From assembly GCA_947507965.1 (NCBI GenBank), contig CANNQU010000005.1:22884-86883 (forward strand): 64,000 nucleotides of DNA, in the 5' to 3' direction. This document shows, one piece after another, positions 1-64,000 of this stretch (positions are counted from its first letter, which is position 1; the number at the start of each line of letters is the position of its first letter). The notes beneath the pieces are model-generated. The model did no database searches. It saw only the letters and a list, made by a program, of their open reading frames with translations, and was not told the DNA's origin. A program made the position numbers and the translations under genes. This DNA comes from Bacteroidota bacterium (lineage in GTDB: Bacteria > Bacteroidota > Bacteroidia > UKL13-3).

Positions 1-204
1 ATAACTATTCCATGGATTAGGGTGCGGTGAACTATATTGTTCAGGCGTTAAGAGTTCTTTCGAGTTTCGCTTTTGAAATTTCACATATTTACAACCGCAT
101 GATTTCGCCAGGTCAATTAATTCCAATGCGATGGAATAATTGCCCATATGGTTACAGCCAATCTCCGCAATTATTTTAGGCTCTTTATAATTAAATTTAA
201 ACAT
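1..204 (-). CDS. Partial (N-terminal ~67 aa; gene continues beyond window start) NeuB/PseI/LegI-family nonulosonic-acid (sialic/pseudaminic/legionaminic acid) synthase
   Basis: Reverse-strand translation from the ATG at 202-204 gives MFKFNYKEPKIIAEIGCNHMGNYSIALELIDLAKSCGCKYVKFQKR. The IIAEIG-NH-G ... AK-AG-D-VKFQ signature matches the N-terminus of NeuB-family synthases. The gene lies 3 bp downstream of the Wzz-like gene in the same orientation. Confidence 0.55.
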   Translation of the reverse strand, partial: MFKFNYKEPKIIAEIGCNHMGNYSIALELIDLAKSCGCKYVKFQKRNSKELLTPEQYSSPHPNPWNSY

Positions 205-207
205 AGC

Positions 208-1284
208 TTATGGTAATTGTTCGCCTTTACGCAAAAATACTTCTTTCTGTTGCTTTAGGAAATCCGACAAAAACTTTTGCAAAATGGTGATACTCAATAT
301 CAAAATTAATCCAATTAGAGAAACTATTAATGCCATCAATTTCCAATTTGAGGAAGCCGCATGGGGCAAAGGATATTTTGGGGTGTCGATAGCCTGAACT
401 ATCGGACTTTCATCAAGCAGGGTGAGTTTGGCCATCTCAAGCTGCCGTGAGCTTTCAATATACCCAGCACTTAGCATTGCGATATCTTGCCTAAACTTCG
501 CTTCTTCTGCACCTCCGGCAGCCTTTATTAATCGTTGGTTAGAATCTTTCCAGGCGGCAAAACTAAATTCTGTTTGACGTAAAGCCATCGCAAGTGAATC
601 TTGTTTATTTTGAAGGAAATCTACCGTTTCAATTCCTTTTACTTTTTTACGAGAAATATAAAAATCGCATAACGAACGAATCTGTTCCTCAACGATTAGT
701 TTCGCAAAATGCTCATTCGCATTTTTGTAAGTGAACGTCATCTTCCAGCTTTTCATGTCAATGTCAAACGATTCCTGACTCGAAATCATACCTACTAAAA
801 CGCCGATCACGCTATCCTGAAAGTCAACGAGTGCAGGATTTGGTTTCCTCTTAAATTTATAATCTTTAAGAATGGGATGATTACTCCACCCCATATCCAA
901 TGCCTCCACTCGGGCAAAATGATTTAAAATTAAATCATCTGTACCATTAAATGTTGCCGTACTTAGCAGCATGTTTTCAAGAATCCGACGAGACCCAAGT
1001 ATATAAACAATCAACTCTTTATTACTTGTTCCGCTCGAACTACTTGCTCCCAATACGCTGGAAAGTGAATTTATTCCTTTGTCGGAGTCGTACAGCATGA
1101 AGGTGCAGGTTGCTACATACTGAACCGGTTTCTTATTGAATTTAAAATAGAGGAAAGTGAGTGTGATAAAAGCAGTGCTAAGGGTAATTAGCATCCATTT
1201 TCTATCCCAAAGAACAGCAAATACATGCTTTACTCTAGCAATTGTGTCGTAGAAACTAGGTTCTTTTTTTTCAACTTCAACCAT
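208..1284 (-). CDS. Polysaccharide chain-length determinant / co-polymerase (Wzz/PCP family)
   Basis: 358 aa with one N-proximal TM (WMLITLSTAFITLTFLYF) and one C-terminal TM (LMALIVSLIGLILILSITIL) flanking a large soluble region, which is the PCP topology. It sits immediately downstream of the Wza-like exporter in a polysaccharide locus. Confidence 0.55.
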   Translation of the reverse strand: MVEVEKKEPSFYDTIARVKHVFAVLWDRKWMLITLSTAFITLTFLYFKFNKKPVQYVATCTFMLYDSDKGINSLSSVLGASSSSGTSNKELIVYILGSRRILENMLLSTATFNGTDDLILNHFARVEALDMGWSNHPILKDYKFKRKPNPALVDFQDSVIGVLVGMISSQESFDIDMKSWKMTFTYKNANEHFAKLIVEEQIRSLCDFYISRKKVKGIETVDFLQNKQDSLAMALRQTEFSFAAWKDSNQRLIKAAGGAEEAKFRQDIAMLSAGYIESSRQLEMAKLTLLDESPIVQAIDTPKYPLPHAASSNWKLMALIVSLIGLILILSITILQKFLSDFLKQQKEVFLRKGEQLP

Positions 1285-1296
1285 AACTGATGCCCT

Positions 1297-4200
1297 CTAT
1301 TTTAATGCCGTTTTTGCTAAGAGTACGATGGATAAAACCTGTGTAATTCTTTCCATGGCAGTTTTATAATAATCTTCTGCACTAGCAATTGAAATTCTAC
1401 CTTTCGCATTAGGGGTAAGCTGCAATATCTTCTTCTTCTGTTTTAACTTCACAATAGTATCTCGATTGATCTTTCTTTGATTTGGCTTTACAACGATTTT
1501 TGAGCCTAAAGAAACTTTCGGATAAATTTTAAACAAAAGAAAATCATAGGTCTTACGTACCTTACCATCAGCGGTAATCACAATCGTTTTACGTCGCATC
1601 GAATATTTAGAGAATCCGCCAGTAAAATTTCGGATATAGAACTTAGCGCTCCTTCCAAAAACATACGGGGCATTAATTTTATCTATTCGAAAGGTAGCTT
1701 CATCCATGGTATCACCCTGAAACCGTAAACTATTTTCAAATTTCAACGCGCCAGTAATAAATATCAGATCTGTCATTTTTGGAACAAAGATAGAATCGCC
1801 TTCCTCCATATAATAGTTATAGTGCGACCAAGGACGCTTCATGGCACGCTTTAAATTAAAATATACTTTACCTGGATTTTCATAGGTTCGAAACAAGGTA
1901 GAGCCTTTAACAAGACTATATTGGGTAACACCTCCTGCCCTTTTGATAACATCGGTAATGGTTGTACTCTTATCTCCAATAGCATAAACTCCTGGATAGG
2001 CTACTTCCCCACCTAAATACACATGACGCTGTTTAGAAAAACCTCTCCTGGTACGCACAAATATTTCATCAGAGGGCATAAGTACATATACTCCGGTTGT
2101 GGCGTTGATGAGCAGATTACGTTCAATATGAAACGTATCGACTTGATGTTTTACCGATTCAGGAACACCTGAGATGGTAGAAATGGTCATCACTCTTGAA
2201 ATTTCTATCCGACCATTCTCTGCCTCTTGGGTAAACCCTCCTGCCATTAACAGCACATCGCGTAGCGTTAAATTATATCCGAAGGGCATCGAACCGGGAG
2301 TTTTAACGGCTCCATAGATAGCGATTTTATAGTCCTGAAGAAATTCACGTTTATTTAAAACTCTTACCACATCTCCTTTTTGCAATAAAATATTATCGTC
2401 ACTTTGAGGAGCATCGAGTATACCTTGAAGGTTAAAACGAAGGTAGGAAAGTGAATAATCTTCACGATTTATTCGAGTTACATGAACGATCTCCTTCACA
2501 TATTCGTCAAGCTTTAACCCCCCTGCCATTAAAATCAAATCTGTAATTCTGGTATTCTCTGAAAATTCGAATGTGCCTGGCTTTCGAAGTGCTCCTTCAA
2601 TCGTAAATTGGTAGGTATCTTGAAAAGAAGAGAAATTAAACACCGTAAGTACATCTTTTTTAAAGAGTATGATATTCTCCGTACTAGAGGTATCTTCTAA
2701 AATTCGTTTTAGATTAACCGTTATCGACGTCTTTGATAAATCGTCGTTGGTTCGAAGAATAATTGCTTTGTCGAGATAGGCCTCGGGCTTTAGGTTGCCT
2801 GCTAAAAACAATAAATCACTTACCTTCAAAAGGTTGGCACTAGGAAATGTACCTGGTTTGCGAACCTCACCTAAAATCGTTACATTATACGGATTAAAGA
2901 AGTCGGTTTTGCCGTTTATATATACAATGTCCTTTTTATTAAGAATGATATTGTCGATGCTCTTCTCTAGATTTATTGCATTGCTTACGTTAAAAGGAAT
3001 ATAGGTCACTGTTAAATTCGGATTCGACCGCAGTACATAGCCTTTTTCAAGGTATGCATCAAGGTGCAATCCACCGGCATTTTTTACCAAATCAGAAATC
3101 TGCAAATTTTCCTTCCATTCGTATTCACCAGGAACTTCTACAGCCCCATGGATTGTAACTAAATTGTATTGTTTGGCGGTATAGTTTCTAAAATACACCT
3201 CGTCGCCAGTAAACAAACTAAAATCTTTATTAATGAGTTTTAAACTATCATAATTTACCGTGATATTAAGTATCTTATCTCCGGCCAATCGTTTCACCAA
3301 AACCGACTTTCCATACATACTGTTCGTTAGTCCACCGGCAAAAGATATCAAGCTATTTAACCCTTCGTATTTTTTAAGCTCAAATACGTTGGGCTTACGA
3401 ACAGCTCCCCCAATGCGAATCGTTTTTATTGCAACCGGAACAATTAGGTAATCATTATTCTGAAGAAATATCTCTTTGGATTTTACTGGATTGAAGAGGA
3501 TATCATAAGCATCCACGGTATCTATAATTTTACCATCACGCTTAATATAAATGTTACGAACCGAACCAATATCGGTTGGGCCACCTACTGCAACCAAGGC
3601 ATTAAATGCTGAGTTTATTGCAGGAATAACGTAGGATCCTGGTTTGAACACCTCTCCACTGATATGCACTAAAATAGTTCGGGCGTAGTTAAGGGTGATT
3701 GACACTCCCGAATTTTCGGTATTATAGGTAGAACCTAAACGTTGACTAATAACACGTTTTGCCTCCTCAAAGGTTAAACCTTTTAAAAATATTTTACCTA
3801 GCTCTTTCGCATAAATTGCGCCGTCTGACCCTACTTTATAAGTCCCTTTGAAATCGCTAAACCCATACACTTGTATTCCAAATTCATCTCCCGGACCTAT
3901 TGTGTAGTTCTCTGGCACTCGTGCATCATCGGCTTTTTGAAAAAATTTAAAATCTCCGTTTCTAAAAAACTCCTGACCATAAATTACGCCGGGCGGATAC
4001 TTCGGCGTAGTGGCATCCAAGTATGCCTTACGATAGTACTCCAAGCTATCCTTTTCCACGGTTTCTTTTTGTGAATTCCTTTGGCTTTCGGTATTCACTT
4101 CTGATCCCTCCTCTCTCCGATTTTCTTTCTTTATCCTATCTATTTTAGCTTTTTGTTCGGCTTTTTTTATTGAATCCTGCGTTAAATTATTAACTACACT

Positions 4201-4329
4201 ATCCAAATTATTACTTATAGAATCCGCCTCATTACTTTCCGTTTCTTGATTCTGAGCAAAAGAAGTAATGGAGATAAAAAGTATAAAAACAAAAAAAGCA
4301 AAGAGTTTTCGCATGAGTAAAAAAATCAT
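1297..4329 (-). CDS. Polysaccharide export outer-membrane protein (Wza/OPX-like) with multiple SLBB repeats
   Basis: 1010 aa with an N-terminal signal peptide. The N-terminal third is S/E/K-rich. The rest contains repeated soluble-ligand-binding-beta-grasp-like modules (recurring V-V-G-V/A-x-PG-Y... units) typical of the long Bacteroidota Wza homologs. It is adjacent to rfbA and the wzz-like gene. Confidence 0.65.
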   Translation of the reverse strand: MIFLLMRKLFAFFVFILFISITSFAQNQETESNEADSISNNLDSVVNNLTQDSIKKAEQKAKIDRIKKENRREEGSEVNTESQRNSQKETVEKDSLEYYRKAYLDATTPKYPPGVIYGQEFFRNGDFKFFQKADDARVPENYTIGPGDEFGIQVYGFSDFKGTYKVGSDGAIYAKELGKIFLKGLTFEEAKRVISQRLGSTYNTENSGVSITLNYARTILVHISGEVFKPGSYVIPAINSAFNALVAVGGPTDIGSVRNIYIKRDGKIIDTVDAYDILFNPVKSKEIFLQNNDYLIVPVAIKTIRIGGAVRKPNVFELKKYEGLNSLISFAGGLTNSMYGKSVLVKRLAGDKILNITVNYDSLKLINKDFSLFTGDEVYFRNYTAKQYNLVTIHGAVEVPGEYEWKENLQISDLVKNAGGLHLDAYLEKGYVLRSNPNLTVTYIPFNVSNAINLEKSIDNIILNKKDIVYINGKTDFFNPYNVTILGEVRKPGTFPSANLLKVSDLLFLAGNLKPEAYLDKAIILRTNDDLSKTSITVNLKRILEDTSSTENIILFKKDVLTVFNFSSFQDTYQFTIEGALRKPGTFEFSENTRITDLILMAGGLKLDEYVKEIVHVTRINREDYSLSYLRFNLQGILDAPQSDDNILLQKGDVVRVLNKREFLQDYKIAIYGAVKTPGSMPFGYNLTLRDVLLMAGGFTQEAENGRIEISRVMTISTISGVPESVKHQVDTFHIERNLLINATTGVYVLMPSDEIFVRTRRGFSKQRHVYLGGEVAYPGVYAIGDKSTTITDVIKRAGGVTQYSLVKGSTLFRTYENPGKVYFNLKRAMKRPWSHYNYYMEEGDSIFVPKMTDLIFITGALKFENSLRFQGDTMDEATFRIDKINAPYVFGRSAKFYIRNFTGGFSKYSMRRKTIVITADGKVRKTYDFLLFKIYPKVSLGSKIVVKPNQRKINRDTIVKLKQKKKILQLTPNAKGRISIASAEDYYKTAMERITQVLSIVLLAKTALK

Positions 4330-4364
4330 TAGCGCGCGAAGATACTAAAATAAGTGTTTTTCGT

Positions 4365-5225
4365 TTACTTTATTAAGTTAAGCAAATATACACCATAGCC
4401 ACTTTTTGTAAGTGGTTCGGCAATTTTTATAAGTTGTTCGCTTGTAATAAAACCTTTTCGATACGCTATTTCCTCGATACATCCAATTTTTAGCCCCTGC
4501 CTCTCTTCAATTACATGCACAAACTGGCTTGCCTGCATAAGGGAGGCAAAGGTACCCGTATCAAGCCAAGCGGTACCTCGTGAGAGTATCCCTACTTTTA
4601 ATTTACCTTGTTCCAGATAATGTTTATTTACATCCGTTATTTCGTATTCTCCACGCAAGCTTGGCTTTAAATTTTTGGCAATCTGAACGACTTCATTATC
4701 ATAAAAGTACAAGCCCGGCACGGCGTAATTACTTTTGGGTTGGCTTGGTTTTTCTTCGATACTTAACGCTTGATTAAATTCGTCAAAAGATACGACCCCA
4801 TAGCGTTCGGGGTCGCTTACATGATATGCAAAAACAATACCCCCATCGGGGTTGCTGCTCTGTTCTAGAAGTTCCTGTAAATTTGAACCAAAGAAAATAT
4901 TATCTCCTAAAATCAAACAAACCTTGTCTTTACCAATAAACTCTTCCCCTATTACAAAGGCCTGAGCCAGTCCATTCGGATTGGGCTGCTCGGCATATTC
5001 AAAGTGGCAACCGAGAGCCATTCCATCGCCTAATAACTTTTTAAAATGTGGTAAATCGTGGGGAGTAGAAATAATCAATATTTCCCTGATGCCAGCCATG
5101 AGCAGCACCGATAAAGGATAGTAGATCATGGGCTTGTCGTAAACCGGCATCATTTGTTTACTCATGGCAAGAGTGAGTGGATGTAGTCGCGTACCACTTC
5201 CGCCAGCTAATATTATTCCTTTCAT
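4365..5225 (-). CDS. rfbA: Glucose-1-phosphate thymidylyltransferase
   Basis: N-terminus [18 protein letters not shown] (G-x-G-T-R-L nucleotidyltransferase motif), 286 aa, with RmlA-like sequence throughout. Confidence 0.9.
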
Positions 5226-5380
5226 TTACGGGATATTAAAGTGCAAATATAATTGGTGTAATCTAATGTGTGTAATAATTTGTTCATGGTTTCCAATTTA
5301 CGTGATGACGTGACGACCGCTACATTATATAAACTTCTCCTACGCCTGTTGGAAGGCCTATTCAGTTGCCCATTAGCAAC

Positions 5381-6217
5381 CTACTTAATCCAATACCGGC
5401 ATTCCGCATCCGAATAATTTAAGAAGTTCGTAATCTTATTATCTTGCCTAAATTCATCGGTAGCGCTACGGCAACCTTCATACGTGCCATAATCATCAAT
5501 GATTATGATTCCGTTAGGTACAACCTTAGAATACAAGTTTTCAAGGCAAATTTTCGTGGAGTGATATAAATCGGCATCCAACCGAAGCAATGCGATTTTG
5601 TTGATACCTGATGATGCGATTTTCACGGTATCTTGAAACCAGCCTTTATGAAAATGCAGATGACTGGTTGGGTACCCAATACTCGAAAAGAGCGCTTTGT
5701 TTTCTTCCAAGGTCCCTGGACCTCCAAATTTATCATAGATGCCATCAATGGGTTTCATCCTTCCTTTGAGTTCGATGCTTGGGTTACCTGTTACTTCCCT
5801 TACCTGATCCATAATAAACATTCCATCGACATTTGGATCTGGTTCGCAGATGTTATCAAAGGCATCGAAAAGATGAATTAATCGCCTCTCTTCACTATGT
5901 TTTAAATTAGCGAGCGCCATAAGTGCTGATGCCCCTCCTTTCCAAACACCACACTCTACCAAGGCGCCTTCCACACCCGTTTTTTCCAAGTAAATAACAT
6001 GCTCATAGAGCGTTGCCAAATTCCGATAATTCACCATGGAGTGCCGTCGAATTTTCTTTATCTGCTCATATTCCTCATCCCCGTATTCAAACTTCAGGCT
6101 TCTATCCAGATTGAAAAAGAAGGATGGCATTTGACTATAGGTATGCTTATTATGTTTCCTTATTTTTTCAACACGATATCCCATTTTTCTTATCAAAAAA
6201 CTTAAAAAATTTTTCAT
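5381..6217 (-). CDS. TylF/MycF-type (macrocin O-methyltransferase family) class I SAM-dependent sugar O-methyltransferase
   Basis: The LVECGVWKGGAS SAM-binding motif and D-x-D ...LLRLDADLYHST are characteristic of the TylF family. 278 aa, first gene of the polysaccharide operon. Confidence 0.6.
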   Translation of the reverse strand: MKNFLSFLIRKMGYRVEKIRKHNKHTYSQMPSFFFNLDRSLKFEYGDEEYEQIKKIRRHSMVNYRNLATLYEHVIYLEKTGVEGALVECGVWKGGASALMALANLKHSEERRLIHLFDAFDNICEPDPNVDGMFIMDQVREVTGNPSIELKGRMKPIDGIYDKFGGPGTLEENKALFSSIGYPTSHLHFHKGWFQDTVKIASSGINKIALLRLDADLYHSTKICLENLYSKVVPNGIIIIDDYGTYEGCRSATDEFRQDNKITNFLNYSDAECRYWIK

Positions 6218-6427
6218 TGATGGTATTTATTAGCAGGTAAAGGTTAACTATTTTCAGTGGAAAGCAACGCGCCAATTTCATGAGGCGAGATACAATAATA
6301 AGACAAATATTTTCTATACCCTGTGTTTTTAAAGATCAGGGAGGTGAAACTTTGAAAAAAACCTTGCGCCTAATTCTCTGCTAAATTCTTAAGTTGTATT
6401 TTCGCATCTCAATACTAGAAATATTTT

Positions 6428-7135
6428 ATGGGACGTGTATTTGAAAAACGTAAACATGTGATGTTTGCCCGTTTCGACAGAATGAGCAAAGGCTTTACCC
6501 GCATTGGTAAAGAAATTTCGATGGCTGTGAAGCAGAATGGCCCCTTGCCCGAAAACAACCCCAGGCTTCGTATCGCGATGCAGGCAGCCAAGGCTATAAA
6601 TATGCCCAAAGACCGGGTAGAGGCTGCAATCAAAAGGGCTTCAAGCAAAGACGAATCGGATTTGGAGGAAATTGCCTATCACGGAAAAGCCCCTCATGGA
6701 ATTGTGCTCATTATTGAATGTGCCACCAATAATACCACGCGAACCGTAAGTAACTTGCGTACCTTTTTTAACCGTGGCGGTGGAGAATTAGGTAAAATGG
6801 GTGCGAATGATTATTTTTTTGAGCATAAAGGGGTATTCCGAATAAAAGGAAGCGGTATTGATACGGATGAACTGGAGCTGGAAGGCATTGATTTTGGGCT
6901 TGATGAATTGATGGTTGATGGCGATGAACTACTTTTGTACACTAGCTTTAATGACTATGGCACGATGCAGAAGTTTATTGAAGATAAAAATTATACCATC
7001 GTGAGCGCCGAAAAACAACGCATACCGAACACCACCGTCGACCTCCAAGCGGAGCAAGCCAATGAAGTACTGGAACTCATTGAAAAAATAGAAGCCGACG
7101 ATGACATACAACATGTATATCATAATTTGGCTTAG
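6428..7135 (+). CDS. yebC: YebC/PmpR family DNA-binding transcriptional regulator
   Basis: MGRVFEKRKHVMFARFDRMSKGFTRIGKEI...HGKAPHGIVLIIECATNNTTRTVSNLR is the canonical YebC family sequence. 235 aa. Confidence 0.9.
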   Translation: MGRVFEKRKHVMFARFDRMSKGFTRIGKEISMAVKQNGPLPENNPRLRIAMQAAKAINMPKDRVEAAIKRASSKDESDLEEIAYHGKAPHGIVLIIECATNNTTRTVSNLRTFFNRGGGELGKMGANDYFFEHKGVFRIKGSGIDTDELELEGIDFGLDELMVDGDELLLYTSFNDYGTMQKFIEDKNYTIVSAEKQRIPNTTVDLQAEQANEVLELIEKIEADDDIQHVYHNLA

Positions 7136-7166
7136 CGAAGGATAAACAATTAATAAAATAACCGAA

Positions 7167-8159
7167 GTGGCTGATACCAATTTTGTAGACTATGTAAAGA
7201 TATGCTGCCGCAGCGGCAAAGGAGGTGCCGGTGCCATGCACTTTCACCGCGACAAGCACACGGCCTATGGTGGGCCCGACGGAGGTGATGGTGGACGTGG
7301 CGGCCATATCATATTGAAGGGGAATGCCCAGCTTTCAACCCTTTTGCATTTAAAATATCGTAAACATGTTCTAGGAAAAGATGGAAGCAACGGCCAGCCG
7401 GGCATGCGCAGCGGTTCGGATGGAGAAGATGATATTTTGGAAGTGCCCTTAGGCACCGTGGCTAAAGATGCAGAGAGTGGTGATGTGATTTTCGAAATTA
7501 CGGTAGATGGAGAAGAAAAGATATTAGCTCAAGGTGGTCGTGGAGGCATGGGAAACCATAATTTCAAATCGGCTACAAGGCAAACACCACGGTATGCACA
7601 ACCTGGAGAAGAAGGCAAAGAAGAATGGAAGATTATTGAACTAAAACTTTTGGCTGATGTTGGGCTAGTCGGTTTTCCGAATGCCGGAAAATCAACGTTG
7701 CTAAGCGTGGTTTCGGCTGCTAAACCAGAAATTGCCGACTATCCATTTACTACTTTGGTTCCTAATTTAGGAATTGTAAAATACCGAGACTTTAAAACTT
7801 TTGTAATGGCCGATATTCCTGGAATTATTGAAGGTGCTCATGCTGGAAAAGGCTTAGGAACCCGCTTCCTTCGACATATTGAACGTAACGCAACATTGCT
7901 TTTCTTAATCCCGTGTGATTCGAAAAACATTAAGGAGGAATATGAGATTTTATTGCGTGAGTTACAATTATATAATCGTGAGTTGATGGATAAGAAGCGT
8001 TTACTGGCGATTACAAAATGCGATATGATCGACGCTGAATTACAAAAGCTTATTGCTAAAGAAATACCCAAAGGCGTTCCTCATATTTTCATCTCCAGTG
8101 CCACCAATAAAGGCATCGTTCAACTTAAAGATAAATTATGGGAGATGATACATTCTTAA
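7167..8159 (+). CDS. obg: GTPase Obg
   Basis: Obg-fold glycine-rich N-terminus ([34 protein letters not shown]) followed by a G domain with GFPNAGKST (G1), DIPG and TKCD (G4). Confidence 0.9.
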
Positions 8160-8202
8160 AGAAGGCTGGGCATTATTTGAAATAAAGGCTCGTAAAGGAA
8201 TG

Positions 8203-8853
8203 TTATGATCGTAATTCTTGGTCGTTCTTACTCCAGGCGATAACGCCCATAATAGCGATTACCAGCAAAACGACATAAAGCAGCGAAAAAAGTTTGAGCT
8301 CCTTTTGGAAGTAGATAACGATAGCCGTGCTATTGACCACAATCCAACAAAACCAATTTTCTAATTTCTTCTCTGCTAAGAGCCATTGCCCAGCAATGCT
8401 TGTCACCATCACCAATGAATCGGAAATAGGAAAAGCTGTTTTAGCAGGAAAAAGTTTCGGTAGCCAGCTATTTAGATGAATCATAATATAGGATACCATA
8501 AGTGTTGAAATAAATACACCGATAACCCAATATATTCGTTCGACTCTCGTTAACCTAGTTACCGGCACATCGGATTCTACTCCATACGTTCTACTCCAAT
8601 ACCACCAACCATAGATACTTGTTATAAAAAAATAAATCTGTAAGATGCTATCTGCATATAATGCGCTTTGAAAAAAGACCAGGAAGGACAGCGTTATAGC
8701 TATAATAGCAACAGGCCAATTAAGGATATGCTTTTTCATGGCCAGCCATACGCATGCCAAAGTAAATATAGTAGCCAACAATTCCACCCAACTCATGGAA
8801 TAATCAAGCATTGTGATGGCAATATTATCGATGGAGAAGAAGGAGGTCATCAT
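8203..8853 (-). CDS. pnuC: Nicotinamide riboside/NMN transporter PnuC (start moved to internal ATG pair; longest ORF extends to 8913)
   Basis: The SFFSIDNIAI...NWPVAIIAITLSFLVFFQSALYADSILQIYFFITSIYGWWYW stretch aligns with the PnuC signature (…LYAD/SLLLQ…IYGWY-W). Multi-TM, ~216 aa from the MMTSFF start. Confidence 0.65.
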   Translation of the reverse strand: MMTSFFSIDNIAITMLDYSMSWVELLATIFTLACVWLAMKKHILNWPVAIIAITLSFLVFFQSALYADSILQIYFFITSIYGWWYWSRTYGVESDVPVTRLTRVERIYWVIGVFISTLMVSYIMIHLNSWLPKLFPAKTAFPISDSLVMVTSIAGQWLLAEKKLENWFCWIVVNSTAIVIYFQKELKLFSLLYVVLLVIAIMGVIAWSKNDQELRS

Positions 8854-8914
8854 GTGATTTGAACTTTGAATATTGTTGGAACCCGTGTTAAGGTTATCTT
8901 CTGATGATTCCAAT

Positions 8915-10192
8915 TTAACGGCTAAGGTCTTGCATTCGATGAGAGTCGATTTTAATAAATATAAATAGAAGAATGGTAAAACTTAGGGTTGCCGAACCAC
9001 CATAACTAATAAAAGGCAAGGGGATGCCGATAATCGGTAATAAACCCATGGCCATACCCATATTGATCAAAAAGTGAGAGAATAGGATACATGCTAAAGA
9101 ATAGCCATACACTCTGTTATATCGAGATCGCTGTCGTTCCGATAAATAAACAATTCGACTAATAAGTGCGATAAATAATGTGACCACCATAAACGAACCA
9201 ATCCAACCAAACTCTTCAGCTATTGTACAAAATATAAAATCGGTGCTTTGCTCAGGCACATATTTTCCTTTGGTAATGGAGCCTTCAAGGTAACCTTTGC
9301 CCGAGAAACCACCGGAGGAAATAGCCATTAGCGAATTATCCTTTTGATAATCAACCCCACTTTTATCTACCTCTAATCCAAATAAACTTAAGATACGCTT
9401 CTGTTGATGAGGCTGCAAGTGCTTTAGCACGTAGGTTGTACTAGAAACAATTCCCATGGCGCTTAGCCATACGAAGAAAATAATCCAGATAAGCTTTTTG
9501 TAGCCACGAAAAAGCAATAATATCAAACCTCCCAACGCGGTAAGTAAGGCATATAAAATAATCGTCTTTACCAGCAATGCTGCAATACCTAGCACCATAA
9601 TCGCTGCTCCAATAGCCAAAAACAATCCGTTTAAACCTTCCCGGTAAAAAACTAAACTAAAAAAAATAAAAACCAAAAATGTTCCCGTATCATTTTGAAT
9701 TAAGACGAGCAAAGCAGGTACCGCAATGATGGCAGCAGCCTTTATCAAATTATCTCGTTTAGTAAGTTTAAAATTGAAGGGGCTTAAAAACTTTGCCAAG
9801 GCAAGTGCTGTGGCAAACTTTGCGAATTCACTGGGTTGAATTTTGAACTCACCAATTTTAAACCAGGCCTGTGCCCCTTTCGTATGATCACCTAGCACCA
9901 ATACAGCGATGAGTAAAACAATTACGGCCGCATAAATAAAATATGAAAAACCAAAGAAGAAACGGTATTCTACCGTCATAATCATGAAGGCAACAAAAAC
10001 CGCCGAACCAATAAATAACATTTGTTTGCCATAGTTTTTTGTTAAATCAAAAACATAATTTGTACCGGTTAAATTATAGGTGGAAGAATACACAGCCATC
10101 CATCCCAAAATAGTAAGTGCAGCATAAATCAATATGGAAAACCAATCAATGTTTCGTCCGTCGGAGATGCTATTATTTCTGGTGTTCATCAA
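8915..10192 (-). CDS. SEDS-family peptidoglycan glycosyltransferase (RodA/FtsW)
   Basis: 425 aa polytopic membrane protein with the conserved SEDS block SGGFSGKGYLEG...PEQSTDFIFCTIAEEFGWIGS. It is not in a dcw cluster, so rodA-like is more likely than ftsW. Confidence 0.8.
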   Translation of the reverse strand: MMNTRNNSISDGRNIDWFSILIYAALTILGWMAVYSSTYNLTGTNYVFDLTKNYGKQMLFIGSAVFVAFMIMTVEYRFFFGFSYFIYAAVIVLLIAVLVLGDHTKGAQAWFKIGEFKIQPSEFAKFATALALAKFLSPFNFKLTKRDNLIKAAAIIAVPALLVLIQNDTGTFLVFIFFSLVFYREGLNGLFLAIGAAIMVLGIAALLVKTIILYALLTALGGLILLLFRGYKKLIWIIFFVWLSAMGIVSSTTYVLKHLQPHQQKRILSLFGLEVDKSGVDYQKDNSLMAISSGGFSGKGYLEGSITKGKYVPEQSTDFIFCTIAEEFGWIGSFMVVTLFIALISRIVYLSERQRSRYNRVYGYSLACILFSHFLINMGMAMGLLPIIGIPLPFISYGGSATLSFTILLFIFIKIDSHRMQDLSR

Positions 10193-10219
10193 TACGTGTC
10201 AATTCAACATGGTCAACCG

Positions 10220-11293
10220 CTAATTACCTGTTCCTGCCTTTAGTTTTTCTGCATTCTCGGCAAGTTGGAGTTGGTCGATGATGTTCTGAATATCGCCATT
10301 CATCACTGCATCCAGATTGTGGGTGGTAAAGCCAATGCGGTGCTCCGTCATTCGGCTTTGCGGGAAATTATAGGTGCGTACTTTAGCACTTCTATCGCCT
10401 GTTGAAACCATCGTTTTCCTGGTTTTACTCATCTCTTCCATATACTTATTATATTCAAATTCGTACAGTCGTGTGCGTAACACCTTCATTGCCGCATCTT
10501 TATTTTTTTGTTGCGATTTCTGATCTTGACATTGCACAATAATTCCCGTTGGAATATGTAATAACCGAACTGCAGAATAGGTCGTATTTACCGATTGTCC
10601 ACCCGGGCCAGAGGCACAAAATAAATCAAGACGAATATCCTCCGTTTTTAATTCCACATCAAATTCATCTGCTTCCGGAAGCACGACCACGGTGGCTGCA
10701 GAGGTATGTACTCGACCCATCGTTTCGGTGTCGGGCACTCGCTGTACACGATGTACACCACTTTCATATTTCATCTGACCATACACGTCTTCACCGATAA
10801 CATTTAGAACAATTTTATTGAAGCCTCCCACCGTTCCAGGATTTTCTTCGATAATTTCCATCTTCCAGTTCTTGCTTTGAGCGTAGCGTGTATACATCCT
10901 AAAAAGATCGCCTGCAAAAATACTTGCTTCATCACCTCCAGTGCCGCTTCGAATTTCAAGAACTGCATTCTTGGCATCCTGCGGATCCTTTGGAATAAGC
11001 AAATTTCGTATTTCTTCTTCCATCGGCTCTTGTTTCAAGAGCATCTCATCAAGTTCCATCCGAGCCATTTCACGTAACTCAGCATCCTTCTCATTCGCCA
11101 AAATATCTTTGCAATTGGTAATATTACCAACGAGTGTCTTGTATTCGTGGTACGCCTCAATAATCGGTGCAAGATCCTTATATTCTTTATTTAACTGAGC
11201 AAAACGCTTCATATCGCTCATGGCATCCGGCTGCGATATCAATTGCTCTACTTCATCTCTTCGGGATTGAATGGCTTTTAATTTATCTAACAT
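10220..11293 (-). CDS. prfA: Peptide chain release factor 1
   Basis: 357 aa with GGQ motif (SGPGGQSVNTT), an RF1-type HTSAATV block and RVQRVP-x-TE. No frameshift (unlike RF2). Confidence 0.85.
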   Translation of the reverse strand: MLDKLKAIQSRRDEVEQLISQPDAMSDMKRFAQLNKEYKDLAPIIEAYHEYKTLVGNITNCKDILANEKDAELREMARMELDEMLLKQEPMEEEIRNLLIPKDPQDAKNAVLEIRSGTGGDEASIFAGDLFRMYTRYAQSKNWKMEIIEENPGTVGGFNKIVLNVIGEDVYGQMKYESGVHRVQRVPDTETMGRVHTSAATVVVLPEADEFDVELKTEDIRLDLFCASGPGGQSVNTTYSAVRLLHIPTGIIVQCQDQKSQQKNKDAAMKVLRTRLYEFEYNKYMEEMSKTRKTMVSTGDRSAKVRTYNFPQSRMTEHRIGFTTHNLDAVMNGDIQNIIDQLQLAENAEKLKAGTGN

Positions 11294-11461
11294 AATATTG
11301 TTTTAAATGGTTTTTAATTACTTGGTGTAAACCGTTGATTGAATTTTTGGAATTGATTTAACTAATCATGTTTCCGAGGGAAACACGGCCGATAAGAAGG
11401 GCATAGCTAATAAAAACGAGACATCGTGCAAAGGTAATAAATTTCTTGCGATGAATAAGAA

Positions 11462-12292
11462 TTACTCTACAAGATGCCTCAAAGCTATAATAGATTTGGG
11501 CAGGATGAAAAAATAGGTGTTAAAACTTCGGGTTACCATCATCACGTTTTTTAGATTGAGACAAGTTTTCGAAATGAAAAACGTAATTGGCAACTCCCGA
11601 TGAAGTGATAAACGTTTTAGGGTATCATTAAAATATCCAAAAAGCTCCGATGTGTTATAATTTAAAATAGGTATTGACTGAAACTTGTATTCATCCATAG
11701 TCCCGGTATTGCTGGAAAGTAGCTCCACCTTTGGGATGATAAACGTCGTATCGGCAAACAATATATTGGGTAGTGAATACTCGATTTCTGCCATTCTTAT
11801 GATTTCTTTTCCCATTCCCGGTAATTTAGGCAACGACCACACCTTTTGGAAATTAGTCCGGTAATTGGATATCAATCCGGTCGACTCATCGTAACCCCAC
11901 CATCCTGTTTTGCTTAGGCAAATAAGGGTTGGCTTGGGTTTAATCAGCTGCGATAAATCGTATTGGTTTTTCTCTTTCAAAAAATCATCAAACACCGTAA
12001 GTCGTCCGGTGTTATAACAATACACGGCGATCTCGGTTGCCCCATTGCACTCCATACTACTCGCAATACCATAACGAATTAGACTCTGTGAAATTAAGAT
12101 CTTAAGGTTAGAGTCAACCTTGAGCAGGGTATTGTTTTCTGTGATTACAAATAAATTACCCATACCATCTGGCACAGCATATTTCGACGATATAACCAGG
12201 CTATCGGCCTGTGCATTCAAGGCTTTTTGTGTGAAAAGCATCAATGCACTGAGGACTATTACTCTAAAGATCAAGATCATATCTCTACCCAT
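11462..12292 (-). CDS. Hypothetical secreted protein (signal peptide)
   Basis: Hydrophobic N-terminal signal (ILIFRVIVLSALMLFTQKALNAQA) and no recognisable domain. It abuts the upstream GSCFA gene (stop/start adjacent), suggesting co-transcription. Confidence 0.4.
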   Translation of the reverse strand: MGRDMILIFRVIVLSALMLFTQKALNAQADSLVISSKYAVPDGMGNLFVITENNTLLKVDSNLKILISQSLIRYGIASSMECNGATEIAVYCYNTGRLTVFDDFLKEKNQYDLSQLIKPKPTLICLSKTGWWGYDESTGLISNYRTNFQKVWSLPKLPGMGKEIIRMAEIEYSLPNILFADTTFIIPKVELLSSNTGTMDEYKFQSIPILNYNTSELFGYFNDTLKRLSLHRELPITFFISKTCLNLKNVMMVTRSFNTYFFILPKSIIALRHLVE

Positions 12293-13249
12293 TTATTCTT
12301 TTGTTGAGCTGGAGTGATGCGCTTTCAATAGCGCTAAAATTTTTGAATGCATCATCTCCCTTTTTTCACGATGAAAATTGGCATCGGCTTCATTTAATGG
12401 CTTATGGTAATCAAACTTGAGGAAGGCATCAATTTCTTTAAAAATCGGGAACTCCTTTGGATTTAAATATGCATTGATAAAATGTTCCCAAACGAAATTT
12501 ACCGCCTGTTCGTTTGGATGTACCAAATCTTCCTTAAAAAACCGATAATCACGCAATACATCAACGACTAATTCATAGGCTGGAAAATAAAAACACGACT
12601 CATTATTAGCAACTATTGAATGCACCGTGGTAAGAAGATGGGACTTACTTAAATTATTTTCTACTAAACCGTCGCGTATATAACGCACCGGACTAACCGT
12701 AAACAATAATTTAATTTTCGGATTAAAAATTCTCAGCTTCTCGATTACTTCCTGCCAATCTATGGTTTGCTTCGTTGAATTAAGAATCTCCTTCTCAAAC
12801 TGCAATTGCGGTATTTTATGGCAATTGGCTATGATTTCATTGGTATGGATATGGCGGAAAGCCCAGCTGGTGCCTAAGGTAACCAACAACCAATCGGCAT
12901 TTTTCAAAAATCGATGTGCCTCCGAAATTTCTTTATTAATACCTTCTATACCGAGTTGCTTACTCGCCTTTGAAAACCTACCGTGATGGTGGAGGGAATG
13001 CCATAAATTATTCTCCTGTAGCAAGTCGTTTGAATGGTATTCGGTAGTATTCATATAATCATTAAGAGCTCTTATAATACTCTTAGAATTAAATAATATT
13101 CCGTGAGGATTAACCATAACATTAAATTTATGTTTCTCCAGGAGCCCTCCTATTTCTTGAGCGAAACAACTACCTATAGCTATTACCTTTTGATGGTAGC
13201 TTAGCATGGATTGGCTTTTTGGAACTGCAAAAGGAAGAAAAAAATCCAT
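12293..13249 (-). CDS. GSCFA-domain protein (SGNH/GDSL-like hydrolase superfamily)
   Basis: N-terminal KVIAIGSCFAQEIG carries the eponymous G-S-C-F-A motif. 318 aa. Confidence 0.6.
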   Translation of the reverse strand: MDFFLPFAVPKSQSMLSYHQKVIAIGSCFAQEIGGLLEKHKFNVMVNPHGILFNSKSIIRALNDYMNTTEYHSNDLLQENNLWHSLHHHGRFSKASKQLGIEGINKEISEAHRFLKNADWLLVTLGTSWAFRHIHTNEIIANCHKIPQLQFEKEILNSTKQTIDWQEVIEKLRIFNPKIKLLFTVSPVRYIRDGLVENNLSKSHLLTTVHSIVANNESCFYFPAYELVVDVLRDYRFFKEDLVHPNEQAVNFVWEHFINAYLNPKEFPIFKEIDAFLKFDYHKPLNEADANFHREKREMMHSKILALLKAHHSSSTKE

Positions 13250-13280
13250 CGTAATATCCTATTATTTTTATATCCCGCCA

Positions 13281-13316
13281 TTCGAAATACCTATGATATG
13301 GTAGCCATATTTCGAA
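13281..13316. promoter_or_regulatory. Nested inverted repeat (candidate operator) in the divergent GSCFA/feoAB intergenic region
   Basis: TTCGAAATA-cctatg-ATATGG-TAG-CCATAT-TTCGAA. The outer arms TTCGAAATA/TATTTCGAA and inner arms ATATGG/CCATAT are exact reverse complements. It lies ~150 bp upstream of feoA. Confidence 0.3.
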
Positions 13317-13466
13317 TCATGAACACTCATTTATTGAAATTTAGACTTAGCAAATACACTTCGAAAATATCTATTTTTATGTTTTTATGATAAAAATCAT
13401 TTTATTGGACTTTTTTACTCCCTTTTAAATCGTTTTATTTGCGTTTAGAATAAATCTAAATAATAA

Positions 13467-13727
13467 GTGCAAACATTACGCGATTTAAAAAAGGGAGAAT
13501 ACGCTATAATTCAAGAAATTAGTGATAATTCTTTGAAACTGAAGCTCATGGAAATGGGTTGCATACCTGGAGAAATCATCAAACTGAGCCATATTGCACC
13601 TTTGGGTGATCCAATAGCGATTGAGGTTCAAGGATATAAATTAAGTCTTCGACTCAGTGAAGCCGGTTCTATTATGATTGAGAAAACAGATACTGAAATT
13701 TCTAAAAACAAAACCACTACTTTTTGA
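13467..13727 (+). CDS. feoA: Ferrous iron transport protein A
   Basis: 86 aa SH3-like FeoA: LKKGEYAIIQEI...LMEMGCIPGEIIKL...IAIEVQGYKLSLRLSEA. The start codon is GTG at 13467. It is translationally coupled to feoB (overlap). Confidence 0.8.
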   Translation: MQTLRDLKKGEYAIIQEISDNSLKLKLMEMGCIPGEIIKLSHIAPLGDPIAIEVQGYKLSLRLSEAGSIMIEKTDTEISKNKTTTF

Positions 13728-15781
13728 GAGATGCCGGAGATACGATATTGAAAGTTGCCATCACTGGAAATCCAAATTGTGGAAAGACCTCTGTTTTTAA
13801 TGCACTTACAGGGCTCAACCAACAAGTTGGGAACTATGCCGGAACTACGGTGGACAAAAAAACTGGCGTTTTAGCGTACAACAAAACGCAGCAAGCCAGA
13901 ATAATTGACTTACCAGGCACCTACAGTATTTACCCAAGAAGCAAAGACGAGGAAATTGCCATTGATGTCATTATAAATCCTCAGAGCAAGGAGGCCTCCG
14001 ATATCATTTTGGTGGTATGCGACGCATCTAACCTCAAGCGAAACTTGTTGTATTACTCTCAAGTAGCCGATCTGGGAAAGCCGGTAATTTTGGTGCTCAC
14101 CATGATGGATATCGCAAAGAAGAAAGGGCTGGAGATTAATCTCGTTTTATTATCGCTTCACTTGGGGGTAAAAGTAGTGGCTGTAAATCCAAGAAATGGG
14201 GATGGGTTTGATAAACTAAAAGATGCCATTTTTAATACTGGCCATTTGACCCAAAATAAACTAATCGATATTTATAATTTAGCGCCTCAACTCATTGAGG
14301 AAGTAAAAAAAGACCACCCCAATTATACTGATTTTCAATGTTTTCTGAATCTCTACAAAACGCAACGTGAAAAACTTGATGATGTCCTCTCAGAAGAAAC
14401 CATCAAACGATATGCGGCCATAAAGGAGGTGTTGGCCGATTGTGTCCATCAAAAAAATTTAAAGCAGTCGGAATTTAGTAATAATCTTGATAAAATTCTA
14501 ACCCATAAAATTGGAGGTTATCTTATTTTTCTTTTCATTTTATTTATCATCTTCGAAAGTATTTTTTCAATCAGTAAATTTCCGATGCTATGGATTCAAC
14601 AAAGCTTCACTTGGTTTGGAAATTATTTTGCGCAACACTTCCCGGAAGGCCCATTGAATAACCTATTGGTGAATGGGGTGATTGCTGGCTTGAGTGGGGT
14701 GATTGTCTTCCTTCCACAAATTGTTTTACTCTTTGCTTTTATCGCCATACTAGAAGATACTGGTTATATGTCGAGGGTAAGTTTTATGATGGACAAGTTA
14801 ATGCGACGAGTAGGAATGAACGGAAAAAGTGTGGTGCCCTTAATGAGCGGTGTGGCCTGTGCCGTGCCGAGCATTATGGCAACTCGTAGTATAGAAAATT
14901 GGAAGGAACGAATTATAACCATTATGGTTATCCCACTCATGAGTTGCAGTGCGAGGCTTCCGGTATATACACTTTTAATTTCTATGATCGCTCCTGATAA
15001 AACACTTTGGGGATTATTTAATGTACAAGGATTGATTTTAATGGGAATGTATTTGGTAGGATTTTTTTCTGCCATTGCCGCTGCCTGGGTAATGAAACTC
15101 GTTATTCGGGCTAAGGAAAAAAATTATTTTATATTGGAATTGCCCACGTATAAAGCTCCTCGCTTAAAAAATATATTAATTACCCTCGTCGAAAAATCAC
15201 GCACCTTCGTTTGGGAGGCAGGCAAAGTAATTGTTGCCGTATCCGTAATCTTATGGTTAGCGGCAAGCTTTGGACCAGGCCAAAGTTTTACAAAAATCGA
15301 AGAAAAATACAAAACCGACTTTTACCTTAATAATTTTAGTGAAAAAGAAATTAATACCTTCCAAAAAAGCGAAAAACTCTTCGCCTCGTATGCCGGACAT
15401 TTCGGGCGCATTATTGAACCAATTATAAAACCATTAGGCTTCGATTGGAAGATCGGCATCGCACTCTTTAGTTCTCTGGCAGCACGAGAAGTATTTGTAG
15501 GCACTATGGCTACCATCTATAATTTAGGCGACGATAGCAATAGCATGAACATCCGAGAACGTATGATGGAAGAACGCGACCCGGTTACATTAAAGCCTAA
15601 ATACACGGTTACCGTTGCATTTTCATTGATGTTATTCTACGCATTTGCACTACAATGCATTAGTACGATTGCCACGGTATATAAAGAAACTAAAACTTGG
15701 AAATGGGCCACCATACAGTTTCTATACACGAGTGGTTTGGCTTACCTGGTGAGTTTGGTGGTATATCAGTTATTTAAATAA
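13724..15781 (+). CDS. feoB: Ferrous iron transporter B (start ambiguous: TTG at 13724 or TTG at 13748 giving MKVAITGNPNCGKT)
   Basis: N-terminal G-domain KVAITGNPNCGKTSVFNALTG (G1), DLPGTYS, followed by a large polytopic permease domain with Gate motifs. 685 aa. Confidence 0.9.
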   Translation: MRDAGDTILKVAITGNPNCGKTSVFNALTGLNQQVGNYAGTTVDKKTGVLAYNKTQQARIIDLPGTYSIYPRSKDEEIAIDVIINPQSKEASDIILVVCDASNLKRNLLYYSQVADLGKPVILVLTMMDIAKKKGLEINLVLLSLHLGVKVVAVNPRNGDGFDKLKDAIFNTGHLTQNKLIDIYNLAPQLIEEVKKDHPNYTDFQCFLNLYKTQREKLDDVLSEETIKRYAAIKEVLADCVHQKNLKQSEFSNNLDKILTHKIGGYLIFLFILFIIFESIFSISKFPMLWIQQSFTWFGNYFAQHFPEGPLNNLLVNGVIAGLSGVIVFLPQIVLLFAFIAILEDTGYMSRVSFMMDKLMRRVGMNGKSVVPLMSGVACAVPSIMATRSIENWKERIITIMVIPLMSCSARLPVYTLLISMIAPDKTLWGLFNVQGLILMGMYLVGFFSAIAAAWVMKLVIRAKEKNYFILELPTYKAPRLKNILITLVEKSRTFVWEAGKVIVAVSVILWLAASFGPGQSFTKIEEKYKTDFYLNNFSEKEINTFQKSEKLFASYAGHFGRIIEPIIKPLGFDWKIGIALFSSLAAREVFVGTMATIYNLGDDSNSMNIRERMMEERDPVTLKPKYTVTVAFSLMLFYAFALQCISTIATVYKETKTWKWATIQFLYTSGLAYLVSLVVYQLFK

Positions 15782-15877
15782 GGAAGAGGACAAACCCAAG
15801 AGAAATGAAATACCGATACCCTTCCTCAAAAAGGAATTACGTTATATGATCTAATCCGAACAATTAACATCTTATCT

Positions 15878-16582
15878 ATGAATACTTATACCCTATACCT
15901 TTTTAAGTTCTGGCGTTATTTGATCATTGCCGTTGGACTTGTTTTATTGCTCGTTTTTGGTGGCATTTCGTTAGCGCTGCGGTATTCTTTTGATTTTGGT
16001 ACGTGGGATGAAATTTCAATTCTCCTTTTAACTTTTGTAAGTTTGGCTCTCTCTATTATTTTTGGAGCCAAGGTATCGACCTACACCTGTAAAATACAAG
16101 TTTCTACAGATGGATTGATGTTAACCATTAATTCACCCATTCCTTTTACTTCTACAGAATTCATTAAAATTACATGGGATGACCTAGACGCCTTTAATAT
16201 AGAAGGTGACGACCAAGGCGACGTTTTAACTTTTAAGGTAAGAGGCACCGGAAAAGAATACCGTTTCACGAATAGCATATTCAAAAAGAGCCAGGATATG
16301 CAACCTTTCTTCGAAGCCCTAAAGAAAGGAGCCGACGTATTTAACGAACAACACTTCGACGACCATAAACACATTGGTGAATTACCCGGTTTTTATTCCG
16401 GAACATTTGCCTTGGTTTCGGCCATTTTCTTAGCGGTTCTCATGTTCATTATTCCCATCATGATCTACCTGATGTCTTCTAATGAAGATAGCGTTTTTCC
16501 TTATTTGAAACTAATCTGGTTTTATTTATTAAGCATGTTCATCATACGAAACGTGTATGTGGCTAGGAAAACAAACCATTAA
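15878..16582 (+). CDS. Hypothetical membrane protein (2 N-terminal + 2 C-terminal TM helices)
   Basis: Hydropathy by eye only. No recognisable motif. Confidence 0.35.
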   Translation: MNTYTLYLFKFWRYLIIAVGLVLLLVFGGISLALRYSFDFGTWDEISILLLTFVSLALSIIFGAKVSTYTCKIQVSTDGLMLTINSPIPFTSTEFIKITWDDLDAFNIEGDDQGDVLTFKVRGTGKEYRFTNSIFKKSQDMQPFFEALKKGADVFNEQHFDDHKHIGELPGFYSGTFALVSAIFLAVLMFIIPIMIYLMSSNEDSVFPYLKLIWFYLLSMFIIRNVYVARKTNH

Positions 16583-16592
16583 AAGAAAACTG

Positions 16593-18062
16593 CTAATAAG
16601 AATACGTCGCCCCATCTTTACCATCCTTTATGGTGATACCTAAAGCTAACAATTGATCACGTAAGTTATCACTGGCGGCAAAGTTCTTCATTGCCTTGGC
16701 TTCTGCACGCTGTTGAAGTAGTATTTGCATCACCCCATTCAACATATCATTTTTAGAACTTACTTCTTCTTTTAACCCCAGTATATCGAAAATAAAATCG
16801 TGAAATATTTTTTTCAATTCGATTTTATCTGCAGCAGATATTTTCTCTCTCCCATCGTTTACATTATTAATAAACGTAACCCCTTCAAATAAGTGTGCAA
16901 TAGCAATAGGAGTATTGAAATCCTCGCTCATAGCACCTTCACACTTGGCACGAAGTGCCACCACAAAAGCCTCCGAATTCCCCTCCGTTTTCAATCCGTC
17001 AATTAAACGAAAGGCGTTCATAAGTCGAGCATAGCCCTTTTCGGCAGCTTGTAATGCGTCATTACTAAAGTCGAGGGTACTGCGATAATGACTCTGCAAC
17101 ATAAAAAAGCGAACAGACATAGGACTATAGCCTTTATCCAACAGGGGGTGAGACCCGGCAAACAATTCGTCGGGCAAAAAGCCATTTCCTGCACTTTTAC
17201 TCATGCGCACTCCGTTTACCGTTAGCATATTCGTGTGCATCCAATATCGTGCGGGTGAAATATTGTTACATGCGCAATTCTGGGCTATTTCATTGGTATG
17301 ATGTGTGGCAATTAAATCCATCCCTCCACCATGAATATCGAACGAAGTGCCGAGATATTTTTTACTCATGGCACTGCATTCAATGTGCCATCCGGGAAAA
17401 CCCATCCCCCATGGACTTTGCCACTGCATCAGATGTTCGGGCTTTGCCTTTATCCACAACGCAAAATCGAGCCGACCGTGCTTATCGTCCTGTCCACCCA
17501 GTTCACGGGTTCCATCCAGCAAATCGTGAATGTTTCTGTTGCTTAGAATCCCATAGTTATATTCTTTACTGTATTTTTCAACATCAAAATAGATCGTTCC
17601 ATCCACCTCGTATGCCCATTTTTTGCTGAGAAGTTCTTTTGTCATTTCTATTTGCTCCACAATATGACCCGTAGCGGTTGGCTCAATGCTTGGTGGCAGA
17701 CAATTAAACGCACGCATCACATCATGAAAATACTGGGTGTATTTTTGCACTATTTCCATCGGCTCCAGCTGTTCAATTTTCGCACGTTTTGCAAATTTGT
17801 CATCGCCTTCATCCAAATCACCTTCAAGATGACCGGCATCGGTAATATTACGCACATAACGTACCTTGTAACCGGCGTATTTCAAATAACGAAAAATCAT
17901 ATCGAAGGATGAAAATGTACGGCAGTTGCCTAAATGCAGGTAGCTATACACAGTGGGACCACACACATACATACCAACTAAATTGGGGTGCAATGGCGTG
18001 AATTCTTCTATCTTTCGGGAAAGGGTATTATATATTCTTAGAGCCTTTGGCATATATTGCAA
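16593..18062 (-). CDS. cysS: Cysteine--tRNA ligase
   Basis: The HLGNCRTF (HIGH-like) and RMSKSAGN (KMSKS) class I motifs, 489 aa with CysRS-like sequence throughout. Confidence 0.9.
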   Translation of the reverse strand: MQYMPKALRIYNTLSRKIEEFTPLHPNLVGMYVCGPTVYSYLHLGNCRTFSSFDMIFRYLKYAGYKVRYVRNITDAGHLEGDLDEGDDKFAKRAKIEQLEPMEIVQKYTQYFHDVMRAFNCLPPSIEPTATGHIVEQIEMTKELLSKKWAYEVDGTIYFDVEKYSKEYNYGILSNRNIHDLLDGTRELGGQDDKHGRLDFALWIKAKPEHLMQWQSPWGMGFPGWHIECSAMSKKYLGTSFDIHGGGMDLIATHHTNEIAQNCACNNISPARYWMHTNMLTVNGVRMSKSAGNGFLPDELFAGSHPLLDKGYSPMSVRFFMLQSHYRSTLDFSNDALQAAEKGYARLMNAFRLIDGLKTEGNSEAFVVALRAKCEGAMSEDFNTPIAIAHLFEGVTFINNVNDGREKISAADKIELKKIFHDFIFDILGLKEEVSSKNDMLNGVMQILLQQRAEAKAMKNFAASDNLRDQLLALGITIKDGKDGATYSY

Positions 18063-18353
18063 AAGTACGAAAAAGTACAGAGGTAAAAATCAGGGCTTGA
18101 ATCGAATGCCCCTTTCGAGGAAAACAGCGGCTATAGTAGTTACGGTTGAATCATCTCTACCATTTCATGATACGTAAAAAATGGACTTGGTCTGCCGAGC
18201 TTTCTCCTTCAAATTAAGCAAATACACGTATTAAATTTAAAAGAATCGAATTCTTGCAAGGTTTATGTGTGCCTCGAATCGCTATCTTCGCACAAGGAAA
18301 TACACCGGCTGACGGTAAAAATAAATAACCTCCATTTTACGTTTAATCAATTC

Positions 18354-19574
18354 ATGAAGAGAGTACTAAGTGTTCTAGGATTTTGCCTTTCGATGGTTTC
18401 CTTGTTCGGGCAAGCCAACGATTCATCGGTCATAAAAACCCGGCTTGCGTCCCTAAAGTCAAGTGTGGCATTGGAATATAACCGAGAGATGTGGCAATAT
18501 CTATCGCCGTTGCTTGCTAATCAAAACCACCGAACATCCGATATGATTTATGAGGTCAACAAATTTTTACCGTATGTAGAACGCATCGTAAAAGACAAGA
18601 AAATGCCCCATGTCTTGGCCTATTTACCTTATGTGATTACCGGATATGTAAACGAGCACAACCCTGATGACGGAAGGGTTGGTGTGTGGAATTTACCGTA
18701 TGCCGTTGCCCGAAAATATGACGTACTAATGAACAGTTATATCGACGAGCGCTATAATATTATTACCTCAACCGAGTCGGCTATGGAATATCTCGTTGAT
18801 TTAAAGCATGAATTTAATAACGACTGGCAACTGGCTGTTCTGGCCTTTTGCACCTCGCCAACCAATGTACTGAAACACATGTATAAGGCCGGCAACGGTA
18901 AAACCTATGCAAGTATTTATTGCGACCTTGATACCAGCGAGAGACGATTCTTAAACCAGCTTACTGCGGCAACCTATATTTTTAGTTTTTATAATGAGAA
19001 AGATATAAACATAAAAATAAGAACCTTGGAAGCGACCTACACTGCCGATACCGTTGATATCTTTAGAAAACTAACGTTCGATAAAATTTCTCAGGCAACC
19101 GGTATTGACAGGCAGGTGCTAAGGCTTTTAAATCCTATTTATAAATTAGAAACCGTACCTTTCAATGAAGCCCCCCACAGTTTAATCATACCGAAAGGAT
19201 TTAAGGAAACATTTGATTCGATATTGCAAAACTTTCCGAATTCGGAGGCCACCCGACCCTTCGATGAGACCCCTATCGTACTGCACGATTCGGACCTTGT
19301 AAAGCCAAGTCAAGTGGCCGCAGCGAGTACGAAGAGTTCCATTAAAAAAGTACCCGTTTATTACAAGGTTAAAAATGGAGATAACCTTTATGGTATTGCC
19401 GATTTATTTGATTGCACCTCCACCAATTTAAAGCAATGGAATAAACTTCGGCGGAACTATTTGGTAGTAGGACAAACCTTGGTTTTCTATGTGCTTCCCA
19501 ATAAAAAGGCGAAATATCAAAAAATGAATGGCTTATCTGCAAAACAGAAAAGAGTCTTAATCTATCAGGATTAA
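18354..19574 (+). CDS. LysM-domain protein with MltD/SLT-like lytic transglycosylase domain that appears to lack the catalytic Glu (start at ATG 18354 giving signal peptide MKRVLSVLGFCLSMVSLFGQA)
   Basis: The C-terminal LysM is YYKVKNGDNLYGIADLFDCTSTNLKQWNKL. The central block LAYLPYVITGYVNEHNPDDGRVGVWNLPYAVARKYDV resembles the SLT motif (L-P-x-I-E-S-x-F-N-P-x-A...G-x-W-Q-x-M-P-x-TA), but it has I-T where the catalytic E-S is expected. Confidence 0.55.
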   Translation: MKRVLSVLGFCLSMVSLFGQANDSSVIKTRLASLKSSVALEYNREMWQYLSPLLANQNHRTSDMIYEVNKFLPYVERIVKDKKMPHVLAYLPYVITGYVNEHNPDDGRVGVWNLPYAVARKYDVLMNSYIDERYNIITSTESAMEYLVDLKHEFNNDWQLAVLAFCTSPTNVLKHMYKAGNGKTYASIYCDLDTSERRFLNQLTAATYIFSFYNEKDINIKIRTLEATYTADTVDIFRKLTFDKISQATGIDRQVLRLLNPIYKLETVPFNEAPHSLIIPKGFKETFDSILQNFPNSEATRPFDETPIVLHDSDLVKPSQVAAASTKSSIKKVPVYYKVKNGDNLYGIADLFDCTSTNLKQWNKLRRNYLVVGQTLVFYVLPNKKAKYQKMNGLSAKQKRVLIYQD

Positions 19575-19661
19575 CATCTTCTGCTAACAGAGAGGCTATT
19601 TTGTAAATAATTGTGAAACGTCTTAAGCTAAAATCAATTAAGGTTATCTTCGCTATCCATT

Positions 19662-20168
19662 ATGTTTCGAAAGTTCATTTTACTTCTGGTCTTACTCAAT
19701 ATAACTTCTAGCTGTAAGTATATACACTATTCTTTTAAAGAAGGAAGTATTGCAGCCGATGTTAAGAGTATTTCCATTGGGTATATCCAAAACAAGGCGA
19801 GCATTATTGTACCGCAGTTAAGTCAACAACTTACGGATAAACTTCGCCAGAAATTCCAATCAGAAACGAGACTGGACATGGTTTCTTCTGATGGTGATTT
19901 CGACATCAAAGGAACCATTACAAGCTATGTCGTGGAGTCGGTATCATTGCAAGCGGGACAAAAGGCATCGCAAAACCAACTCAAAATTTCTGTCCAAATA
20001 CAATTTACCAATAAAAAAAATTCGAAAGGCGATTTCAATGAAACCTTTACCCAATTTGCAGAATTTGGAAGCGATAAAAGCCTTACAAGCGTAGAACTTG
20101 GGCTCATAACATTGATTACCGAAAAACTAACTCAAGCGATTTTTAACAAAACCCTAAGCGATTGGTAA
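19662..20168 (+). CDS. Hypothetical lipoprotein (possibly LptE-like)
   Basis: Lipoprotein signal MFRKFILLLVLLNITSSC. 168 aa, a size and position compatible with Bacteroidota LptE-like lipoproteins, but there is no diagnostic motif. Confidence 0.35.
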   Translation: MFRKFILLLVLLNITSSCKYIHYSFKEGSIAADVKSISIGYIQNKASIIVPQLSQQLTDKLRQKFQSETRLDMVSSDGDFDIKGTITSYVVESVSLQAGQKASQNQLKISVQIQFTNKKNSKGDFNETFTQFAEFGSDKSLTSVELGLITLITEKLTQAIFNKTLSDW

Positions 20169-20217
20169 GCACCTGCAACAACCTTTTACTTTTACCAGCA
20201 TACCCATTAAACAACGG

Positions 20218-22011
20218 ATGAGATTCATAATTACTTTCCTTTTGATTGCCATTGCTCTCGTAACACCAGCTCAAGACGAGGCATTAGCTAAACAATATTA
20301 TCAAAACGGAGAATTTGACAAAGCGGTGGTTGTTTACGAGAAAATTTATTCGAGAAAATTTGATGACGCAATCTATGAAAACTACTTTCTAAGTTTGCTT
20401 GCCTTGCGACAATATGAAGAAGCCCAAAGACTCGCTAAGAAGCAGGCGAAACATTTTGATGCAAATTTGAATTATATGGTGGATCAGGGTTATGCCTTAA
20501 TTCAAGGTAACAAGCAGGAAAAAGCCGAACTATATTTCGATAAACTGATCAATGAAAAGCACAAAGAAGCTACCTATTATTTAGTTTTAGCAGCGGCCTT
20601 TGTTCATCGGGAATTGTATGATTATGCAAAGAAGACCTATTTAGCTGCCCGTCAGAAACTTTCCAACGAGAATTTATTTCAAGCAGAACTAGCTACTTTA
20701 TACGCCGAAACAAACAATAAAGAAGGCACCATTAACGAGTTCCTAAATTTACTTGATTATAATGAAGGCATGCTTGATTATGTTCAGAATATGCTTCAAA
20801 GTTATATCACCCAACCCAAAGACTTTGAATTACTAAAATCTGCACTTAGCAAACGCACGAATAAATACCCCGATCGTATCATTTACACGGAACTATTACA
20901 ATGGTTGCTGGTACAACAGAAAAACTGGGATGCTGCATTTATTCAAGCGAAAGCTATTGATAAGCGGTTGGGCACCCAGGGAGACGCCTGTATGCGACTC
21001 GCTTGGTTATGCATTGAAAATGAAGTCTTTAATACCGCTTATTCCATTTACCAGTATGTCATTACCTTAGGTAAATACAAAATTAATTATTTGCCAGCAA
21101 GGGAAGGACTGCTCACCACCGCTGCGAAAAAAACATTTTATAGTGGTATTTATTCATCTGATGATTTAACAACTCTAAAGCAGGATTATTTAAACTTCCT
21201 AGAAGAATTTGGCAGCAACGAGAGCAGCGCCAATGTAATGAAAGACCTTGCTAAATTAGAGGCTTTTTATTTAGACGAGAAGACCTCAGCGATAACTATT
21301 TTAAATCAGATCCTTGTTTTAGGCAATGTGCGAGAGAGTTTTAAAGCAGAATGCAAATTATTACTAGGCGACATTAATCTACTTTCCGGCGATGAGTGGG
21401 ACGCGGCACTACTCTACGGGCAAGTGGATAAAGACTTTAAGGAAGACCCGTTGGGACAGGAGGCTAAATTTAGAAATGCAAAACTCAGCTTTTATCAAGG
21501 AAACTTTGTGTGGGCTCAGGCGCAGCTTGACATCTTAAAAACGGCTACCAGTCAGTTGATTTCAAATAATGCCATCGAATTAAGCTTACTTATTCAGGAT
21601 CATACACTCGACAGCAATTACGAGCCACTGGAGATGTATGCTGCAGCCGATTTATTAATTTATCAGAATAAATTTAAAGAAGCAATCAGCAAACTGGACA
21701 GCATCTCCATTCAATTCCCGGCTCATAGTTTGATTCATGTGATACTCTTTGCGAAAGGTAAAGTAATGGCAAAACAGCAAAACTACCTAAAAGCTATTGA
21801 ATACTATAAACAGGTATATGATAAAGCCCCTGATGATTTATTGGCCGACAATGCCATTTGGGAAATGGCACAAATTTATGAACAATCATTACTCGATTTG
21901 GAACAAGCAAAGCAATATTATCAGGATTTGATATTAAAATATCCCGGAAGCCTTTTTACCGTTGAGGCCAGAAAGCGTTTCCGCAAGCTCCGAGGCGACG
22001 TTCTTGACTAG
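20218..22011 (+). CDS. Tetratricopeptide-repeat protein, secreted
   Basis: Signal peptide (FIITFLLIAIALVTPAQ) and multiple TPR-like A/Y/L-periodic helices (AKQYYQNGEFDKAVVVYEKIY..., AIEYYKQVYDKAPDD...). 597 aa. Confidence 0.55.
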   Translation: MRFIITFLLIAIALVTPAQDEALAKQYYQNGEFDKAVVVYEKIYSRKFDDAIYENYFLSLLALRQYEEAQRLAKKQAKHFDANLNYMVDQGYALIQGNKQEKAELYFDKLINEKHKEATYYLVLAAAFVHRELYDYAKKTYLAARQKLSNENLFQAELATLYAETNNKEGTINEFLNLLDYNEGMLDYVQNMLQSYITQPKDFELLKSALSKRTNKYPDRIIYTELLQWLLVQQKNWDAAFIQAKAIDKRLGTQGDACMRLAWLCIENEVFNTAYSIYQYVITLGKYKINYLPAREGLLTTAAKKTFYSGIYSSDDLTTLKQDYLNFLEEFGSNESSANVMKDLAKLEAFYLDEKTSAITILNQILVLGNVRESFKAECKLLLGDINLLSGDEWDAALLYGQVDKDFKEDPLGQEAKFRNAKLSFYQGNFVWAQAQLDILKTATSQLISNNAIELSLLIQDHTLDSNYEPLEMYAAADLLIYQNKFKEAISKLDSISIQFPAHSLIHVILFAKGKVMAKQQNYLKAIEYYKQVYDKAPDDLLADNAIWEMAQIYEQSLLDLEQAKQYYQDLILKYPGSLFTVEARKRFRKLRGDVLD

Positions 22012-22091
22012 ACTGATAAAAAAAAGTAATATTTTATGATTTTATTAAAACAAGAAGTATATTTACAAAAAAAAATAACCCCGTTCATGTC

Positions 22092-22643
22092 ATGAAAAAA
22101 GTACTCTACTTATCCGTTCTTATTTTGTTTGTTTTTGGAGGCTGCAAAAAGAAACCAGCACCCATCGTTCCAATTGTACCAGAGCCCACCATCACCATGA
22201 ATTATGTTCAATTTACCATCAACGGAAAAGGGTATAATAACAAAAAGATGAAATTTAGTAAAGCAAAAAATACGATAACAAGATATGAGTATAGTGAAAC
22301 CTCTGCAGGTGTTATTGGGGCATTCCTTGATATTCAAAGCGGCGACACGGTAGTACAACTTCGATTTGACGAAAAAACATTAGGTAATAAACCTTTCTTT
22401 TCCGGCGCTGTCTTTTTCGTCTTTACCGACATCAATGCGCTTCACCCTCTCACAGCCACCTCCACCGATGGAGCCTATAATGTAATTAGTTTTACCCCCA
22501 CGCACCTAGAAACCAATACAACCAGCGGCACCGTAAAAGGCAAATTTATTCTCAGTGCAACTTTCTCTGGTACACTCACAGACGACGCCTCGACAGATAC
22601 TTATACGATAACTGACGGAGTTGTTGTGTTCGACGGGGAGTAA
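22092..22643 (+). CDS. Hypothetical lipoprotein
   Basis: Lipobox LILFVFGGC followed by a K-rich linker. 183 aa, no domain recognised. Confidence 0.4.
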   Translation: MKKVLYLSVLILFVFGGCKKKPAPIVPIVPEPTITMNYVQFTINGKGYNNKKMKFSKAKNTITRYEYSETSAGVIGAFLDIQSGDTVVQLRFDEKTLGNKPFFSGAVFFVFTDINALHPLTATSTDGAYNVISFTPTHLETNTTSGTVKGKFILSATFSGTLTDDASTDTYTITDGVVVFDGE

Positions 22644-22767
22644 AACACACACCATACCCAAAACGATTTCCCCCAAAAAAAAGAAATCATCTTTGGCGCT
22701 CAAATGTTTCTTTTTTGTATCTCAAAAGTAATCTATTGATTGGGCTTTCGTAAACTAAATCTATAAA

Positions 22768-23904
22768 ATGAATATTGGAATTGTGTGTTATCCTACCTTT
22801 GGTGGTAGCGGGGTAGTAGCTACCGAGTTGGGCAAAGCGTTGGCGAAACAAGGCCATAAAGTACATTTTATTTCGTATCAGCAACCCGCTCGTTTAGATG
22901 TATTTAATGAAAACCTTTTTTATCATGAGGTCATGATTTCCATGTACCCGCTATTCGACTTTCCACCGTATGAAACGGCCCTAACAAGCAAGTTAGTTGA
23001 TGTGGTACAGTTCGAAAAATTAGACTTATTACATGTTCATTATGCCATACCACATGCCTCGGCAGCCATCCTAGCAAAACACATCCTGCGGCAAAAAGGC
23101 ATTAATATACCGGTAATAACAACATTGCACGGTACCGATATAACCCTTGTAGGTAAAGATAAAACCTTCGAACCGGTAGTAACGTACTCCATTAATGAGA
23201 GCGATATTATTACGACTGTTTCTGAATCACTTAAAAAAGACACGTATTTATACTTTGATATTCAAAAAGATATTGAGGTGGTGCACAATTTTATTGATTT
23301 CGACCGTTTCAATAAAATGAAAAAAGATCATTTTAGAAAAGCAATTGCACCTCAAAATGAGCATATTATTGCTCATACATCCAACTTCAGGAAGGTAAAG
23401 AGAGTAGAGGACGTGATGCATATCTTTAGTAAAATATTGGAAACAACACCCTCTAAATTATTAATGATTGGAGATGGGCCCGAACGAGCTCCAGCAGAAC
23501 AACTTTGTCGCGAATTAGGAACCTGCGATCACGTAAGATTTTTGGGTAAACAAGAAGCTATTGAAGAAATATTAAGTGTATGTGATTTGTTTTTACTGAC
23601 TTCAGAAAATGAAAGTTTTGGATTGGCAGCACTAGAAGCGATGGCATGTGAAGTACCCGTCATTTCAACTAACGCCGGGGGCATACCGGAAGTGAATATT
23701 AATGGGGTGACGGGCTTCTTAAGTAATGTAGGTGACGTTGATGAGATGGCGGCCAACTCATTACAACTACTTAACGATAAAGCCAAATTAAAACAATTTA
23801 AAAGTAATGCACTTCATCAAGCCAAGCGATTTGATATCAAGCAGGTACTGCCTCAATATGTGGCATTATATGAAAAAGCATTAGGAATTGAGAAGTTGAG
23901 ATAG
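22768..23904 (+). CDS. bshA: N-acetyl-alpha-D-glucosaminyl L-malate synthase (bacillithiol biosynthesis GT4 glycosyltransferase)
   Basis: N-terminus MNIGIVCYPTFGGSGVVATELGKALAKQGHKVHFISY closely parallels B. subtilis BshA (…[34 protein letters not shown]…). It also has the GT4 C-terminal E-x7-E region (ESFGLAALEAMACEVPVIST). Confidence 0.75.
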   Translation: MNIGIVCYPTFGGSGVVATELGKALAKQGHKVHFISYQQPARLDVFNENLFYHEVMISMYPLFDFPPYETALTSKLVDVVQFEKLDLLHVHYAIPHASAAILAKHILRQKGINIPVITTLHGTDITLVGKDKTFEPVVTYSINESDIITTVSESLKKDTYLYFDIQKDIEVVHNFIDFDRFNKMKKDHFRKAIAPQNEHIIAHTSNFRKVKRVEDVMHIFSKILETTPSKLLMIGDGPERAPAEQLCRELGTCDHVRFLGKQEAIEEILSVCDLFLLTSENESFGLAALEAMACEVPVISTNAGGIPEVNINGVTGFLSNVGDVDEMAANSLQLLNDKAKLKQFKSNALHQAKRFDIKQVLPQYVALYEKALGIEKLR

Positions 23905-25599
23905 GATCCCCGATTTAAAACTACTATACCCTTTTACATTCTCGGTTTTATTGGTAAACACTTCTAAGATTTTTGGGCATTCAGCATCGATATAGAAAGA
24001 AGCCAATACATTATCTAGTTCTATTTCGTTGGTTGCTTTCAAATATTCGAAGCCGAAATCCTTTGCGATATTTGCTGCGGTGCGTAAATGAGCAACTTCA
24101 ATAAACGCTTCCAATTCAAGCAATTTCGATGGCCCATCGATTAATCTAAATATACCTCCTCCCCCATTATTCAAAACTATAATTCGCAAATTAGGCATTG
24201 AAAACGTGTTCCAAAATGCATTAACATCATAAAAAAAAGCCATATCACCGGTTATTAGTGTGGTCATCTTTTGTGAGGCTAATGCCGCTCCTACAGCCGT
24301 TGATGAACACCCGTCGATACCACTGGTACCTCTATTGCCATTTACTTTGATCGTAGCTTTGATGCCGAATAGTAAACCATAACGAATGGGCATGCTATTG
24401 GCTAATTGTAAATTGCTCTCTAAGGGGAGCGATTGCAAGATTTTTTGAGCGGCCTTCAACTCACAAAAATGGAGTTTATCAACTTCCTGTTTCAAAATTA
24501 TCTTCTCCTCCTCGGCACACCATTCTTTCCGATATTCGGCAACTGAGATTTCCATTTTGGCTAGTTCTTCGAAAAATAATCGTGGGGCCACTCGTAAAAC
24601 GGAAGTAAGCGATTGAAAAGGATCGCCTACTTGCCCGTATGACTGTATATGACAATGCCATAATGGCTTATTCGATCGAATATACTTTTTTAAATTTTTG
24701 CTCAACAAAGGCCCTCCTATTGTAATTAATATATCAGGGCTTGAAGGCCTTCGCTGATTCATTTCGTCCAAAACAAAATCATAGTTAATGAGGGAATCAT
24801 CATAACCATAATTTGAGATTACATCGGTAATTAAAGGGAAGCTTATTTTTTGCTGAGCTCTTTGTATTGCCAACATTACATCCTCTGAAAAATGATTCAT
24901 TCCAATAATGACTAATACTTTATTCCTGTTCTTTGCTTGGACAATTTTTCTTATTTGTTCAAAAACCACTTCGATAGAAAAACTATCTTTTGCCGTGGAA
25001 TGAAGAGAGAGAAGGGAGGGGTTACCCACCTTAATTCTTTCCTCATTATAGGTATATCTTTCATGAGGGGATGGATAAAATGGTTCCTTCAGAGGCACGT
25101 TAATATGCACTGGCAATTTCTGCATACTACCTAATTCTATAACCGCTCTTACCTCCGATTCGATAACCAACATGGAGCTTTCGTCTAACGTATGAGGAAT
25201 GGTAATTTGCTTTAGGATATGATTTTTAAAAATATCATTTTGCCTAATGGCTTGCCCGTCCCATTGATCAATGATTTCAGGAGGTCGGTCGGCGGTAATT
25301 ACAACCAATGGAATTTGCTGATAAAATGCCTCGCAAATAGCCGGATAAAAATTAAGGGTGGCCGTGCCACTGGTGCAAATGATGGCCACGGGCTGCTGTG
25401 TTTGTTGTGCAATACCCAAGGCTATAAAACCAGCACTTCGTTCATCGGAAACAGGAATACATTTTATTTTTTCATGACGTGTAAAGGCTACCATCAAAGG
25501 AACATTACGACTTCCTGGACAAATTACCGCAGTATGCCCTCCAAGTTGGAAAAACAGTTCGGCAATCTTGTTAATATGCTGTTGAAGAGATAGCATCAA
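23881..25599 (-). CDS. menD: 2-succinyl-5-enolpyruvyl-6-hydroxy-3-cyclohexene-1-carboxylate synthase
   Basis: ThDP-enzyme N-terminus VICPGSRNVPLMVAF...DERSAGFIALGIAQ...PVAIICTSGTATLNFYPAICEA...VITADRPPEIIDQWDGQAI aligns block-by-block with E. coli MenD. 572 aa. Confidence 0.85.
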   Translation of the reverse strand: MMLSLQQHINKIAELFFQLGGHTAVICPGSRNVPLMVAFTRHEKIKCIPVSDERSAGFIALGIAQQTQQPVAIICTSGTATLNFYPAICEAFYQQIPLVVITADRPPEIIDQWDGQAIRQNDIFKNHILKQITIPHTLDESSMLVIESEVRAVIELGSMQKLPVHINVPLKEPFYPSPHERYTYNEERIKVGNPSLLSLHSTAKDSFSIEVVFEQIRKIVQAKNRNKVLVIIGMNHFSEDVMLAIQRAQQKISFPLITDVISNYGYDDSLINYDFVLDEMNQRRPSSPDILITIGGPLLSKNLKKYIRSNKPLWHCHIQSYGQVGDPFQSLTSVLRVAPRLFFEELAKMEISVAEYRKEWCAEEEKIILKQEVDKLHFCELKAAQKILQSLPLESNLQLANSMPIRYGLLFGIKATIKVNGNRGTSGIDGCSSTAVGAALASQKMTTLITGDMAFFYDVNAFWNTFSMPNLRIIVLNNGGGGIFRLIDGPSKLLELEAFIEVAHLRTAANIAKDFGFEYLKATNEIELDNVLASFYIDAECPKILEVFTNKTENVKGYSSFKSGILSQLLNS

Positions 25600-26093
25600 A
25601 AAGAAAGTAATAGCTGTCCTTTTTCTACTTTACCTTTCTCGGCTACATGAATCTTTTTCACAACACCCTCGCCTACGCTTTTCAAGATGTTTTCCATCTT
25701 CATCGCTTCCAATATCAATAAGCCATCCCCCTTTTTTACCATATCTCCTTCTTTTACCAATAAGCGCAAAACCAAACCCGGCATTGGAGCTTTGAATTCA
25801 TTGACTTTTTTACTTGTACCTGAAGCCATCCCCATTTTCTCTAATAATTCAGCATAATCATCTTTCAATTCAAAATGGATCTTCTTTCCGTTAATGGTTA
25901 TTGTACAGGTTTTATTTTCATGATCTATTTCGTTTGCACTTAAAGAAAAGGATTGGTTTTTATAAATGATATGGAATTGATTATCGCCGGTGTTTAAAAT
26001 ATCGGTTACTATTTCTTCGTTGTTAATAAATACCTTGTTTAGGGTGTTTTTCACCTCCAAAGTTGTACCGTTATTTGCTTTTACTTTAAACAT
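25596..26093 (-). CDS. Biotin/lipoyl-attachment (BCCP-like) protein
   Basis: The C-terminal 70 aa form a biotinyl domain with the EAMKMEN biotinylation motif (FKAPMPGLVLRLLVKEGDMVKKGDGLLILEAMKMENILKS...). The N-terminal 90 aa show no similarity to anything I recognise. It overlaps the menD start by 4 bp. Confidence 0.6.
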   Translation of the reverse strand: MFKVKANNGTTLEVKNTLNKVFINNEEIVTDILNTGDNQFHIIYKNQSFSLSANEIDHENKTCTITINGKKIHFELKDDYAELLEKMGMASGTSKKVNEFKAPMPGLVLRLLVKEGDMVKKGDGLLILEAMKMENILKSVGEGVVKKIHVAEKGKVEKGQLLLSF

Positions 26094-26141
26094 AGAAGTT
26101 TACTCCTTATTTTACCTGCGAATTTACATCAAATCACTCAA

Positions 26142-28763
26142 ATGAGAAATGTCCATATTAAAATCATCCCTCTCCTTCTTACGGCCTTACTAAGTGCCTG
26201 TTCGGTGCTCGAGAAATTTCAGGTGAACAAAGCTACTGTTACCACACTCGATTCGGTATCGATGAGCAAAATTATTGAAGCTATCAATAAAACCAAAGTA
26301 CAGCCATCTGAGGATGAGTACAGTAAAAAACCCTATGAGGCTTCTTCAACCAAGTACTGGGATTTGGTTAATACAACACTTTCTGTAGAATTTGACTATC
26401 CAAAGGCACAACTCACAGGAGTGGCCTCCATTACCTTAAAACCACATGCCTACCCGCAAGATAGTATGGTGCTGGATGCAAAAGGAATGGATATTTTAAG
26501 TGTTATTGATGGCGATACTCGAGGTTGGAACAATTTAAAATACACCTATGACGGTAAAAAGCTTACGATATTTTTACGATCGCAAGCATTGGTAGGAGTT
26601 CGAAAAAAAGTGGTGATTGATTATATTGCCAAGCCGAACGAAATTGAGGTAAAAGGCAGTGAAGCCATTACCTCCGACAAGGGACTTTATTTCATCAATA
26701 ACGATGGTAAAGACACCCTAAAACCACGTCAGATATGGACACAAGGGGAAACAGAAAGCAATTCCTGCTGGTTCCCAACGATTGATAAACCCAATCAACG
26801 GATGACTCAGGAGATTCATATTACCGTTCAGGATAGCAATGACTTAACCTTGAGTAACGGGCAATTTCGTGGAAGGGTAAAAAACAGAAATGGAACTTTT
26901 ACCGACTCTTGGGTTCAAACGATACCCGCAGCCCCCTATTTAACCATGCTCGCCGTTGGGCCCTTTTATGTAGCACATGATACCTGGCGAGACCTGGCAG
27001 TAGATTACTATGTAGAGCCTGAGTACAAGGCTTATGCGAAATTAATTTTTGGCCGAACACCGGCCATGATGGAGTTCTTTTCTACTCGTCTGGGGGTAGA
27101 TTTTGCTTGGGAGAAATACAGCCAGATTGTGGTACGCGACTTTGTAAGTGGTTCAATGGAAAACGCCTCAGCCACTTTACATGGAGAATTTTTACAATAT
27201 GATGCAAGGCAGTACCTCGATGATACAAAAGAAGATTATATCAGTCACGAATTATTTCACCAATGGTTTGGCGACTTAGTAACCTGCGAGAGTTGGAGCA
27301 ATTTGCCTTTAAATGAATCTTTTGGCACCTACGGTGAGTATCTGTGGATTGAGCACTCAAGGGGGAGAATGGAAGCCGATCAACATTTGGAGCATAACCG
27401 AATTCAATATTTGCAAGAGGCCTCCTATAAACAGGAACCCTTAATTCGATTTCATTATGATGACAAAGAGGACATGTTCGACCGGCACAGTTACCAGAAA
27501 GGTGCAAGCATACTTCATATATTACGTAACTACCTTGGTGATGACGTTTTTTTTGGCGGGTTGCAACTTTATCTAACCAAAAACAAATATAAAAGTGTTG
27601 AAGTTTCTGATTTGCGTTTAGCATTTGAAGAATTTAGTGGGGAGGATTTGAACTGGTTTTTTAATCAATGGTTTCTCCAAGCCGGCCACCCAAAAGTATT
27701 GGCAACTCAAAGCAAAAGCAACTTAGATAAATCAATCACCCTATCACTGGATTTTGTAAAGAAGGATGAGACAACCCCGCGTAAGTATCTATTACCACTC
27801 AAAATAGATTTCTATTTCAAAGACAGCGTTCATCGTGAATCCGTCACCATGACGGACTGGACGAATAAATGGGTTTATCCTTTTGAGGACAGTGTTCTAT
27901 TGATAAATGTAGATGCCGAGCGTTCGATGCTATGGGAATTACAATATGAAAAAGAAAAGTCCGAATTAATTTATCAGGCCATACACGCCCCGTTATATTT
28001 GGATAAAAGGGAAGCCCTTATGACGCTTACCAATAGAGGAGATTTAAGTATTGAGGAGAAAAACAGCCTGATCGGTTATTGCCTTAATCATGATTCATGG
28101 GTGATCAAAGAACTGGTGATAGAAATGATGGAATTCATGACTGCAAAAGACCTTGATCCATACTTCAATAAAATATCAGAACTAATTTTAAGTCAAAGAA
28201 ATTCTACCTTACGAGTTTCATTACTACAACTCATTGATAAGATGCGCGAAGGTCATGAGATATTACCCTTGCTACGTGCTTGCACCAATGATTCGAGTTA
28301 TTTGGTGATGGCTGCGGCATTAGAATTATTAGAGCATAACGATTGGGCTAGTGCCTTAAAAATAGCGGAGGCTAATGAGTTTATCGAAAACGCCCAAGTG
28401 ATGAATGTAATTCATTCCATTTACAGTATAGACACAACAAGAAACCATGTCGCCTACTTTTTGAAAAGCATGACCAAAGCCAAAGGTTGGGAAGTAAACC
28501 TACGGTTACGTGAACTCAACTCGTATTTACTGAAGGCAACTCCCGAGCATGTCTATCTAACGATTATGGCCATCGTCAGCTTAAAAGCGAATTTAATGGA
28601 TAACAATACAGGAGAATTTTTACCTGATATAAAAAATCGTTTTGATAACGATCGACTCCTTTTACTGGATGAGATGTCGCGCACCCGTTACACCGAGGAA
28701 GCCTACAAGGAAATAACAAATCGACTGGAAATGGCTGAAAGGATCGTTTCGCTTTTAAAGTAA
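26142..28763 (+). CDS. M1-family zinc aminopeptidase (aminopeptidase N-like), lipoprotein
   Basis: Zinc-binding HELFHQWFGDLVTCESWSNLPLNESFGTYGEY (HExxH-x18-E) and the upstream GSMEN-like GSMENAS exopeptidase motif. Lipobox LLSAC. 873 aa. Confidence 0.85.
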   Translation: MRNVHIKIIPLLLTALLSACSVLEKFQVNKATVTTLDSVSMSKIIEAINKTKVQPSEDEYSKKPYEASSTKYWDLVNTTLSVEFDYPKAQLTGVASITLKPHAYPQDSMVLDAKGMDILSVIDGDTRGWNNLKYTYDGKKLTIFLRSQALVGVRKKVVIDYIAKPNEIEVKGSEAITSDKGLYFINNDGKDTLKPRQIWTQGETESNSCWFPTIDKPNQRMTQEIHITVQDSNDLTLSNGQFRGRVKNRNGTFTDSWVQTIPAAPYLTMLAVGPFYVAHDTWRDLAVDYYVEPEYKAYAKLIFGRTPAMMEFFSTRLGVDFAWEKYSQIVVRDFVSGSMENASATLHGEFLQYDARQYLDDTKEDYISHELFHQWFGDLVTCESWSNLPLNESFGTYGEYLWIEHSRGRMEADQHLEHNRIQYLQEASYKQEPLIRFHYDDKEDMFDRHSYQKGASILHILRNYLGDDVFFGGLQLYLTKNKYKSVEVSDLRLAFEEFSGEDLNWFFNQWFLQAGHPKVLATQSKSNLDKSITLSLDFVKKDETTPRKYLLPLKIDFYFKDSVHRESVTMTDWTNKWVYPFEDSVLLINVDAERSMLWELQYEKEKSELIYQAIHAPLYLDKREALMTLTNRGDLSIEEKNSLIGYCLNHDSWVIKELVIEMMEFMTAKDLDPYFNKISELILSQRNSTLRVSLLQLIDKMREGHEILPLLRACTNDSSYLVMAAALELLEHNDWASALKIAEANEFIENAQVMNVIHSIYSIDTTRNHVAYFLKSMTKAKGWEVNLRLRELNSYLLKATPEHVYLTIMAIVSLKANLMDNNTGEFLPDIKNRFDNDRLLLLDEMSRTRYTEEAYKEITNRLEMAERIVSLLK

Positions 28764-28859
28764 GGAGGCCGGGTGATAACGAGATAAAACCAATGGTGTT
28801 TATAAAAAAAGAACACCTCCTTTTATTGTATAAAGCTGTATTAAAATAGCATGAATAGG

Positions 28860-29600
28860 CTATTTTTTCTTCTCCAACGGCGCACGCTCTTCCGGTTTCT
28901 TAGCCTCCAGGTCATTTAGCGCTTTTAGATTTGCATTTGCAAAGTAAAATTCAGGAAAAATTTTAATCGCTTCATCAAATAAAAAACGTGCTGAAGCGGT
29001 ATCGTTAAAATCCTTTGCGATCATTCCATACAGGTTAAAAGCAGCAGCGCGCAAGGGTACTTCTTGCTTATTATCCTGATCGATATAAAGTACAATTTTA
29101 TGCTTATCGGTAGCTAATTTAAGAACCAGCTCTATACTAATTTTACTTTCCTGTAAACGTTTAATATTGTATTCTAATGCCGCCTTCTGGTAGGTATCAT
29201 ACACATTACCGGTAAGTTTCACAACTTTCTCAAATTCAGCAATAGCCTCTACTGCGTTTCCCAGGCTTTTGTAACTCATCGCCATCATTCGTAATGTTGT
29301 CGTATCGTTGGGCTTCGCCACGAGTAACTCTTCGCACACTCGTAAGCACTGGTTATACGATCCCACCTGGAAATAAATTCGTGCTAAGGAATCCTTATAC
29401 GAATTATTGTCGGGGTGTTTTGCAAGAAGCACATAGAGACTATTAACGGCAACACCAACATCGCCATATCTCAAAGCTTGCTGATAGGTTTTCTCTTCGA
29501 TCTCATACGTTACTACTTCCTTGTTTTTCCTTTTATTGTTTTGCGCAAAAACTGAAATCGTACAAAATATAATGCCGGCCATTAACAAACGTTTCTTCAT
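28860..29600 (-). CDS. Hypothetical secreted TPR-like protein (paralog of 42659-43354)
   Basis: Signal peptide MKKRLLMAGIIFCTISVFAQ. Helical-repeat composition. The C-terminal block QEVPLRAAAFNLYGMIA...EAIKIFPEF is shared with the ORF at 42659-43354. Confidence 0.4.
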   Translation of the reverse strand: MKKRLLMAGIIFCTISVFAQNNKRKNKEVVTYEIEEKTYQQALRYGDVGVAVNSLYVLLAKHPDNNSYKDSLARIYFQVGSYNQCLRVCEELLVAKPNDTTTLRMMAMSYKSLGNAVEAIAEFEKVVKLTGNVYDTYQKAALEYNIKRLQESKISIELVLKLATDKHKIVLYIDQDNKQEVPLRAAAFNLYGMIAKDFNDTASARFLFDEAIKIFPEFYFANANLKALNDLEAKKPEERAPLEKKK

Positions 29601-29615
29601 ATTGATTTTTCTAAA

Positions 29616-30698
29616 TTATACGTATTTTTCCCCATAGGTTAATTTCATATCAGCCACAATGTTTTTAATTTCCTGCTCTCGGCCTTTAGTGCAAATAAGA
29701 ACCACATTATCACTTTCTACAATAATGGCATTTTCGATTCCTTTGATCACAAAAAGTTTATTCGGATCCTGGATATGAATCACACAATTATTCGTTTCAT
29801 ACGTGCTCACATTTTTCCCGTTAATGGTGTTACCATTTACATCTTTCTGGTGCTGCTCATAAACGCTACCCCATGTACCTAGGTCGCTCCAGCCAAATTC
29901 GGAAGGCAATACATTTACGTTGGTCGCCTTTTCCATCACACCATAATCGATGGAAATATTCTCACAAGTGGCATAACTATTGGCTAAGAACTCATTTTCC
30001 GTTTCCGTATTTAGGTGTTCAATGCCGTTTAAAAATACCGCAGCGATATCTGGCAATAACGTCTCAATTTCTTTTAAAATAGTTTTACTCTTCCAAATAA
30101 AGATACCTGCGTTCCACAAAAACTCACCACTCTCCATAAACTCTTCTGCCAGCTCTAAAGTGGGCTTTTCAGTAAATGTTTTAACCTTACAGATACCTTC
30201 TTTGATATTGCCAAAAAACTGGATATAGCCGTATCCTGTATCGGGCCGGCTTGGTTTAATGCCGAGGGTTAGCAACGCTTCATGCTTTTCGGTAAAATCG
30301 AATCCTGAATGGATGACTCTACTGAATTCCGTCTCATCCAAAATGAGGTGATCTGAAGGCGCAATAACGCAGTTGGCTTCAGGATTTATCTTATGTATTT
30401 TATACATCGCGTAAGCGATACAGGGCGCAGTATTGCGTAAGGTGGGCTCTCCCAAAATATTACGATCGGCAATACCTTTCACTTGTTCCTTGATGGTCTC
30501 TCTATACGCCTCGTTGGTGACAATAAAAATATTCTCAGGAGGCACTATTTTTAAAAATCGGGAGTAGGTTTGTTGGAATAGTGTTTTCCCTGTATTTAAA
30601 AAATCTAAAAACTGCTTTGGATGGCTTGCCTTACTTATTGGCCAAAAACGTGTCCCCACCCCACCAGCCATTATCACGGCAAAATTATTTGAATTCAT
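29616..30698 (-). CDS. Mannose-1-phosphate guanylyltransferase (start at internal ATG 30698; longest ORF to 30767)
   Basis: N-terminus MNSNNFAVIMAGGVGTRFWPISKASHPKQF (G-G-x-G-T-R-x-W-P nucleotidyltransferase motif of the ManC/GMP family). 360 aa. Confidence 0.8.
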   Translation of the reverse strand: MNSNNFAVIMAGGVGTRFWPISKASHPKQFLDFLNTGKTLFQQTYSRFLKIVPPENIFIVTNEAYRETIKEQVKGIADRNILGEPTLRNTAPCIAYAMYKIHKINPEANCVIAPSDHLILDETEFSRVIHSGFDFTEKHEALLTLGIKPSRPDTGYGYIQFFGNIKEGICKVKTFTEKPTLELAEEFMESGEFLWNAGIFIWKSKTILKEIETLLPDIAAVFLNGIEHLNTETENEFLANSYATCENISIDYGVMEKATNVNVLPSEFGWSDLGTWGSVYEQHQKDVNGNTINGKNVSTYETNNCVIHIQDPNKLFVIKGIENAIIVESDNVVLICTKGREQEIKNIVADMKLTYGEKYV

Positions 30699-30776
30699 CC
30701 CTCTTTTAAAATTGAAACGCGAAGATAAGGAAGAATGGGGAATAGACAAGCCGATGGGCAAGATCAATAAACCGGG

Positions 30777-33700
30777 TTATTTTTTCTCCAATGCTTTGAA
30801 ATACTCTTTTACCTTTTGTTTGTAGTACGAGTTAAGGCTTGGAGAAACCGTTTTAAGATATTCTGCCTCTCTATTTTTCTGCTTGATATATTCTTCCATA
30901 GAAGGTGGAATACCCTGCGGAGGATCCTGCCCGGCGTGCGACTCCCGCTTATTGTCTTGATCTCGTTCACGTTCGGCTTTTTCGCTTTCTAATAAACGAG
31001 TTAAAATATCCTGTTGACGTTTTAAGGTCTCTGTTTCAAGTTGTTTATATACCAATTCTTTCTCTGTTTGTTCCATGAGTTCTTGTAATTTTTTCAAATC
31101 GCCAAGTTCATTCCCATTTCCACCTTCCTCTTTCTTCAGTTGATCTTGAATTTGTTGCAGATACCGGCGCAGAGCGGCTTGTTGCGCTGCCATCTTAGCA
31201 AATTCTTCACTCATCTGTCCGGGCTGCATTTGCCCGTCTTTCATTCGTTGCTTCATGTCACCCATTTTTTTGTTCAGCTCCTCCTGCATTTTACGCACCG
31301 AGGCCGCGCTGGGTTTCTTACTTTTGCCCGCCTTGCTTCCTTTGCCTCCAGGTTTCTTACAGCTGCCATTACCACTTTTCTTGCTCTGCTGCTGCTGCTG
31401 TTGTTCATCCTGCATTTGCTTTAAGGCTTCACTTAGCATCACGGCAAGATTATTTACGCTCGTCATTATATATTGTTGCTTGTTTCTTGCATCATCAATT
31501 CGACGTCCACCCATTGCCTTAATTGCCTCGTGCATATTGCTATTAATGGCACCAATTTCACGATTAATATACGCTTCAATTTTAATCTGGCGTTTACTGA
31601 GTGCAAAAAGACTATCCTCCACTATTTTTGCGTCATCCTTTAAATCTTTCTGACGTTGACCAGCAGCAACAAACTGAGGGTTATACGTATTTATCTTTTC
31701 CAGTTCTTTCATCAGTGCTTCTTGGTCGTAAGAAAGTTGAATAAGGTTTTCTAAAATGCCACGAAGGGTATTGATGTCCTCTTCCAACTCTTTTGATTCT
31801 GCTTCCTCCATGCCTTTTTCGATCTTGTCTTTCATCTCCTGCATTTTTTTGGCAGCATTCTTCTGATTCTTAGAAGCTTTATCTTTTTTGCCTTTCCCTA
31901 AGTTATCACTACTCTGTTGTTGTTCATTATTTATTTCTTCCTGTTCCTGCTTTGTGTCTTGTATATCTTTCGGATCTTCCAATGCTTTATTTTCCTTCTT
32001 CACTTCCTCCATTTGTTTTTCAATATCTGCCATTTTCTTGTTTAATTCATCCTGCTTCGCCTTCAGATCCTTCGGGTCGGTTTCCTTTTTCTCCGCTTCC
32101 TGCGCTAATTTCTCCTGTTCCTGTTGAAGTTTATCTAATTCATCCAACGCTTTTTGAATTTTCTCTTCCACTTTCATCTGTTTAAAAATTTCCAGATTCC
32201 GATCAAGCTCTTTCTCTAACTCTTTATCTGTCATTTTCATTTTTTCAAGCTGCTCCTGTATTTGATCTTTATTCCCTTGATCCAACATCTTCTGCAACTC
32301 CTCAAACATCTTCTTCATTTCGGGAGTCATTAGTTCTTCCATAAGGCGCTGCAATTCCTTTTGCTTTTCTAGAAGTGCCTCATTCGGTTTTCTATTTTCA
32401 TTTTGCTTAATATTATTCTGATCGTTCTTTTGAGTTACTTCATCTACCTTTTTTTGTAATGCCTTTTGCTTGTCAATCAAATCCTGAATCTGTTTTTTAT
32501 CTTGCCATGTTAGTGTCTTCTTATCTAAAAGTTTCTTTTGTAATTCATCAATTTGTTTTTGAAGTTCTTTCACTTCCTTAAAGTTATCATCCATTTTTTT
32601 CTCCACCTCTTTGTCCTGTACGTTGGCTTCTGCACGCATCTGGGCATTGCTTGGCGATTTATAAAACAGCAACTTACTACGGGTTGATTTTGCCCCATTT
32701 ACCCCATCATTATCCCAAATTTCAAAATAATACTCAATCTCCTCTTCTGCTGCAACATGTATTAAATTCAAATCGAATAGGTAGGAAAATTTCTGAGGTA
32801 ATGTAAAAGCATTGATATTGATGGGAATAGATATCAGTTGATCCTTTATATGCGTACTATCGGCTGATTTTAAAAAGCGATAGTTGAAGGTAAGTTTGGA
32901 AAAGCCATAATCGTCATCGATATCACCGGAGTAATAATATATTTTATTACTCAACGAATCTTTTATCTCTACTACACTTATGGCAGGCAGTTCATCGGCG
33001 ATAACACGGATATGAAAGGGAATCGAATCCTTTCCCTTGACCCTAGCATTATTGGTGTTAACGCTGTAATTTTCGTTCTTCAAAAATTTTCGAAAAAATG
33101 TAAAGGTCTCTGCATTTTTCTTCGTGGCCTGGATGGGAATACCATCAAAATTCAAAACCACTTCGTCAACATTTTCGGTGCCAAAAGTCCAGGTTACACT
33201 GCTACCAGCAGGAAGCACGAGGTCGCCGGTATTCTCAATTGTCTTGCTTTTTTGGGTAAGATAATCGGGATAAATAATTGACGCGGTAAAATTAAGTAAG
33301 GTTGGTTTTGCGAGTACCTCTATCTCGAAAAAATTACTTGAAAAACCGGAAGCAGAAAACTGGATAGAGGTCGTCTTTTGGATATTTCGGATGGGATAGT
33401 TAAAATGAAGGGCATCTAACTTTTCCATTTTATATTTATGACCGTCGAGCACGAGAAATACTTCTGCCGGAAGCTCCTCCCCTGACACTTTTAAATTCAC
33501 ATCAAAGTCTTCATGCTGTAAAACCTGTAATTTCTCATTTTCCAACTGAAAAGTAAAGGGTGCTTCTTTTTCAAAAAATTTAGTTGGATTGGTTAGCCTT
33601 AGCGTACTCTCTGTGATAATTCGTGAATTAATAAAGATTATTCCTAAAAAAAACAGAACCGAAGGAACGGCATATTTAATATATTTTTTGTTCTCCTTAA

Positions 33701-34142
33701 AGTTAATGGCATTACTAAATGGCACCGACTTCAGTTCCTGTATCTTTTGGTCGATGGAAGCATGAAGTAACGCACTATCGTTACTATTGGCCAGATGGTG
33801 AAGTTGCAGTGCATTTAATAGCTTGTCTTTGACGTCGGCAAAATGAGTACCAATAATACTTGCTGCCTGTTCATAGTTTATGGTATGGCTAAGCTTATAA
33901 AGTTTTGCCAATGGCGTAATGATATATTTTGATAAAATAAAAACGCCAATTACAAGATAGGACAACGTTATTGCTAAACGGAGATTGGAATTAAATTCCC
34001 CGTAATATTCCATAACGACAGCTACAACATAGGCCGTAAGTAAACCAGCAAACGCATAAATAGCACCACGTAACAATTGATTTTTATAATATTTACGTAT
34101 AAATGCATCCAGTTTCTGGATTAATATGCTATAATTATTCAA
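30777..34142 (-). CDS. Large membrane-anchored protein with ~550-aa K/E/Q/D-rich coiled coil and poly-Q/K-G-S low-complexity segment (possibly DUF4175-like)
   Basis: 1121 aa. Three predicted TM helices in the first 170 aa, then a beta-rich ~350-aa region, then an extreme charged heptad-like region (…KELQKQIDELQKKLLDKK…QQQQQQSKKSGNGSCKKPGGKGSKAGKSKKP…). The many antisense ORFs in the track over 31140-32185 are low-complexity artefacts of this region. Confidence 0.6.
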   Translation of the reverse strand: MNNYSILIQKLDAFIRKYYKNQLLRGAIYAFAGLLTAYVVAVVMEYYGEFNSNLRLAITLSYLVIGVFILSKYIITPLAKLYKLSHTINYEQAASIIGTHFADVKDKLLNALQLHHLANSNDSALLHASIDQKIQELKSVPFSNAINFKENKKYIKYAVPSVLFFLGIIFINSRIITESTLRLTNPTKFFEKEAPFTFQLENEKLQVLQHEDFDVNLKVSGEELPAEVFLVLDGHKYKMEKLDALHFNYPIRNIQKTTSIQFSASGFSSNFFEIEVLAKPTLLNFTASIIYPDYLTQKSKTIENTGDLVLPAGSSVTWTFGTENVDEVVLNFDGIPIQATKKNAETFTFFRKFLKNENYSVNTNNARVKGKDSIPFHIRVIADELPAISVVEIKDSLSNKIYYYSGDIDDDYGFSKLTFNYRFLKSADSTHIKDQLISIPININAFTLPQKFSYLFDLNLIHVAAEEEIEYYFEIWDNDGVNGAKSTRSKLLFYKSPSNAQMRAEANVQDKEVEKKMDDNFKEVKELQKQIDELQKKLLDKKTLTWQDKKQIQDLIDKQKALQKKVDEVTQKNDQNNIKQNENRKPNEALLEKQKELQRLMEELMTPEMKKMFEELQKMLDQGNKDQIQEQLEKMKMTDKELEKELDRNLEIFKQMKVEEKIQKALDELDKLQQEQEKLAQEAEKKETDPKDLKAKQDELNKKMADIEKQMEEVKKENKALEDPKDIQDTKQEQEEINNEQQQSSDNLGKGKKDKASKNQKNAAKKMQEMKDKIEKGMEEAESKELEEDINTLRGILENLIQLSYDQEALMKELEKINTYNPQFVAAGQRQKDLKDDAKIVEDSLFALSKRQIKIEAYINREIGAINSNMHEAIKAMGGRRIDDARNKQQYIMTSVNNLAVMLSEALKQMQDEQQQQQQSKKSGNGSCKKPGGKGSKAGKSKKPSAASVRKMQEELNKKMGDMKQRMKDGQMQPGQMSEEFAKMAAQQAALRRYLQQIQDQLKKEEGGNGNELGDLKKLQELMEQTEKELVYKQLETETLKRQQDILTRLLESEKAERERDQDNKRESHAGQDPPQGIPPSMEEYIKQKNREAEYLKTVSPSLNSYYKQKVKEYFKALEKK

Positions 34143-34312
34143 GGATATATCTAATTTTATTAGTTAAAATTTTAGTTATCAAACCAAAGGACGAATATAC
34201 ACAATATTGATTTTATGGTTTATGCAGAATTGTAAAAAAAAGTAAACGATGTAAAAGCAGGTCTGGGTTCGGCGATATGCACGTAATGTAAATGGTGCAA
34301 ATAGAGACTGAA

Positions 34313-36283
34313 TTAAGGCTTTTCTACTTTTGGATAAATGCGTGTAACCACCAGGTTCTTTCGGGGATTCACCAGAAGTGGAACCTTCTCAATGGTTAGT
34401 GAACTCGTATCCAACCCGAAGGCTTTCGACTCGCTCATCGACAAGCCTTTTAAAGCATCATAACTATCCATGATGAACTCTTCATAAACGGGCAAGTCGT
34501 AGTCGTTGGCCAATTGCCGCTCACTGACTACAAACTTAAAATCGCCGGGTATGTTCTGCTTTTTTAGTGCCTCATAACGGCTGATATTATTGAATTCCTT
34601 CTTTTCAACCATGTCGTCGATGACCTTGCGGAACAAGGCGTTAATGCGTTGCTCCACCCTAAAGCCGAGGTTGAAATCGACACGAAATATTTTTTCTGGC
34701 ACCAACGTATGTACCTCAAACTCCTTTCGGTAAGGGTCATCGCTGACGTTAATATGTAAAAACCAATACACGTCGGCGCGTTTCGGTTGCTTGTTGAGGA
34801 TAGAATACACAATTTTCGATTCTATTAGTTTTGGATTATCGCTAGCCGTAAAATAAACCAAATTGGTGGCCTGCTTGGCGATACTCTCATCATTACTCAC
34901 ATCAATAAATATGGGTAAATATTCCTTGATTTTAAGAAATGAAACAAAGCGCTTCTTAATGACCGCTGCTTTAAACCATACCCACATGATAAAAATAAGT
35001 GCTAAACAAATAAGTAAGGTAACCCATCCACCATGAGGGAACTTTTTTAAGTTAGCAATTAAGAAACAAAGCTCAAGAGAAAGATAACCAATAAGATAAA
35101 ACCACACGAATCCTTTATTCATTCGATGTAAAACAAGGTAATGGGTTACAAGCACTGTAGTAGAAAGCATAGCAAGAGTAATCGCTAAGCCATAGGCTGC
35201 TCCCATATTATCACTCTCTCTAAAAATAAGAACGATTCCAATACAACCGAACATCAAGATCCAGTTAATGCTAGGTACATAAACCTGGCCCCTAGCTTCG
35301 GTAGGAAATTTAATTCGAACTTTTGGCCAAAAATTAAGCCTCATGGCCTCACTTACGATGGTATATGAACCGGTAATTAATGCCTGCGATGCAATGATGG
35401 CAGCCACGGTAGCAATAATAATTCCAATCAATAAAAATTTTTCCGGCATGATGGCGAAAAACGGATTTACCCCACTCCCGATTTCGCGTATTGATTTACC
35501 TTCGAATTGCATAAGCCAGGCGCTTTGCCCGAGGTAGTTACATACCAGGGCGATCTTTACAAAAGTCCAGCTTGCTCTAATATTTGATTTACCACAATGG
35601 CCTAAGTCGCTGTATAATGCTTCTGCTCCAGTGGTACAAAGAAATACGGCACCCAATAGCCAGAAGCCCCCGGGAGTATTTACGACTAAATTAATGGCAT
35701 AATATGGATTCAGTGCGCCAAAAATGGCGGGTTGAATTGCAATTTGGTTCAGACCTAAAACTAAAAGCATGACAAACCAAATGATCATTATTGGGCCAAA
35801 TGATTTTCCGATGATACTAGTACCAAACTGCTGAATAAAGAAAATGGCTACAATAATTCCAATGACAATGGGCACCACGGGGATATCGTATTGGGGATAC
35901 TTCAGGTTTAGCCCTTCAATGGCAGAGGCAACCGAGATTGGAGGGGTTATTAAACCATCGGCCAATAATGCGGCCCCGCCAATTACGGCAGGTATATGCA
36001 ACCATGGCTTGGTACGTCGTACAATAGCATAGAGTGAAAAAATCCCTCCTTCACCTTTATTATCGGCATTGAGTGTAATGATTACGTATTTTAATGTGGT
36101 AAGTAACGTAAGAGTCCAAAAAACACACGACACACCACCATAAACCAATTCCTTGGTTATAATACTGGTACCTATTATTTCCTTGAAAACATAGAGAGGA
36201 GAGGTGCCTATATCACCATAAATAATTCCGAGGGTAATAAGTAAGCCGGCAGAGCTTACCTTGTTTAACTGTAATTTAACCAT
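34313..36283 (-). CDS. kup: KUP/HAK/KT family potassium uptake transporter
   Basis: N-terminal GDIGTSPLYVFKE signature. 656 aa, ~12 TM plus cytoplasmic C-domain. Confidence 0.9.
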   Translation of the reverse strand: MVKLQLNKVSSAGLLITLGIIYGDIGTSPLYVFKEIIGTSIITKELVYGGVSCVFWTLTLLTTLKYVIITLNADNKGEGGIFSLYAIVRRTKPWLHIPAVIGGAALLADGLITPPISVASAIEGLNLKYPQYDIPVVPIVIGIIVAIFFIQQFGTSIIGKSFGPIMIIWFVMLLVLGLNQIAIQPAIFGALNPYYAINLVVNTPGGFWLLGAVFLCTTGAEALYSDLGHCGKSNIRASWTFVKIALVCNYLGQSAWLMQFEGKSIREIGSGVNPFFAIMPEKFLLIGIIIATVAAIIASQALITGSYTIVSEAMRLNFWPKVRIKFPTEARGQVYVPSINWILMFGCIGIVLIFRESDNMGAAYGLAITLAMLSTTVLVTHYLVLHRMNKGFVWFYLIGYLSLELCFLIANLKKFPHGGWVTLLICLALIFIMWVWFKAAVIKKRFVSFLKIKEYLPIFIDVSNDESIAKQATNLVYFTASDNPKLIESKIVYSILNKQPKRADVYWFLHINVSDDPYRKEFEVHTLVPEKIFRVDFNLGFRVEQRINALFRKVIDDMVEKKEFNNISRYEALKKQNIPGDFKFVVSERQLANDYDLPVYEEFIMDSYDALKGLSMSESKAFGLDTSSLTIEKVPLLVNPRKNLVVTRIYPKVEKP

Positions 36284-36360
36284 TGTATAAAAAATAAGGT
36301 TGCTAAATTGATGATCTCAATAGTGATAAGGTGAAAAAAAGTTTTATGCTAAAATTAATT

Positions 36361-38316
36361 CTATAGTACAGAGTCTTTCATTCGCTTTAATTCTATTTTC
36401 TTACTATGTGTTCCCACTAAAGGAACTTTTTCAACTATTATCGAACTGGTATCTAGGCCATAAGCCTTTGTTTCGCTCAAACCAAAAACCTTTAATACGG
36501 CATAAGTGTCAATAATGAACTCCTCATAAGCAGGTAGCTCATTGTCATTCAATGTTCGATCTATTACCACAAATTTAAAATCGGCTTGGACGTTGTTTTT
36601 CTTTAAACTGTAATAATGACTTAACAAATCAATTTCGCCTTTACCTACCATATCATCAATTGCTATTCTAAAAAGCTGGCTGATTCGCTGTTCCATTCTG
36701 AACCCCAAATTAAAATCTATTCGTATAATTTTTCCTTTCAGGTACTGCGTAATAACATATTCTTTTGTGTAGGGTTCATTGGTAACATTCACATGCAAAA
36801 ACCAATAAACATCAGCTCGTTTAGGCGATTTATTAATGATACTATAGATCACTTTACTTTCGATATATTTCGCATTGTCGGAACCGGTCAAATAAACTAA
36901 ATGGGTACAGAACCTGTTTATTGATTCATCATTACTAATATCAGAAAGTAAATTGAGTTGATCTTTCATTTTCACAAAAGTCATAAATCGCTTTTTTATC
37001 TGTGCTGATTTAAACCACACAAACATGACAAAGGCTATTCCTAAACAAATGATCATAGTTACGTAACCACCTTTAAAAAATTTATCTAAATTAGATGTTA
37101 AAAAGGCCAACTCTAATACGGTGTAGAAGATTAAAAAGAACCACACGAAGACATGATTTACACGTTTCAATACAAGAAAATGTGTTACAAGTACTGTGGT
37201 TGCCAGCATATCAAAATTAATGGTAAGTCCGTACGCTGCTTCCATATTACTTGACTTCTTAAAAACAAAAACGATTGCAATACAGCCTACATAAAGCAAC
37301 CAGTTGATACTTGGCACATATACCTGCCCTTTTGCCTCGCTTGGGTATTTAATTCTGATTCGTGGCCAGAAATTTAGCCTCATGGCTTCACTTACCAACG
37401 TAAAAGTTCCAGTTATCAGAGCCTGGGATGCAATAATAGCCGCCAAGGTAGCAATAATAATTCCTGATAACAAGAACCAATCCGGCATTAAACCATAGAA
37501 AGGAGTTTTCCCAATTTCTGCTAGAGTCCTCCCTTCGTTGCCTAATAGCCAAACGGCCTGCCCGAAATAATTACAGAGCAAGGCAAGTTTTACATAAGCC
37601 CAACTGGCACGAATATTCGGCCGACCACAATGCCCTAAGTCAAGGTACAGAGCTTCGGCGCCCGTTGTACACAAAAACACACCTCCTAAAAGCCAGAACC
37701 CTTCCGGGAAATTAGTCAACAAATTGAAGGCATACCAAGGATTAATCGCTTTCAATACTGTAAAATCTTTGACAATAAAGCTAATTCCCAAGACCAATAG
37801 GGTAGTAAACCAGATAATCATGGCTGGTCCGAAAATTTTTCCAATTATTTTCGTGCCGAATTGTTGGATGAAAAATAAAAGAGTTAGGATAACAATAACA
37901 ATTGTCATCACAGGAATATCAACATTGGGATACTTTTGATGTAACCCTTCTATTGCAGAACTCACTGAAATTGGAGGAGTTATTAACCCATCAGCCAAAA
38001 GTGCAGCACCACCAATGATGGCTGGTATATGCAACCATTTTTTAGTGTGCCGTACAAGGGCATAAAGGGTTAGGTTGCCACCTTCGCCGTTGTTATCGGC
38101 CTGAAGCGTAATAATGACATACTTAAGCGTAGTTATGATAGTGAGAGTCCAGAACACACAACTCAACGCCCCATAAATTAAATCCTTTGTAATAACTTTA
38201 CTCCCGATGATTCCTGGAAATACATATAACGGGGACGTGCCAATATCCCCAAAAATGATTCCAATGGTTATTAGCAACCCAATCCCACTAAGTTTCGAAC
38301 GGTTAGATTTTATCAT
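36361..38316 (-). CDS. kup: KUP/HAK/KT family potassium uptake transporter (tandem paralog)
   Basis: GDIGTSPLYVFPGIIG signature. 651 aa. It is colinear with the downstream copy, with roughly 60% identity by eye. Confidence 0.9.
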   Translation of the reverse strand: MIKSNRSKLSGIGLLITIGIIFGDIGTSPLYVFPGIIGSKVITKDLIYGALSCVFWTLTIITTLKYVIITLQADNNGEGGNLTLYALVRHTKKWLHIPAIIGGAALLADGLITPPISVSSAIEGLHQKYPNVDIPVMTIVIVILTLLFFIQQFGTKIIGKIFGPAMIIWFTTLLVLGISFIVKDFTVLKAINPWYAFNLLTNFPEGFWLLGGVFLCTTGAEALYLDLGHCGRPNIRASWAYVKLALLCNYFGQAVWLLGNEGRTLAEIGKTPFYGLMPDWFLLSGIIIATLAAIIASQALITGTFTLVSEAMRLNFWPRIRIKYPSEAKGQVYVPSINWLLYVGCIAIVFVFKKSSNMEAAYGLTINFDMLATTVLVTHFLVLKRVNHVFVWFFLIFYTVLELAFLTSNLDKFFKGGYVTMIICLGIAFVMFVWFKSAQIKKRFMTFVKMKDQLNLLSDISNDESINRFCTHLVYLTGSDNAKYIESKVIYSIINKSPKRADVYWFLHVNVTNEPYTKEYVITQYLKGKIIRIDFNLGFRMEQRISQLFRIAIDDMVGKGEIDLLSHYYSLKKNNVQADFKFVVIDRTLNDNELPAYEEFIIDTYAVLKVFGLSETKAYGLDTSSIIVEKVPLVGTHSKKIELKRMKDSVL

Positions 38317-38407
38317 TAATAAATGTAAAGAAACGCAAATGTAAAAAAAAGATATTTCGCTTTTTTTTTATTTTTGATTGAATTCAAAGAATTATTTTTG
38401 CAAATCC

Positions 38408-38845
38408 ATGAAAATCCTGTTTACTTGCCTTGGAAATATATGCCGCAGCCCAATAGCCGAAGGTGTGCTAAGAAAAAAAATGAAGGCTATGGGTCTAACC
38501 TGGCAGGTGGCATCGAATGGCACCAACCGCTATCATAAAGGAGATGCAGCAGATCAAAGAACCATTGCGGTTTGCCATGATCATGGAGTGGATATTCGGA
38601 GTCATATTGCTCGTCGATTTAAAACCACCGACTTTAGTGAATACGATCATATTATATGCATGGCGGAAGATGTTTTCATCGAACTGCAGGAATTTGTTAC
38701 CGATAAAAACCAACTCCAAAAAGTTCAGATTATATCGTTTAATGACCCCTGGTATGGTGGACAAGAAGGGTTTGATGAATGTTATAGGGCAATAGCAACC
38801 TATTGTGATACCCTCCTAGAGGAACTACTTGCCAATAAGAATTGA
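38408..38845 (+). CDS. Low-molecular-weight protein-tyrosine phosphatase (start at internal ATG 38408)
   Basis: P-loop MKILFTCLGNICRSPIAEGV (C-x5-R-S/T) and a downstream D-P-W/Y general-acid region (NDPWYGG). ~145 aa. Confidence 0.8.
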   Translation: MKILFTCLGNICRSPIAEGVLRKKMKAMGLTWQVASNGTNRYHKGDAADQRTIAVCHDHGVDIRSHIARRFKTTDFSEYDHIICMAEDVFIELQEFVTDKNQLQKVQIISFNDPWYGGQEGFDECYRAIATYCDTLLEELLANKN

Positions 38846-38997
38846 AAACATACGCCGGTTTACCAACCCGAATATCACCACCTTCAGGGGGAAAATATGC
38901 TTCCTCTATTTCATTTATTTAATACGGATACCTGCACTTTCTTCACCTCCTTAATAAAAAAAATGCTTAATTAGCACTTCTAAAACATTCATATTTA

Positions 38998-39570
38998 ATG
39001 CATCCAACCCAAAAAGCAATCGATCCAAAAAGCAATTTATCCAGTACTTTAGCACTAACCATTTTAGGCTCATTACTACTCGTTGTAGGAAGCTGCAAGA
39101 AAAAAGAGTCGATACCCGCTGTAGGAGAATCCTATAAAGGAGGCAAAGTTTTTTATATTGACAACACCGGTCAGCATGGGTTGGTGGCTGCCACCACCGA
39201 CCTTGGAATGGGGAGCGCTTGGGGTTGTAAAGGAGTAGCCATTAGTGGCGCCGATGGCATTAATGTTGGAACTGGAAATCAAAACACGGTTGATATTGCT
39301 AATGGCTGTAATGAAGCTGGTACCGCTGCAACGCTCTGCAACGACCTTGTACTAGAAGGTTTCAGTGATTGGTATTTACCTTCTAAGGAAGAGCTGAACT
39401 TATTATATAAGCAAAAAATGCTTATTGGTGGTTTTGCAAAAGACACCTACTGGAGTTCCTCGGAGGTGAATAGCATTTGTGCATGGATTCAAAGTTTTGA
39501 TACCGGCACTCAATTTAGTACAACGACGAAGGACTACGGCACCAATTTAAGGCCCATTAGAGCTTTTTAG
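38998..39570 (+). CDS. DUF1566 (Lcl C-terminal domain)-containing lipoprotein
   Basis: Lipobox LLLVVGSC. The C-terminal GFSDWYLPSKEELNLLY...YWSSSEVNS...RPIRAF matches the DUF1566 pattern (DWRLP-x-EL-x-LY ... YWSST ... R-x-VR). Confidence 0.5.
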   Translation: MHPTQKAIDPKSNLSSTLALTILGSLLLVVGSCKKKESIPAVGESYKGGKVFYIDNTGQHGLVAATTDLGMGSAWGCKGVAISGADGINVGTGNQNTVDIANGCNEAGTAATLCNDLVLEGFSDWYLPSKEELNLLYKQKMLIGGFAKDTYWSSSEVNSICAWIQSFDTGTQFSTTTKDYGTNLRPIRAF

Positions 39571-39643
39571 CAACCGGCTACCTAGTCAATTCTTTGCAAA
39601 CGTTATCGGTATTTGTAGCACACCTTGGTGAAGGCCGATTGGT

Positions 39644-40306
39644 TTAGTGGCTGATTAAATTGGGCAGTAATGCTAAATTAAACTCATCAAGCGACCGGAT
39701 TTTAGTATCGGCAATGGCCATTCTTTGATCCTCAAAACGATGCGTAGCAGGCACAGCAATGCAATGCATACGAGCCGCTTTGGCAGCAATTACCCCATTC
39801 AAGGAGTCTTCAAATACGACGCATTCGGTTGGATACACATTCAAGGCTTGTGCTGCAGAAATAAAAATTTGAGGATGAGGCTTGCCATACTTTTCATGTT
39901 CGCCCGATCGGCTTACGATAAAATACTTTTGTAAGGAGAGTTTCGTAATAACCGCATGGATTAAAATTTCGGGAGAAGAAGACGCTAAGGCCATCGGTAT
40001 TTTTTTGTCGTAAAACATATCTAATGCTTTATAAACCCCCGGAAGTGGCTCCCCTTTTGCTATAATCAGTTCAGACATCATCTCCAATATCTCAACCTCC
40101 ACTTGCTTTTTTGTTTTTTTAGTAAAAGGATGTCGGTCGTAAACAAATTGAATGGCTTCATCAATTCGTAAACCTTCCACCTGTTGCAAGAAGGCATCAT
40201 CGATAAAAACATCGACTGTTTCGTAAATCTTACGCTCGGCGTGTTTCCAAAAGGGTTCGCTATCAATAAGCAAACCATCCATATCAAATATTGCAGCTTT
40301 AATCAT
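39644..40306 (-). CDS. HAD-superfamily hydrolase, subfamily IA (beta-phosphoglucomutase/phosphatase-like)
   Basis: Motif I at the N-terminus (IKAAIFDMDGLLIDSE), plus motifs II/III and IV (VFEDSLNGVIAAKAARM). 220 aa. Confidence 0.75.
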   Translation of the reverse strand: MIKAAIFDMDGLLIDSEPFWKHAERKIYETVDVFIDDAFLQQVEGLRIDEAIQFVYDRHPFTKKTKKQVEVEILEMMSELIIAKGEPLPGVYKALDMFYDKKIPMALASSSPEILIHAVITKLSLQKYFIVSRSGEHEKYGKPHPQIFISAAQALNVYPTECVVFEDSLNGVIAAKAARMHCIAVPATHRFEDQRMAIADTKIRSLDEFNLALLPNLISH

Positions 40307-40366
40307 TGGTTATTGCTCGTTGGTTAAAAAACAAGAAAGGCGAAAAATGCAGGCATCATCTTCAAA

Positions 40367-41431
40367 TTAGTTTAAGGTCTTCTTTCTATTAAATCGTAAG
40401 GCTTTCACCATCCAATTCGGTAATGGTTTCGTCGCATCGCGTTTCTTTAAATTGAAATACCATCCTAGTTTTTTCAGTATCGGTACTTTGTGGGCCTCAA
40501 CATATTCAATTAAGGTGCCGTCGGGGTCTTCGTTATAGGCAAAGTGCCCTGCAGCATCGCCCATATCAAAACTGTTGGCACTATCAACGGTAAAGGGGTA
40601 TCCCATTCTATTGCAATCGGCTTGCAATAGTTTCATCCCCACCACATCAAAACATAAATGAATATACCCTTGATCGCCCCAGAGACGATTTTCAAATAAT
40701 TTCTTCGGTAAGTAGTCTATTGCTTGTATCAATTCAATGGTGCACGGCCCGACTAACCTGCTAAAGGCCCCTTTACGTTCAGCATCTTGCTTTAAAAGTA
40801 TCCGACGGTAATTTTTATCTCCACCAGCCATGCCATGCCACTCAATGAAATTGCCTTTCACATCATATACCATATTTTTTATGCCCAATACCCCTGTATA
40901 AAAATTCATGGCTTTTTCCATAGAGCTTACAGCGATGGTTACGCCGGAGATGCCACCACAAAGATGACCTGTTTGCATAAACCAGTAATCATCATCTACT
41001 AGTTGAAACTTATTCCCATAAGGATCTTCCATATAGAAGGTAGGCTTGCCTTGAGGGTCCAAATGGATTTCACTTAGCAGCTTTAATTTTTCCTTTTTAT
41101 ACCAATTATAGGCAGACTCAACCGATCGGCATTTAATTTTAATAATCTGTGTGCCGGTATCCCCTAAATTGATGATAAAGTTAGCGGGTTGCGCCTTACG
41201 GCTTTTGTATTCCCATATTTCAAAACCGCCTCCGCTTTGCATATTCACCGCCAAAATAGCGTAACGATTATGTACTTCTCCTCCGGTATAGCACGTCATC
41301 AATGGCGCAGGGGCGGCATCATTAAAAATAACCACATCCATGCCAAAATATTTACTGTACCAAGCCCATGCTTCATTGGCATTGGTAACTCCAATACCTA
41401 CTTGCTGAATTCCGGTTATAATTTTTTGCAT
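40367..41431 (-). CDS. Two-domain VOC (glyoxalase/bleomycin-resistance/extradiol dioxygenase) family protein (start at ATG 41431; longest ORF uses TTG at 41458)
   Basis: Two tandem approx 150-aa glyoxalase-fold modules (GIQQVGIGV... and GGISGVTIAV...). I cannot assign it to HPPD or another specific subfamily by eye. Confidence 0.45.
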   Translation of the reverse strand: MQKIITGIQQVGIGVTNANEAWAWYSKYFGMDVVIFNDAAPAPLMTCYTGGEVHNRYAILAVNMQSGGGFEIWEYKSRKAQPANFIINLGDTGTQIIKIKCRSVESAYNWYKKEKLKLLSEIHLDPQGKPTFYMEDPYGNKFQLVDDDYWFMQTGHLCGGISGVTIAVSSMEKAMNFYTGVLGIKNMVYDVKGNFIEWHGMAGGDKNYRRILLKQDAERKGAFSRLVGPCTIELIQAIDYLPKKLFENRLWGDQGYIHLCFDVVGMKLLQADCNRMGYPFTVDSANSFDMGDAAGHFAYNEDPDGTLIEYVEAHKVPILKKLGWYFNLKKRDATKPLPNWMVKALRFNRKKTLN

Positions 41432-41644
41432 GACGCGAAGATAAAATTTTAGATGCAAATCGACTCCTTTGCAACCTATTTAGTTTCAACTTTGGCATAA
41501 AACCCCTCCCATAATAAAATGCAGCGCTAGCTATTTTACACGAGTGGCAACCTCCATCGCTTAATTTTTAAATTTATTGGTTCATTTATTTGAAAGAATA
41601 GCCTGTTTTAAAATGTGATCACGTACCTTTGCCTCCTTTTTATA

Positions 41645-42652
41645 ATGAGTAATATTCAGCCTTTATTTGAGCAAATAAAAAAAATAGCTGCTCCACGAAT
41701 TGTCATCACAACACATCACAAACCCGACGCCGATGCGTTAGGTTCGAGCCTTGGGCTTTACAATTTCTTTAAGAAAGCAGGCATTGCCTCACAAATTATT
41801 TCACCAACCGACTACGGGGATTTCTTAGATTGGATGGCAGGAGAAGACACCATCATTAATTTCGAAGAAAACAAAACCAAGTGTGAGAAACTAGTGAAAG
41901 AGGCTGATTATATTTTCTGTCTCGACTTCAACGCACTGAGTAGAATCAATGATTTGGGAACGATGGTTGAGCAAAGCCAGGCAATAAAGGTACTCATCGA
42001 TCATCATCTTAACCCGGAACGATTTTATGATTATGAGCATTGGAACAGTGAAAGCAGCAGTACGTGTGAATTACTTTACGAGGTAATAAAACTATGGGAT
42101 TACACGTTCATGACAAAAGAAATAGCACAGTGTCTGTATGCAGGTATTATGACCGATACGGGCTCATTCCGGTTTCCTTCCACACACGCTAACACGCATT
42201 TGGCCGTTGCCGAATTATTGAAATTCGACATCGAACATCACTTAATTCACGAAAACATCTCAGACTCCTCATCGGAGGATAGCGTACGATTCGTGGGATA
42301 TATTATTTCCGAAAAACTGAAGCTCATCCAAGAATATCGTGTTGCCTATATGACCGTTACTCAGGAAGAGCTTATAAAATTTAATGTGGCTACCGGCGAT
42401 ACGGAAGGCCTGGTGAATTATGGCTTAGAAATTAGAGGAATAAAACTTGCGGCCTTATTTATTGACCGTAAGCATCTGGTGAAGATGAGCTTTAGAAGTA
42501 AAGGGAATTTTCCATCCAATGAATTTGCCGCCAAATATTTTAAAGGAGGTGGACATTTTCATGCTGCCGGCGGGCAATCGAATTTAACATTAGAAGAAAC
42601 CGTTGAGAAATTTAAAAACGCCTTACCCGAATGGGCTCATTTGCTAAAATAA
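41645..42652 (+). CDS. nrnA: DHH-family phosphoesterase, NrnA-like bifunctional oligoribonuclease/pAp phosphatase (start at ATG 41645)
   Basis: DHH motifs: ITTHHKPDADALGS (motif I), LDFN (motif II), VLIDHHLN (motif III DHH) and a DHHA1-like C-terminus with GGGH (KGGGHFHAAG). 335 aa. Confidence 0.75.
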   Translation: MSNIQPLFEQIKKIAAPRIVITTHHKPDADALGSSLGLYNFFKKAGIASQIISPTDYGDFLDWMAGEDTIINFEENKTKCEKLVKEADYIFCLDFNALSRINDLGTMVEQSQAIKVLIDHHLNPERFYDYEHWNSESSSTCELLYEVIKLWDYTFMTKEIAQCLYAGIMTDTGSFRFPSTHANTHLAVAELLKFDIEHHLIHENISDSSSEDSVRFVGYIISEKLKLIQEYRVAYMTVTQEELIKFNVATGDTEGLVNYGLEIRGIKLAALFIDRKHLVKMSFRSKGNFPSNEFAAKYFKGGGHFHAAGGQSNLTLEETVEKFKNALPEWAHLLK

Positions 42653-42658
42653 AAAACG

Positions 42659-43354
42659 ATGCATAGACTACTATTTCCAATCTTCGCCCTAACTTTATTT
42701 TTTTCATGTGCCCCTAACCATCCGAAAAACAACAGTTCTCATGATGAAAAAGTGTATAAAAGTGCGTTGCAAATGGGCGATGTAAATGTTGCCATTCATG
42801 CGTGTTATGATATTATTGCCAACGATAGTACAAAAACAAATTATTACGACACGTTAGTCTATTTATATCTAAATACAAGAAACGATGGTTCAACGTTTCT
42901 GGCCGCTCGTGCTAGCTTAAAATATAAACCCGACAACGATAAAATGACTCGTGTTTCTGCCGATTATGCAAAAGCACTGGGGATGCCGGACACGGCAATT
43001 TTCTATTATAAAAAAACGTTTGAACTTAACAACAAGCTAGAGAACTTATATGAGGTTGCACAGGTGCAATATAATGCTGGTTATGATTCGGCGGCGGAAC
43101 AGACCGCTGAGCAAATAATTAACACCCGGGACAGTGAAAAAATGATGATTGCTATTGCTGCAGAACAAGAAAAACCACAGCAAATACCCCTAAAGGCTGC
43201 TGCATTTAATATTAAAGGCACTATTTTTATCAGTATGGGTAATAAGGAGGGGGCACTTCGTTACTTTAATGAAGCCTTAAAACTTGCTCCTGACTTTCGT
43301 GTTGCGAAGAAAAACAAAGAAGATATACGGAGTGGGAAAATTAAGTTCCAATAA
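42659..43354 (+). CDS. Hypothetical secreted TPR-like protein (paralog of 28860-29600)
   Basis: Signal/lipobox-like LFPIFALTLFFSC. The C-terminal block QQIPLKAAAFNIKGTIFI...EALKLAPDF parallels QEVPLRAAAFNLYGMIA...EAIKIFPEF in the other copy. Confidence 0.4.
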   Translation: MHRLLFPIFALTLFFSCAPNHPKNNSSHDEKVYKSALQMGDVNVAIHACYDIIANDSTKTNYYDTLVYLYLNTRNDGSTFLAARASLKYKPDNDKMTRVSADYAKALGMPDTAIFYYKKTFELNNKLENLYEVAQVQYNAGYDSAAEQTAEQIINTRDSEKMMIAIAAEQEKPQQIPLKAAAFNIKGTIFISMGNKEGALRYFNEALKLAPDFRVAKKNKEDIRSGKIKFQ

Positions 43355-43356
43355 TA

Positions 43357-44043
43357 ATGTATAGCTATTTATTTTTTGATTTAGACCATACCCTTTGGGA
43401 TTTTGAAAGAAATGCGGCCGAGTCATTAAAAGACCTACATTTAAAACATAACTTGATCCGGCATGAGATTTCAGCCCATGATTTTGTGCTTAAATACACT
43501 GAAATAAACCACGCTATGTGGCGCCAATATCATAAGGGAGAAATCGACAAAGAGTTTCTTCGAGCCCAACGATTTATCCAAACGTTTCAATATTTTAAAG
43601 TTCCAGAAAAGGAAATACCGGATCATTTATGGGATGAATATCTCGAGCTACTACCCCACCGCACCCATTTAATGGAAGGTTGTATTGAACTACTGGATTA
43701 TCTGAATCCAAAATATAAGATGACGATCATCACCAATGGCTTTAAGGAAGTGCAGCATGAAAAAATGCGTAACAGCAAGCTTCTCGACTATTTTAATTAC
43801 CTTGTAATAAGTGAAGACGTAGGTCACCAAAAACCGGCCAAACAAATCTTCGAACATGCCATGCAACTGAATAATTGTAAGAATCATGAGGTGTTAATGA
43901 TTGGCGACAATATGGAAGCCGATATCCAGGGGGCAAAAAATGCAGGCATTGATAGTGTATTTTATAATCCATTCAGCTCAACCGATACGGTGGGTGCGAC
44001 CTATGAAATACAGTCGTTACTCGAGTTGAAGAGGATCCTATAA
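43357..44043 (+). CDS. HAD-IA hydrolase, YjjG-like noncanonical pyrimidine 5-prime-nucleotidase family
   Basis: Motif I YLFFDLDHTLWDF (D-x-D-x-T), with a capping insertion and IGDNMEADIQGAKNAGI (motif IV). 228 aa. There is a 2-bp gap to the upstream gene. Confidence 0.65.
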   Translation: MYSYLFFDLDHTLWDFERNAAESLKDLHLKHNLIRHEISAHDFVLKYTEINHAMWRQYHKGEIDKEFLRAQRFIQTFQYFKVPEKEIPDHLWDEYLELLPHRTHLMEGCIELLDYLNPKYKMTIITNGFKEVQHEKMRNSKLLDYFNYLVISEDVGHQKPAKQIFEHAMQLNNCKNHEVLMIGDNMEADIQGAKNAGIDSVFYNPFSSTDTVGATYEIQSLLELKRIL

Positions 44044-44193
44044 TTTCCACCATAAATCATTTTGATTTAAGTACGACTACCGCTCAGCTAAAAATTAAAA
44101 AACAGCACTTCCACAACCTCCATTAGTAAATGATGCTCTCATTTACCTTTTTAACTTACCGGGTACAAAGTACAACTAACCTGGTATTTTATT

Positions 44194-45021
44194 ATGAAAC
44201 TACTCCATCTTTTTATTTTCAGTGTAACCGGCATACCATTTCTTAAAGCACAGCCTTCCACCATTCAAAGCGACTCGCGTAATATTTACATCCATCAGGC
44301 CGTGTACGAACGCAATCCTGTGCCATGGCCTTATTTGCCAGAACGCGATGTGTTTATTTGCAAGCATGTTGAACGTATGATAGATACCCGAGAGAAGATG
44401 AATTTAGTTATGCGCTGGCCGCAGCAACCTTTAATGGAAGTTATTTATAAGGCATTAAAGGAAGGAAAAATACATGCATACAAAACCGCTGCCTTAGATT
44501 CTGTATATGATGCCGACTATGCGCGAATGATTGGTTCGGTTACTCGCACGGTAACCGAACAATTAAGCGAAGATGAATTTAACACCAGAGAAACGCCGGT
44601 GACATCGGCAATGAATGCAAGCGACATTAAAAAATTTAAGGTCCTGGAAAACTGGATTTTCGACCGTAATACAGGGGAATCTTACACCCGAATATATGCC
44701 ATCGCACCCATTTACAATTTAACGGTTTCGGGCTATTCCATTGGCGAGCAGCCTGCCTTTTTCCTAAGCTATCAGGAGTGCCGTAAACTATTTGTTAATA
44801 CCGAAGTTTTCAACCGAACGAATGATGCCGGACGGCTCACCTACGACGATTTCTTTGAGCAGCGCATGTTTAGTAGTTATATATTAAAAACAAGTAATGT
44901 ATTTGACCTTGCCATACGCGATATGGAAGAGTTTAAACTGGATGGCGTGGAGGCACTAATAGAAGGGAATGCGCTGAACGAAAATCTACTTAACACCGAA
45001 CATGATATGTGGGAAAATTGA
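44194..45021 (+). CDS. GldN/PorN-like protein (gliding motility / type IX secretion ring component homolog), stand-alone
   Basis: Signal peptide. The region NPVPWPYLPERDVFICKHVERMIDTREKMN resembles the conserved GldN/PorN N-terminal block (P-x-PY-x-RE-DV-W-x-KR-x-WR-x-ID-x-REK-N) as I recall it. 275 aa, a size typical for GldN. No gldKLM genes are adjacent. Confidence 0.35.
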   Translation: MKLLHLFIFSVTGIPFLKAQPSTIQSDSRNIYIHQAVYERNPVPWPYLPERDVFICKHVERMIDTREKMNLVMRWPQQPLMEVIYKALKEGKIHAYKTAALDSVYDADYARMIGSVTRTVTEQLSEDEFNTRETPVTSAMNASDIKKFKVLENWIFDRNTGESYTRIYAIAPIYNLTVSGYSIGEQPAFFLSYQECRKLFVNTEVFNRTNDAGRLTYDDFFEQRMFSSYILKTSNVFDLAIRDMEEFKLDGVEALIEGNALNENLLNTEHDMWEN

Positions 45022-45424
45022 AGACTACAGCTATTGCAGTAACAAGATAACAACCCCTTCTCTCCGTAATTAATCAATAGATTCTCGGCTCCTTCCTATT
45101 TCGTAATCTCTACCAGGCTGCTAATCCGCCTTTCGCAGAAAATAGGTTTATAAATCAAAGCATCATCACAACGTCCAATCCAATAGGTTCCTTCTTCTTC
45201 CATTTTTATTTTTTTATTCGAAATATTTTACGTTATCTTGTATCGTATTATCATTACATGAAGAAATTAATCACGTCCAACTTTCGGCGCAATCTTTTTA
45301 TTTCCAAATAATTTTTTTAAGAGAACTTAAAAAGCAGGATTTGTGTTGGAATAAAGTGAGCAAAGAAATAGCGTTAAATAAAACTTCATTTTACTGATTT
45401 CAGATAAAATAAATCAAACTAAAG

Positions 45425-46615
45425 ATGAACCCATTACAAAAAAAGATGGAGGCCTATACGAGTCCTCAGCAAGTGAAAGAACAAGGATTCTATCCTTTTT
45501 TTAAGGCCATTGAATCAGCACAAGATACGGTGGTGCAACTCAATGGAAAAAAGGTTCTGATGTTCGGATCAAACAGCTACTTAGGGTTAACGAATCATCC
45601 ATTAATAAAAGAAGCCGCCATTAATGCCATAAAAAAATATGGTACCGGTTGTGCTGGTTCTCGTTTTTTAAACGGCACTATCGACCTACACAATAAGTTA
45701 GAACATGCCTTATCTCAATTTGTTGGAAAGGAGTCGGCAATTGTTTTTAGCACCGGGTTTCAAGCTAATTTGGGAGCCGTTTCGGCACTTACCGGCAGGC
45801 ACGATTACCTTGTCATCGACGACGCAGATCACGCTTCCATTATTGATGGATGCCGCCTCTCGTTTTCAAAAGTGATTAAATTCAAGCATAACGATATGGT
45901 TTCGCTTGAAAAAGAACTCAAAGCGTTACCGGAAGATAAAATCAAACTCATCATCATTGATGGGGTGTTTAGTATGGAAGGGGATATTGCAAAATTGCCT
46001 GAGATTGCACGAATATCGGCAAAATACAATGGAAGCATCATGGTTGATGAAGCCCATTCCCTTGGTGTGATTGGCAAAAATGGGTCTGGTTCCGTAGCAC
46101 ATTTTGGTTTAACAAGCGAAGTAGATGTTATTATGGGAACGTTTAGCAAGTCATTATCAACTGTTGGAGGTTTTATCGCTGCCGATGAAGCCACTATCAA
46201 CTATCTGAAACATACCTCACGCTCCTTAATTTTTAGTGCCAGTATTTCACCGGCCAATGCGGCCAGTGCTCTCACCGCATTAGAAATTGTAAAAGCAGAA
46301 CCAGAACGAATAGAACAGCTTTGGAGCAATACGCATTATGCAATGAAGCAACTGAAAGACCGTGGATTCGACATTGGAAAAACGGAGACCCCTATTATTC
46401 CGATCTATGTTCGTGACGATACAAAAACATTTATGTTAACGCAAATGTTGCTCGATGATGGCGTTTTTGTCAACCCTATTATCTCGCCAGCGGTGCGAAG
46501 TGACTCTTCCCTAATACGCTTTTCGCTCATGGCGACCCATACTTTTGAACAGATCGATATTGCTATTGGAAAAATACATAAAATTGCCTCACAGCTAGGA
46601 ATTGCTTCAAAATAA
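45425..46615 (+). CDS. Alpha-oxoamine synthase family PLP-dependent acyltransferase, serine palmitoyltransferase-like (or cysteate acyltransferase-like)
   Basis: PLP-lysine block GTFSKSLSTVGGF (SPT/BioF/Kbl family; the S-K-S-L/V-G-G form is closest to SPT). Also the glycine-rich N-terminus, HASIIDG and D-E-A-H-S-x-G. 396 aa, the same length as Bacteroides SPT. Confidence 0.8.
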   Translation: MNPLQKKMEAYTSPQQVKEQGFYPFFKAIESAQDTVVQLNGKKVLMFGSNSYLGLTNHPLIKEAAINAIKKYGTGCAGSRFLNGTIDLHNKLEHALSQFVGKESAIVFSTGFQANLGAVSALTGRHDYLVIDDADHASIIDGCRLSFSKVIKFKHNDMVSLEKELKALPEDKIKLIIIDGVFSMEGDIAKLPEIARISAKYNGSIMVDEAHSLGVIGKNGSGSVAHFGLTSEVDVIMGTFSKSLSTVGGFIAADEATINYLKHTSRSLIFSASISPANAASALTALEIVKAEPERIEQLWSNTHYAMKQLKDRGFDIGKTETPIIPIYVRDDTKTFMLTQMLLDDGVFVNPIISPAVRSDSSLIRFSLMATHTFEQIDIAIGKIHKIASQLGIASK

Positions 46616-46631
46616 TAATCTAAATCTAACC

Positions 46632-47753
46632 ATGATTACCATAAAAAAAGTTTCATCCTCAAAAGACCTGGCGGATTTCATTGACTTCCCGCATCATTTA
46701 TATAAAGGGGATGTGAATTATGTACCCGAACTTTTTATTGCACAACGAGATTTGCTGAGTGTAAAAAAACATCCTTTTTTCAAGCATTCAAAACTTGATT
46801 TATTTCTTGCCATCAAAGAGGCTAAAATAGTGGGTAGAATTGCGGCCATAAGGAATAACAACCACCTGAAATATACGAGTACAAAAGACGGCTTCTGGGG
46901 ATTCTTTGATGTAATTGAAGATTATGCTGTTGCCGAAAAACTCTTTGATACCGTTTCTGAGTGGGTGAAAAAAGAAGAGCTCACTTCCATCATCGGACCC
47001 GTGAATTTTTCAACGAATGAAACGTGCGGTTTATTAATTGAAGGATTTGATACGCCACCGGTGGTGATGATGACATATAACAAGAACTATTACCCAGAAT
47101 TCATTGAAAAATATGGCTATAGAAAAAAGATGGATCTCATCGCCTATAACCTCAAAACAAGCGAATTATCGGATAGAACAGTGAATTTAGTGGAGCGGCT
47201 GGAGGAGCGATTGAAATTAAGGGGCATCACCATTCGAACCACTAACATGAAAGATTTTGCAAAGGAAGTAACAAAAATAAAAGAAATCTATAACTCCGCC
47301 TGGGATAAGAACTGGGGGTTCGTTCCGATGACGGATGAAGAGTTTGACTTCATGGCTAAAGACATGAAAATGATTCTCGATCCGGATTTTTGCTACCTCG
47401 CTGAGCATCATGGCAAAGCGGTGGGATTCTCTCTTGCCATTCCCGACATGAACCAAGTTTTCATCAAAATAAAAAAAGGAAGACTACTTCCCACAGGGCT
47501 GTTTAAATTGCTTTTTAATAAGAAAAAAGTAAATAAAGTGCGCGTTTTAACTCTTGGAGTTGTAGAAGAATATCGAAAAATGGGGATAGAGGCTTGTTTT
47601 TATGCTCGAAATATAATCACCGCAAAAAAGAAAAATATTCTTTCTGCAGAGGCCTCATGGATACTCGAAACGAACGAGATGATGAATAAGGCATTACTCA
47701 ATATCAATGCCGAACCCTATAAAAAATATAGGATGTATGAATTAGCTTTATGA
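46632..47753 (+). CDS. GNAT-fold N-acyltransferase, candidate bacterial ceramide synthase (bCerS-like) (start at ATG 46632)
   Basis: C-terminal GNAT motif-A-like R-V-L-T-L-G-V-V-E-E-Y-R-K-M-G-I-E and upstream HHGKAVGFSLAIPD. ~374 aa, with 17 bp between the spt-like stop and this start. Confidence 0.45.
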   Translation: MITIKKVSSSKDLADFIDFPHHLYKGDVNYVPELFIAQRDLLSVKKHPFFKHSKLDLFLAIKEAKIVGRIAAIRNNNHLKYTSTKDGFWGFFDVIEDYAVAEKLFDTVSEWVKKEELTSIIGPVNFSTNETCGLLIEGFDTPPVVMMTYNKNYYPEFIEKYGYRKKMDLIAYNLKTSELSDRTVNLVERLEERLKLRGITIRTTNMKDFAKEVTKIKEIYNSAWDKNWGFVPMTDEEFDFMAKDMKMILDPDFCYLAEHHGKAVGFSLAIPDMNQVFIKIKKGRLLPTGLFKLLFNKKKVNKVRVLTLGVVEEYRKMGIEACFYARNIITAKKKNILSAEASWILETNEMMNKALLNINAEPYKKYRMYELAL

Positions 47754-47754
47754 G

Positions 47755-48750
47755 ATGAAAAAAGTTTTAATAACTGGGGCAAGTGGTTTCATCGGGAGTT
47801 TCATGGTAGAGGAAGCTCTAAGAAGAAACTATGATGTTTATGCTGGTATTAGAAAATCAAGCAGCACCATCTACCTTACCGATACGAGAATAAAATTGGT
47901 GGAACTCGACTTTTCAGATGTTGAGGTACTACGGGAAAAACTGAATAAACTTCCCTACTTCGATTATATTATTCATAATGCAGGACTCACAAAAGGTTTA
48001 AAGAAGCAGGACTATTTTACTTCAAATTACGAATACACCAAAAATTTCATAGCGGTATTAATAAGCCTGAATCGTATTCCGAAAAAATTTATTTATATGA
48101 GTAGCCTTGCAGCCTTCGGCCCCGGCGACCCATTACTACTGCAGGCCGTAAAAGTTTCCGACAGACCCCAACCGGTTACCTCCTATGGGGAAAGCAAACT
48201 CGCGTCGGAAAACTTTATAACGTCATTGCTCAACTTTCCCTATATCATCATACGACCTACTGCAGTATATGGGCCGAGAGAAAAAGATCTTCTCACCGTA
48301 TTTAAACTCATCAATAGTAACCTGGAGCTTTTCGTTGGATTCAAAAAACAACACTTGACTTTTGTGTATGTATCCGACCTTATAACGGCTGTATTTCTGG
48401 CCATGGAATCAACGATTATTAACAGAGGCTATTTTGTGAGTGATGGGCATGTGTATGATGGGAAAATGTTTGGAAATAGTATTAAAATGCAACTCCAGAA
48501 AAAGACCCTTCGTCTGCACCTTCCTGTCGTTTTTGTTCGATTGATTGCCATTCTTTCTGAGGCGACAAAATACATCCGACGGAAACAACCCGTGCTAAAC
48601 CTTGAAAAAATTAAAGAGCTGGAATCCACCAATTGGAAATGCGATATTCAGCCTTTGCTCGATGATTTAAATTTTAAGCCCGAATATAATTTGGATAGAG
48701 GTATTCAAGAAACCACGGCCTGGTATAGAAAAGAAAAGTGGTTGAAATAA
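47755..48750 (+). CDS. NAD(P)-dependent epimerase/dehydratase-family (extended SDR) reductase, candidate 3-ketosphinganine/oxidised-ceramide reductase (CerR-like)
   Basis: Rossmann N-terminus MKKVLITGASGFIGSFMVEEAL and Y-x3-K (SYGESK). The start is 1 bp after the upstream stop. Confidence 0.65.
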   Translation: MKKVLITGASGFIGSFMVEEALRRNYDVYAGIRKSSSTIYLTDTRIKLVELDFSDVEVLREKLNKLPYFDYIIHNAGLTKGLKKQDYFTSNYEYTKNFIAVLISLNRIPKKFIYMSSLAAFGPGDPLLLQAVKVSDRPQPVTSYGESKLASENFITSLLNFPYIIIRPTAVYGPREKDLLTVFKLINSNLELFVGFKKQHLTFVYVSDLITAVFLAMESTIINRGYFVSDGHVYDGKMFGNSIKMQLQKKTLRLHLPVVFVRLIAILSEATKYIRRKQPVLNLEKIKELESTNWKCDIQPLLDDLNFKPEYNLDRGIQETTAWYRKEKWLK

Positions 48751-48768
48751 TATTATTCTTTTAGCGCT

Positions 48769-49446
48769 ATGAATTGGTTTTTTTTAACTTTTTTCCCTGC
48801 TTCCTTCACTGCACTAAAAGCAAATTGGAGAATAGCGCTGGGTCAGTCCTCCTTTAGGATACAAGCCATTATTACGTTACTTATTTCACTTCTTATCGGT
48901 TTTTATATTTCCAACTTTCTCTTGTTTATTGAGTCACGACCAGGGCATAGCATTTCCGACTTCATTTTAAATACAATCGAAGCTCGAGACCTTTCATTGC
49001 CAATATTTATCTTGCTTTATTCTGCCATCTGTATCGCCATCATCAATTTGAGTGCAACACCCGTGCATTTTTTAAAAGCGATACAAGCCTATTGCCTTTT
49101 AATCATCATACGTATGTTTTGCATTTATCTGTTTCCGTTGGAGCCCGACCAATCCATGATTCCTTTAACAGATCCTTTTGTAGGCCGTTTTTTTTATAGT
49201 GACACCATCATTGTCAAAGACTTGTTTTTTTCGGGGCATGTTTCAACCTTATCGTTGTTAGTGCTGGCCACCCCTTATCCACGACTGAAATACTGTTTTA
49301 TTACCGCAACGGCACTCGTTGCCGGTTTTATTTTAGTACAGCATGTTCATTATACGATCGACGTGCTTGCGGCTCCTTTTTTCTCTTGGGGATGTTATAC
49401 CCTTGTATCGAAGTTAGGGCTACACCAAAATAAGGGAGCAGAATAA
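48769..49446 (+). CDS. Sphingomyelin-synthase-like PAP2 family phosphotransferase (candidate ceramide phospho-head-group transferase)
   Basis: Contains SMS D3-like KDLFFSGHVS (compare C-G-D-x3-S-G-H-T) and D4-like HVHYTIDVLAAPFF (compare H-Y-T-x-D-V-x3-Y). Six TM helices, 225 aa. Confidence 0.55.
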   Translation: MNWFFLTFFPASFTALKANWRIALGQSSFRIQAIITLLISLLIGFYISNFLLFIESRPGHSISDFILNTIEARDLSLPIFILLYSAICIAIINLSATPVHFLKAIQAYCLLIIIRMFCIYLFPLEPDQSMIPLTDPFVGRFFYSDTIIVKDLFFSGHVSTLSLLVLATPYPRLKYCFITATALVAGFILVQHVHYTIDVLAAPFFSWGCYTLVSKLGLHQNKGAE

Positions 49447-49552
49447 AAAATTAAATATACCCTCATTTTTCCAATTTATAAACCCTGCGCGTTGTTTTTT
49501 GGAGTTTAAAAACAACCTTACATCTTCAAAAGAGGAGGCACTTGTTTTAATA

Positions 49553-50275
49553 TCATCTCTCCTCTTTACCTATCGTTACCGAGATGATTATATAGGCCAG
49601 AATAATAAGTGGCAAGGCCTTGAATTGAAGTGCTGCCAGAAGTATCGCTGCGACACCCAATAATATATAACGTGCTTTATTCGAGGTAAAATCGTAGGTC
49701 TTAAACTTCAGGGAAATCAATTTTAGATCAGAGAGCATTAGATAACATAAACCTAAAACAAGAAAAATTAATGTTATGGGGTGCACTAAAAAATTGCTCA
49801 ATCGTTCTGAGGTATGGGAATCGAATACAATGAAAGGTAATGCTGCTACAATAAAACCCATGGAAGGTACCGGCAATCCAATAAATCCTTCCGACTGCCG
49901 GGTGTCGATATTGAACTTTGCCAAGCGCCAAGCCGACCCACAGGGGATTAAAAAGGCAACAAAAGAATACCAGTTTCTCATTGGATCGTAATCGATCGTT
50001 AAAAAAGTACTGTTGAAATAGAATAGCGTAAAAACGATGAATCCCGGTGCCACCCCAAAACTAACGACATCAGCCAATGAGTCAAGTTGTTTTCCAATAG
50101 GAGAATACGAATCCGTCATCCGAGCCACCAACCCATCTAAGAAATCAAACACCGAAGCAGCCATAATAAAAAGTGCGGCCATTTGTAAGTCGATACGAAT
50201 GCAATAGAGTATCGAAAGACAGCCACAAATTAAGTTGAGGCAGGTTACCATATTGGCAAGATTTTTTTTTATCAT
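49553..50275 (-). CDS. pssA: CDP-alcohol phosphatidyltransferase, phosphatidylserine-synthase type
   Basis: CDP-OH-P motif D-G-x2-A-R-x8-G-x3-D-x3-D (DFLDGLVARMTDSYSPIGKQLDSLADVVSFG). 240 aa polytopic. Confidence 0.75.
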   Translation of the reverse strand: MIKKNLANMVTCLNLICGCLSILYCIRIDLQMAALFIMAASVFDFLDGLVARMTDSYSPIGKQLDSLADVVSFGVAPGFIVFTLFYFNSTFLTIDYDPMRNWYSFVAFLIPCGSAWRLAKFNIDTRQSEGFIGLPVPSMGFIVAALPFIVFDSHTSERLSNFLVHPITLIFLVLGLCYLMLSDLKLISLKFKTYDFTSNKARYILLGVAAILLAALQFKALPLIILAYIIISVTIGKEER

Positions 50276-50336
50276 AATGGGTTACGTAATTCGTATTCAA
50301 GAACAACAATAATGGCATTTAAAAATCACCTAAAAC

Positions 50337-51659
50337 TTATTTCTCATACAACTTACTCTTATCAACAACCAGTAGCTTGTCTTTATCTTTCAAGGTACGA
50401 GAAATGGCAGAATACGGTCCTGATATAATTTTAATCTTTTCGGAGAGCGTGGAGGTAATCTCTATGAATTTATCATCCTGAATCCCAGTCTGAACTTGCA
50501 CTTTCTTCGCGTTGCCAGCACTATCTACCATAAAAACAATTTGCTCCAAATCGTCGCGAGAAGTACTGATTTTATCTGTTGTTTTTTTCTTCTCCGTTTC
50601 ATTTTTATCTCGCGTGCTTACACATTCAATCGGCACGCAGAGAACGCCTTCTTTCCTACCTGTTTCAATATCAACTGTTGCGTTCATTCCGGCCCTAAAT
50701 GGCGATTCGTTGGCGGCAAGCTTCGATTTAATCTCAGCGTATGATTGGGGCACTACTCGTATTTTCACTTCGAAGTTCGTTGCTTGATCAGCGCTAACCG
50801 ATAAGGATGATTTTGCTGCATTGGCAATTTCATAAACGACTCCAACAAATTTTTTGCCCGGATAAGCATCCACCTCAATTTTTGAAGAATCGCCACGTTG
50901 TATATGTACGATATCATTTTCATTAACATCGACGATAACCATCATAAAGTTTAAATCGGCAATACGCATCATTTCTGTCCCTGCCATTTGCGATGTTCCC
51001 ACCACCCGTTCTCCGCGCTGTACCTTTAATCCATAGATAGTGCCTTCCTTAGGCGCCATAATGGTGGTCTTGTTTAAATTATCGGTTGATTCTTTTAAGG
51101 AAGCCAGTGCGCTTGTGATGGCAAATTCGGCTCCTCTAATGGTTTGATTTGCAGCCTCCACTTGCGCTTTTGCTACGTCGAAGGATGATTTACTTGCTTC
51201 TAATTCAGCATCACTGATTGCTTTCTGAAAATGCAACGAGGTGTTACGTTTATAGGAGGCCTCTTCGGCAATCCATCGGGCATCGGCTTGAGCCTTACTA
51301 GCCTTAGCATTCGCTAGCTGGGCTCTGGCTTGATCAACACTAGCCGCAATACGGTCTTGTTGCGACTGATAAATTTGAGGGTTCACTTTCGCAAGTACTT
51401 GTCCTTGTTGAACATAATCGCCATCTTTCACAAAGAGTTCCGTAATTTCACCGGAGATATCCGAAGATATTTTCACCTCATTTTCGGGCTGAATTTTCCC
51501 ATTCGCCGCTACCATTTCAATAATGGTACGATATTCGGGTGATACCACTGAAACTTTGATTCCTTTTTTTGCGTTAATCCAACCTGCTTTCTTACCGATA
51601 AAAGCAACAACCACCAATAGGATGACGATGCCCAACAACCACCAAATAATACGTTTCAT
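50337..51659 (-). CDS. HlyD/MacA-family periplasmic adaptor (membrane fusion) protein
   Basis: N-terminal TM anchor (IIWWLLGIVILLVVVAFIG), a long alpha-helical hairpin with A/Q-rich heptads (…ARAQLANAKASKAQADARW…) and beta-barrel/lipoyl-like flanks. 440 aa. Confidence 0.8.
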   Translation of the reverse strand: MKRIIWWLLGIVILLVVVAFIGKKAGWINAKKGIKVSVVSPEYRTIIEMVAANGKIQPENEVKISSDISGEITELFVKDGDYVQQGQVLAKVNPQIYQSQQDRIAASVDQARAQLANAKASKAQADARWIAEEASYKRNTSLHFQKAISDAELEASKSSFDVAKAQVEAANQTIRGAEFAITSALASLKESTDNLNKTTIMAPKEGTIYGLKVQRGERVVGTSQMAGTEMMRIADLNFMMVIVDVNENDIVHIQRGDSSKIEVDAYPGKKFVGVVYEIANAAKSSLSVSADQATNFEVKIRVVPQSYAEIKSKLAANESPFRAGMNATVDIETGRKEGVLCVPIECVSTRDKNETEKKKTTDKISTSRDDLEQIVFMVDSAGNAKKVQVQTGIQDDKFIEITSTLSEKIKIISGPYSAISRTLKDKDKLLVVDKSKLYEK

Positions 51660-51669
51660 ATTTTAAAAT

Positions 51670-53079
51670 TTATAGTGTGATATTTATACCTCTGTAAAAA
51701 TCGATTATTTTACTCTTTAAAAGCAAGTCGTACTTGGCTTGCTGCAGGTTTATTTCCGCTCTGGCTTTATTATTTTTCGAAGTAATGAAATCGAGGTAGC
51801 TGCTCACCCCCTGCCGATAACGGAGTTCGGTATTGGCATAATACGTACTTTGAGCGGTCAGATTTTTTTGTGCCGCTGTGTATTTCGCTATGGCTGCCTG
51901 TACATCGGTTATGGCTTGCTGTATGTTTTTCAATAAAATGTTTTTTGTCTGAGCAAAATTCAGATCTTGATTAGCTAAATTAATTTTCGATTTCTGCAGA
52001 TTGCCGGCAACTTTTAAATTATTAAAAATAGGAACCGTAAGACTCAACGAAATATATTTTCCAAAGTTCTGGTTTAGCTGGTCGTTAAAAGGTACCGAAG
52101 AGAAATTGCTCTTGTATTGGGGAGCAAACACGGTGTCTAAAGAAGTCTTGGTTAAACCGATTGGAGTAATACCAACAAAAGTAGAGCCGTTATACATGAC
52201 ATATTTATTACTATACAAGGTATTCAATCCACCCGACAAAGTAAACCGGGGCGACAGGCTTCCGAAGGCTATTTTTTGAGTCACCCTGGCTGCATCCTTA
52301 CGTAGCTGAGCTCCCTTCACTTCCGGGCGATTTAGCAAGGATTGTTCATAGATGACATTGACATCATATTGCTCAGCCAAAGGAAGTGCAATATTAGGTC
52401 GTTCAATCTTAAAATTGTTCGTTGCCGGCAATTCCATCAACTGAAGAAGGGTTAATTTCGCCGTTATAATGCCATTTTGCGCCATCTGAACATTGTATTC
52501 ATCGTTAGCTTGTTGGGCGTCTTGTTCATAAAGAGCACTTTCGGCAAGTTTCCCGGCTTTTACAAGAATATCGGTGTGAGATCGTTGACCTTGGGTAACC
52601 TCCAATTGTGAATAGGCATTGCTTAAATTATCTTCTGCGTACATAACCTGTAAAAAGGCAGCAGCTACTTGTAACGAAAGATCGTTTTGCTGAGCTGAAA
52701 CATCGGTTTGTGTTGCTTCAAAATTTAACTGCGCGAGTTTTAAGTTATTTAAAAGCTGAAAGCCATTGAACAAAATAACATTGCTATTCACCCCCACATT
52801 TGCCGATTGTGAACTGTTGCTAATATACGCATTGGTAACAGGATCTATATTTCTACCATAGTTAAAGTTTTGGCTGAAAGAGGCATTTAAGTTAGGAAGC
52901 ATCGCTGCCTTACTTGTTTTAACATCTATCTTGGTACTAAGTAAATTAAGCTGTGCCTGTTTCAAGCGAATATTATTCCGCAATGCCGTTTCGATACATT
53001 GCTGCAGTGAGTAAGGCTGCTGAGCAGTTGTTACCAACGAACAAAATAATAAAATAATTAAAATTCGAATCCCTTTCAT
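51670..53079 (-). CDS. TolC-family outer-membrane efflux protein
   Basis: Signal peptide, 469 aa, two internally repeated halves rich in Q/L/A/N heptads with interspersed beta-strand segments. It is immediately upstream of the HlyD-like gene (10-bp gap). Confidence 0.8.
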   Translation of the reverse strand: MKGIRILIILLFCSLVTTAQQPYSLQQCIETALRNNIRLKQAQLNLLSTKIDVKTSKAAMLPNLNASFSQNFNYGRNIDPVTNAYISNSSQSANVGVNSNVILFNGFQLLNNLKLAQLNFEATQTDVSAQQNDLSLQVAAAFLQVMYAEDNLSNAYSQLEVTQGQRSHTDILVKAGKLAESALYEQDAQQANDEYNVQMAQNGIITAKLTLLQLMELPATNNFKIERPNIALPLAEQYDVNVIYEQSLLNRPEVKGAQLRKDAARVTQKIAFGSLSPRFTLSGGLNTLYSNKYVMYNGSTFVGITPIGLTKTSLDTVFAPQYKSNFSSVPFNDQLNQNFGKYISLSLTVPIFNNLKVAGNLQKSKINLANQDLNFAQTKNILLKNIQQAITDVQAAIAKYTAAQKNLTAQSTYYANTELRYRQGVSSYLDFITSKNNKARAEINLQQAKYDLLLKSKIIDFYRGINITL

Positions 53080-53244
53080 GCCACAAATTATTGGGGTGCA
53101 AAGGTACTAAAAATCGATATCGTATTTGGTATAGACCACTTTAAGTAAAAAACAATCGTTATTCCCGTTAAATTGGAGCCAAACTTCTTATCCCATACCA
53201 AATACAATTCACCATAAACGTCTCCCAATCCATATCTTTGCCAC

Positions 53245-54519
53245 ATGAACATATTGTTATTGGGTAGTGGCGGCAGAGAGCATGCTCTGGCTTGGAAAAT
53301 AAAACAATCGACTTTTTGCGATGCGTTATTTGTGGCACCTGGAAATGCAGGCACAAATGCACTTGCCACAAATTTACCATTTGAAGATGACGATTTCGAT
53401 GCCATAAAAAAAGCTTGCCTGCAATACCAGATAAAGATGGTGGTGGTAGGCCCTGAAACACCTTTGGTGAAGGGAATTGTTGATTTCTTCGAACAGGATA
53501 AAGAACTACTATCCATACCCATTATTGGCCCCAATAGAGCAGCTGCCCAATTAGAAGGGAGTAAAGATTTCAGTAAACAAATCATGCAGCAATGCCATAT
53601 TCCAACAGCAAAATATGCAACCTTTACCGCTGCTAATTTTAATGATGGGATTACTTACCTAAAAACGCACCCGCTACCCATCGTACTTAAGGCCGACGGC
53701 TTAGCTGCAGGCAAAGGCGTATTAATTTGCACCTCAACACAGGAAGCCATCGATGAATTTACGGCTATGCTTCAGGCTGGCAAATTTGGAGCCGCGAGTA
53801 CAAAGGTAGTCGTTGAAGAGTTTTTAGAAGGAATCGAGCTATCTGTATTTATAGTAACCGATGGCATCAATTATAAAATGCTTCCTAGTGCGAAAGATTA
53901 CAAGCGTATTGGAATAGGAGACACCGGGTTAAACACCGGAGGAATGGGGGCTGTAAGTCCGGTGCCATTTGCCGACGACACTTTTTTAAAGAAAGTTGAA
54001 ACTCAAATTGTCATTCCTTTACTTGCGGGCCTTCAAAAAAACAATATTACCTATAAAGGCTTTTTGTTCGTTGGATTGATGAACCGCAATGGAGAGCCCT
54101 CCGTAATTGAATTTAATTGTAGGCTTGGCGACCCTGAAACGGAGGCAATAATACCAAGGTTAAAAACCGATATCGTAACAATATTTCAAGCCATTGCTAC
54201 TTCAAAAGTAGGTGAGTTGAAAATAGAAATAATAGATGAAACCGCCGTCACCATATTCCTGGTATCGGGTGGCTACCCAAATGAATACAAGAAAGGTTTA
54301 CCAATTAACAACCTGATGAATGTTGAAGGCAGCCTTGTTTTTCACGCTGGAACCACCCTTAAAGACCAACAAACGGTTACCCAGGGGGGCCGTGTGCTGG
54401 CTATTACTTCGTTAGGGAAATCGATACCCGAAGCGGCAGAAAAATCGCTTGCTATAGCTCAACAAATAAATTACGAAGGGAAATATTACAGAACCGATAT
54501 CGGACACGATTTAATATAA
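53245..54519 (+). CDS. purD: Phosphoribosylamine--glycine ligase
   Basis: MNILLLGSGGREHALAWKI N-terminus and ATP-grasp core (…LKADGLAAGKGVLIC…). 424 aa. Confidence 0.9.
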   Translation: MNILLLGSGGREHALAWKIKQSTFCDALFVAPGNAGTNALATNLPFEDDDFDAIKKACLQYQIKMVVVGPETPLVKGIVDFFEQDKELLSIPIIGPNRAAAQLEGSKDFSKQIMQQCHIPTAKYATFTAANFNDGITYLKTHPLPIVLKADGLAAGKGVLICTSTQEAIDEFTAMLQAGKFGAASTKVVVEEFLEGIELSVFIVTDGINYKMLPSAKDYKRIGIGDTGLNTGGMGAVSPVPFADDTFLKKVETQIVIPLLAGLQKNNITYKGFLFVGLMNRNGEPSVIEFNCRLGDPETEAIIPRLKTDIVTIFQAIATSKVGELKIEIIDETAVTIFLVSGGYPNEYKKGLPINNLMNVEGSLVFHAGTTLKDQQTVTQGGRVLAITSLGKSIPEAAEKSLAIAQQINYEGKYYRTDIGHDLI

Positions 54520-54527
54520 ATAACAAC

Positions 54528-55091
54528 ATGACCTCTTTTAACTTTCGCAACGTTGCACGTAAACTATTAACTTATTTTTTGCGTGGATTACTTTTTGTTA
54601 TCCCCGTTAGCTTATCCTTCTACATTATTTTTTCTATCTTCACTAAAATCGACAATATCATACCGTTGGGGTATGGCCTTGGTTTTTTAGTTATCATCGC
54701 TTCGATAACACTCATCGGATACATAGGGAATAAGATTTTTGGGCAATCCATTTTAGAATTTATCAACGATCTGTTGGAACGTACCCCGGGAGTGAAGTAC
54801 ATCTATAATTTGATTAAAGATTTTATGGAAGCTTTCGTTGGAGAAAAGCGAAAGTTTACAGAACCCGTGATGATTGAAATTAGTGAAGGTATTTACAAAT
54901 TGGGGTTTGTAACACAAAAAGAGTTATCGAAATTCGGAATGTCGGAATTTATGAGCGTTTACTGCCCTAAAAGTTATGGAATGATGGGAGACTTATTGAT
55001 TGTAAAAAAAGAAAAAGTGCGATTAATTGATAAAAACGCTACACAAACGATGTCCTTTATCGTAAGTGGAGGCGTCACCGATATTGATTAA
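54528..55091 (+). CDS. DUF502-family membrane protein
   Basis: N-terminus …LLTYFLRGLLFVIPVSLSFYIIFSIF is typical of DUF502. 187 aa, two TM helices. Confidence 0.5.
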   Translation: MTSFNFRNVARKLLTYFLRGLLFVIPVSLSFYIIFSIFTKIDNIIPLGYGLGFLVIIASITLIGYIGNKIFGQSILEFINDLLERTPGVKYIYNLIKDFMEAFVGEKRKFTEPVMIEISEGIYKLGFVTQKELSKFGMSEFMSVYCPKSYGMMGDLLIVKKEKVRLIDKNATQTMSFIVSGGVTDID

Positions 55092-55170
55092 TTGAAATGC
55101 TAAAATCACCCCATTTGATTCCGAAAAAAAGTTTAGTTTTACCTCCATTTAAATATCATTACCCTATCTC

Positions 55171-56793
55171 ATGAAATATATTATTTATCTTTTTCTATCA
55201 CTAACCCTAGCATTTTCTTCTTCAGCCCAAAAAGCTCCCGACCGTTGGTTTAACCTCGATTATGCCAACGATGGCGTTGCTGGAGTGAGCTCTGACAAGG
55301 CCATTCGAGAAATTCTTAAAGACAAAAAAGCCCAGGATATAATCGTTGCGGTAATCGATGGCGGAACCGACCCCATCCATGAAGATTTAAAAGAGAATAT
55401 GTGGGTAAACTCGAAAGAAATTGCCGGCAATGGCGTCGATGATGACGAGAATGGTTATATTGATGACATCTACGGATGGGATTTCATTGGTAATGCGAAC
55501 GGTACGGTAGAATTCGACAATATGGAGGTGACGCGATTGTATCGCGACCTGAAAAAGAAATATGACGGTGTAGATCGAAAGAATATTACCTCCGACAAAA
55601 AACAAGAGTATGCACTTTATATCAAGGTAAAAGAGGAGTTTCAAAAGAAATATGAGACCTCTAAGAAGAATTATGAAATATACTATAATTTCTTAAAGTC
55701 ATATAATGCACTGAAAAAGGAGATTGGGAAAGAAAAACTTAGCAACGAAGATATTGCTTCCTTTAAATCGGAAGATCCTGCAACAGCTTTAGTATTAAAC
55801 ATACTACATAATATTATTGCCGGAGGCAGTAATATTGAAGATATCGACTTTGACACGGAATTGAAAGGTGCTGTAGAACACTATGAGGTGGAATATAAGT
55901 ACCAACTAAATTTAGACTACGACCCACGTACGAAACTAGTAGGCGACAATTACTCGAATATGAATGAACGGAAATATGGCAATAATGAAGTGAAAGGGCC
56001 CGATGCAACCCACGGCACCCACGTAGCTGGTATTATTGGCGCCATTCGGGAGAATAATATTGGAATGGACGGTGTTTGTAATCATTTGAAAATAATGGTT
56101 GTACGTTGCGTACCCAACGGTGATGAGAGAGATAAAGATGTAGCCAATGCCATTCGTTATGCCGTGGACAACGGAGCTAAAATTATTAACATGAGTTTCG
56201 GGAAATACTACGGAACCAATAAAGCTTCGGTTGACGAAGCGGTGAAATATGCCATGAACCGAGATGTTTTGATCGTTCATGCTGCTGGCAATGAAGGAGC
56301 CAATCTAAAAGGGAAACAACATTTCCCCACTCGTATCTACGCTGATAAAAGCGGTGAAGCCAAAGCCTGGATAGAAGTTGGCGCCTCACAGCCCAATATG
56401 CAACCTGCTTCATTTAGTAATTATGGTTCAAAAGACGTGGATCTATTTGCACCCGGAACAGAAATTTATTCTACCACTCCCGACAACAAATACCAAGTGC
56501 TTCAAGGTACCAGTATGGCTTCGCCGGTAGTGGCTGGTTGTGCGGCACTATTAAGGGCCTATTACCCAAACCTTACCGCAGAGCAGGTGAAAAGTATTTT
56601 ACTTAAAACCGTAACTAAAGTTCCAGGAAAAATGGTTCTACCCGTTGATGATGAGGCACAAGCTAAAGCAGAGGAGACGGATAAAAAAATATCACCCTCG
56701 AGAGTCACCTACAAAAAACTGTGTAGGACAGGTGGAATCGTTAATGTATATAAAGCAGTGATTGCAGCAGAAGCAATGAAGGAAGGAAAGTGA
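55171..56793 (+). CDS. S8-family (subtilisin-like) serine peptidase, secreted
   Basis: Catalytic triad blocks VAVIDGGTD (Asp), HGTHVAGIIGA (His), GTSMASPVVAG (Ser). Signal peptide. 540 aa. Confidence 0.85.
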   Translation: MKYIIYLFLSLTLAFSSSAQKAPDRWFNLDYANDGVAGVSSDKAIREILKDKKAQDIIVAVIDGGTDPIHEDLKENMWVNSKEIAGNGVDDDENGYIDDIYGWDFIGNANGTVEFDNMEVTRLYRDLKKKYDGVDRKNITSDKKQEYALYIKVKEEFQKKYETSKKNYEIYYNFLKSYNALKKEIGKEKLSNEDIASFKSEDPATALVLNILHNIIAGGSNIEDIDFDTELKGAVEHYEVEYKYQLNLDYDPRTKLVGDNYSNMNERKYGNNEVKGPDATHGTHVAGIIGAIRENNIGMDGVCNHLKIMVVRCVPNGDERDKDVANAIRYAVDNGAKIINMSFGKYYGTNKASVDEAVKYAMNRDVLIVHAAGNEGANLKGKQHFPTRIYADKSGEAKAWIEVGASQPNMQPASFSNYGSKDVDLFAPGTEIYSTTPDNKYQVLQGTSMASPVVAGCAALLRAYYPNLTAEQVKSILLKTVTKVPGKMVLPVDDEAQAKAEETDKKISPSRVTYKKLCRTGGIVNVYKAVIAAEAMKEGK

Positions 56794-56898
56794 AAGACTT
56801 GGTCGCGGAAGGGAAAATTTAATCGCTACGCCTGACCGAATTTACAACCCAATCCTTCTTTATCCTCGAAATCAGAGTCCGCTATAGAATCATAAAAA

Positions 56899-57756
56899 AT
56901 GGATAGCTATATTGAATTAAGCCTTGAGGCTGATACCCAAAAACAAGAGCTGCTCATTGCAGAACTTAGTGAGCTGAACTTTGATAATTTCTCGCAAGAA
57001 GAAAACCTGTTGATGGCTTATTCGTTGAGCAAAGAGTTCACACATTCTAAAGACGAGGCCTTGAAAATTATCGAAAAATATCACGCAAAATTATGCTCGA
57101 TAAAAACAATCGCAAACGACTTAAACTGGAATGAAAAATGGGAAGAAAATTTCGAATCCACGACGATCGGAAATGAAATATATGTACGAGCCCTTTTTCA
57201 TGAAAACAAAGAAGGTTTCAAACATCAGATTATCATTCAACCGAAAATGAGTTTTGGCACTGGCCACCATGAAACCACGCAACTTATGATGGAGCTCATG
57301 CTCGAGGAGCAATTATCAAAAGTGGGATGTCTGGATATGGGATGTGGTACCGGAGTATTATCCATTTTAGCTGAACAGATGGGCGCAGCACATACCATTG
57401 CCATCGACTATGACGAATGGTGTTTTGAGAACACAAAAGAAAACTTTGCATTAAACCATATTCAAAAAGCAACCGTAATACTTGGTGATGCGGCTGTATT
57501 AGCCGAATCAACATTTATGGATTTATGGTTACCATTAAACGAACGAATTATCCTAAGTAATATCACCAAGAATTATAACCTGGAAAACTTAGGCATCTAC
57601 CACAATATTTCACCAAGTGGTACCGTTATTCTTCTGAGTGGCTTTTATGAAAACGACCTCCCCGACATTATAATGGAGGCGGAAAAGCACGGAATACAAT
57701 TCGTAAAAATGAAAACTAAAAATAACTGGTGTGCTGCCAAATTTGTTCAACAATAA
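56899..57756 (+). CDS. prmA: Ribosomal protein L11 methyltransferase
   Basis: F-G-T-G-x-H-x-T-T (MSFGTGHHETTQL) and SAM motif DMGCGTGVLSI. 285 aa. Confidence 0.8.
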   Translation: MDSYIELSLEADTQKQELLIAELSELNFDNFSQEENLLMAYSLSKEFTHSKDEALKIIEKYHAKLCSIKTIANDLNWNEKWEENFESTTIGNEIYVRALFHENKEGFKHQIIIQPKMSFGTGHHETTQLMMELMLEEQLSKVGCLDMGCGTGVLSILAEQMGAAHTIAIDYDEWCFENTKENFALNHIQKATVILGDAAVLAESTFMDLWLPLNERIILSNITKNYNLENLGIYHNISPSGTVILLSGFYENDLPDIIMEAEKHGIQFVKMKTKNNWCAAKFVQQ

Positions 57757-57762
57757 ATTACG

Positions 57763-60700
57763 ATGATGAGATTAAAATTTCTAATAGCAGTAATTTTTTT
57801 TACAGGTATTAACGCCTTTGCGCAAACATTTAAAAGTTTCTCCCAGGATACCGGCGTTTACATCAGAGAGTTGGGAGAGTTTATGAATCAAGACAAAAGC
57901 GAGGAAGCGGGCAAAACATACCAAGCGTTTCTTACCGAATGGAACAAAAAGGTATTGACGGATGAACAAAAACGTTTCATCTTGCGTATCAGCAACAAAA
58001 TGCTACTCGAAAAGCTACGTGCTAACCCAGATTTTGTATCACTACTCAAAGCGCTATCGGCCTATTCAAGGCAAGATAAAGGAGAAGCTATTTTTGCAAA
58101 TTGGCAGAAAATAACGGATAAAACATTATCGGAAAATAAGAAGACGTTTAAAGATTTTCTCGACTTTTCGATTAGCCTCTTTGAAGACAATACTATTTTT
58201 TCTAATAATGCAAAAATTTGGCAATGTACGAGTGCCGATTACGAATTAAAATTCGATCGGGAACCGTATATCATATTCCATCATACCGACTTGAAAGGCT
58301 TCGCCAATGGCAATAACACCAAAATCTCAAATACTTCTGGAATCTATTATCCCAATAGGAAGCTATGGGTTGGTGAAGGTGGGAAAATAAACTTTCTACG
58401 AGTGGGCTTAGACACCAATAAGGTATGGGTTGATTTAGTGAATTACAAGGTGAACACCGACAAATATGAGTTCACCATCGATTCAGCATTTCTCACCAAT
58501 AAAGAGTATAAGATTGAAAATATTGCCGGGCGCCTTACAGAAAAGCTAGTTTCCACCAATGAAACATCCCATTTAAACTATCCAAAATTTCGTTCTTATA
58601 GCAACGATATTTTCATCGAAAATTTTGGCAAAGGAATGAAATATAAAGGAGGCTTTGGTATGTATGGGAAACAGATTGCTGGAATTGGAACAATCGACCA
58701 AAGGGCATCCTTCTCTTTTTATTATAAAGACTCGTTACGTTGTAAAATTGAATCGGTTGAATTTTTCATCTCTAATGAAAAAATTGCTGCAGAAGATAGC
58801 CGATTCAATGTTTTTATTGCGAAAGATTCCTTGTTTCATCCTAAAATGAAATTTAACTTCCTTCGAAAAGATAGAAAATTATCGCTCGCGCGTGGAGAGG
58901 AAGGCGTGCGATCGAGCCCACTCTATGATTCCTATCATCGTATTGAAATGTATGTCGATGAAGTTAATTGGCAGATTGATGGCCCAAAGATGGATTTTAT
59001 AATGAACACGAAAGACCAGTCGGCACGTTTTGAATCGTTAAGTTTTTTTAGAGACCAACGCTATGAGCAAATGCAAGGGGTATTAGATTACAACCCCTTG
59101 ACCAAAGTTGCACAGTTTTGTCGAATGCGAAGGTCTCCTGATTTTACCTTAGAAGAATTTGCTGCTTTTATGGGTGCCAAAGAAGAATATGTTTTGCCCT
59201 TTGTATTGCTTATGGCCGATAAAGGTTTCTGCAATTATGATATCGACAATAAAAAGATTCATGTTTATAATAAGGTTTACGATTATGTGAATGCACATAA
59301 TAACGTATCTGACTATGATATCCTTAAAATGGAATCGCTTATTGGAGCCCGACCCAATGCCACGATGAATTTCGTAAACTATGATCTAACAGTGGAAGGA
59401 GTGCCTAGGCTTCAAATTAGCGACTCACAAAATGTTTATGTGATATTAAACGATCAGAAATTGATTATTAAAAAAAATAGAGATATGGAGTTTGCGGGAA
59501 AGGTGCATGCCGGAAGATTCGATTTCTATGGCGCGGGATTCGATTTCGACTATCAGAACTTTCTCATTAAACTCAGTAATGTTGATTCCTTAAAATTTGC
59601 ATTCCCTTCCAGAGAAAAAGATGAGCTGGGTAGAGATCAACTGGTACGGGTAAACACCGTTTTACAAAATGTTTATGGCACCTTATATATCGACTCGGCA
59701 AACAATAAATCAAGCCGTATAAATTATCCTCAGTATCCTATTTTTAAAAGTGATAAAGGCTCCAACGTTTTTTACGACTACCCCACCACCCAAGGAGGTG
59801 CATACGTAAGAGAACGTTTCTATTTTAAGGTTGATCCCTTTACCATTGACAGTCTTGACAACTTCACAAGAGAAGGTTTGGTATTCGACGGTGAATTTAA
59901 ATCGGGTGGCATTGTTCCTGACTTTCGCCACCAACTTACCTTACAAGATGATTATTCGTTAGGCTTTAAAACCCACACTCCTGCTGGCGGCTACCCACTC
60001 TTCAAAGGTAAAGGAAGAGGAGATTTCGAAATGAGCTTGAGTAATTTTGGTTTCTTTGGGAATGGCTCTATAGACTACCTAACGACGCACCTCACTTCGA
60101 ATAAATTTTTATTCCTACCCGACTCGATGAATACCATAGCCGATGAGGTGGTCGTAAATAAGTCAGCCTTGTTTCCATCAGCAACCACTCATAGTGCCTA
60201 TGTCGATTGGCGTGCCTACCGCGACACCATGTATCTGTTTCAACAGAAAGAACCTTTCCTGATGTACGACAAGGTGGCAACATTGCTAGGCAACTTAATT
60301 ATTACTCCTAAAGGGATGGGAGGAGCCGGTACCATTTCCTTTGATGAAGCGGAACTATCCTCTAAAAACTTTTCGTTTTCAAACCATACCTTCAGCTCCA
60401 ATGTGGCCTCCTTTAAAATTAAGTCCATCGACCCTTCTAAATATGCCTTTAGTGCTACTAACGTAAAGGCATTTGTTGATTTTGAAAAACGTTATGCCGA
60501 CTTTAGATCCAACAAATCTGATGTTAATATTGAGTTCCCTTACAACCAGTATCGTGCCACATTAAGTGATATGACATGGAAAATGGATGAAAAGAAAATC
60601 ATATTGAATGCAGGAAAAACACAGACTCCCGAATCTTCTGTTTTCATCTCTACTTTGTATGAGCAGGACTCTTTGAATTTCATCTCTACCAACGCCGTAT

Positions 60701-62133
60701 TCGACCTTAAAACCTATATTTTAAATTGCAATAAAGTACCTTATATTTTTGTAGCCGACTCCAAAATAATTCCGGATAGTAACAAAGTAGTAATTAACCG
60801 AAATGCTCAGATGAATACCCTATACCGGTGTCTTCTAAAAACAGATACGGTAAACGGATTCCATAACCTATTCAACTGTTCCATAAATATCTTGGGAAGG
60901 CGCAATATGAGTGGTAATGGCTTTTACAATTTTACCGACAAACGTAAGAGTAAACAAATCATTTATTTTAATGAGATTGGCGTAAATGCAGAAAAACATT
61001 CCATTGCCAAGGCAACGATTAAAGATACCAGTAACTTTGTGATAAACAAACATTTCGACTTTAAAGGTGATATTGTTCTCACGAGTATCAACAAAAATTT
61101 AAATTTCAATGGCTATGTGCTCCCACTACATGAACAACGCCCTCAGAGCGTTTGGTTTCGTTTTAATGATGGTATCGATCAGGACTCGGTAAGGTTGAAA
61201 ATTGACGACCCCATCGATGCTGATAAAAATCCTTTGAGCATCGGCTTTAATGTAGCCAATGATTCAACGGGGATGTACACTTCTTTTTTCAGTAGAAGAC
61301 ATTCGTATAGTGATGATATGATATTGCTAGCCCGAAGTGGCAAAATGTACTATGATGATAATACAGGGGAGTTTAGGGTTGGTGATGATGATAAACTCTC
61401 CAAAAATTCTTATCAGGGCAGCATGGTTACCTTCAACGAACCTCAGAAAACAATTATTGGTGAAGGTCGAATTAACTTCAATACAAGCAGCGATAAATTT
61501 AAAACAAAGGCAGCAGGCATCATCACTAATAATTTGATGGATAGCAGCTATAGCCTTGACGTGATCGCCCTTTTCGATTTCATTCTGCCGAAACAAGCGT
61601 TGACGATGATGGCAGATAGCATTTATAATACGTCAAGAGATTTGCCAAACTTAATGAATGATCGTTACGTATTAAAAGTAGGGCTTGGGGAATTGGCCGA
61701 AGAAAAAAATTATACTGCTGTAATAAAAAAACTAGAAGAAAATTCGGAAGTAATGCTCGTTGATGAGTTCCAAAAAACATTGATGCTCACCGACTTGAAA
61801 ATGAGCTGGAAACGCCAAAACAGGGCGTACATAGCCATTGGAGGAATCGGTTTAAATTCTATTGATAACCGGACCATTGGAAAACGATTATACGGTAAAG
61901 TACAAATCACCAAAAAAAGAAGTGGTGATGTTACGGGTATCTATTTAGAAAGCAATGCCGACACATGGTATTATTTTAATTTTAAAGGAAAGACACTGAG
62001 TGTGTTAAGTAGTGATGAAAGTTTCAATAGGATCATTAAAGATAATATTTCAAAGGTATCGGATGAATTATACAGGCTTCAAATAGCCACCCTACGTGAC
62101 AAAACCGTTTTCCTGAAGTATTTAGAATACTAG
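57763..62133 (+). CDS. Very large (1456 aa) hypothetical secreted protein
   Basis: Cleavable-looking signal peptide (LKFLIAVIFFTGINAFAQ). Beta-rich, N/D/S/Y/F-rich composition throughout. No catalytic motif recognised. The start is 7 bp after prmA. Confidence 0.5.
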   Translation: MMRLKFLIAVIFFTGINAFAQTFKSFSQDTGVYIRELGEFMNQDKSEEAGKTYQAFLTEWNKKVLTDEQKRFILRISNKMLLEKLRANPDFVSLLKALSAYSRQDKGEAIFANWQKITDKTLSENKKTFKDFLDFSISLFEDNTIFSNNAKIWQCTSADYELKFDREPYIIFHHTDLKGFANGNNTKISNTSGIYYPNRKLWVGEGGKINFLRVGLDTNKVWVDLVNYKVNTDKYEFTIDSAFLTNKEYKIENIAGRLTEKLVSTNETSHLNYPKFRSYSNDIFIENFGKGMKYKGGFGMYGKQIAGIGTIDQRASFSFYYKDSLRCKIESVEFFISNEKIAAEDSRFNVFIAKDSLFHPKMKFNFLRKDRKLSLARGEEGVRSSPLYDSYHRIEMYVDEVNWQIDGPKMDFIMNTKDQSARFESLSFFRDQRYEQMQGVLDYNPLTKVAQFCRMRRSPDFTLEEFAAFMGAKEEYVLPFVLLMADKGFCNYDIDNKKIHVYNKVYDYVNAHNNVSDYDILKMESLIGARPNATMNFVNYDLTVEGVPRLQISDSQNVYVILNDQKLIIKKNRDMEFAGKVHAGRFDFYGAGFDFDYQNFLIKLSNVDSLKFAFPSREKDELGRDQLVRVNTVLQNVYGTLYIDSANNKSSRINYPQYPIFKSDKGSNVFYDYPTTQGGAYVRERFYFKVDPFTIDSLDNFTREGLVFDGEFKSGGIVPDFRHQLTLQDDYSLGFKTHTPAGGYPLFKGKGRGDFEMSLSNFGFFGNGSIDYLTTHLTSNKFLFLPDSMNTIADEVVVNKSALFPSATTHSAYVDWRAYRDTMYLFQQKEPFLMYDKVATLLGNLIITPKGMGGAGTISFDEAELSSKNFSFSNHTFSSNVASFKIKSIDPSKYAFSATNVKAFVDFEKRYADFRSNKSDVNIEFPYNQYRATLSDMTWKMDEKKIILNAGKTQTPESSVFISTLYEQDSLNFISTNAVFDLKTYILNCNKVPYIFVADSKIIPDSNKVVINRNAQMNTLYRCLLKTDTVNGFHNLFNCSINILGRRNMSGNGFYNFTDKRKSKQIIYFNEIGVNAEKHSIAKATIKDTSNFVINKHFDFKGDIVLTSINKNLNFNGYVLPLHEQRPQSVWFRFNDGIDQDSVRLKIDDPIDADKNPLSIGFNVANDSTGMYTSFFSRRHSYSDDMILLARSGKMYYDDNTGEFRVGDDDKLSKNSYQGSMVTFNEPQKTIIGEGRINFNTSSDKFKTKAAGIITNNLMDSSYSLDVIALFDFILPKQALTMMADSIYNTSRDLPNLMNDRYVLKVGLGELAEEKNYTAVIKKLEENSEVMLVDEFQKTLMLTDLKMSWKRQNRAYIAIGGIGLNSIDNRTIGKRLYGKVQITKKRSGDVTGIYLESNADTWYYFNFKGKTLSVLSSDESFNRIIKDNISKVSDELYRLQIATLRDKTVFLKYLEY

Positions 62134-62249
62134 AAATTAATAGTAGAAGAATTCCCAAAGGAAATGTTTAAAAATGGAAATTAACGGAATTACGTTAACG
62201 GAGTAACTTCAAATGCCCTTGCTATTTTGTACCTTTGCTTTTCACATTC

Positions 62250-62616
62250 GGGGCTGACCGGTTTTGACGGGTAGTGTAACGTAGGTGTAAGCATGCAGAG
62301 ATTTGTTTGCGTTCTCTTTAATCAATACATTCAACATTTAGTTGGCAACAACTACGCATTGGCTGCTTAATCTGGATAGATTAGGACGCTCGCACTCACT
62401 AAGTTTCTAAATCGTGCCGAGACTTGTATAGTGGGTTCACCAAGCATGGTATTACTCGCGAAATGGGTTTTGATAGCGAGTAGATTATATAAAACCTACG
62501 TTTATGTTTCTGGTATGCGGCACGCCAAACACAAACCGACAACTAAGTACAGCTAAGCATGTAGAAAACATTTGAGTTCCTATTTCGGACTCGGGTTCGA
62601 CTCCCGACAGCTCCAC
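62250..62616 (+). ncRNA. ssrA: tmRNA (ssrA)
   Basis: 5-prime GGGGCTGACCGGTTTTGACGG matches the tmRNA acceptor/D-arm start. The 3-prime GGACTCGGGTTCGACTCCCGACAGCTCCAC is a T-arm plus acceptor (CCA not encoded). An internal tag reading frame at 62344-62370 encodes G-N-N-Y-A-L-A-A-stop (ggc aac aac tac gca ttg gct gct taa), the classic degradation tag. Confidence 0.85.
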
Positions 62617-62649
62617 TTTTTACGATTTTAAACGTTCGCAAAAGTTCAA

Positions 62650-62676
62650 AACCCGCCACTAGAGCGGGTTTTTTAT
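62650..62676 (+). terminator. Rho-independent terminator after ssrA
   Basis: AAACCCGCcactaGAGCGGGTTTTTTATTT: an 8-bp GC-rich stem (one mismatch tolerated) followed by a T6 run, ~35 nt after the tmRNA 3-prime end. Confidence 0.5.
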
Positions 62677-62773
62677 TTCACCTGTTCGCTCGAGTTCATA
62701 AAAAAACACTATTTTCGCTCTCTATACTTCACCTAAAAACCTCAATCCCGCCAAAAGGTGAAGTAAAAATATT

Positions 62774-63988
62774 ATGGATATAACTACAGGACTCAGTTTT
62801 AAATTTTACTTACAAACCAATAAGAGCAGGGGCGACGGGAAACATCCCATCTATTTACGTCTCGTTTATAAAAGCAAAAAGATCGAAATTGCCACCGATT
62901 ATGATTGCGAAGAGCAAGACTTCAATATTCAGCAGCAAAGAACCATAAGGAACCATGCTATCAATGAGGGTCTGACCAAAATGGAGGCAAAAATCCATAG
63001 TTCGGTAAGGAAACTCGAAGATGCAGGGGCTTTTATCGACCTTTCTGCTATAAAAGACGAATTGAAGGGGAAGAGTAAGTTTGATAAAAAACTGTTGGAG
63101 TATTATAACGAACATCTAAAATATGTCCAGAGCAATCCACAACTGGCAAAAAACACCAAGAATAGATATCTCGATACCCAGAAGCATTTGATCAAGTTTA
63201 TTAAGAGCATAAAGAAACGAAGTGATGTTTCGATTGAAAGTGTAGACTATAAATTCATCAGTGACTTTGATCTGTTTCTTTTAAATCAGCCATCAGGCAA
63301 AACCCTAACAAGCACCCTGCATAGAAATACTGCCAATAAGCATATTACGCGATTTAAAACGGTGATCTTGAAAGCTTTCAATGAGGGGATTATTAAAAAA
63401 AACCCATTCACGAATATTCGTGTGAAATATACCCCTACAACAATCACATATTTAACTCAGGAGGAATTAGATATGCTTGAAGCGCATGATTTAAGCGGGA
63501 ATGAAAGCCTTCAAAAATCCAGAGATATTTTCTTGTTCAGCTGTTATACCGGACTACGTTTCAAGGATGCATTGAGCTTAGAAATGGATAAAATTGTTTT
63601 CTCCAAAACCAACGGGAACAGTATCAGACTAAAACAGGAGAAGACAGATGAATACGTTGAAATGCCCGTCTTGAAACAAACACAAGCCATAATTGACAGG
63701 CATGATGGAGAGTACCGTAAAATTACCGGTAAGGTTTTACCACAAATAAGTAATCAGAAGGTGAATGCATTTTTAAAAATGATTGCTGACGCGGTTGGAA
63801 TTAAAAAAAGACTCACCCATCATATGGCCCGACATACATGTGCGACAACGGTATTGCTAAGTCAAAATGTGCCACTTGAAGTGGTAAGCAAATGGCTGGG
63901 GCATAATAGCATTAAGTCAACCCAGGTGTATGGCAAGATCACCAATAAATATATGATGGAACATGCAAAAAGACTGAACGAAAAATAA
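62774..63988 (+). mobile_element. int: Tyrosine site-specific integrase (Bacteroidota phage-integrase family), first gene of an element integrated at ssrA
   Basis: 404 aa. The C-terminal catalytic region is HHMARHTCATTVLLSQNVPLEVVSKWLGHNSIKSTQVYGKI (R...H-x-x-R...Y with LGH and QVY). An N-terminal SAM-like/arm domain is present. It starts ~160 bp downstream of the tmRNA 3-prime end. Confidence 0.85.
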
Positions 63989-64000
63989 AAAAACAAATAT

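Follow-up and report, generated by a model that had tools for sequence, protein, structure and literature searches.

The question raised by this locus is whether four adjacent genes of an uncultured Bacteroidota MAG, lying within a stretch of 64,000 nucleotides analysed as a whole (the window), encode a ceramide phospholipid pathway. If this is true, a bacterial relative of the animal sphingomyelin synthase would carry out the last step of ceramide phospholipid synthesis. The pathway was read from the genes, and the analysis covered their order, their families and folds, the catalytic residues and how far the context is conserved.

Table 1. Features of the putative sphingolipid operon and its surroundings (positions within the window)
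Feature	Positions	Strand	Length	Basis or remark
AT-rich leader upstream of gene 1	45022..45424		403 bp	32% GC
Gene 1, serine palmitoyltransferase (Spt), PLP-dependent	45425..46615	+	396 aa	NF047600, identity to S. multivorum SPT
Gene 2, tandem-GNAT N-acyltransferase, candidate bacterial ceramide synthase	46632..47753	+	373 aa from ATG	Fold, context
Gene 3, extended-SDR (NAD-dependent epimerase/dehydratase family) reductase	47755..48750	+	331 aa	PF01370
Gene 4, six-helix PAP2_C (sphingomyelin-synthase family) membrane protein	48769..49446	+	225 aa	PF14360
AT-rich hairpin GTTGTTTTT / AAAAACAAC, 8-nt loop	49491..49516			Read directly from sequence
pssA (CDP-diacylglycerol-serine O-phosphatidyltransferase), convergent neighbour	49553..50275	-		TIGR00473

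The ORF list of the window confirmed the four co-directional ORFs described by the sequence-only reading, all on the plus strand between 45425 and 49446. The gaps given there (17, 1 and 18 bp) were correct for the second and third, while the first was recomputed as 16 bp. For gene 2, the list places the start at a TTG (46602) overlapping gene 1; since the methionine encoded by the ATG is where 32 aligned homologues begin, 46632 is the better start. The family assignments made earlier for all four genes were reproduced by Pfam and NCBIfam searches. The four genes are not juxtaposed by chance, the same order being seen again in three other lineages (L004, L166 and L167), and we propose that they form a single transcription unit.

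Gene 1 is a serine palmitoyltransferase. It matched Pfam Aminotran_1_2 (3e-59) and exceeded the cut-off of the NCBIfam equivalog NF047600 for this enzyme (686.6 bits; cut-off 640). The alignment with the Sphingobacterium multivorum SPT (3a2b/8guh) gave 527 bits and 59% gapless identity over 387 aa, whereas only 237 and 231 bits were obtained with the cysteate acyltransferases 28eh and 7u7h. The PLP-lysine block GTFSKSLSTVGG quoted in the earlier reading is present, its lysine being K242. This block and the active-site alanine are common to gene 1 and the S. multivorum enzyme, from which no difference was detected at the sequence level. SulA and CapB share the alpha-oxoamine synthase fold and the phylum with gene 1, but A272 of gene 1 aligns with SulA Lys281, a residue that is essential and found in all known SulA enzymes, Ala or Lys at this site discriminating SPT from cysteate acyltransferase (PMC9304779). 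The statement that the condensing enzyme alone cannot separate the two activities was thus not upheld, as they are separable by equivalog score, by 527 versus approximately 235 bits and by Ala272.

Gene 2 matched Pfam Acetyltransf_1 weakly (23.8 bits). Its AF2 model (pLDDT 89) found tandem-GNAT N-acyltransferases as best Foldseek matches (E 2e-13), the matches including glucosamine N-acetyltransferase, MshD and NMT-like proteins. Gene 2 is a candidate bacterial ceramide synthase that would add the amide-linked acyl chain. Gene 3 matched the Epimerase family (7.6e-29) and exhibits the motifs GASGFIGS (residues 7-14) and YGESK (at 144); it is a candidate CerR-like 3-keto reductase of the long-chain base. 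As it begins directly with the Rossmann motif and lacks a signal peptide, it is probably cytoplasmic. Two fusions involving the GNAT were found, an Spt::GNAT protein (P0277, 780 aa) encoded between an Epimerase SDR and a PAP2_3 gene in a high-GC genome, and a GNAT::AMP-binding protein (acyl-AMP-ligase; P0356) followed by an ACP-like ORF. At locus L165, the gene 3 family lies upstream of the Spt::GNAT fusion.

The spt-GNAT-SDR set is a common core operon in environmental Bacteroidota. In a set of 80 metagenomic loci chosen by their gene 2 homologue, Spt was located directly upstream of this homologue in 53 of 65 loci and an Epimerase-family SDR directly downstream in 50 of 71; the core is likewise present in the cultured Chitinophaga agri. 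Interchangeable head-group cassettes come downstream, and the SDR is kept 3′ of the GNAT regardless of which one follows. Most frequent is the inositol-phosphoceramide (IPC) set MIPS-PgpA-GtrA-CDP-OH_P_transf/DUF4833-FA_hydroxylase-PAP2_3 (32 of 47 metagenomic loci), a cassette of this type also being found in C. agri. Because the IPC synthase needs ceramide, the upstream spt-GNAT-SDR genes must supply it. Other cassettes consist of a CDP-alcohol phosphatidyltransferase and GtrA, of NTP_transferase, CDP-OH_P_transf and LPG_synthase_TM, or of two GT4 glycosyltransferases. Gene 4 occupies exactly this cassette position, the PAP2_C cassette being a rare version found in four lineages (this locus, L004, L166 and L167).

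Gene 4 scored 33.3 bits with the PAP2_C model (cut-off 27) and contains the sphingomyelin-synthase motifs FFSGHVS (H157) and HYTIDV (H194, D198) that had been noticed before. Sequence similarity to SMSr is limited to the D3/D4 region (E 0.0026), and the nearest solved relatives of its structure model are ceramide phosphotransferases with bound ceramide. Gene 4 is a candidate ceramide phospho-head-group transferase. Homologues from Bacteroides and Porphyromonas, the classic ceramide-phosphoethanolamine producers, were not among the top matches.

The leader of the operon contains no ORF of at least 80 aa, in agreement with its earlier description as an ORF-free region of about 400 bp; on the identical metagenome contig, a gene caller predicted an ORF of 35 aa in it, on the minus strand. 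The leader yielded no Rfam family match and no Bacteroidota TAnnTTTG box, and the number of sigma-70-like matches in it was at chance level. Alignment with the leader of L004, which is the closest relative, disclosed a conserved block of approximately 65 bp (roughly 45202-45268), in which ATTTTTATTTTTTTAT.CG...GTTATCTTGTAT...TGAAGAAAT is nearly invariant while the remaining leader has diverged. The block may serve as promoter or operator. A GldN paralogue is located just upstream of the operon. At the other end, gene 4 and pssA are separated by a spacer of 106 bp, which contains the hairpin; it was not called by a terminator scan because its stem has too few G-C pairs, and may at best be a bidirectional terminator at which the operon ends. 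The neighbour pssA (118.4 bits; cut-off 107) has kept its place beside the operon in L004 alone (80% identity), L166 and L167 lacking it, so its belonging to the system is uncertain. The pssA product is on the route to phosphatidylethanolamine, which possibly serves as head-group donor.

From these data we infer the enzymatic activities, the sequence of the reactions, the lipid that donates the head group and the topology as follows. The four genes probably make a ceramide phospholipid (phosphosphingolipid) de novo via Spt, GNAT, SDR and an SMS-type transferase; this reading, already proposed from the sequence, is supported by the conserved core, the swappable cassettes, the Spt-GNAT fusions and the proximity of the gene 4 model to ceramide phosphotransferases. 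Gene 1 would convert L-serine and an acyl thioester to 3-ketosphinganine. Since genes for an ACP and an acyl-ACP synthetase are missing, this thioester is probably acyl-CoA, in line with what is reported for the Spt of Bacteroidota. The soluble gene 2 enzyme would N-acylate the long-chain base and the NAD(P)H-dependent gene 3 enzyme reduce the C3 ketone, in either order, to give dihydroceramide. The His157/His194/Asp198 triad of gene 4 would then take the phospho-head group from a glycerophospholipid, release diacylglycerol and attach the head group, via a phospho-histidine intermediate, to the ceramide C1 hydroxyl. Phosphatidylethanolamine would be the most likely donor, leading to ceramide phosphoethanolamine, with phosphatidylglycerol as the main alternative. 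The catalytic loops probably face the periplasm.

Other readings concern the product and the order of the steps. Sulfonolipids are known in gliding Bacteroidota, the GldN paralogue lies close by, and Spt is closely related to the cysteate acyltransferases (PMC9304779). Nevertheless, it is highly improbable that gene 1 is a cysteate-fatty-acyl transferase and that genes 2 and 3 acylate and reduce 3-ketocapnine to give a capnine-type sulfonolipid. The SPT equivalog score, the identity to SPT and Ala272 led us to reject the capnine route, and they corroborate the earlier preference for a sphingoid product; moreover, a C1 sulfonate would leave a phosphotransferase or IPC synthase no target, yet genes for such enzymes requiring the C1 hydroxyl come after the core. 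A eukaryote-like order, in which gene 3 reduces 3-ketosphinganine to sphinganine in the cytoplasm before gene 2 N-acylates it, would give the same products. We regard this order as possible but rather doubtful: sphinganine accumulates in B. thetaiotaomicron and B. ovatus, which employ a KDSR (PMC9278070; bioRxiv 10.1101/2023.05.23.541633), but the KDSR of B. thetaiotaomicron (BT_0972) is a classical adh_short SDR and not an Epimerase-family protein like gene 3 (PMC9278070), and keto-dihydroceramide builds up in B. fragilis cerR mutants (bioRxiv 10.1101/2023.05.23.541633). The argument for late reduction in Caulobacter, on the other hand, depends on a periplasmic CerR (PMC11087976), while gene 3 is probably cytoplasmic. 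The gene order, acyltransferase before reductase, is uninformative on the reaction order.

The role of gene 4 is the least secure step, since most PAP2_C homologues do not adjoin spt. Among the 80 best genomic loci with a gene 4 homologue, only one had spt-GNAT-SDR alongside and 76 had neither an spt operon nor a tandem-GNAT gene; many belong to Ignavibacteriota, where an esterase and unrelated genes are the neighbours, and to other phyla with equally unrelated surroundings. The family in general may use other acceptors. Gene 4 is also the least conserved of the four genes (55-63% identity across L004, L166 and L167, versus 75-88% for gene 1). It is nonetheless quite unlikely that gene 4 is a mere neighbour by a lineage-specific accident, acting on a glycerolipid or another alcohol: the adjacency is kept in four lineages with entirely different flanking genes, the 18-bp gap favours co-transcription, PAP2_C is immediately preceded by a paralogous tandem GNAT in three more Bacteroidota families, and the recurrent neighbours elsewhere are of lipid type (mycolate-reductase-like adh_short SDR at 11 loci, PhyH dioxygenase at six, and at three DUF4833, a domain that the IPC cassette carries as a fusion with its CDP-alcohol transferase). 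Glycerophospholipids are also hydrolysed by enzymes of the SMS family when no ceramide is present (PMC7988496, PMC8648842). Gene 4 could be a phospholipase-C-like hydrolase or lipid-phosphate phosphatase beside genes 1-3 making dihydroceramide, possibly regulating sphingolipid flux, instead of adding a head group to ceramide, by forming diacylglycerol from phosphatidylethanolamine or phosphatidylglycerol or by dephosphorylating ceramide-1-phosphate or sphinganine-1-phosphate. We consider this unlikely, as the Kx6RP C1 motif that marks lipid phosphate phosphatases is absent in all 30 aligned family members, gene 4 passes the curated threshold of the SMS-specific PAP2_C model and fills the slot used elsewhere by head-group-adding cassettes, and the best matches of its predicted structure are ceramide-bound transferases.

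The preferred reading, a four-gene ceramide phospholipid pathway, can be compared with known systems. That of Caulobacter crescentus (Spt CC_1162; CerS/bCerS CC_1154 = CCNA_01212; CerR CC_1164 = CCNA_01222; PMC11087976, PMC11324152) has the PLP condensing enzyme, the soluble N-acyltransferase and the NAD-type reductase in common with this locus, its genes being clustered near spt. However, it requires a dedicated ACP (AcpR) and acyl-ACP synthetase (AasR), both absent here, its cerS lies several genes away from spt while the three genes are contiguous here, unrelated enzymes attach its head groups (phosphoglycerate, sugars), and its CerR is periplasmic (PMC11087976), whereas gene 3 lacks an export signal. 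Genes 2 and 3 were likened to the Caulobacter enzymes, and compared with CerS and CerR of B. fragilis, by family, fold and context. The B. fragilis enzymes (BF9343_4218 and BF9343_4240) were validated by knockouts accumulating 3-ketosphinganine and keto-dihydroceramide, respectively (bioRxiv 10.1101/2023.05.23.541633); the phylum, the proposed steps and an acyl-CoA-type Spt are shared. According to PMC11334938, which cites Stankeviciute 2022, spt, cerS and cerR are dispersed in Bacteroidales. The contrast drawn earlier with Bacteroides stands as far as the compact operon is concerned; outside Bacteroidales such an operon is not unusual, as most environmental Bacteroidota sampled have it, and only the PAP2_C cassette is rare.

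The validated inositol-phosphoceramide cluster BT_1522-BT_1526 of B. thetaiotaomicron, with the AUR1-like transferase BT_1522, is the counterpart of the MIPS-PgpA-type cassette (PMC9246714) and, as here, a dihydroceramide head-group module around a PAP2-superfamily transferase. Unlike this cluster, the window contains no MIPS, PgpA, CDP-alcohol transferase or PAP2_3 gene and instead a single PAP2_C gene, which implies that an existing phospholipid is used directly as donor, with no dedicated precursor synthesis. The animal ceramide phosphoethanolamine synthase SMSr/SAMD8 (PDB 8ijq/8ijr) shows approximately 16% identity to gene 4, which aligns with its D1 and D2 motifs only weakly. It is larger (415 versus 225 aa) and has a SAM domain that gene 4 lacks, gene 4 being a putative bacterial inner-membrane protein.

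The operon is made up of four co-directional ORFs on the plus strand, in agreement with the sequence-only reading, which had however given the first intergenic gap as 17 bp. With the ATG of gene 2 placed at 46632, the start shared with 32 homologues, the gaps comprise 16, 1 and 18 bp. The window is ordinary chromosomal DNA (about 39% GC) of an uncultured organism; housekeeping genes surround the operon, and the remainder of the window contains no other lipid genes. A contig identical to that of the window is included in a Logan metagenome assembly, and the closest genome, L004, is a Bacteroidetes MAG labelled 'Kiruna'. A minus-strand run of genes encodes an outer-membrane efflux protein (OEP), a periplasmic adaptor of the RND/MFP type and, as the final gene, pssA. 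This convergent neighbour adjoins the operon in L004 only, and as the adjacency is lost beyond L004, membership of pssA in the system was downgraded to a weak possibility.

Attempts were also made to identify regulatory elements in the 403-bp leader. A search of Rfam for a riboswitch or a known RNA gave no match anywhere near this region, scans for sigma-70 promoters and terminators yielded hits at chance level only, and no Bacteroidota -7 box was found in the leader. In L004 the leader has diverged except for a block of about 65 bp, which is almost the same as in the window. Inside this block an imperfect inverted repeat is present (CGAAATATTTTACG in the window, ACGGATTATTATCCGT in L004), which could be an operator. 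Just upstream of the leader lies a gene of the GldN/PorN family (type IX secretion ring subunit), which is probably a paralogue; gldK, gldL and gldM are not adjacent.

Elsewhere in the window, two Kup-type K+ transporter genes (K_trans) represent a tandem duplication, and for one very long and three shorter ORFs Pfam gave nothing at E ≤ 1e-5. A tmRNA gene (140.8 bits) precedes, by 155 bp, the gene for a tyrosine integrase that has Arm-DNA-binding and SAM-like domains. Such a pairing is typical of an island or prophage inserted at ssrA; the putative element extends past the end of the window.

Coordinates of the operon, of other features of the window and of the loci compared with it (L numbers denote compared loci or genomes)
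Feature	Locus	Position	Strand	Size
Gene 1, Spt	window	45425-46615	+	396 aa
Gene 2, tandem GNAT	window	46632-47753	+	373 aa
Gene 3, extended SDR	window	47755-48750	+	331 aa
Gene 4, PAP2_C	window	48769-49446	+	225 aa
Leader	window	45022-45424		403 bp
Conserved leader block	window	~45202-45268		~65 bp
GldN/PorN-family gene	window	44194-45021
OEP, adaptor, pssA	window	49553-53079	-
K_trans genes	window	34313-36283; 36361-38316	-	~650 aa each
Long ORF without Pfam match	window	57763-62133		1456 aa
Shorter ORFs without Pfam match	window	208-1284; 11462-12292; 15878-16582		234-358 aa
tmRNA gene	window	62250-62618
Tyrosine integrase	window	62774-63988
GNAT gene in the slot of gene 2	L166	3735-4853
GNAT gene in the slot of gene 2	L167	3856-4974
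Exo_endo_phos and Mpo1-like genes	L166	783-2194
Phosphodiest and two small PAP2 genes	L166	6807-11220
Type B GNAT + PAP2_C pair	L005	6871-8639
Type B GNAT + PAP2_C pair	L008	4206-5934
Type B GNAT + PAP2_C pair	L028	6877-8621
PAP2_C with SDR/PhyH/DUF4833 neighbours	L013, L017, L014, L027, L009, L049, L057, L038, L063	~8001
Core with cassette	L002	6795-17182
Core with cassette	L084-L163 (e.g. L146, L097, L162)
Region of Spt::tandem-GNAT fusion P0277	L165	7003-11258		fusion protein 780 aa
Region of tandem-GNAT::AMP-binding fusion P0356	L164	8001-11050		fusion protein 940 aa

The strongest evidence on the function of the operon came from its comparative context. In a metagenome scan anchored on gene 2 (80 best loci), spt was located immediately upstream of the gene 2 homologue in 53 of the 65 loci with enough flank, and an Epimerase-family SDR gene followed immediately downstream in 50 of 71. 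A gene for myo-inositol-phosphate synthase (MIPS) resided within 3 kb downstream in 32 of 47 loci. In Chitinophaga agri and most of the gene-2-anchored loci, the spt-GNAT-SDR core is succeeded by genes for MIPS, PgpA, GtrA, a CDP-alcohol phosphatidyltransferase::DUF4833 fusion, a fatty-acid hydroxylase and PAP2_3. Inositol-phosphoceramide (IPC) synthase requires ceramide; thus, the three upstream genes are predicted to be the ceramide supply. The same position can be occupied by a small CDP-alcohol phosphatidyltransferase with GtrA, by an NTP_transferase with a CDP-alcohol transferase and an LPG_synthase_TM protein, or by two GT4 glycosyltransferases, so that, together with the IPC set and PAP2_C, at least five cassettes occur behind the core. 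Two natural fusions add weight. P0277, from a high-GC genome, joins Spt to a tandem GNAT and is flanked by genes for an Epimerase SDR and PAP2_3. In P0356 a tandem GNAT is fused to an AMP-binding (acyl-adenylate-forming) domain, and a 61-aa ACP-like ORF follows. Another GNAT-family protein, P0243 (784 aa), resembles the GNAT protein in two tandem copies.

The whole gene 1 protein scored 686.6 bits against the NCBIfam equivalog NF047600 (Bacteroidota-type SPT), whose cut-off is 640. Its best match among all PDB sequences is the SPT of Sphingobacterium multivorum (3a2b/8guh) with 527 bits, the two proteins being 59% identical over 387 residues without gaps. The PLP lysine is K242 within GTFSKS. 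On these comparisons, gene 1 is assigned as a serine palmitoyltransferase, the SPT-like nature of which had already been proposed. A role as BioF or Kbl was ruled out, since the NCBIfam models of both, like those of beta- and alpha-proteobacterial SPT, remained below their own cut-offs; in the PDB, Kbl gave at most 254 and BioF at most 203 bits. The sequence-only reading had favored a serine-derived product over a capnine-type sulfonolipid, while cautioning that the condensing enzyme alone cannot separate SPT from cysteate acyltransferase (CFAT; SulA/CapB). The preference was corroborated, the caution fell. CFAT scores did not exceed 237 bits (237 and 231 for the two solved enzymes), and according to Radka et al. 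(PMC9304779) the sole active-site difference between the enzymes is Lys281 of SulA, replaced in Spt by Ala. In gene 1 this position is taken by A272, the register being inferred by the equal spacing of +30 from the PLP lysine, and A272 aligns with the Ala in FSAS of the S. multivorum enzyme. The equivalog assignment, the PDB scores and Ala272 thus led us to reject the sulfonolipid route.

The products of genes 2 and 3 had been described as a GNAT-fold acyltransferase and an epimerase/dehydratase-family reductase, and both descriptions were borne out. Gene 2 has a weak Pfam GNAT match and no NCBIfam model, and its AlphaFold (AF2) model (pLDDT 89) is a tandem GNAT fold. The best structural matches in the PDB (E 2e-13 to 1e-9) are glucosamine N-acetyltransferase, MshD, tandem GNATs and N-myristoyltransferase-like proteins, the best neighbors being amine N-acyltransferases; the protein has a soluble N-acyltransferase fold without transmembrane segments. 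The family is very large: of the clusters formed at 50% identity, 10,721 match at E ≤ 1e-3 and 2,299 at E ≤ 1e-30. Gene 3 encodes an extended SDR (PF01370 at 7.6e-29) with the Rossmann motif GASGFIGS at residues 7-14 and the catalytic Tyr/Lys motif YGESK at 144. All its NCBIfam matches fell under the cut-off, the top one being the hopanoid-associated epimerase HpnA (71.7 vs 367.65 bits). The SDR is retained whichever cassette follows the core, which argues against the alternative that it is a sugar-nucleotide enzyme.

Gene 4 had been read as a six-TM protein with the D3/D4 motifs of sphingomyelin synthase (SMS), and its analysis confirmed this. PAP2_C (PF14360) matched residues 151-211 with 33.3 bits (gathering cut-off 27), and the model (pLDDT 90.6) shows six long helices. 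The blocks DLFFSGH and QHxHYxxD, which hold residues H157, H194 and D198 of the catalytic site, do not vary among 30 homologues (40-62% identity); in the alignment with SMSr, the D3 and D4 counterparts are GDYMFSGH and HEHYSIDV. The top three Foldseek hits of the model were SMSr with ceramide, IPC synthase with ceramide, and Aur1. A search of solved structures with the single sequence gave no match; the family profile, run against the whole PDB, matched SMSr solely (E 0.0026), aligning D3 and D4. For the D1 (PLPD) and D2 (RRx8YxxRx6TxLP) motifs, the alignments stayed sub-threshold (lnDvlLn with LPDIFLD and llRiitlyllPL with LLRCFTMFVTSL, respectively), and D64, R115, P123 and L124 are invariant across the bacterial family. 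A lipid phosphate phosphatase of the classical PAP2 type, marked by C1 Kx6RP, C2 PSGH and C3 SRx5Hx3D, was considered as well and is disfavored: gene 4 has no SRx5Hx3D motif and no PF01569 match, and the Kx6RP motif, likewise lacking in gene 4, occurs in none of the 30 aligned homologues. For the SMS-like protein, the charge distribution, although its bias is modest, fits a cytoplasmic N-terminus and catalytic loops facing the periplasm.

To what extent gene 4 is linked to the core was studied from both sides. Within the best 80 of at least 586 species with a gene 4 homologue, many of which are Ignavibacteriota, the core adjoined it in L004 only, and no gene 4 homologue was found in the 80 gene-2-anchored loci. 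The four-gene order recurs among closer metagenomic homologues in the lineages L166 and L167, whose gene 4 is 55-56% identical and whose flanks are wholly different; it is absent from L168 (49% identical). The flanks in L166 are of lipid type, with genes for Exo_endo_phos (the fold of neutral sphingomyelinases) and Mpo1-like proteins divergently upstream, and for a Phosphodiest protein and two small PAP2 proteins downstream. Elsewhere in Bacteroidota, Chlamydiae and Kapaibacteria, the recurrent neighbors of PAP2_C homologues are a PhyH-family dioxygenase and an adh_short SDR resembling mycolate reductase, joined in some cases by a DUF4833 protein; in the inositol cassette, too, the CDP-alcohol transferase bears a fused DUF4833 domain. 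Since the core accompanies gene 4 in L004, L166 and L167 and adjoins it in none of the others among the best 80 genomes, we concluded that the association is real, yet confined to a part of the PAP2_C family.

The GNAT slot itself is variable. Compared with the window, gene 1 and gene 3 of L166 and L167 are 75-78% and 65-72% identical, respectively, while the GNAT in the same slot reaches merely 29-32%. It belongs to a subfamily, type B, which is found beside PAP2_C elsewhere, and the window and L004 possess type A, the form of the inositol-type operons. Judged from these identities, one of the two lineages has probably had its N-acyltransferase swapped in situ for a paralogue. A type B tandem GNAT lies immediately upstream of PAP2_C in Chryseolinea, Saprospiraceae and Cyclobacteriaceae, where spt is absent within 8 kb; such a pair could be a two-gene acyltransferase/phosphotransferase module.

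From these data we infer the enzymatic activities of all four gene products. Spt would form 3-ketosphinganine, probably from acyl-CoA, as genes for AcpR and AasR are missing here; use of acyl-CoA has been reported for Bacteroidota Spt (PMC11324152). The GNAT would then N-acylate the long-chain base and the SDR reduce C3, in either order, to give dihydroceramide; knockouts of B. fragilis favor acylation before reduction (bioRxiv 10.1101/2023.05.23.541633), and in B. thetaiotaomicron KDSR acts first (PMC9278070). Finally, gene 4 would take the phospho-head group of a glycerophospholipid and attach it to ceramide at the C1 hydroxyl, by an SMS-type His-His-Asp mechanism and with release of diacylglycerol. 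PE would be the likeliest donor, by analogy with SMSr; the convergent pssA, conserved in L004 only, lends this weak support. The locus is a well-supported and readily testable prediction, not a surprise in principle. The wider proposal, that the PAP2_C family of gene 4 is a ceramide phosphotransferase (forming ceramide phosphoethanolamine or phosphoglycerol) and one of at least five swappable cassettes, with a GNAT slot exchanged in this lineage between two paralogous tandem-GNAT subfamilies (about 29% identity), is tentative, and we consider its chances slightly less than even.

In bacteria, sphingolipids influence both the properties of the outer membrane and the immunity of the host. Outside Spt, CerS, CerR and IPC synthase, the head-group enzymes are largely unassigned: in the literature, of which our coverage was incomplete, we found neither a bacterial PAP2_C/SMS-like protein with an assigned function nor a named bacterial ceramide-phosphoethanolamine synthase. 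For phosphoethanolamine dihydroceramide, the dominant Bacteroides sphingolipid, no enzyme is named in the papers searched (PMC10191378, PMC10056535, PMC9246714). If the proposal is true, gene 4 would give the sphingomyelin-synthase family its first bacterial member of assigned function, placing SMS-type chemistry in bacteria and giving a genetic handle on non-inositol phosphosphingolipid synthesis there. The compact four-gene unit could be transferred to E. coli, a host that provides both PE and PG, for a direct test of a bacterial SMS-like enzyme. Furthermore, a core with swappable cassettes would allow one to predict from sequence which class of sphingolipid uncultured Bacteroidota make.

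The core is read as a new member of the Spt/CerS/CerR kind. Gene 2, a candidate ceramide synthase, is likened to the validated bCerS/CerS of Caulobacter (CCNA_01212) and B. fragilis (BF9343_4218) by the soluble N-acyltransferase fold and the association with spt and a reductase. In the same way, gene 3, as an NAD(P)-binding reductase, is a candidate counterpart of CerR (CCNA_01222, BF9343_4240) by motif and family; CerR reportedly belongs to the PF01370 family. Cluster look-ups of 10 representatives yielded no name from Caulobacter or Bacteroides. CerR is termed just 'a dehydrogenase' in PMC11324152. The Caulobacter model is built on a periplasmic CerR (PMC11087976), whereas gene 3 may be without such a location: no signal peptide was seen at its N-terminus (MKKVLITGASGFIG), an absence that is not decisive, the export signal of Caulobacter CerR being itself undefined. 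For Bacteroidota that produce sphingolipids, the ceramide genes have been described as lying apart from one another (PMC11334938), and the sequence-only reading had likewise taken those of Bacteroides as dispersed. This published statement needs qualifying, as it applies to the studied Bacteroidales, but not to the sampled environmental lineages, in which the tight operon is the norm. The cassette from MIPS to PAP2_3 in Chitinophaga agri and the metagenomes is the counterpart of the inositol-phosphoceramide cluster BT_1522-1526 of B. thetaiotaomicron, which was defined experimentally and whose PAP2-type protein BT_1522 is the IPC synthase (PMC9246714).

Follow-up and report, generated by a model that had tools for sequence, protein, structure and literature searches.

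The interval 62250-63988 of the window (by which we mean the whole 64-kb stretch of DNA that was analysed) is very probably the attL junction of a genomic island, inserted by a tyrosine integrase into the 3' end of ssrA, the tmRNA gene. The arrangement is common and well understood and brings no new mechanism; islands in tRNA and tmRNA genes are said to have been treated by Williams in 2002 (NAR 30:866). The content of this particular island, its right end and its present-day mobility we infer, and the element is integrative and possibly mobilizable.

An intact tmRNA gene is followed by a tyrosine integrase

The presence of a tmRNA gene, claimed in the first-pass annotation, was confirmed by ARAGORN and Rfam, which agree on a one-piece ssrA at 62250-62616 on the forward strand, taken here as the integration target. 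It is the single tmRNA that ARAGORN finds in the whole 64-kb window, with GNNYALAA as its tag peptide and CCA not encoded, and the Rfam model RF00023 spans 62250-62618 over its full length with 140.8 bits and E = 1.6e-56 (gathering score 47). A Bacteroidota-type -7 box, TAcCTTTG, can be read from the sequence approximately 15 nt upstream of the gene and is conserved in the alignment with two related loci, L001 and L005. The ssrA 3' sequence that had been quoted beforehand, GGTTCGACTCCCGACAGCTCCAC, was found at 62594-62616 and is unique, as no second copy exists in the window even when 3 mismatches are allowed. To the left of ssrA lies a housekeeping flank of PurD, a DUF502 protein, a subtilase and PrmA, together with a conserved 1456-aa protein without a Pfam family.

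The 404-aa tyrosine recombinase expected after the tmRNA is likewise there, encoded by an ORF at 62774-63988 on the forward strand and supported by the ORF list, Pfam, PHROG and alignment. Its ATG lies 157 nt 3' of the tmRNA end, close to the 160 bp or so estimated at first, on the same strand and reading away from ssrA. Three Pfam domains score above their cut-offs, namely Arm-DNA-bind_5 (30.7 bits versus a cut-off of 22.6), Phage_int_SAM_5 and Phage_integrase, and PHROG integrase families are matched as well. The catalytic residues R262, K290, H350, R353, H377 and Y386 are all present, and all six are invariant or nearly so in an alignment of 26 sequences. Solved structures returned distant Xer/IntI matches only, which are uninformative. 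JGI annotations name homologues of the protein 'integrase/recombinase XerD'. We rejected this name, since the scores against the NCBIfam XerC and XerD models (75 and 71 bits) fall far under the respective cut-offs (335 and 330) and an arm-binding domain is present; the integrase is therefore not a Xer protein. A shift in GC after position 62774, which had been suggested as a check, did not appear, the integrase having a GC content of 0.375 compared to 0.389 +/- 0.018. Because the window stops 12 nt beyond the integrase stop codon, no cargo is visible within it.

The arrangement is shared by relatives of the integrase

An alignment of the integrase was scanned against the GTDB representative genomes, yielding 80 loci, or 81 together with L001. 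Indeed, a tRNA or tmRNA gene lies 124-371 nt upstream on the same strand in 62 of these 81 loci (the target gene being a tmRNA in 12 of the 62), and 8 of the 19 exceptional loci have too little upstream sequence to judge. Since so many relatives share the arrangement, the adjacency of ssrA and the integrase gene (int) is not due to chance. The relatives adjoin many different tRNA genes, and the family-wide occurrence of tRNA or tmRNA genes upstream shows that this integrase clade specialises in tRNA-type genes, at their 3' ends. Island integrases in general target such genes (Islander, PMC4383910), and the NBU-type integrases of Bacteroidota do so likewise (PMC8138268).

Relatedness switches at the 3' end of ssrA

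The close integrases found behind a tmRNA are those of L001, L004 and L005, with 98%, 97% and 88% amino-acid identity to that of the window, respectively. We counted differences segment by segment against L001 and L005, using the window as the reference. The tmRNA body (62250-62548, 299 nt) differs from each of the two at 44 positions, that is by 15%, and is followed by a 73-nt block on the forward strand (62549-62621) in which neither shows a single difference and which alignments show to be invariant in L004 too. Further to the right, the segment 62622-62735 has 14 differences from L001 and 3 from L005, the segment 62736-63373 has 38 and 190, and the segment 63574-63988, the last 415 nt of int, has 38 and 3, being more than 99% identical to L005. 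Because the pattern of relatedness switches inside the invariant block, this block must hold the recombination crossover, and because the switch falls at the 3' end of ssrA, the DNA to the right of that end has a separate, recently exchanged history. Judging from these counts, the window DNA to the right of ssrA has been recombined from two element lineages. The near-identity of the int 3' end to L005, despite a 15% difference in the tmRNA body, argues for recent horizontal exchange.

The flanking genes show the same discrepancy, as the 1456-aa protein is 77% identical between the window and L001 whereas the integrase is 98% identical. L001 and L005 themselves have almost identical tmRNA bodies and unrelated left flanks, and the same backbone of int and cargo lies behind the tmRNA of L005. 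Within the invariant block, the crossover core most likely corresponds to the ~21 nt with which ssrA ends, TTCGACTCCCGACAGCTCCAC (62596-62616), a placement made by analogy with the attL/attR repeat of a more distant relative, L013, described below.

Predicted features of the spacer between ssrA and int

A hairpin at 62648-62676 on the forward strand, AAAACCCGC-N7-GCGGGTTTT with a T run, was found by terminator scan, inverted-repeat search and RNA folding, and is predicted to be the intrinsic terminator of the tmRNA transcript. Since the hairpin falls to the element side of the junction, the island would bring its terminator along with the regenerated 3' end of ssrA. The repeat search also returned two 27-nt imperfect direct repeats on the forward strand, one either side of the terminator (62625-62651 and 62675-62701), with the consensus ATTTnAnnnGTTCGCnnnAGTTCAnAA and 70% identity to each other. 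They may serve accessory proteins as binding sites in the att arm, and a family of two copies could be chance.

A shorter motif, TAYTTCACCT, was found three times in the repeat search, in direct orientation at 62674-62683 and 62725-62734 and inverted at 62756-62765, and the last two copies make up an inverted repeat of 10 bp immediately 5' of the integrase start codon. At least two copies of TTCACC are present in the spacer between the tRNA or tmRNA gene and int in all nine of the nine closest relatives, whatever the target gene, and 43 copies were counted in 12.5 kb of spacers compared to 6 in 12.4 kb of control sequence taken from upstream of tRNA genes. The TTCACCT copies are candidate arm-type sites, to which the N-terminal arm-binding domain of the integrase would bind.

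Search for element ends and empty sites in relatives

Both ends of an element can be seen in L013, whose tmRNA-linked integrase is 37% identical to that of the window. There, a 71-nt imperfect direct repeat (9799-9869 and 20925-20994), made up of the last 21 nt of ssrA and the following terminator, bounds an 11.1-kb element with a primase-helicase, an McrBC fragment and surface proteins. When 62 related loci were searched for an attR no further than 10 kb away, this was the one true case. In the closer relatives, no repeat of the ssrA 3' end occurs in the 18.3 kb downstream in L001/L086 or in the 7.7 kb downstream in L005, both of which stretches run to the contig end. A search of L001, L004, L005 and L086 with the 23-mer (up to 3 mismatches) and with junction k-mers of 10-16 nt returned chance-level 9-11-mers only and nothing of 12 nt or longer.

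A clean unoccupied ssrA site was not found in the close relatives examined. The pair of PrmA and 1456-aa genes is conserved in three other lineages, and the genes downstream differ in each of them; we rejected these loci as empty attB sites because they have no tmRNA and synteny breaks there. A scan of JGI metagenomes with a tmRNA-body pattern gave two short contigs only, one of which ends 53 nt past the tmRNA. In the other (L084), whose tmRNA and terminator are of the same kind, only 31 codons of an integrase remain as a stub ahead of an unrelated gene, which marks the place as the deletion scar of a related element. A further member of the integrase family, P0298, has lost its catalytic C-terminus. 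The existence of such decayed copies shows gain and loss rather than fixation at this site, and the mosaic ancestry at the junction speaks indirectly for mobility.

Given a real junction, the island could also be a decayed, immobile remnant that has lost attR, its excision functions or both, which we consider unlikely. Such a remnant would fit the lack of attR over 18.3 kb of the closest relative and the decay products in related genomes, L084 with its stub and P0298 without the catalytic Tyr region. However, the integrase of the window has kept its full length and all six of the catalytic residues, the candidate arm-type sites are intact, and the mere 3 differences from L005 in the 3' 415 nt of int indicate recent horizontal exchange; islands larger than 18 kb are normal, and attR may sit further out.

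Cargo of related islands

In L001/L086, int is followed by a 354-aa protein without a known family. A 102-aa protein there has no family match of its own, and HTH_17 is weakly matched by a 62%-identical paralogue that the island also encodes. L001/L086 also carry a coiled-coil Zn-ribbon protein, a DUF433-FtsK-gamma protein, a PRiA4_ORF3 protein and a 516-aa Fic protein that matches the SoFic defence model (4.6e-22), as well as a low-GC (32%) operon encoding a GT4-radical-SAM/SPASM fusion and an NTase-tyrosine-phosphatase fusion, an RtcR/PspF-like AAA ATPase and an SRA-HNH nuclease. At the contig end lie a second protein, of 104 aa, with a weak HTH_17 match and a BT4734_N/PriCT_1 primase-like protein, the latter matching a PHROG phage primase/helicase. 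The proximal backbone of L005 has 83-86% nucleotide identity to that of L001/L086; in L005, HipBA takes the place of the operon, and after it a paralogue of the 102-aa gene precedes the contig end. As the variable genes are flanked by conserved modules, they lie inside the island.

A Pfam census was made of 58 ORFs located behind the integrases of eight related loci, and its 25 commonest families include HTH_17, NikA-like, DUF3987, BT4734_N and PriCT_2 as well as type I restriction, Fic, HipA and IS genes. NikA-like relaxosome accessory proteins make up 2 of the 58 ORFs; no relaxase was identified in L001 or L005 up to the contig ends, and the sequence covered likewise yielded no oriT.

ssrA is a classic prophage attachment site, and the PHROG matches of both the integrase and the distal primase-like protein could likewise be taken to indicate a temperate prophage integrated in ssrA. 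Such a prophage is nevertheless very improbable. No capsid, terminase, portal, tail or lysis genes were found in 18 kb of L001/L086 or 7.7 kb of L005, no phage structural genes are among the top 25 families of the census, and neither relatives of the integrase nor the ssrA 3' end were found in 2.9 million IMG/VR contigs. What lies behind the related integrases, namely genes for HTH_17, BT4734/PriCT primase, NikA-like, Fic, toxin-antitoxin and restriction proteins, is the usual content of integrative mobilizable elements in Bacteroidota. Therefore, with mobility and accessory genes but no phage structural proteins in its relatives, and an integrase that has no relative in IMG/VR, the element is better read as an island than as a prophage. 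The first-pass annotation had spoken of an ssrA-integrated genomic island or prophage; the island half of that statement is upheld by the adjacency across the family, the repeat in L013, the switch at the junction and the cargo of relatives, and the prophage half falls on the evidence just given.

A third reading, in which a chromosomal recombinase domesticated long ago, either a Xer-like protein or a regulator, lies beside ssrA by chance, is effectively refuted and retains a negligible probability: the JGI 'XerD' names and the absence of a GC shift in the integrase would suit it, whereas the 70-75 bits against XerC/XerD cut-offs of ~330, the arm-binding domain typical of mobile-element integrases (PMC8138268), the many different tRNA genes beside integrase relatives, the 98% identity of the integrase to L001 versus 77% for the neighbouring protein and the recombinant mosaic of the integrase sequence do not.

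A model of integration and comparison with known systems

For a genomic island at ssrA, which remains our preferred reading, we propose the following model. The attP of the circular element would contain the terminator and, ahead of it, a copy of the ~20-70 nt at the end of ssrA. Recombination at the chromosomal ssrA would split the gene, and the element's copy would restore a complete, terminated tmRNA gene. The regenerated ssrA would now be followed by the element arm, with its candidate TTCACCT arm-type sites, and then by int reading into the island, and the displaced native 3' fragment of ssrA would be expected as attR past position 64000. Judged from close relatives, the island would be at least 18 kb in size. 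Proximal to int, we would expect a backbone of the 354-aa, 102-aa, coiled-coil, SoFic-like Fic and PRiA4_ORF3 proteins; next would come a variable cargo slot, occupied by HipBA in one relative and by the GT4/radical-SAM operon, AAA ATPase and SRA-HNH nuclease in the other, and the distal end would hold HTH_17 and the BT4734/PriCT primase module.

Islands in tRNA and tmRNA genes have been catalogued in Islander by Hudson, Lau and Williams in 2015 (PMC4383910). As regards the Islander criteria, the window shows a full-length target tmRNA and an adjacent integrase 157 nt downstream on the same strand. As in the Islander islands, the tyrosine integrase adjoins an intact tmRNA gene, the crossover falls towards the end of the gene, in the stretch from the T-loop to the 3' end, and the 3' end would be supplied by the island, with a displaced 3' fragment expected at the far end, as seen in the relative L013. 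Unlike the Islander examples, the host belongs to an uncultured freshwater lineage of Bacteroidota.

Among the arm-binding tyrosine recombinases, the IntCTnDOT subgroup includes NBU1 IntN1 and NBU2 as tRNA-targeting members (Smyshlyaev et al. 2021, PMC8138268). On the grounds of its domain architecture and the Bacteroidota hosts of its homologues, the window integrase is probably of this IntCTnDOT/NBU type. It shares with the type a Bacteroidota host and the succession of arm-binding, enlarged core-binding and catalytic domains; it has the first catalytic Arg, which NBU1, NBU2 and Tn4555 also possess, and a tRNA-type gene is the target, entered at its 3' end, as in NBU1 and NBU2. HTH_17, primase and NikA-like proteins accompany its relatives, as they do in mobilizable elements. 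However, the target is ssrA rather than the tRNA-Leu or tRNA-Ser gene of NBU1/NBU2.

For the 10K island of Riemerella anatipestifer, it was shown experimentally that the integrase and att alone suffice for integration and excision, and its 53-bp attL/attR repeat comprises the 3' end of a tRNA with a hairpin and T run (PMC6764341). The 71-nt repeat of L013 and the conserved block of the window have the same composition. The Riemerella island differs in its target, which is tRNA-Arg and not tmRNA, and in its size, 10 kb versus at least 18 kb in the relatives of the window island. The mechanism proposed here is thus supported by its fit both to the general model of tRNA/tmRNA islands (PMC4383910) and to a verified example from Bacteroidota (PMC6764341). 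Islands integrated in ssrA are also known from other phyla, for example the vcr islands of Dehalococcoides (PMC3146451), in which the single-copy tmRNA gene is likewise a recurrent hotspot and variable cargo is combined with a conserved integration module. However, the hosts are unrelated and tandem arrays are not seen here, and the likeness noted is one of arrangement; the integrases are not known to be closely related.

Implications

A broader reading, which we raise tentatively and regard as doubtful, is that these elements make up a family of ssrA-specific islands, so far undescribed and actively recombining, in uncultured freshwater Bacteroidota, with an unfamilied backbone and a defence/toxin slot that are shuttled between hosts. 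The backbone would then comprise the 354-aa, 102-aa and coiled-coil Zn-ribbon proteins, which have no known family, along with the PRiA4_ORF3 and SoFic-like proteins; the cargo modules would be HipBA, SRA-HNH with the AAA ATPase, and the GT4/radical-SAM/NTase-phosphatase operon, and the hosts would be ones with tmRNA genes that are 15% different. In a bolder and less likely variant, the tmRNA gene itself would travel with the island, which would explain the near-identical tmRNA bodies of L001 and L005 beside unrelated left flanks.

To conclude, the junction very probably marks the border between the core chromosome and horizontally acquired DNA, which matters mainly for annotation. Accessory or defence genes of the source genome should be sought past position 64000, and relatives hold SoFic-like, SRA-HNH, toxin-antitoxin and radical-SAM genes in the corresponding region. 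The mosaic integrase shows such islands to be recombining and moving among freshwater Bacteroidota that are fairly divergent.

Synteny to the left of the tmRNA gene

The gene to the left of the window tmRNA gene encodes a conserved 1456-aa protein (57763-62133, + strand; homologues P0241-P0289), which has no Pfam family and an N-terminus that resembles a signal peptide. In every case this gene sits immediately 3' of prmA. The order of the genes downstream of it differed in each lineage examined, which makes this a synteny breakpoint. Elsewhere in the window, we observed a strong strand compositional bias at 31001-33000 (AT skew -0.39 and -0.29, GC skew -0.22). This stretch lies within a minus-strand ORF of 1121 aa (30777-34142), which had a borderline match to DUF4175 as its sole match and may encode a low-complexity or repetitive protein.

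Island cargo and recurrent sequences

The island of L001, the relative with the closest integrase, carries as cargo a six-gene operon with a GC content of 32%; the operon is conserved between L086 (4481-10989, in the corresponding island sequence) and L088 (7177-13683). The operon encodes a GT4 glycosyltransferase fused to a radical-SAM/SPASM domain, a small kinase-like protein with a weak VakA match, a nucleotidyltransferase-tyrosine phosphatase fusion, a WG-repeat protein and two proteins without assigned function. It also occurs in another MAG, where its surroundings are not those of an island, and Bacteroidota homologues of the nucleotidyltransferase-phosphatase fusion number in the hundreds.

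Intergenic sequences of 45-120 nt recur at 79-91% identity, both inside each island and across the islands of L001 (11341-11424, 12141-12279) and L005, a more distant relative (15508-15630, 17984-18135). They lie on either side of the PRiA4_ORF3 gene and of the cargo slot, and may represent either sites at which recombination exchanges cargo or a small repeat element. In L005, moreover, a gene block (2301-9296) separates the tmRNA gene from a tRNA-Arg gene. It encodes a second Fic protein, together with ArsR, thioredoxin, rhodanese, ArsP and DsbD; the block contains no integrase and may be another, integrase-less island remnant.

Probable decayed integrases and the tmRNA gene

On the JGI contig Ga0114969_10072959 (L084:776-1250), a related tmRNA gene is followed 3' by a terminator of the same type and a TTCACCT...AGGTGAA hairpin, after which the integrase is reduced to a 31-codon stub (MTITTGLSFKFYLQTQKCRLDGKCPIYIRIF*); beyond the stub, the minus strand carries an unrelated gene of 265 aa. 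This arrangement looks like the deletion scar of a sister element. A separate integrase variant, P0298 (NCBI MCX6190005.1), belongs to the 90% cluster of P0001 and has unrelated sequence in place of its final ~35 residues. The WLGH...Y catalytic region is thereby lost, and P0298 probably represents an inactivated copy.

The tmRNA bodies of L005 (9476-9840) and L001 (4575-4939) are nearly alike, differing at ~2 positions, whereas their left flanks are unrelated, with a luciferase-like gene in L005 and a 1455-aa gene in L001. The window has its left flank in common with L001, yet its tmRNA body is 15% different. This mismatch between tmRNA and flank would reflect either rearrangement at ssrA or a tmRNA that travelled together with the island.
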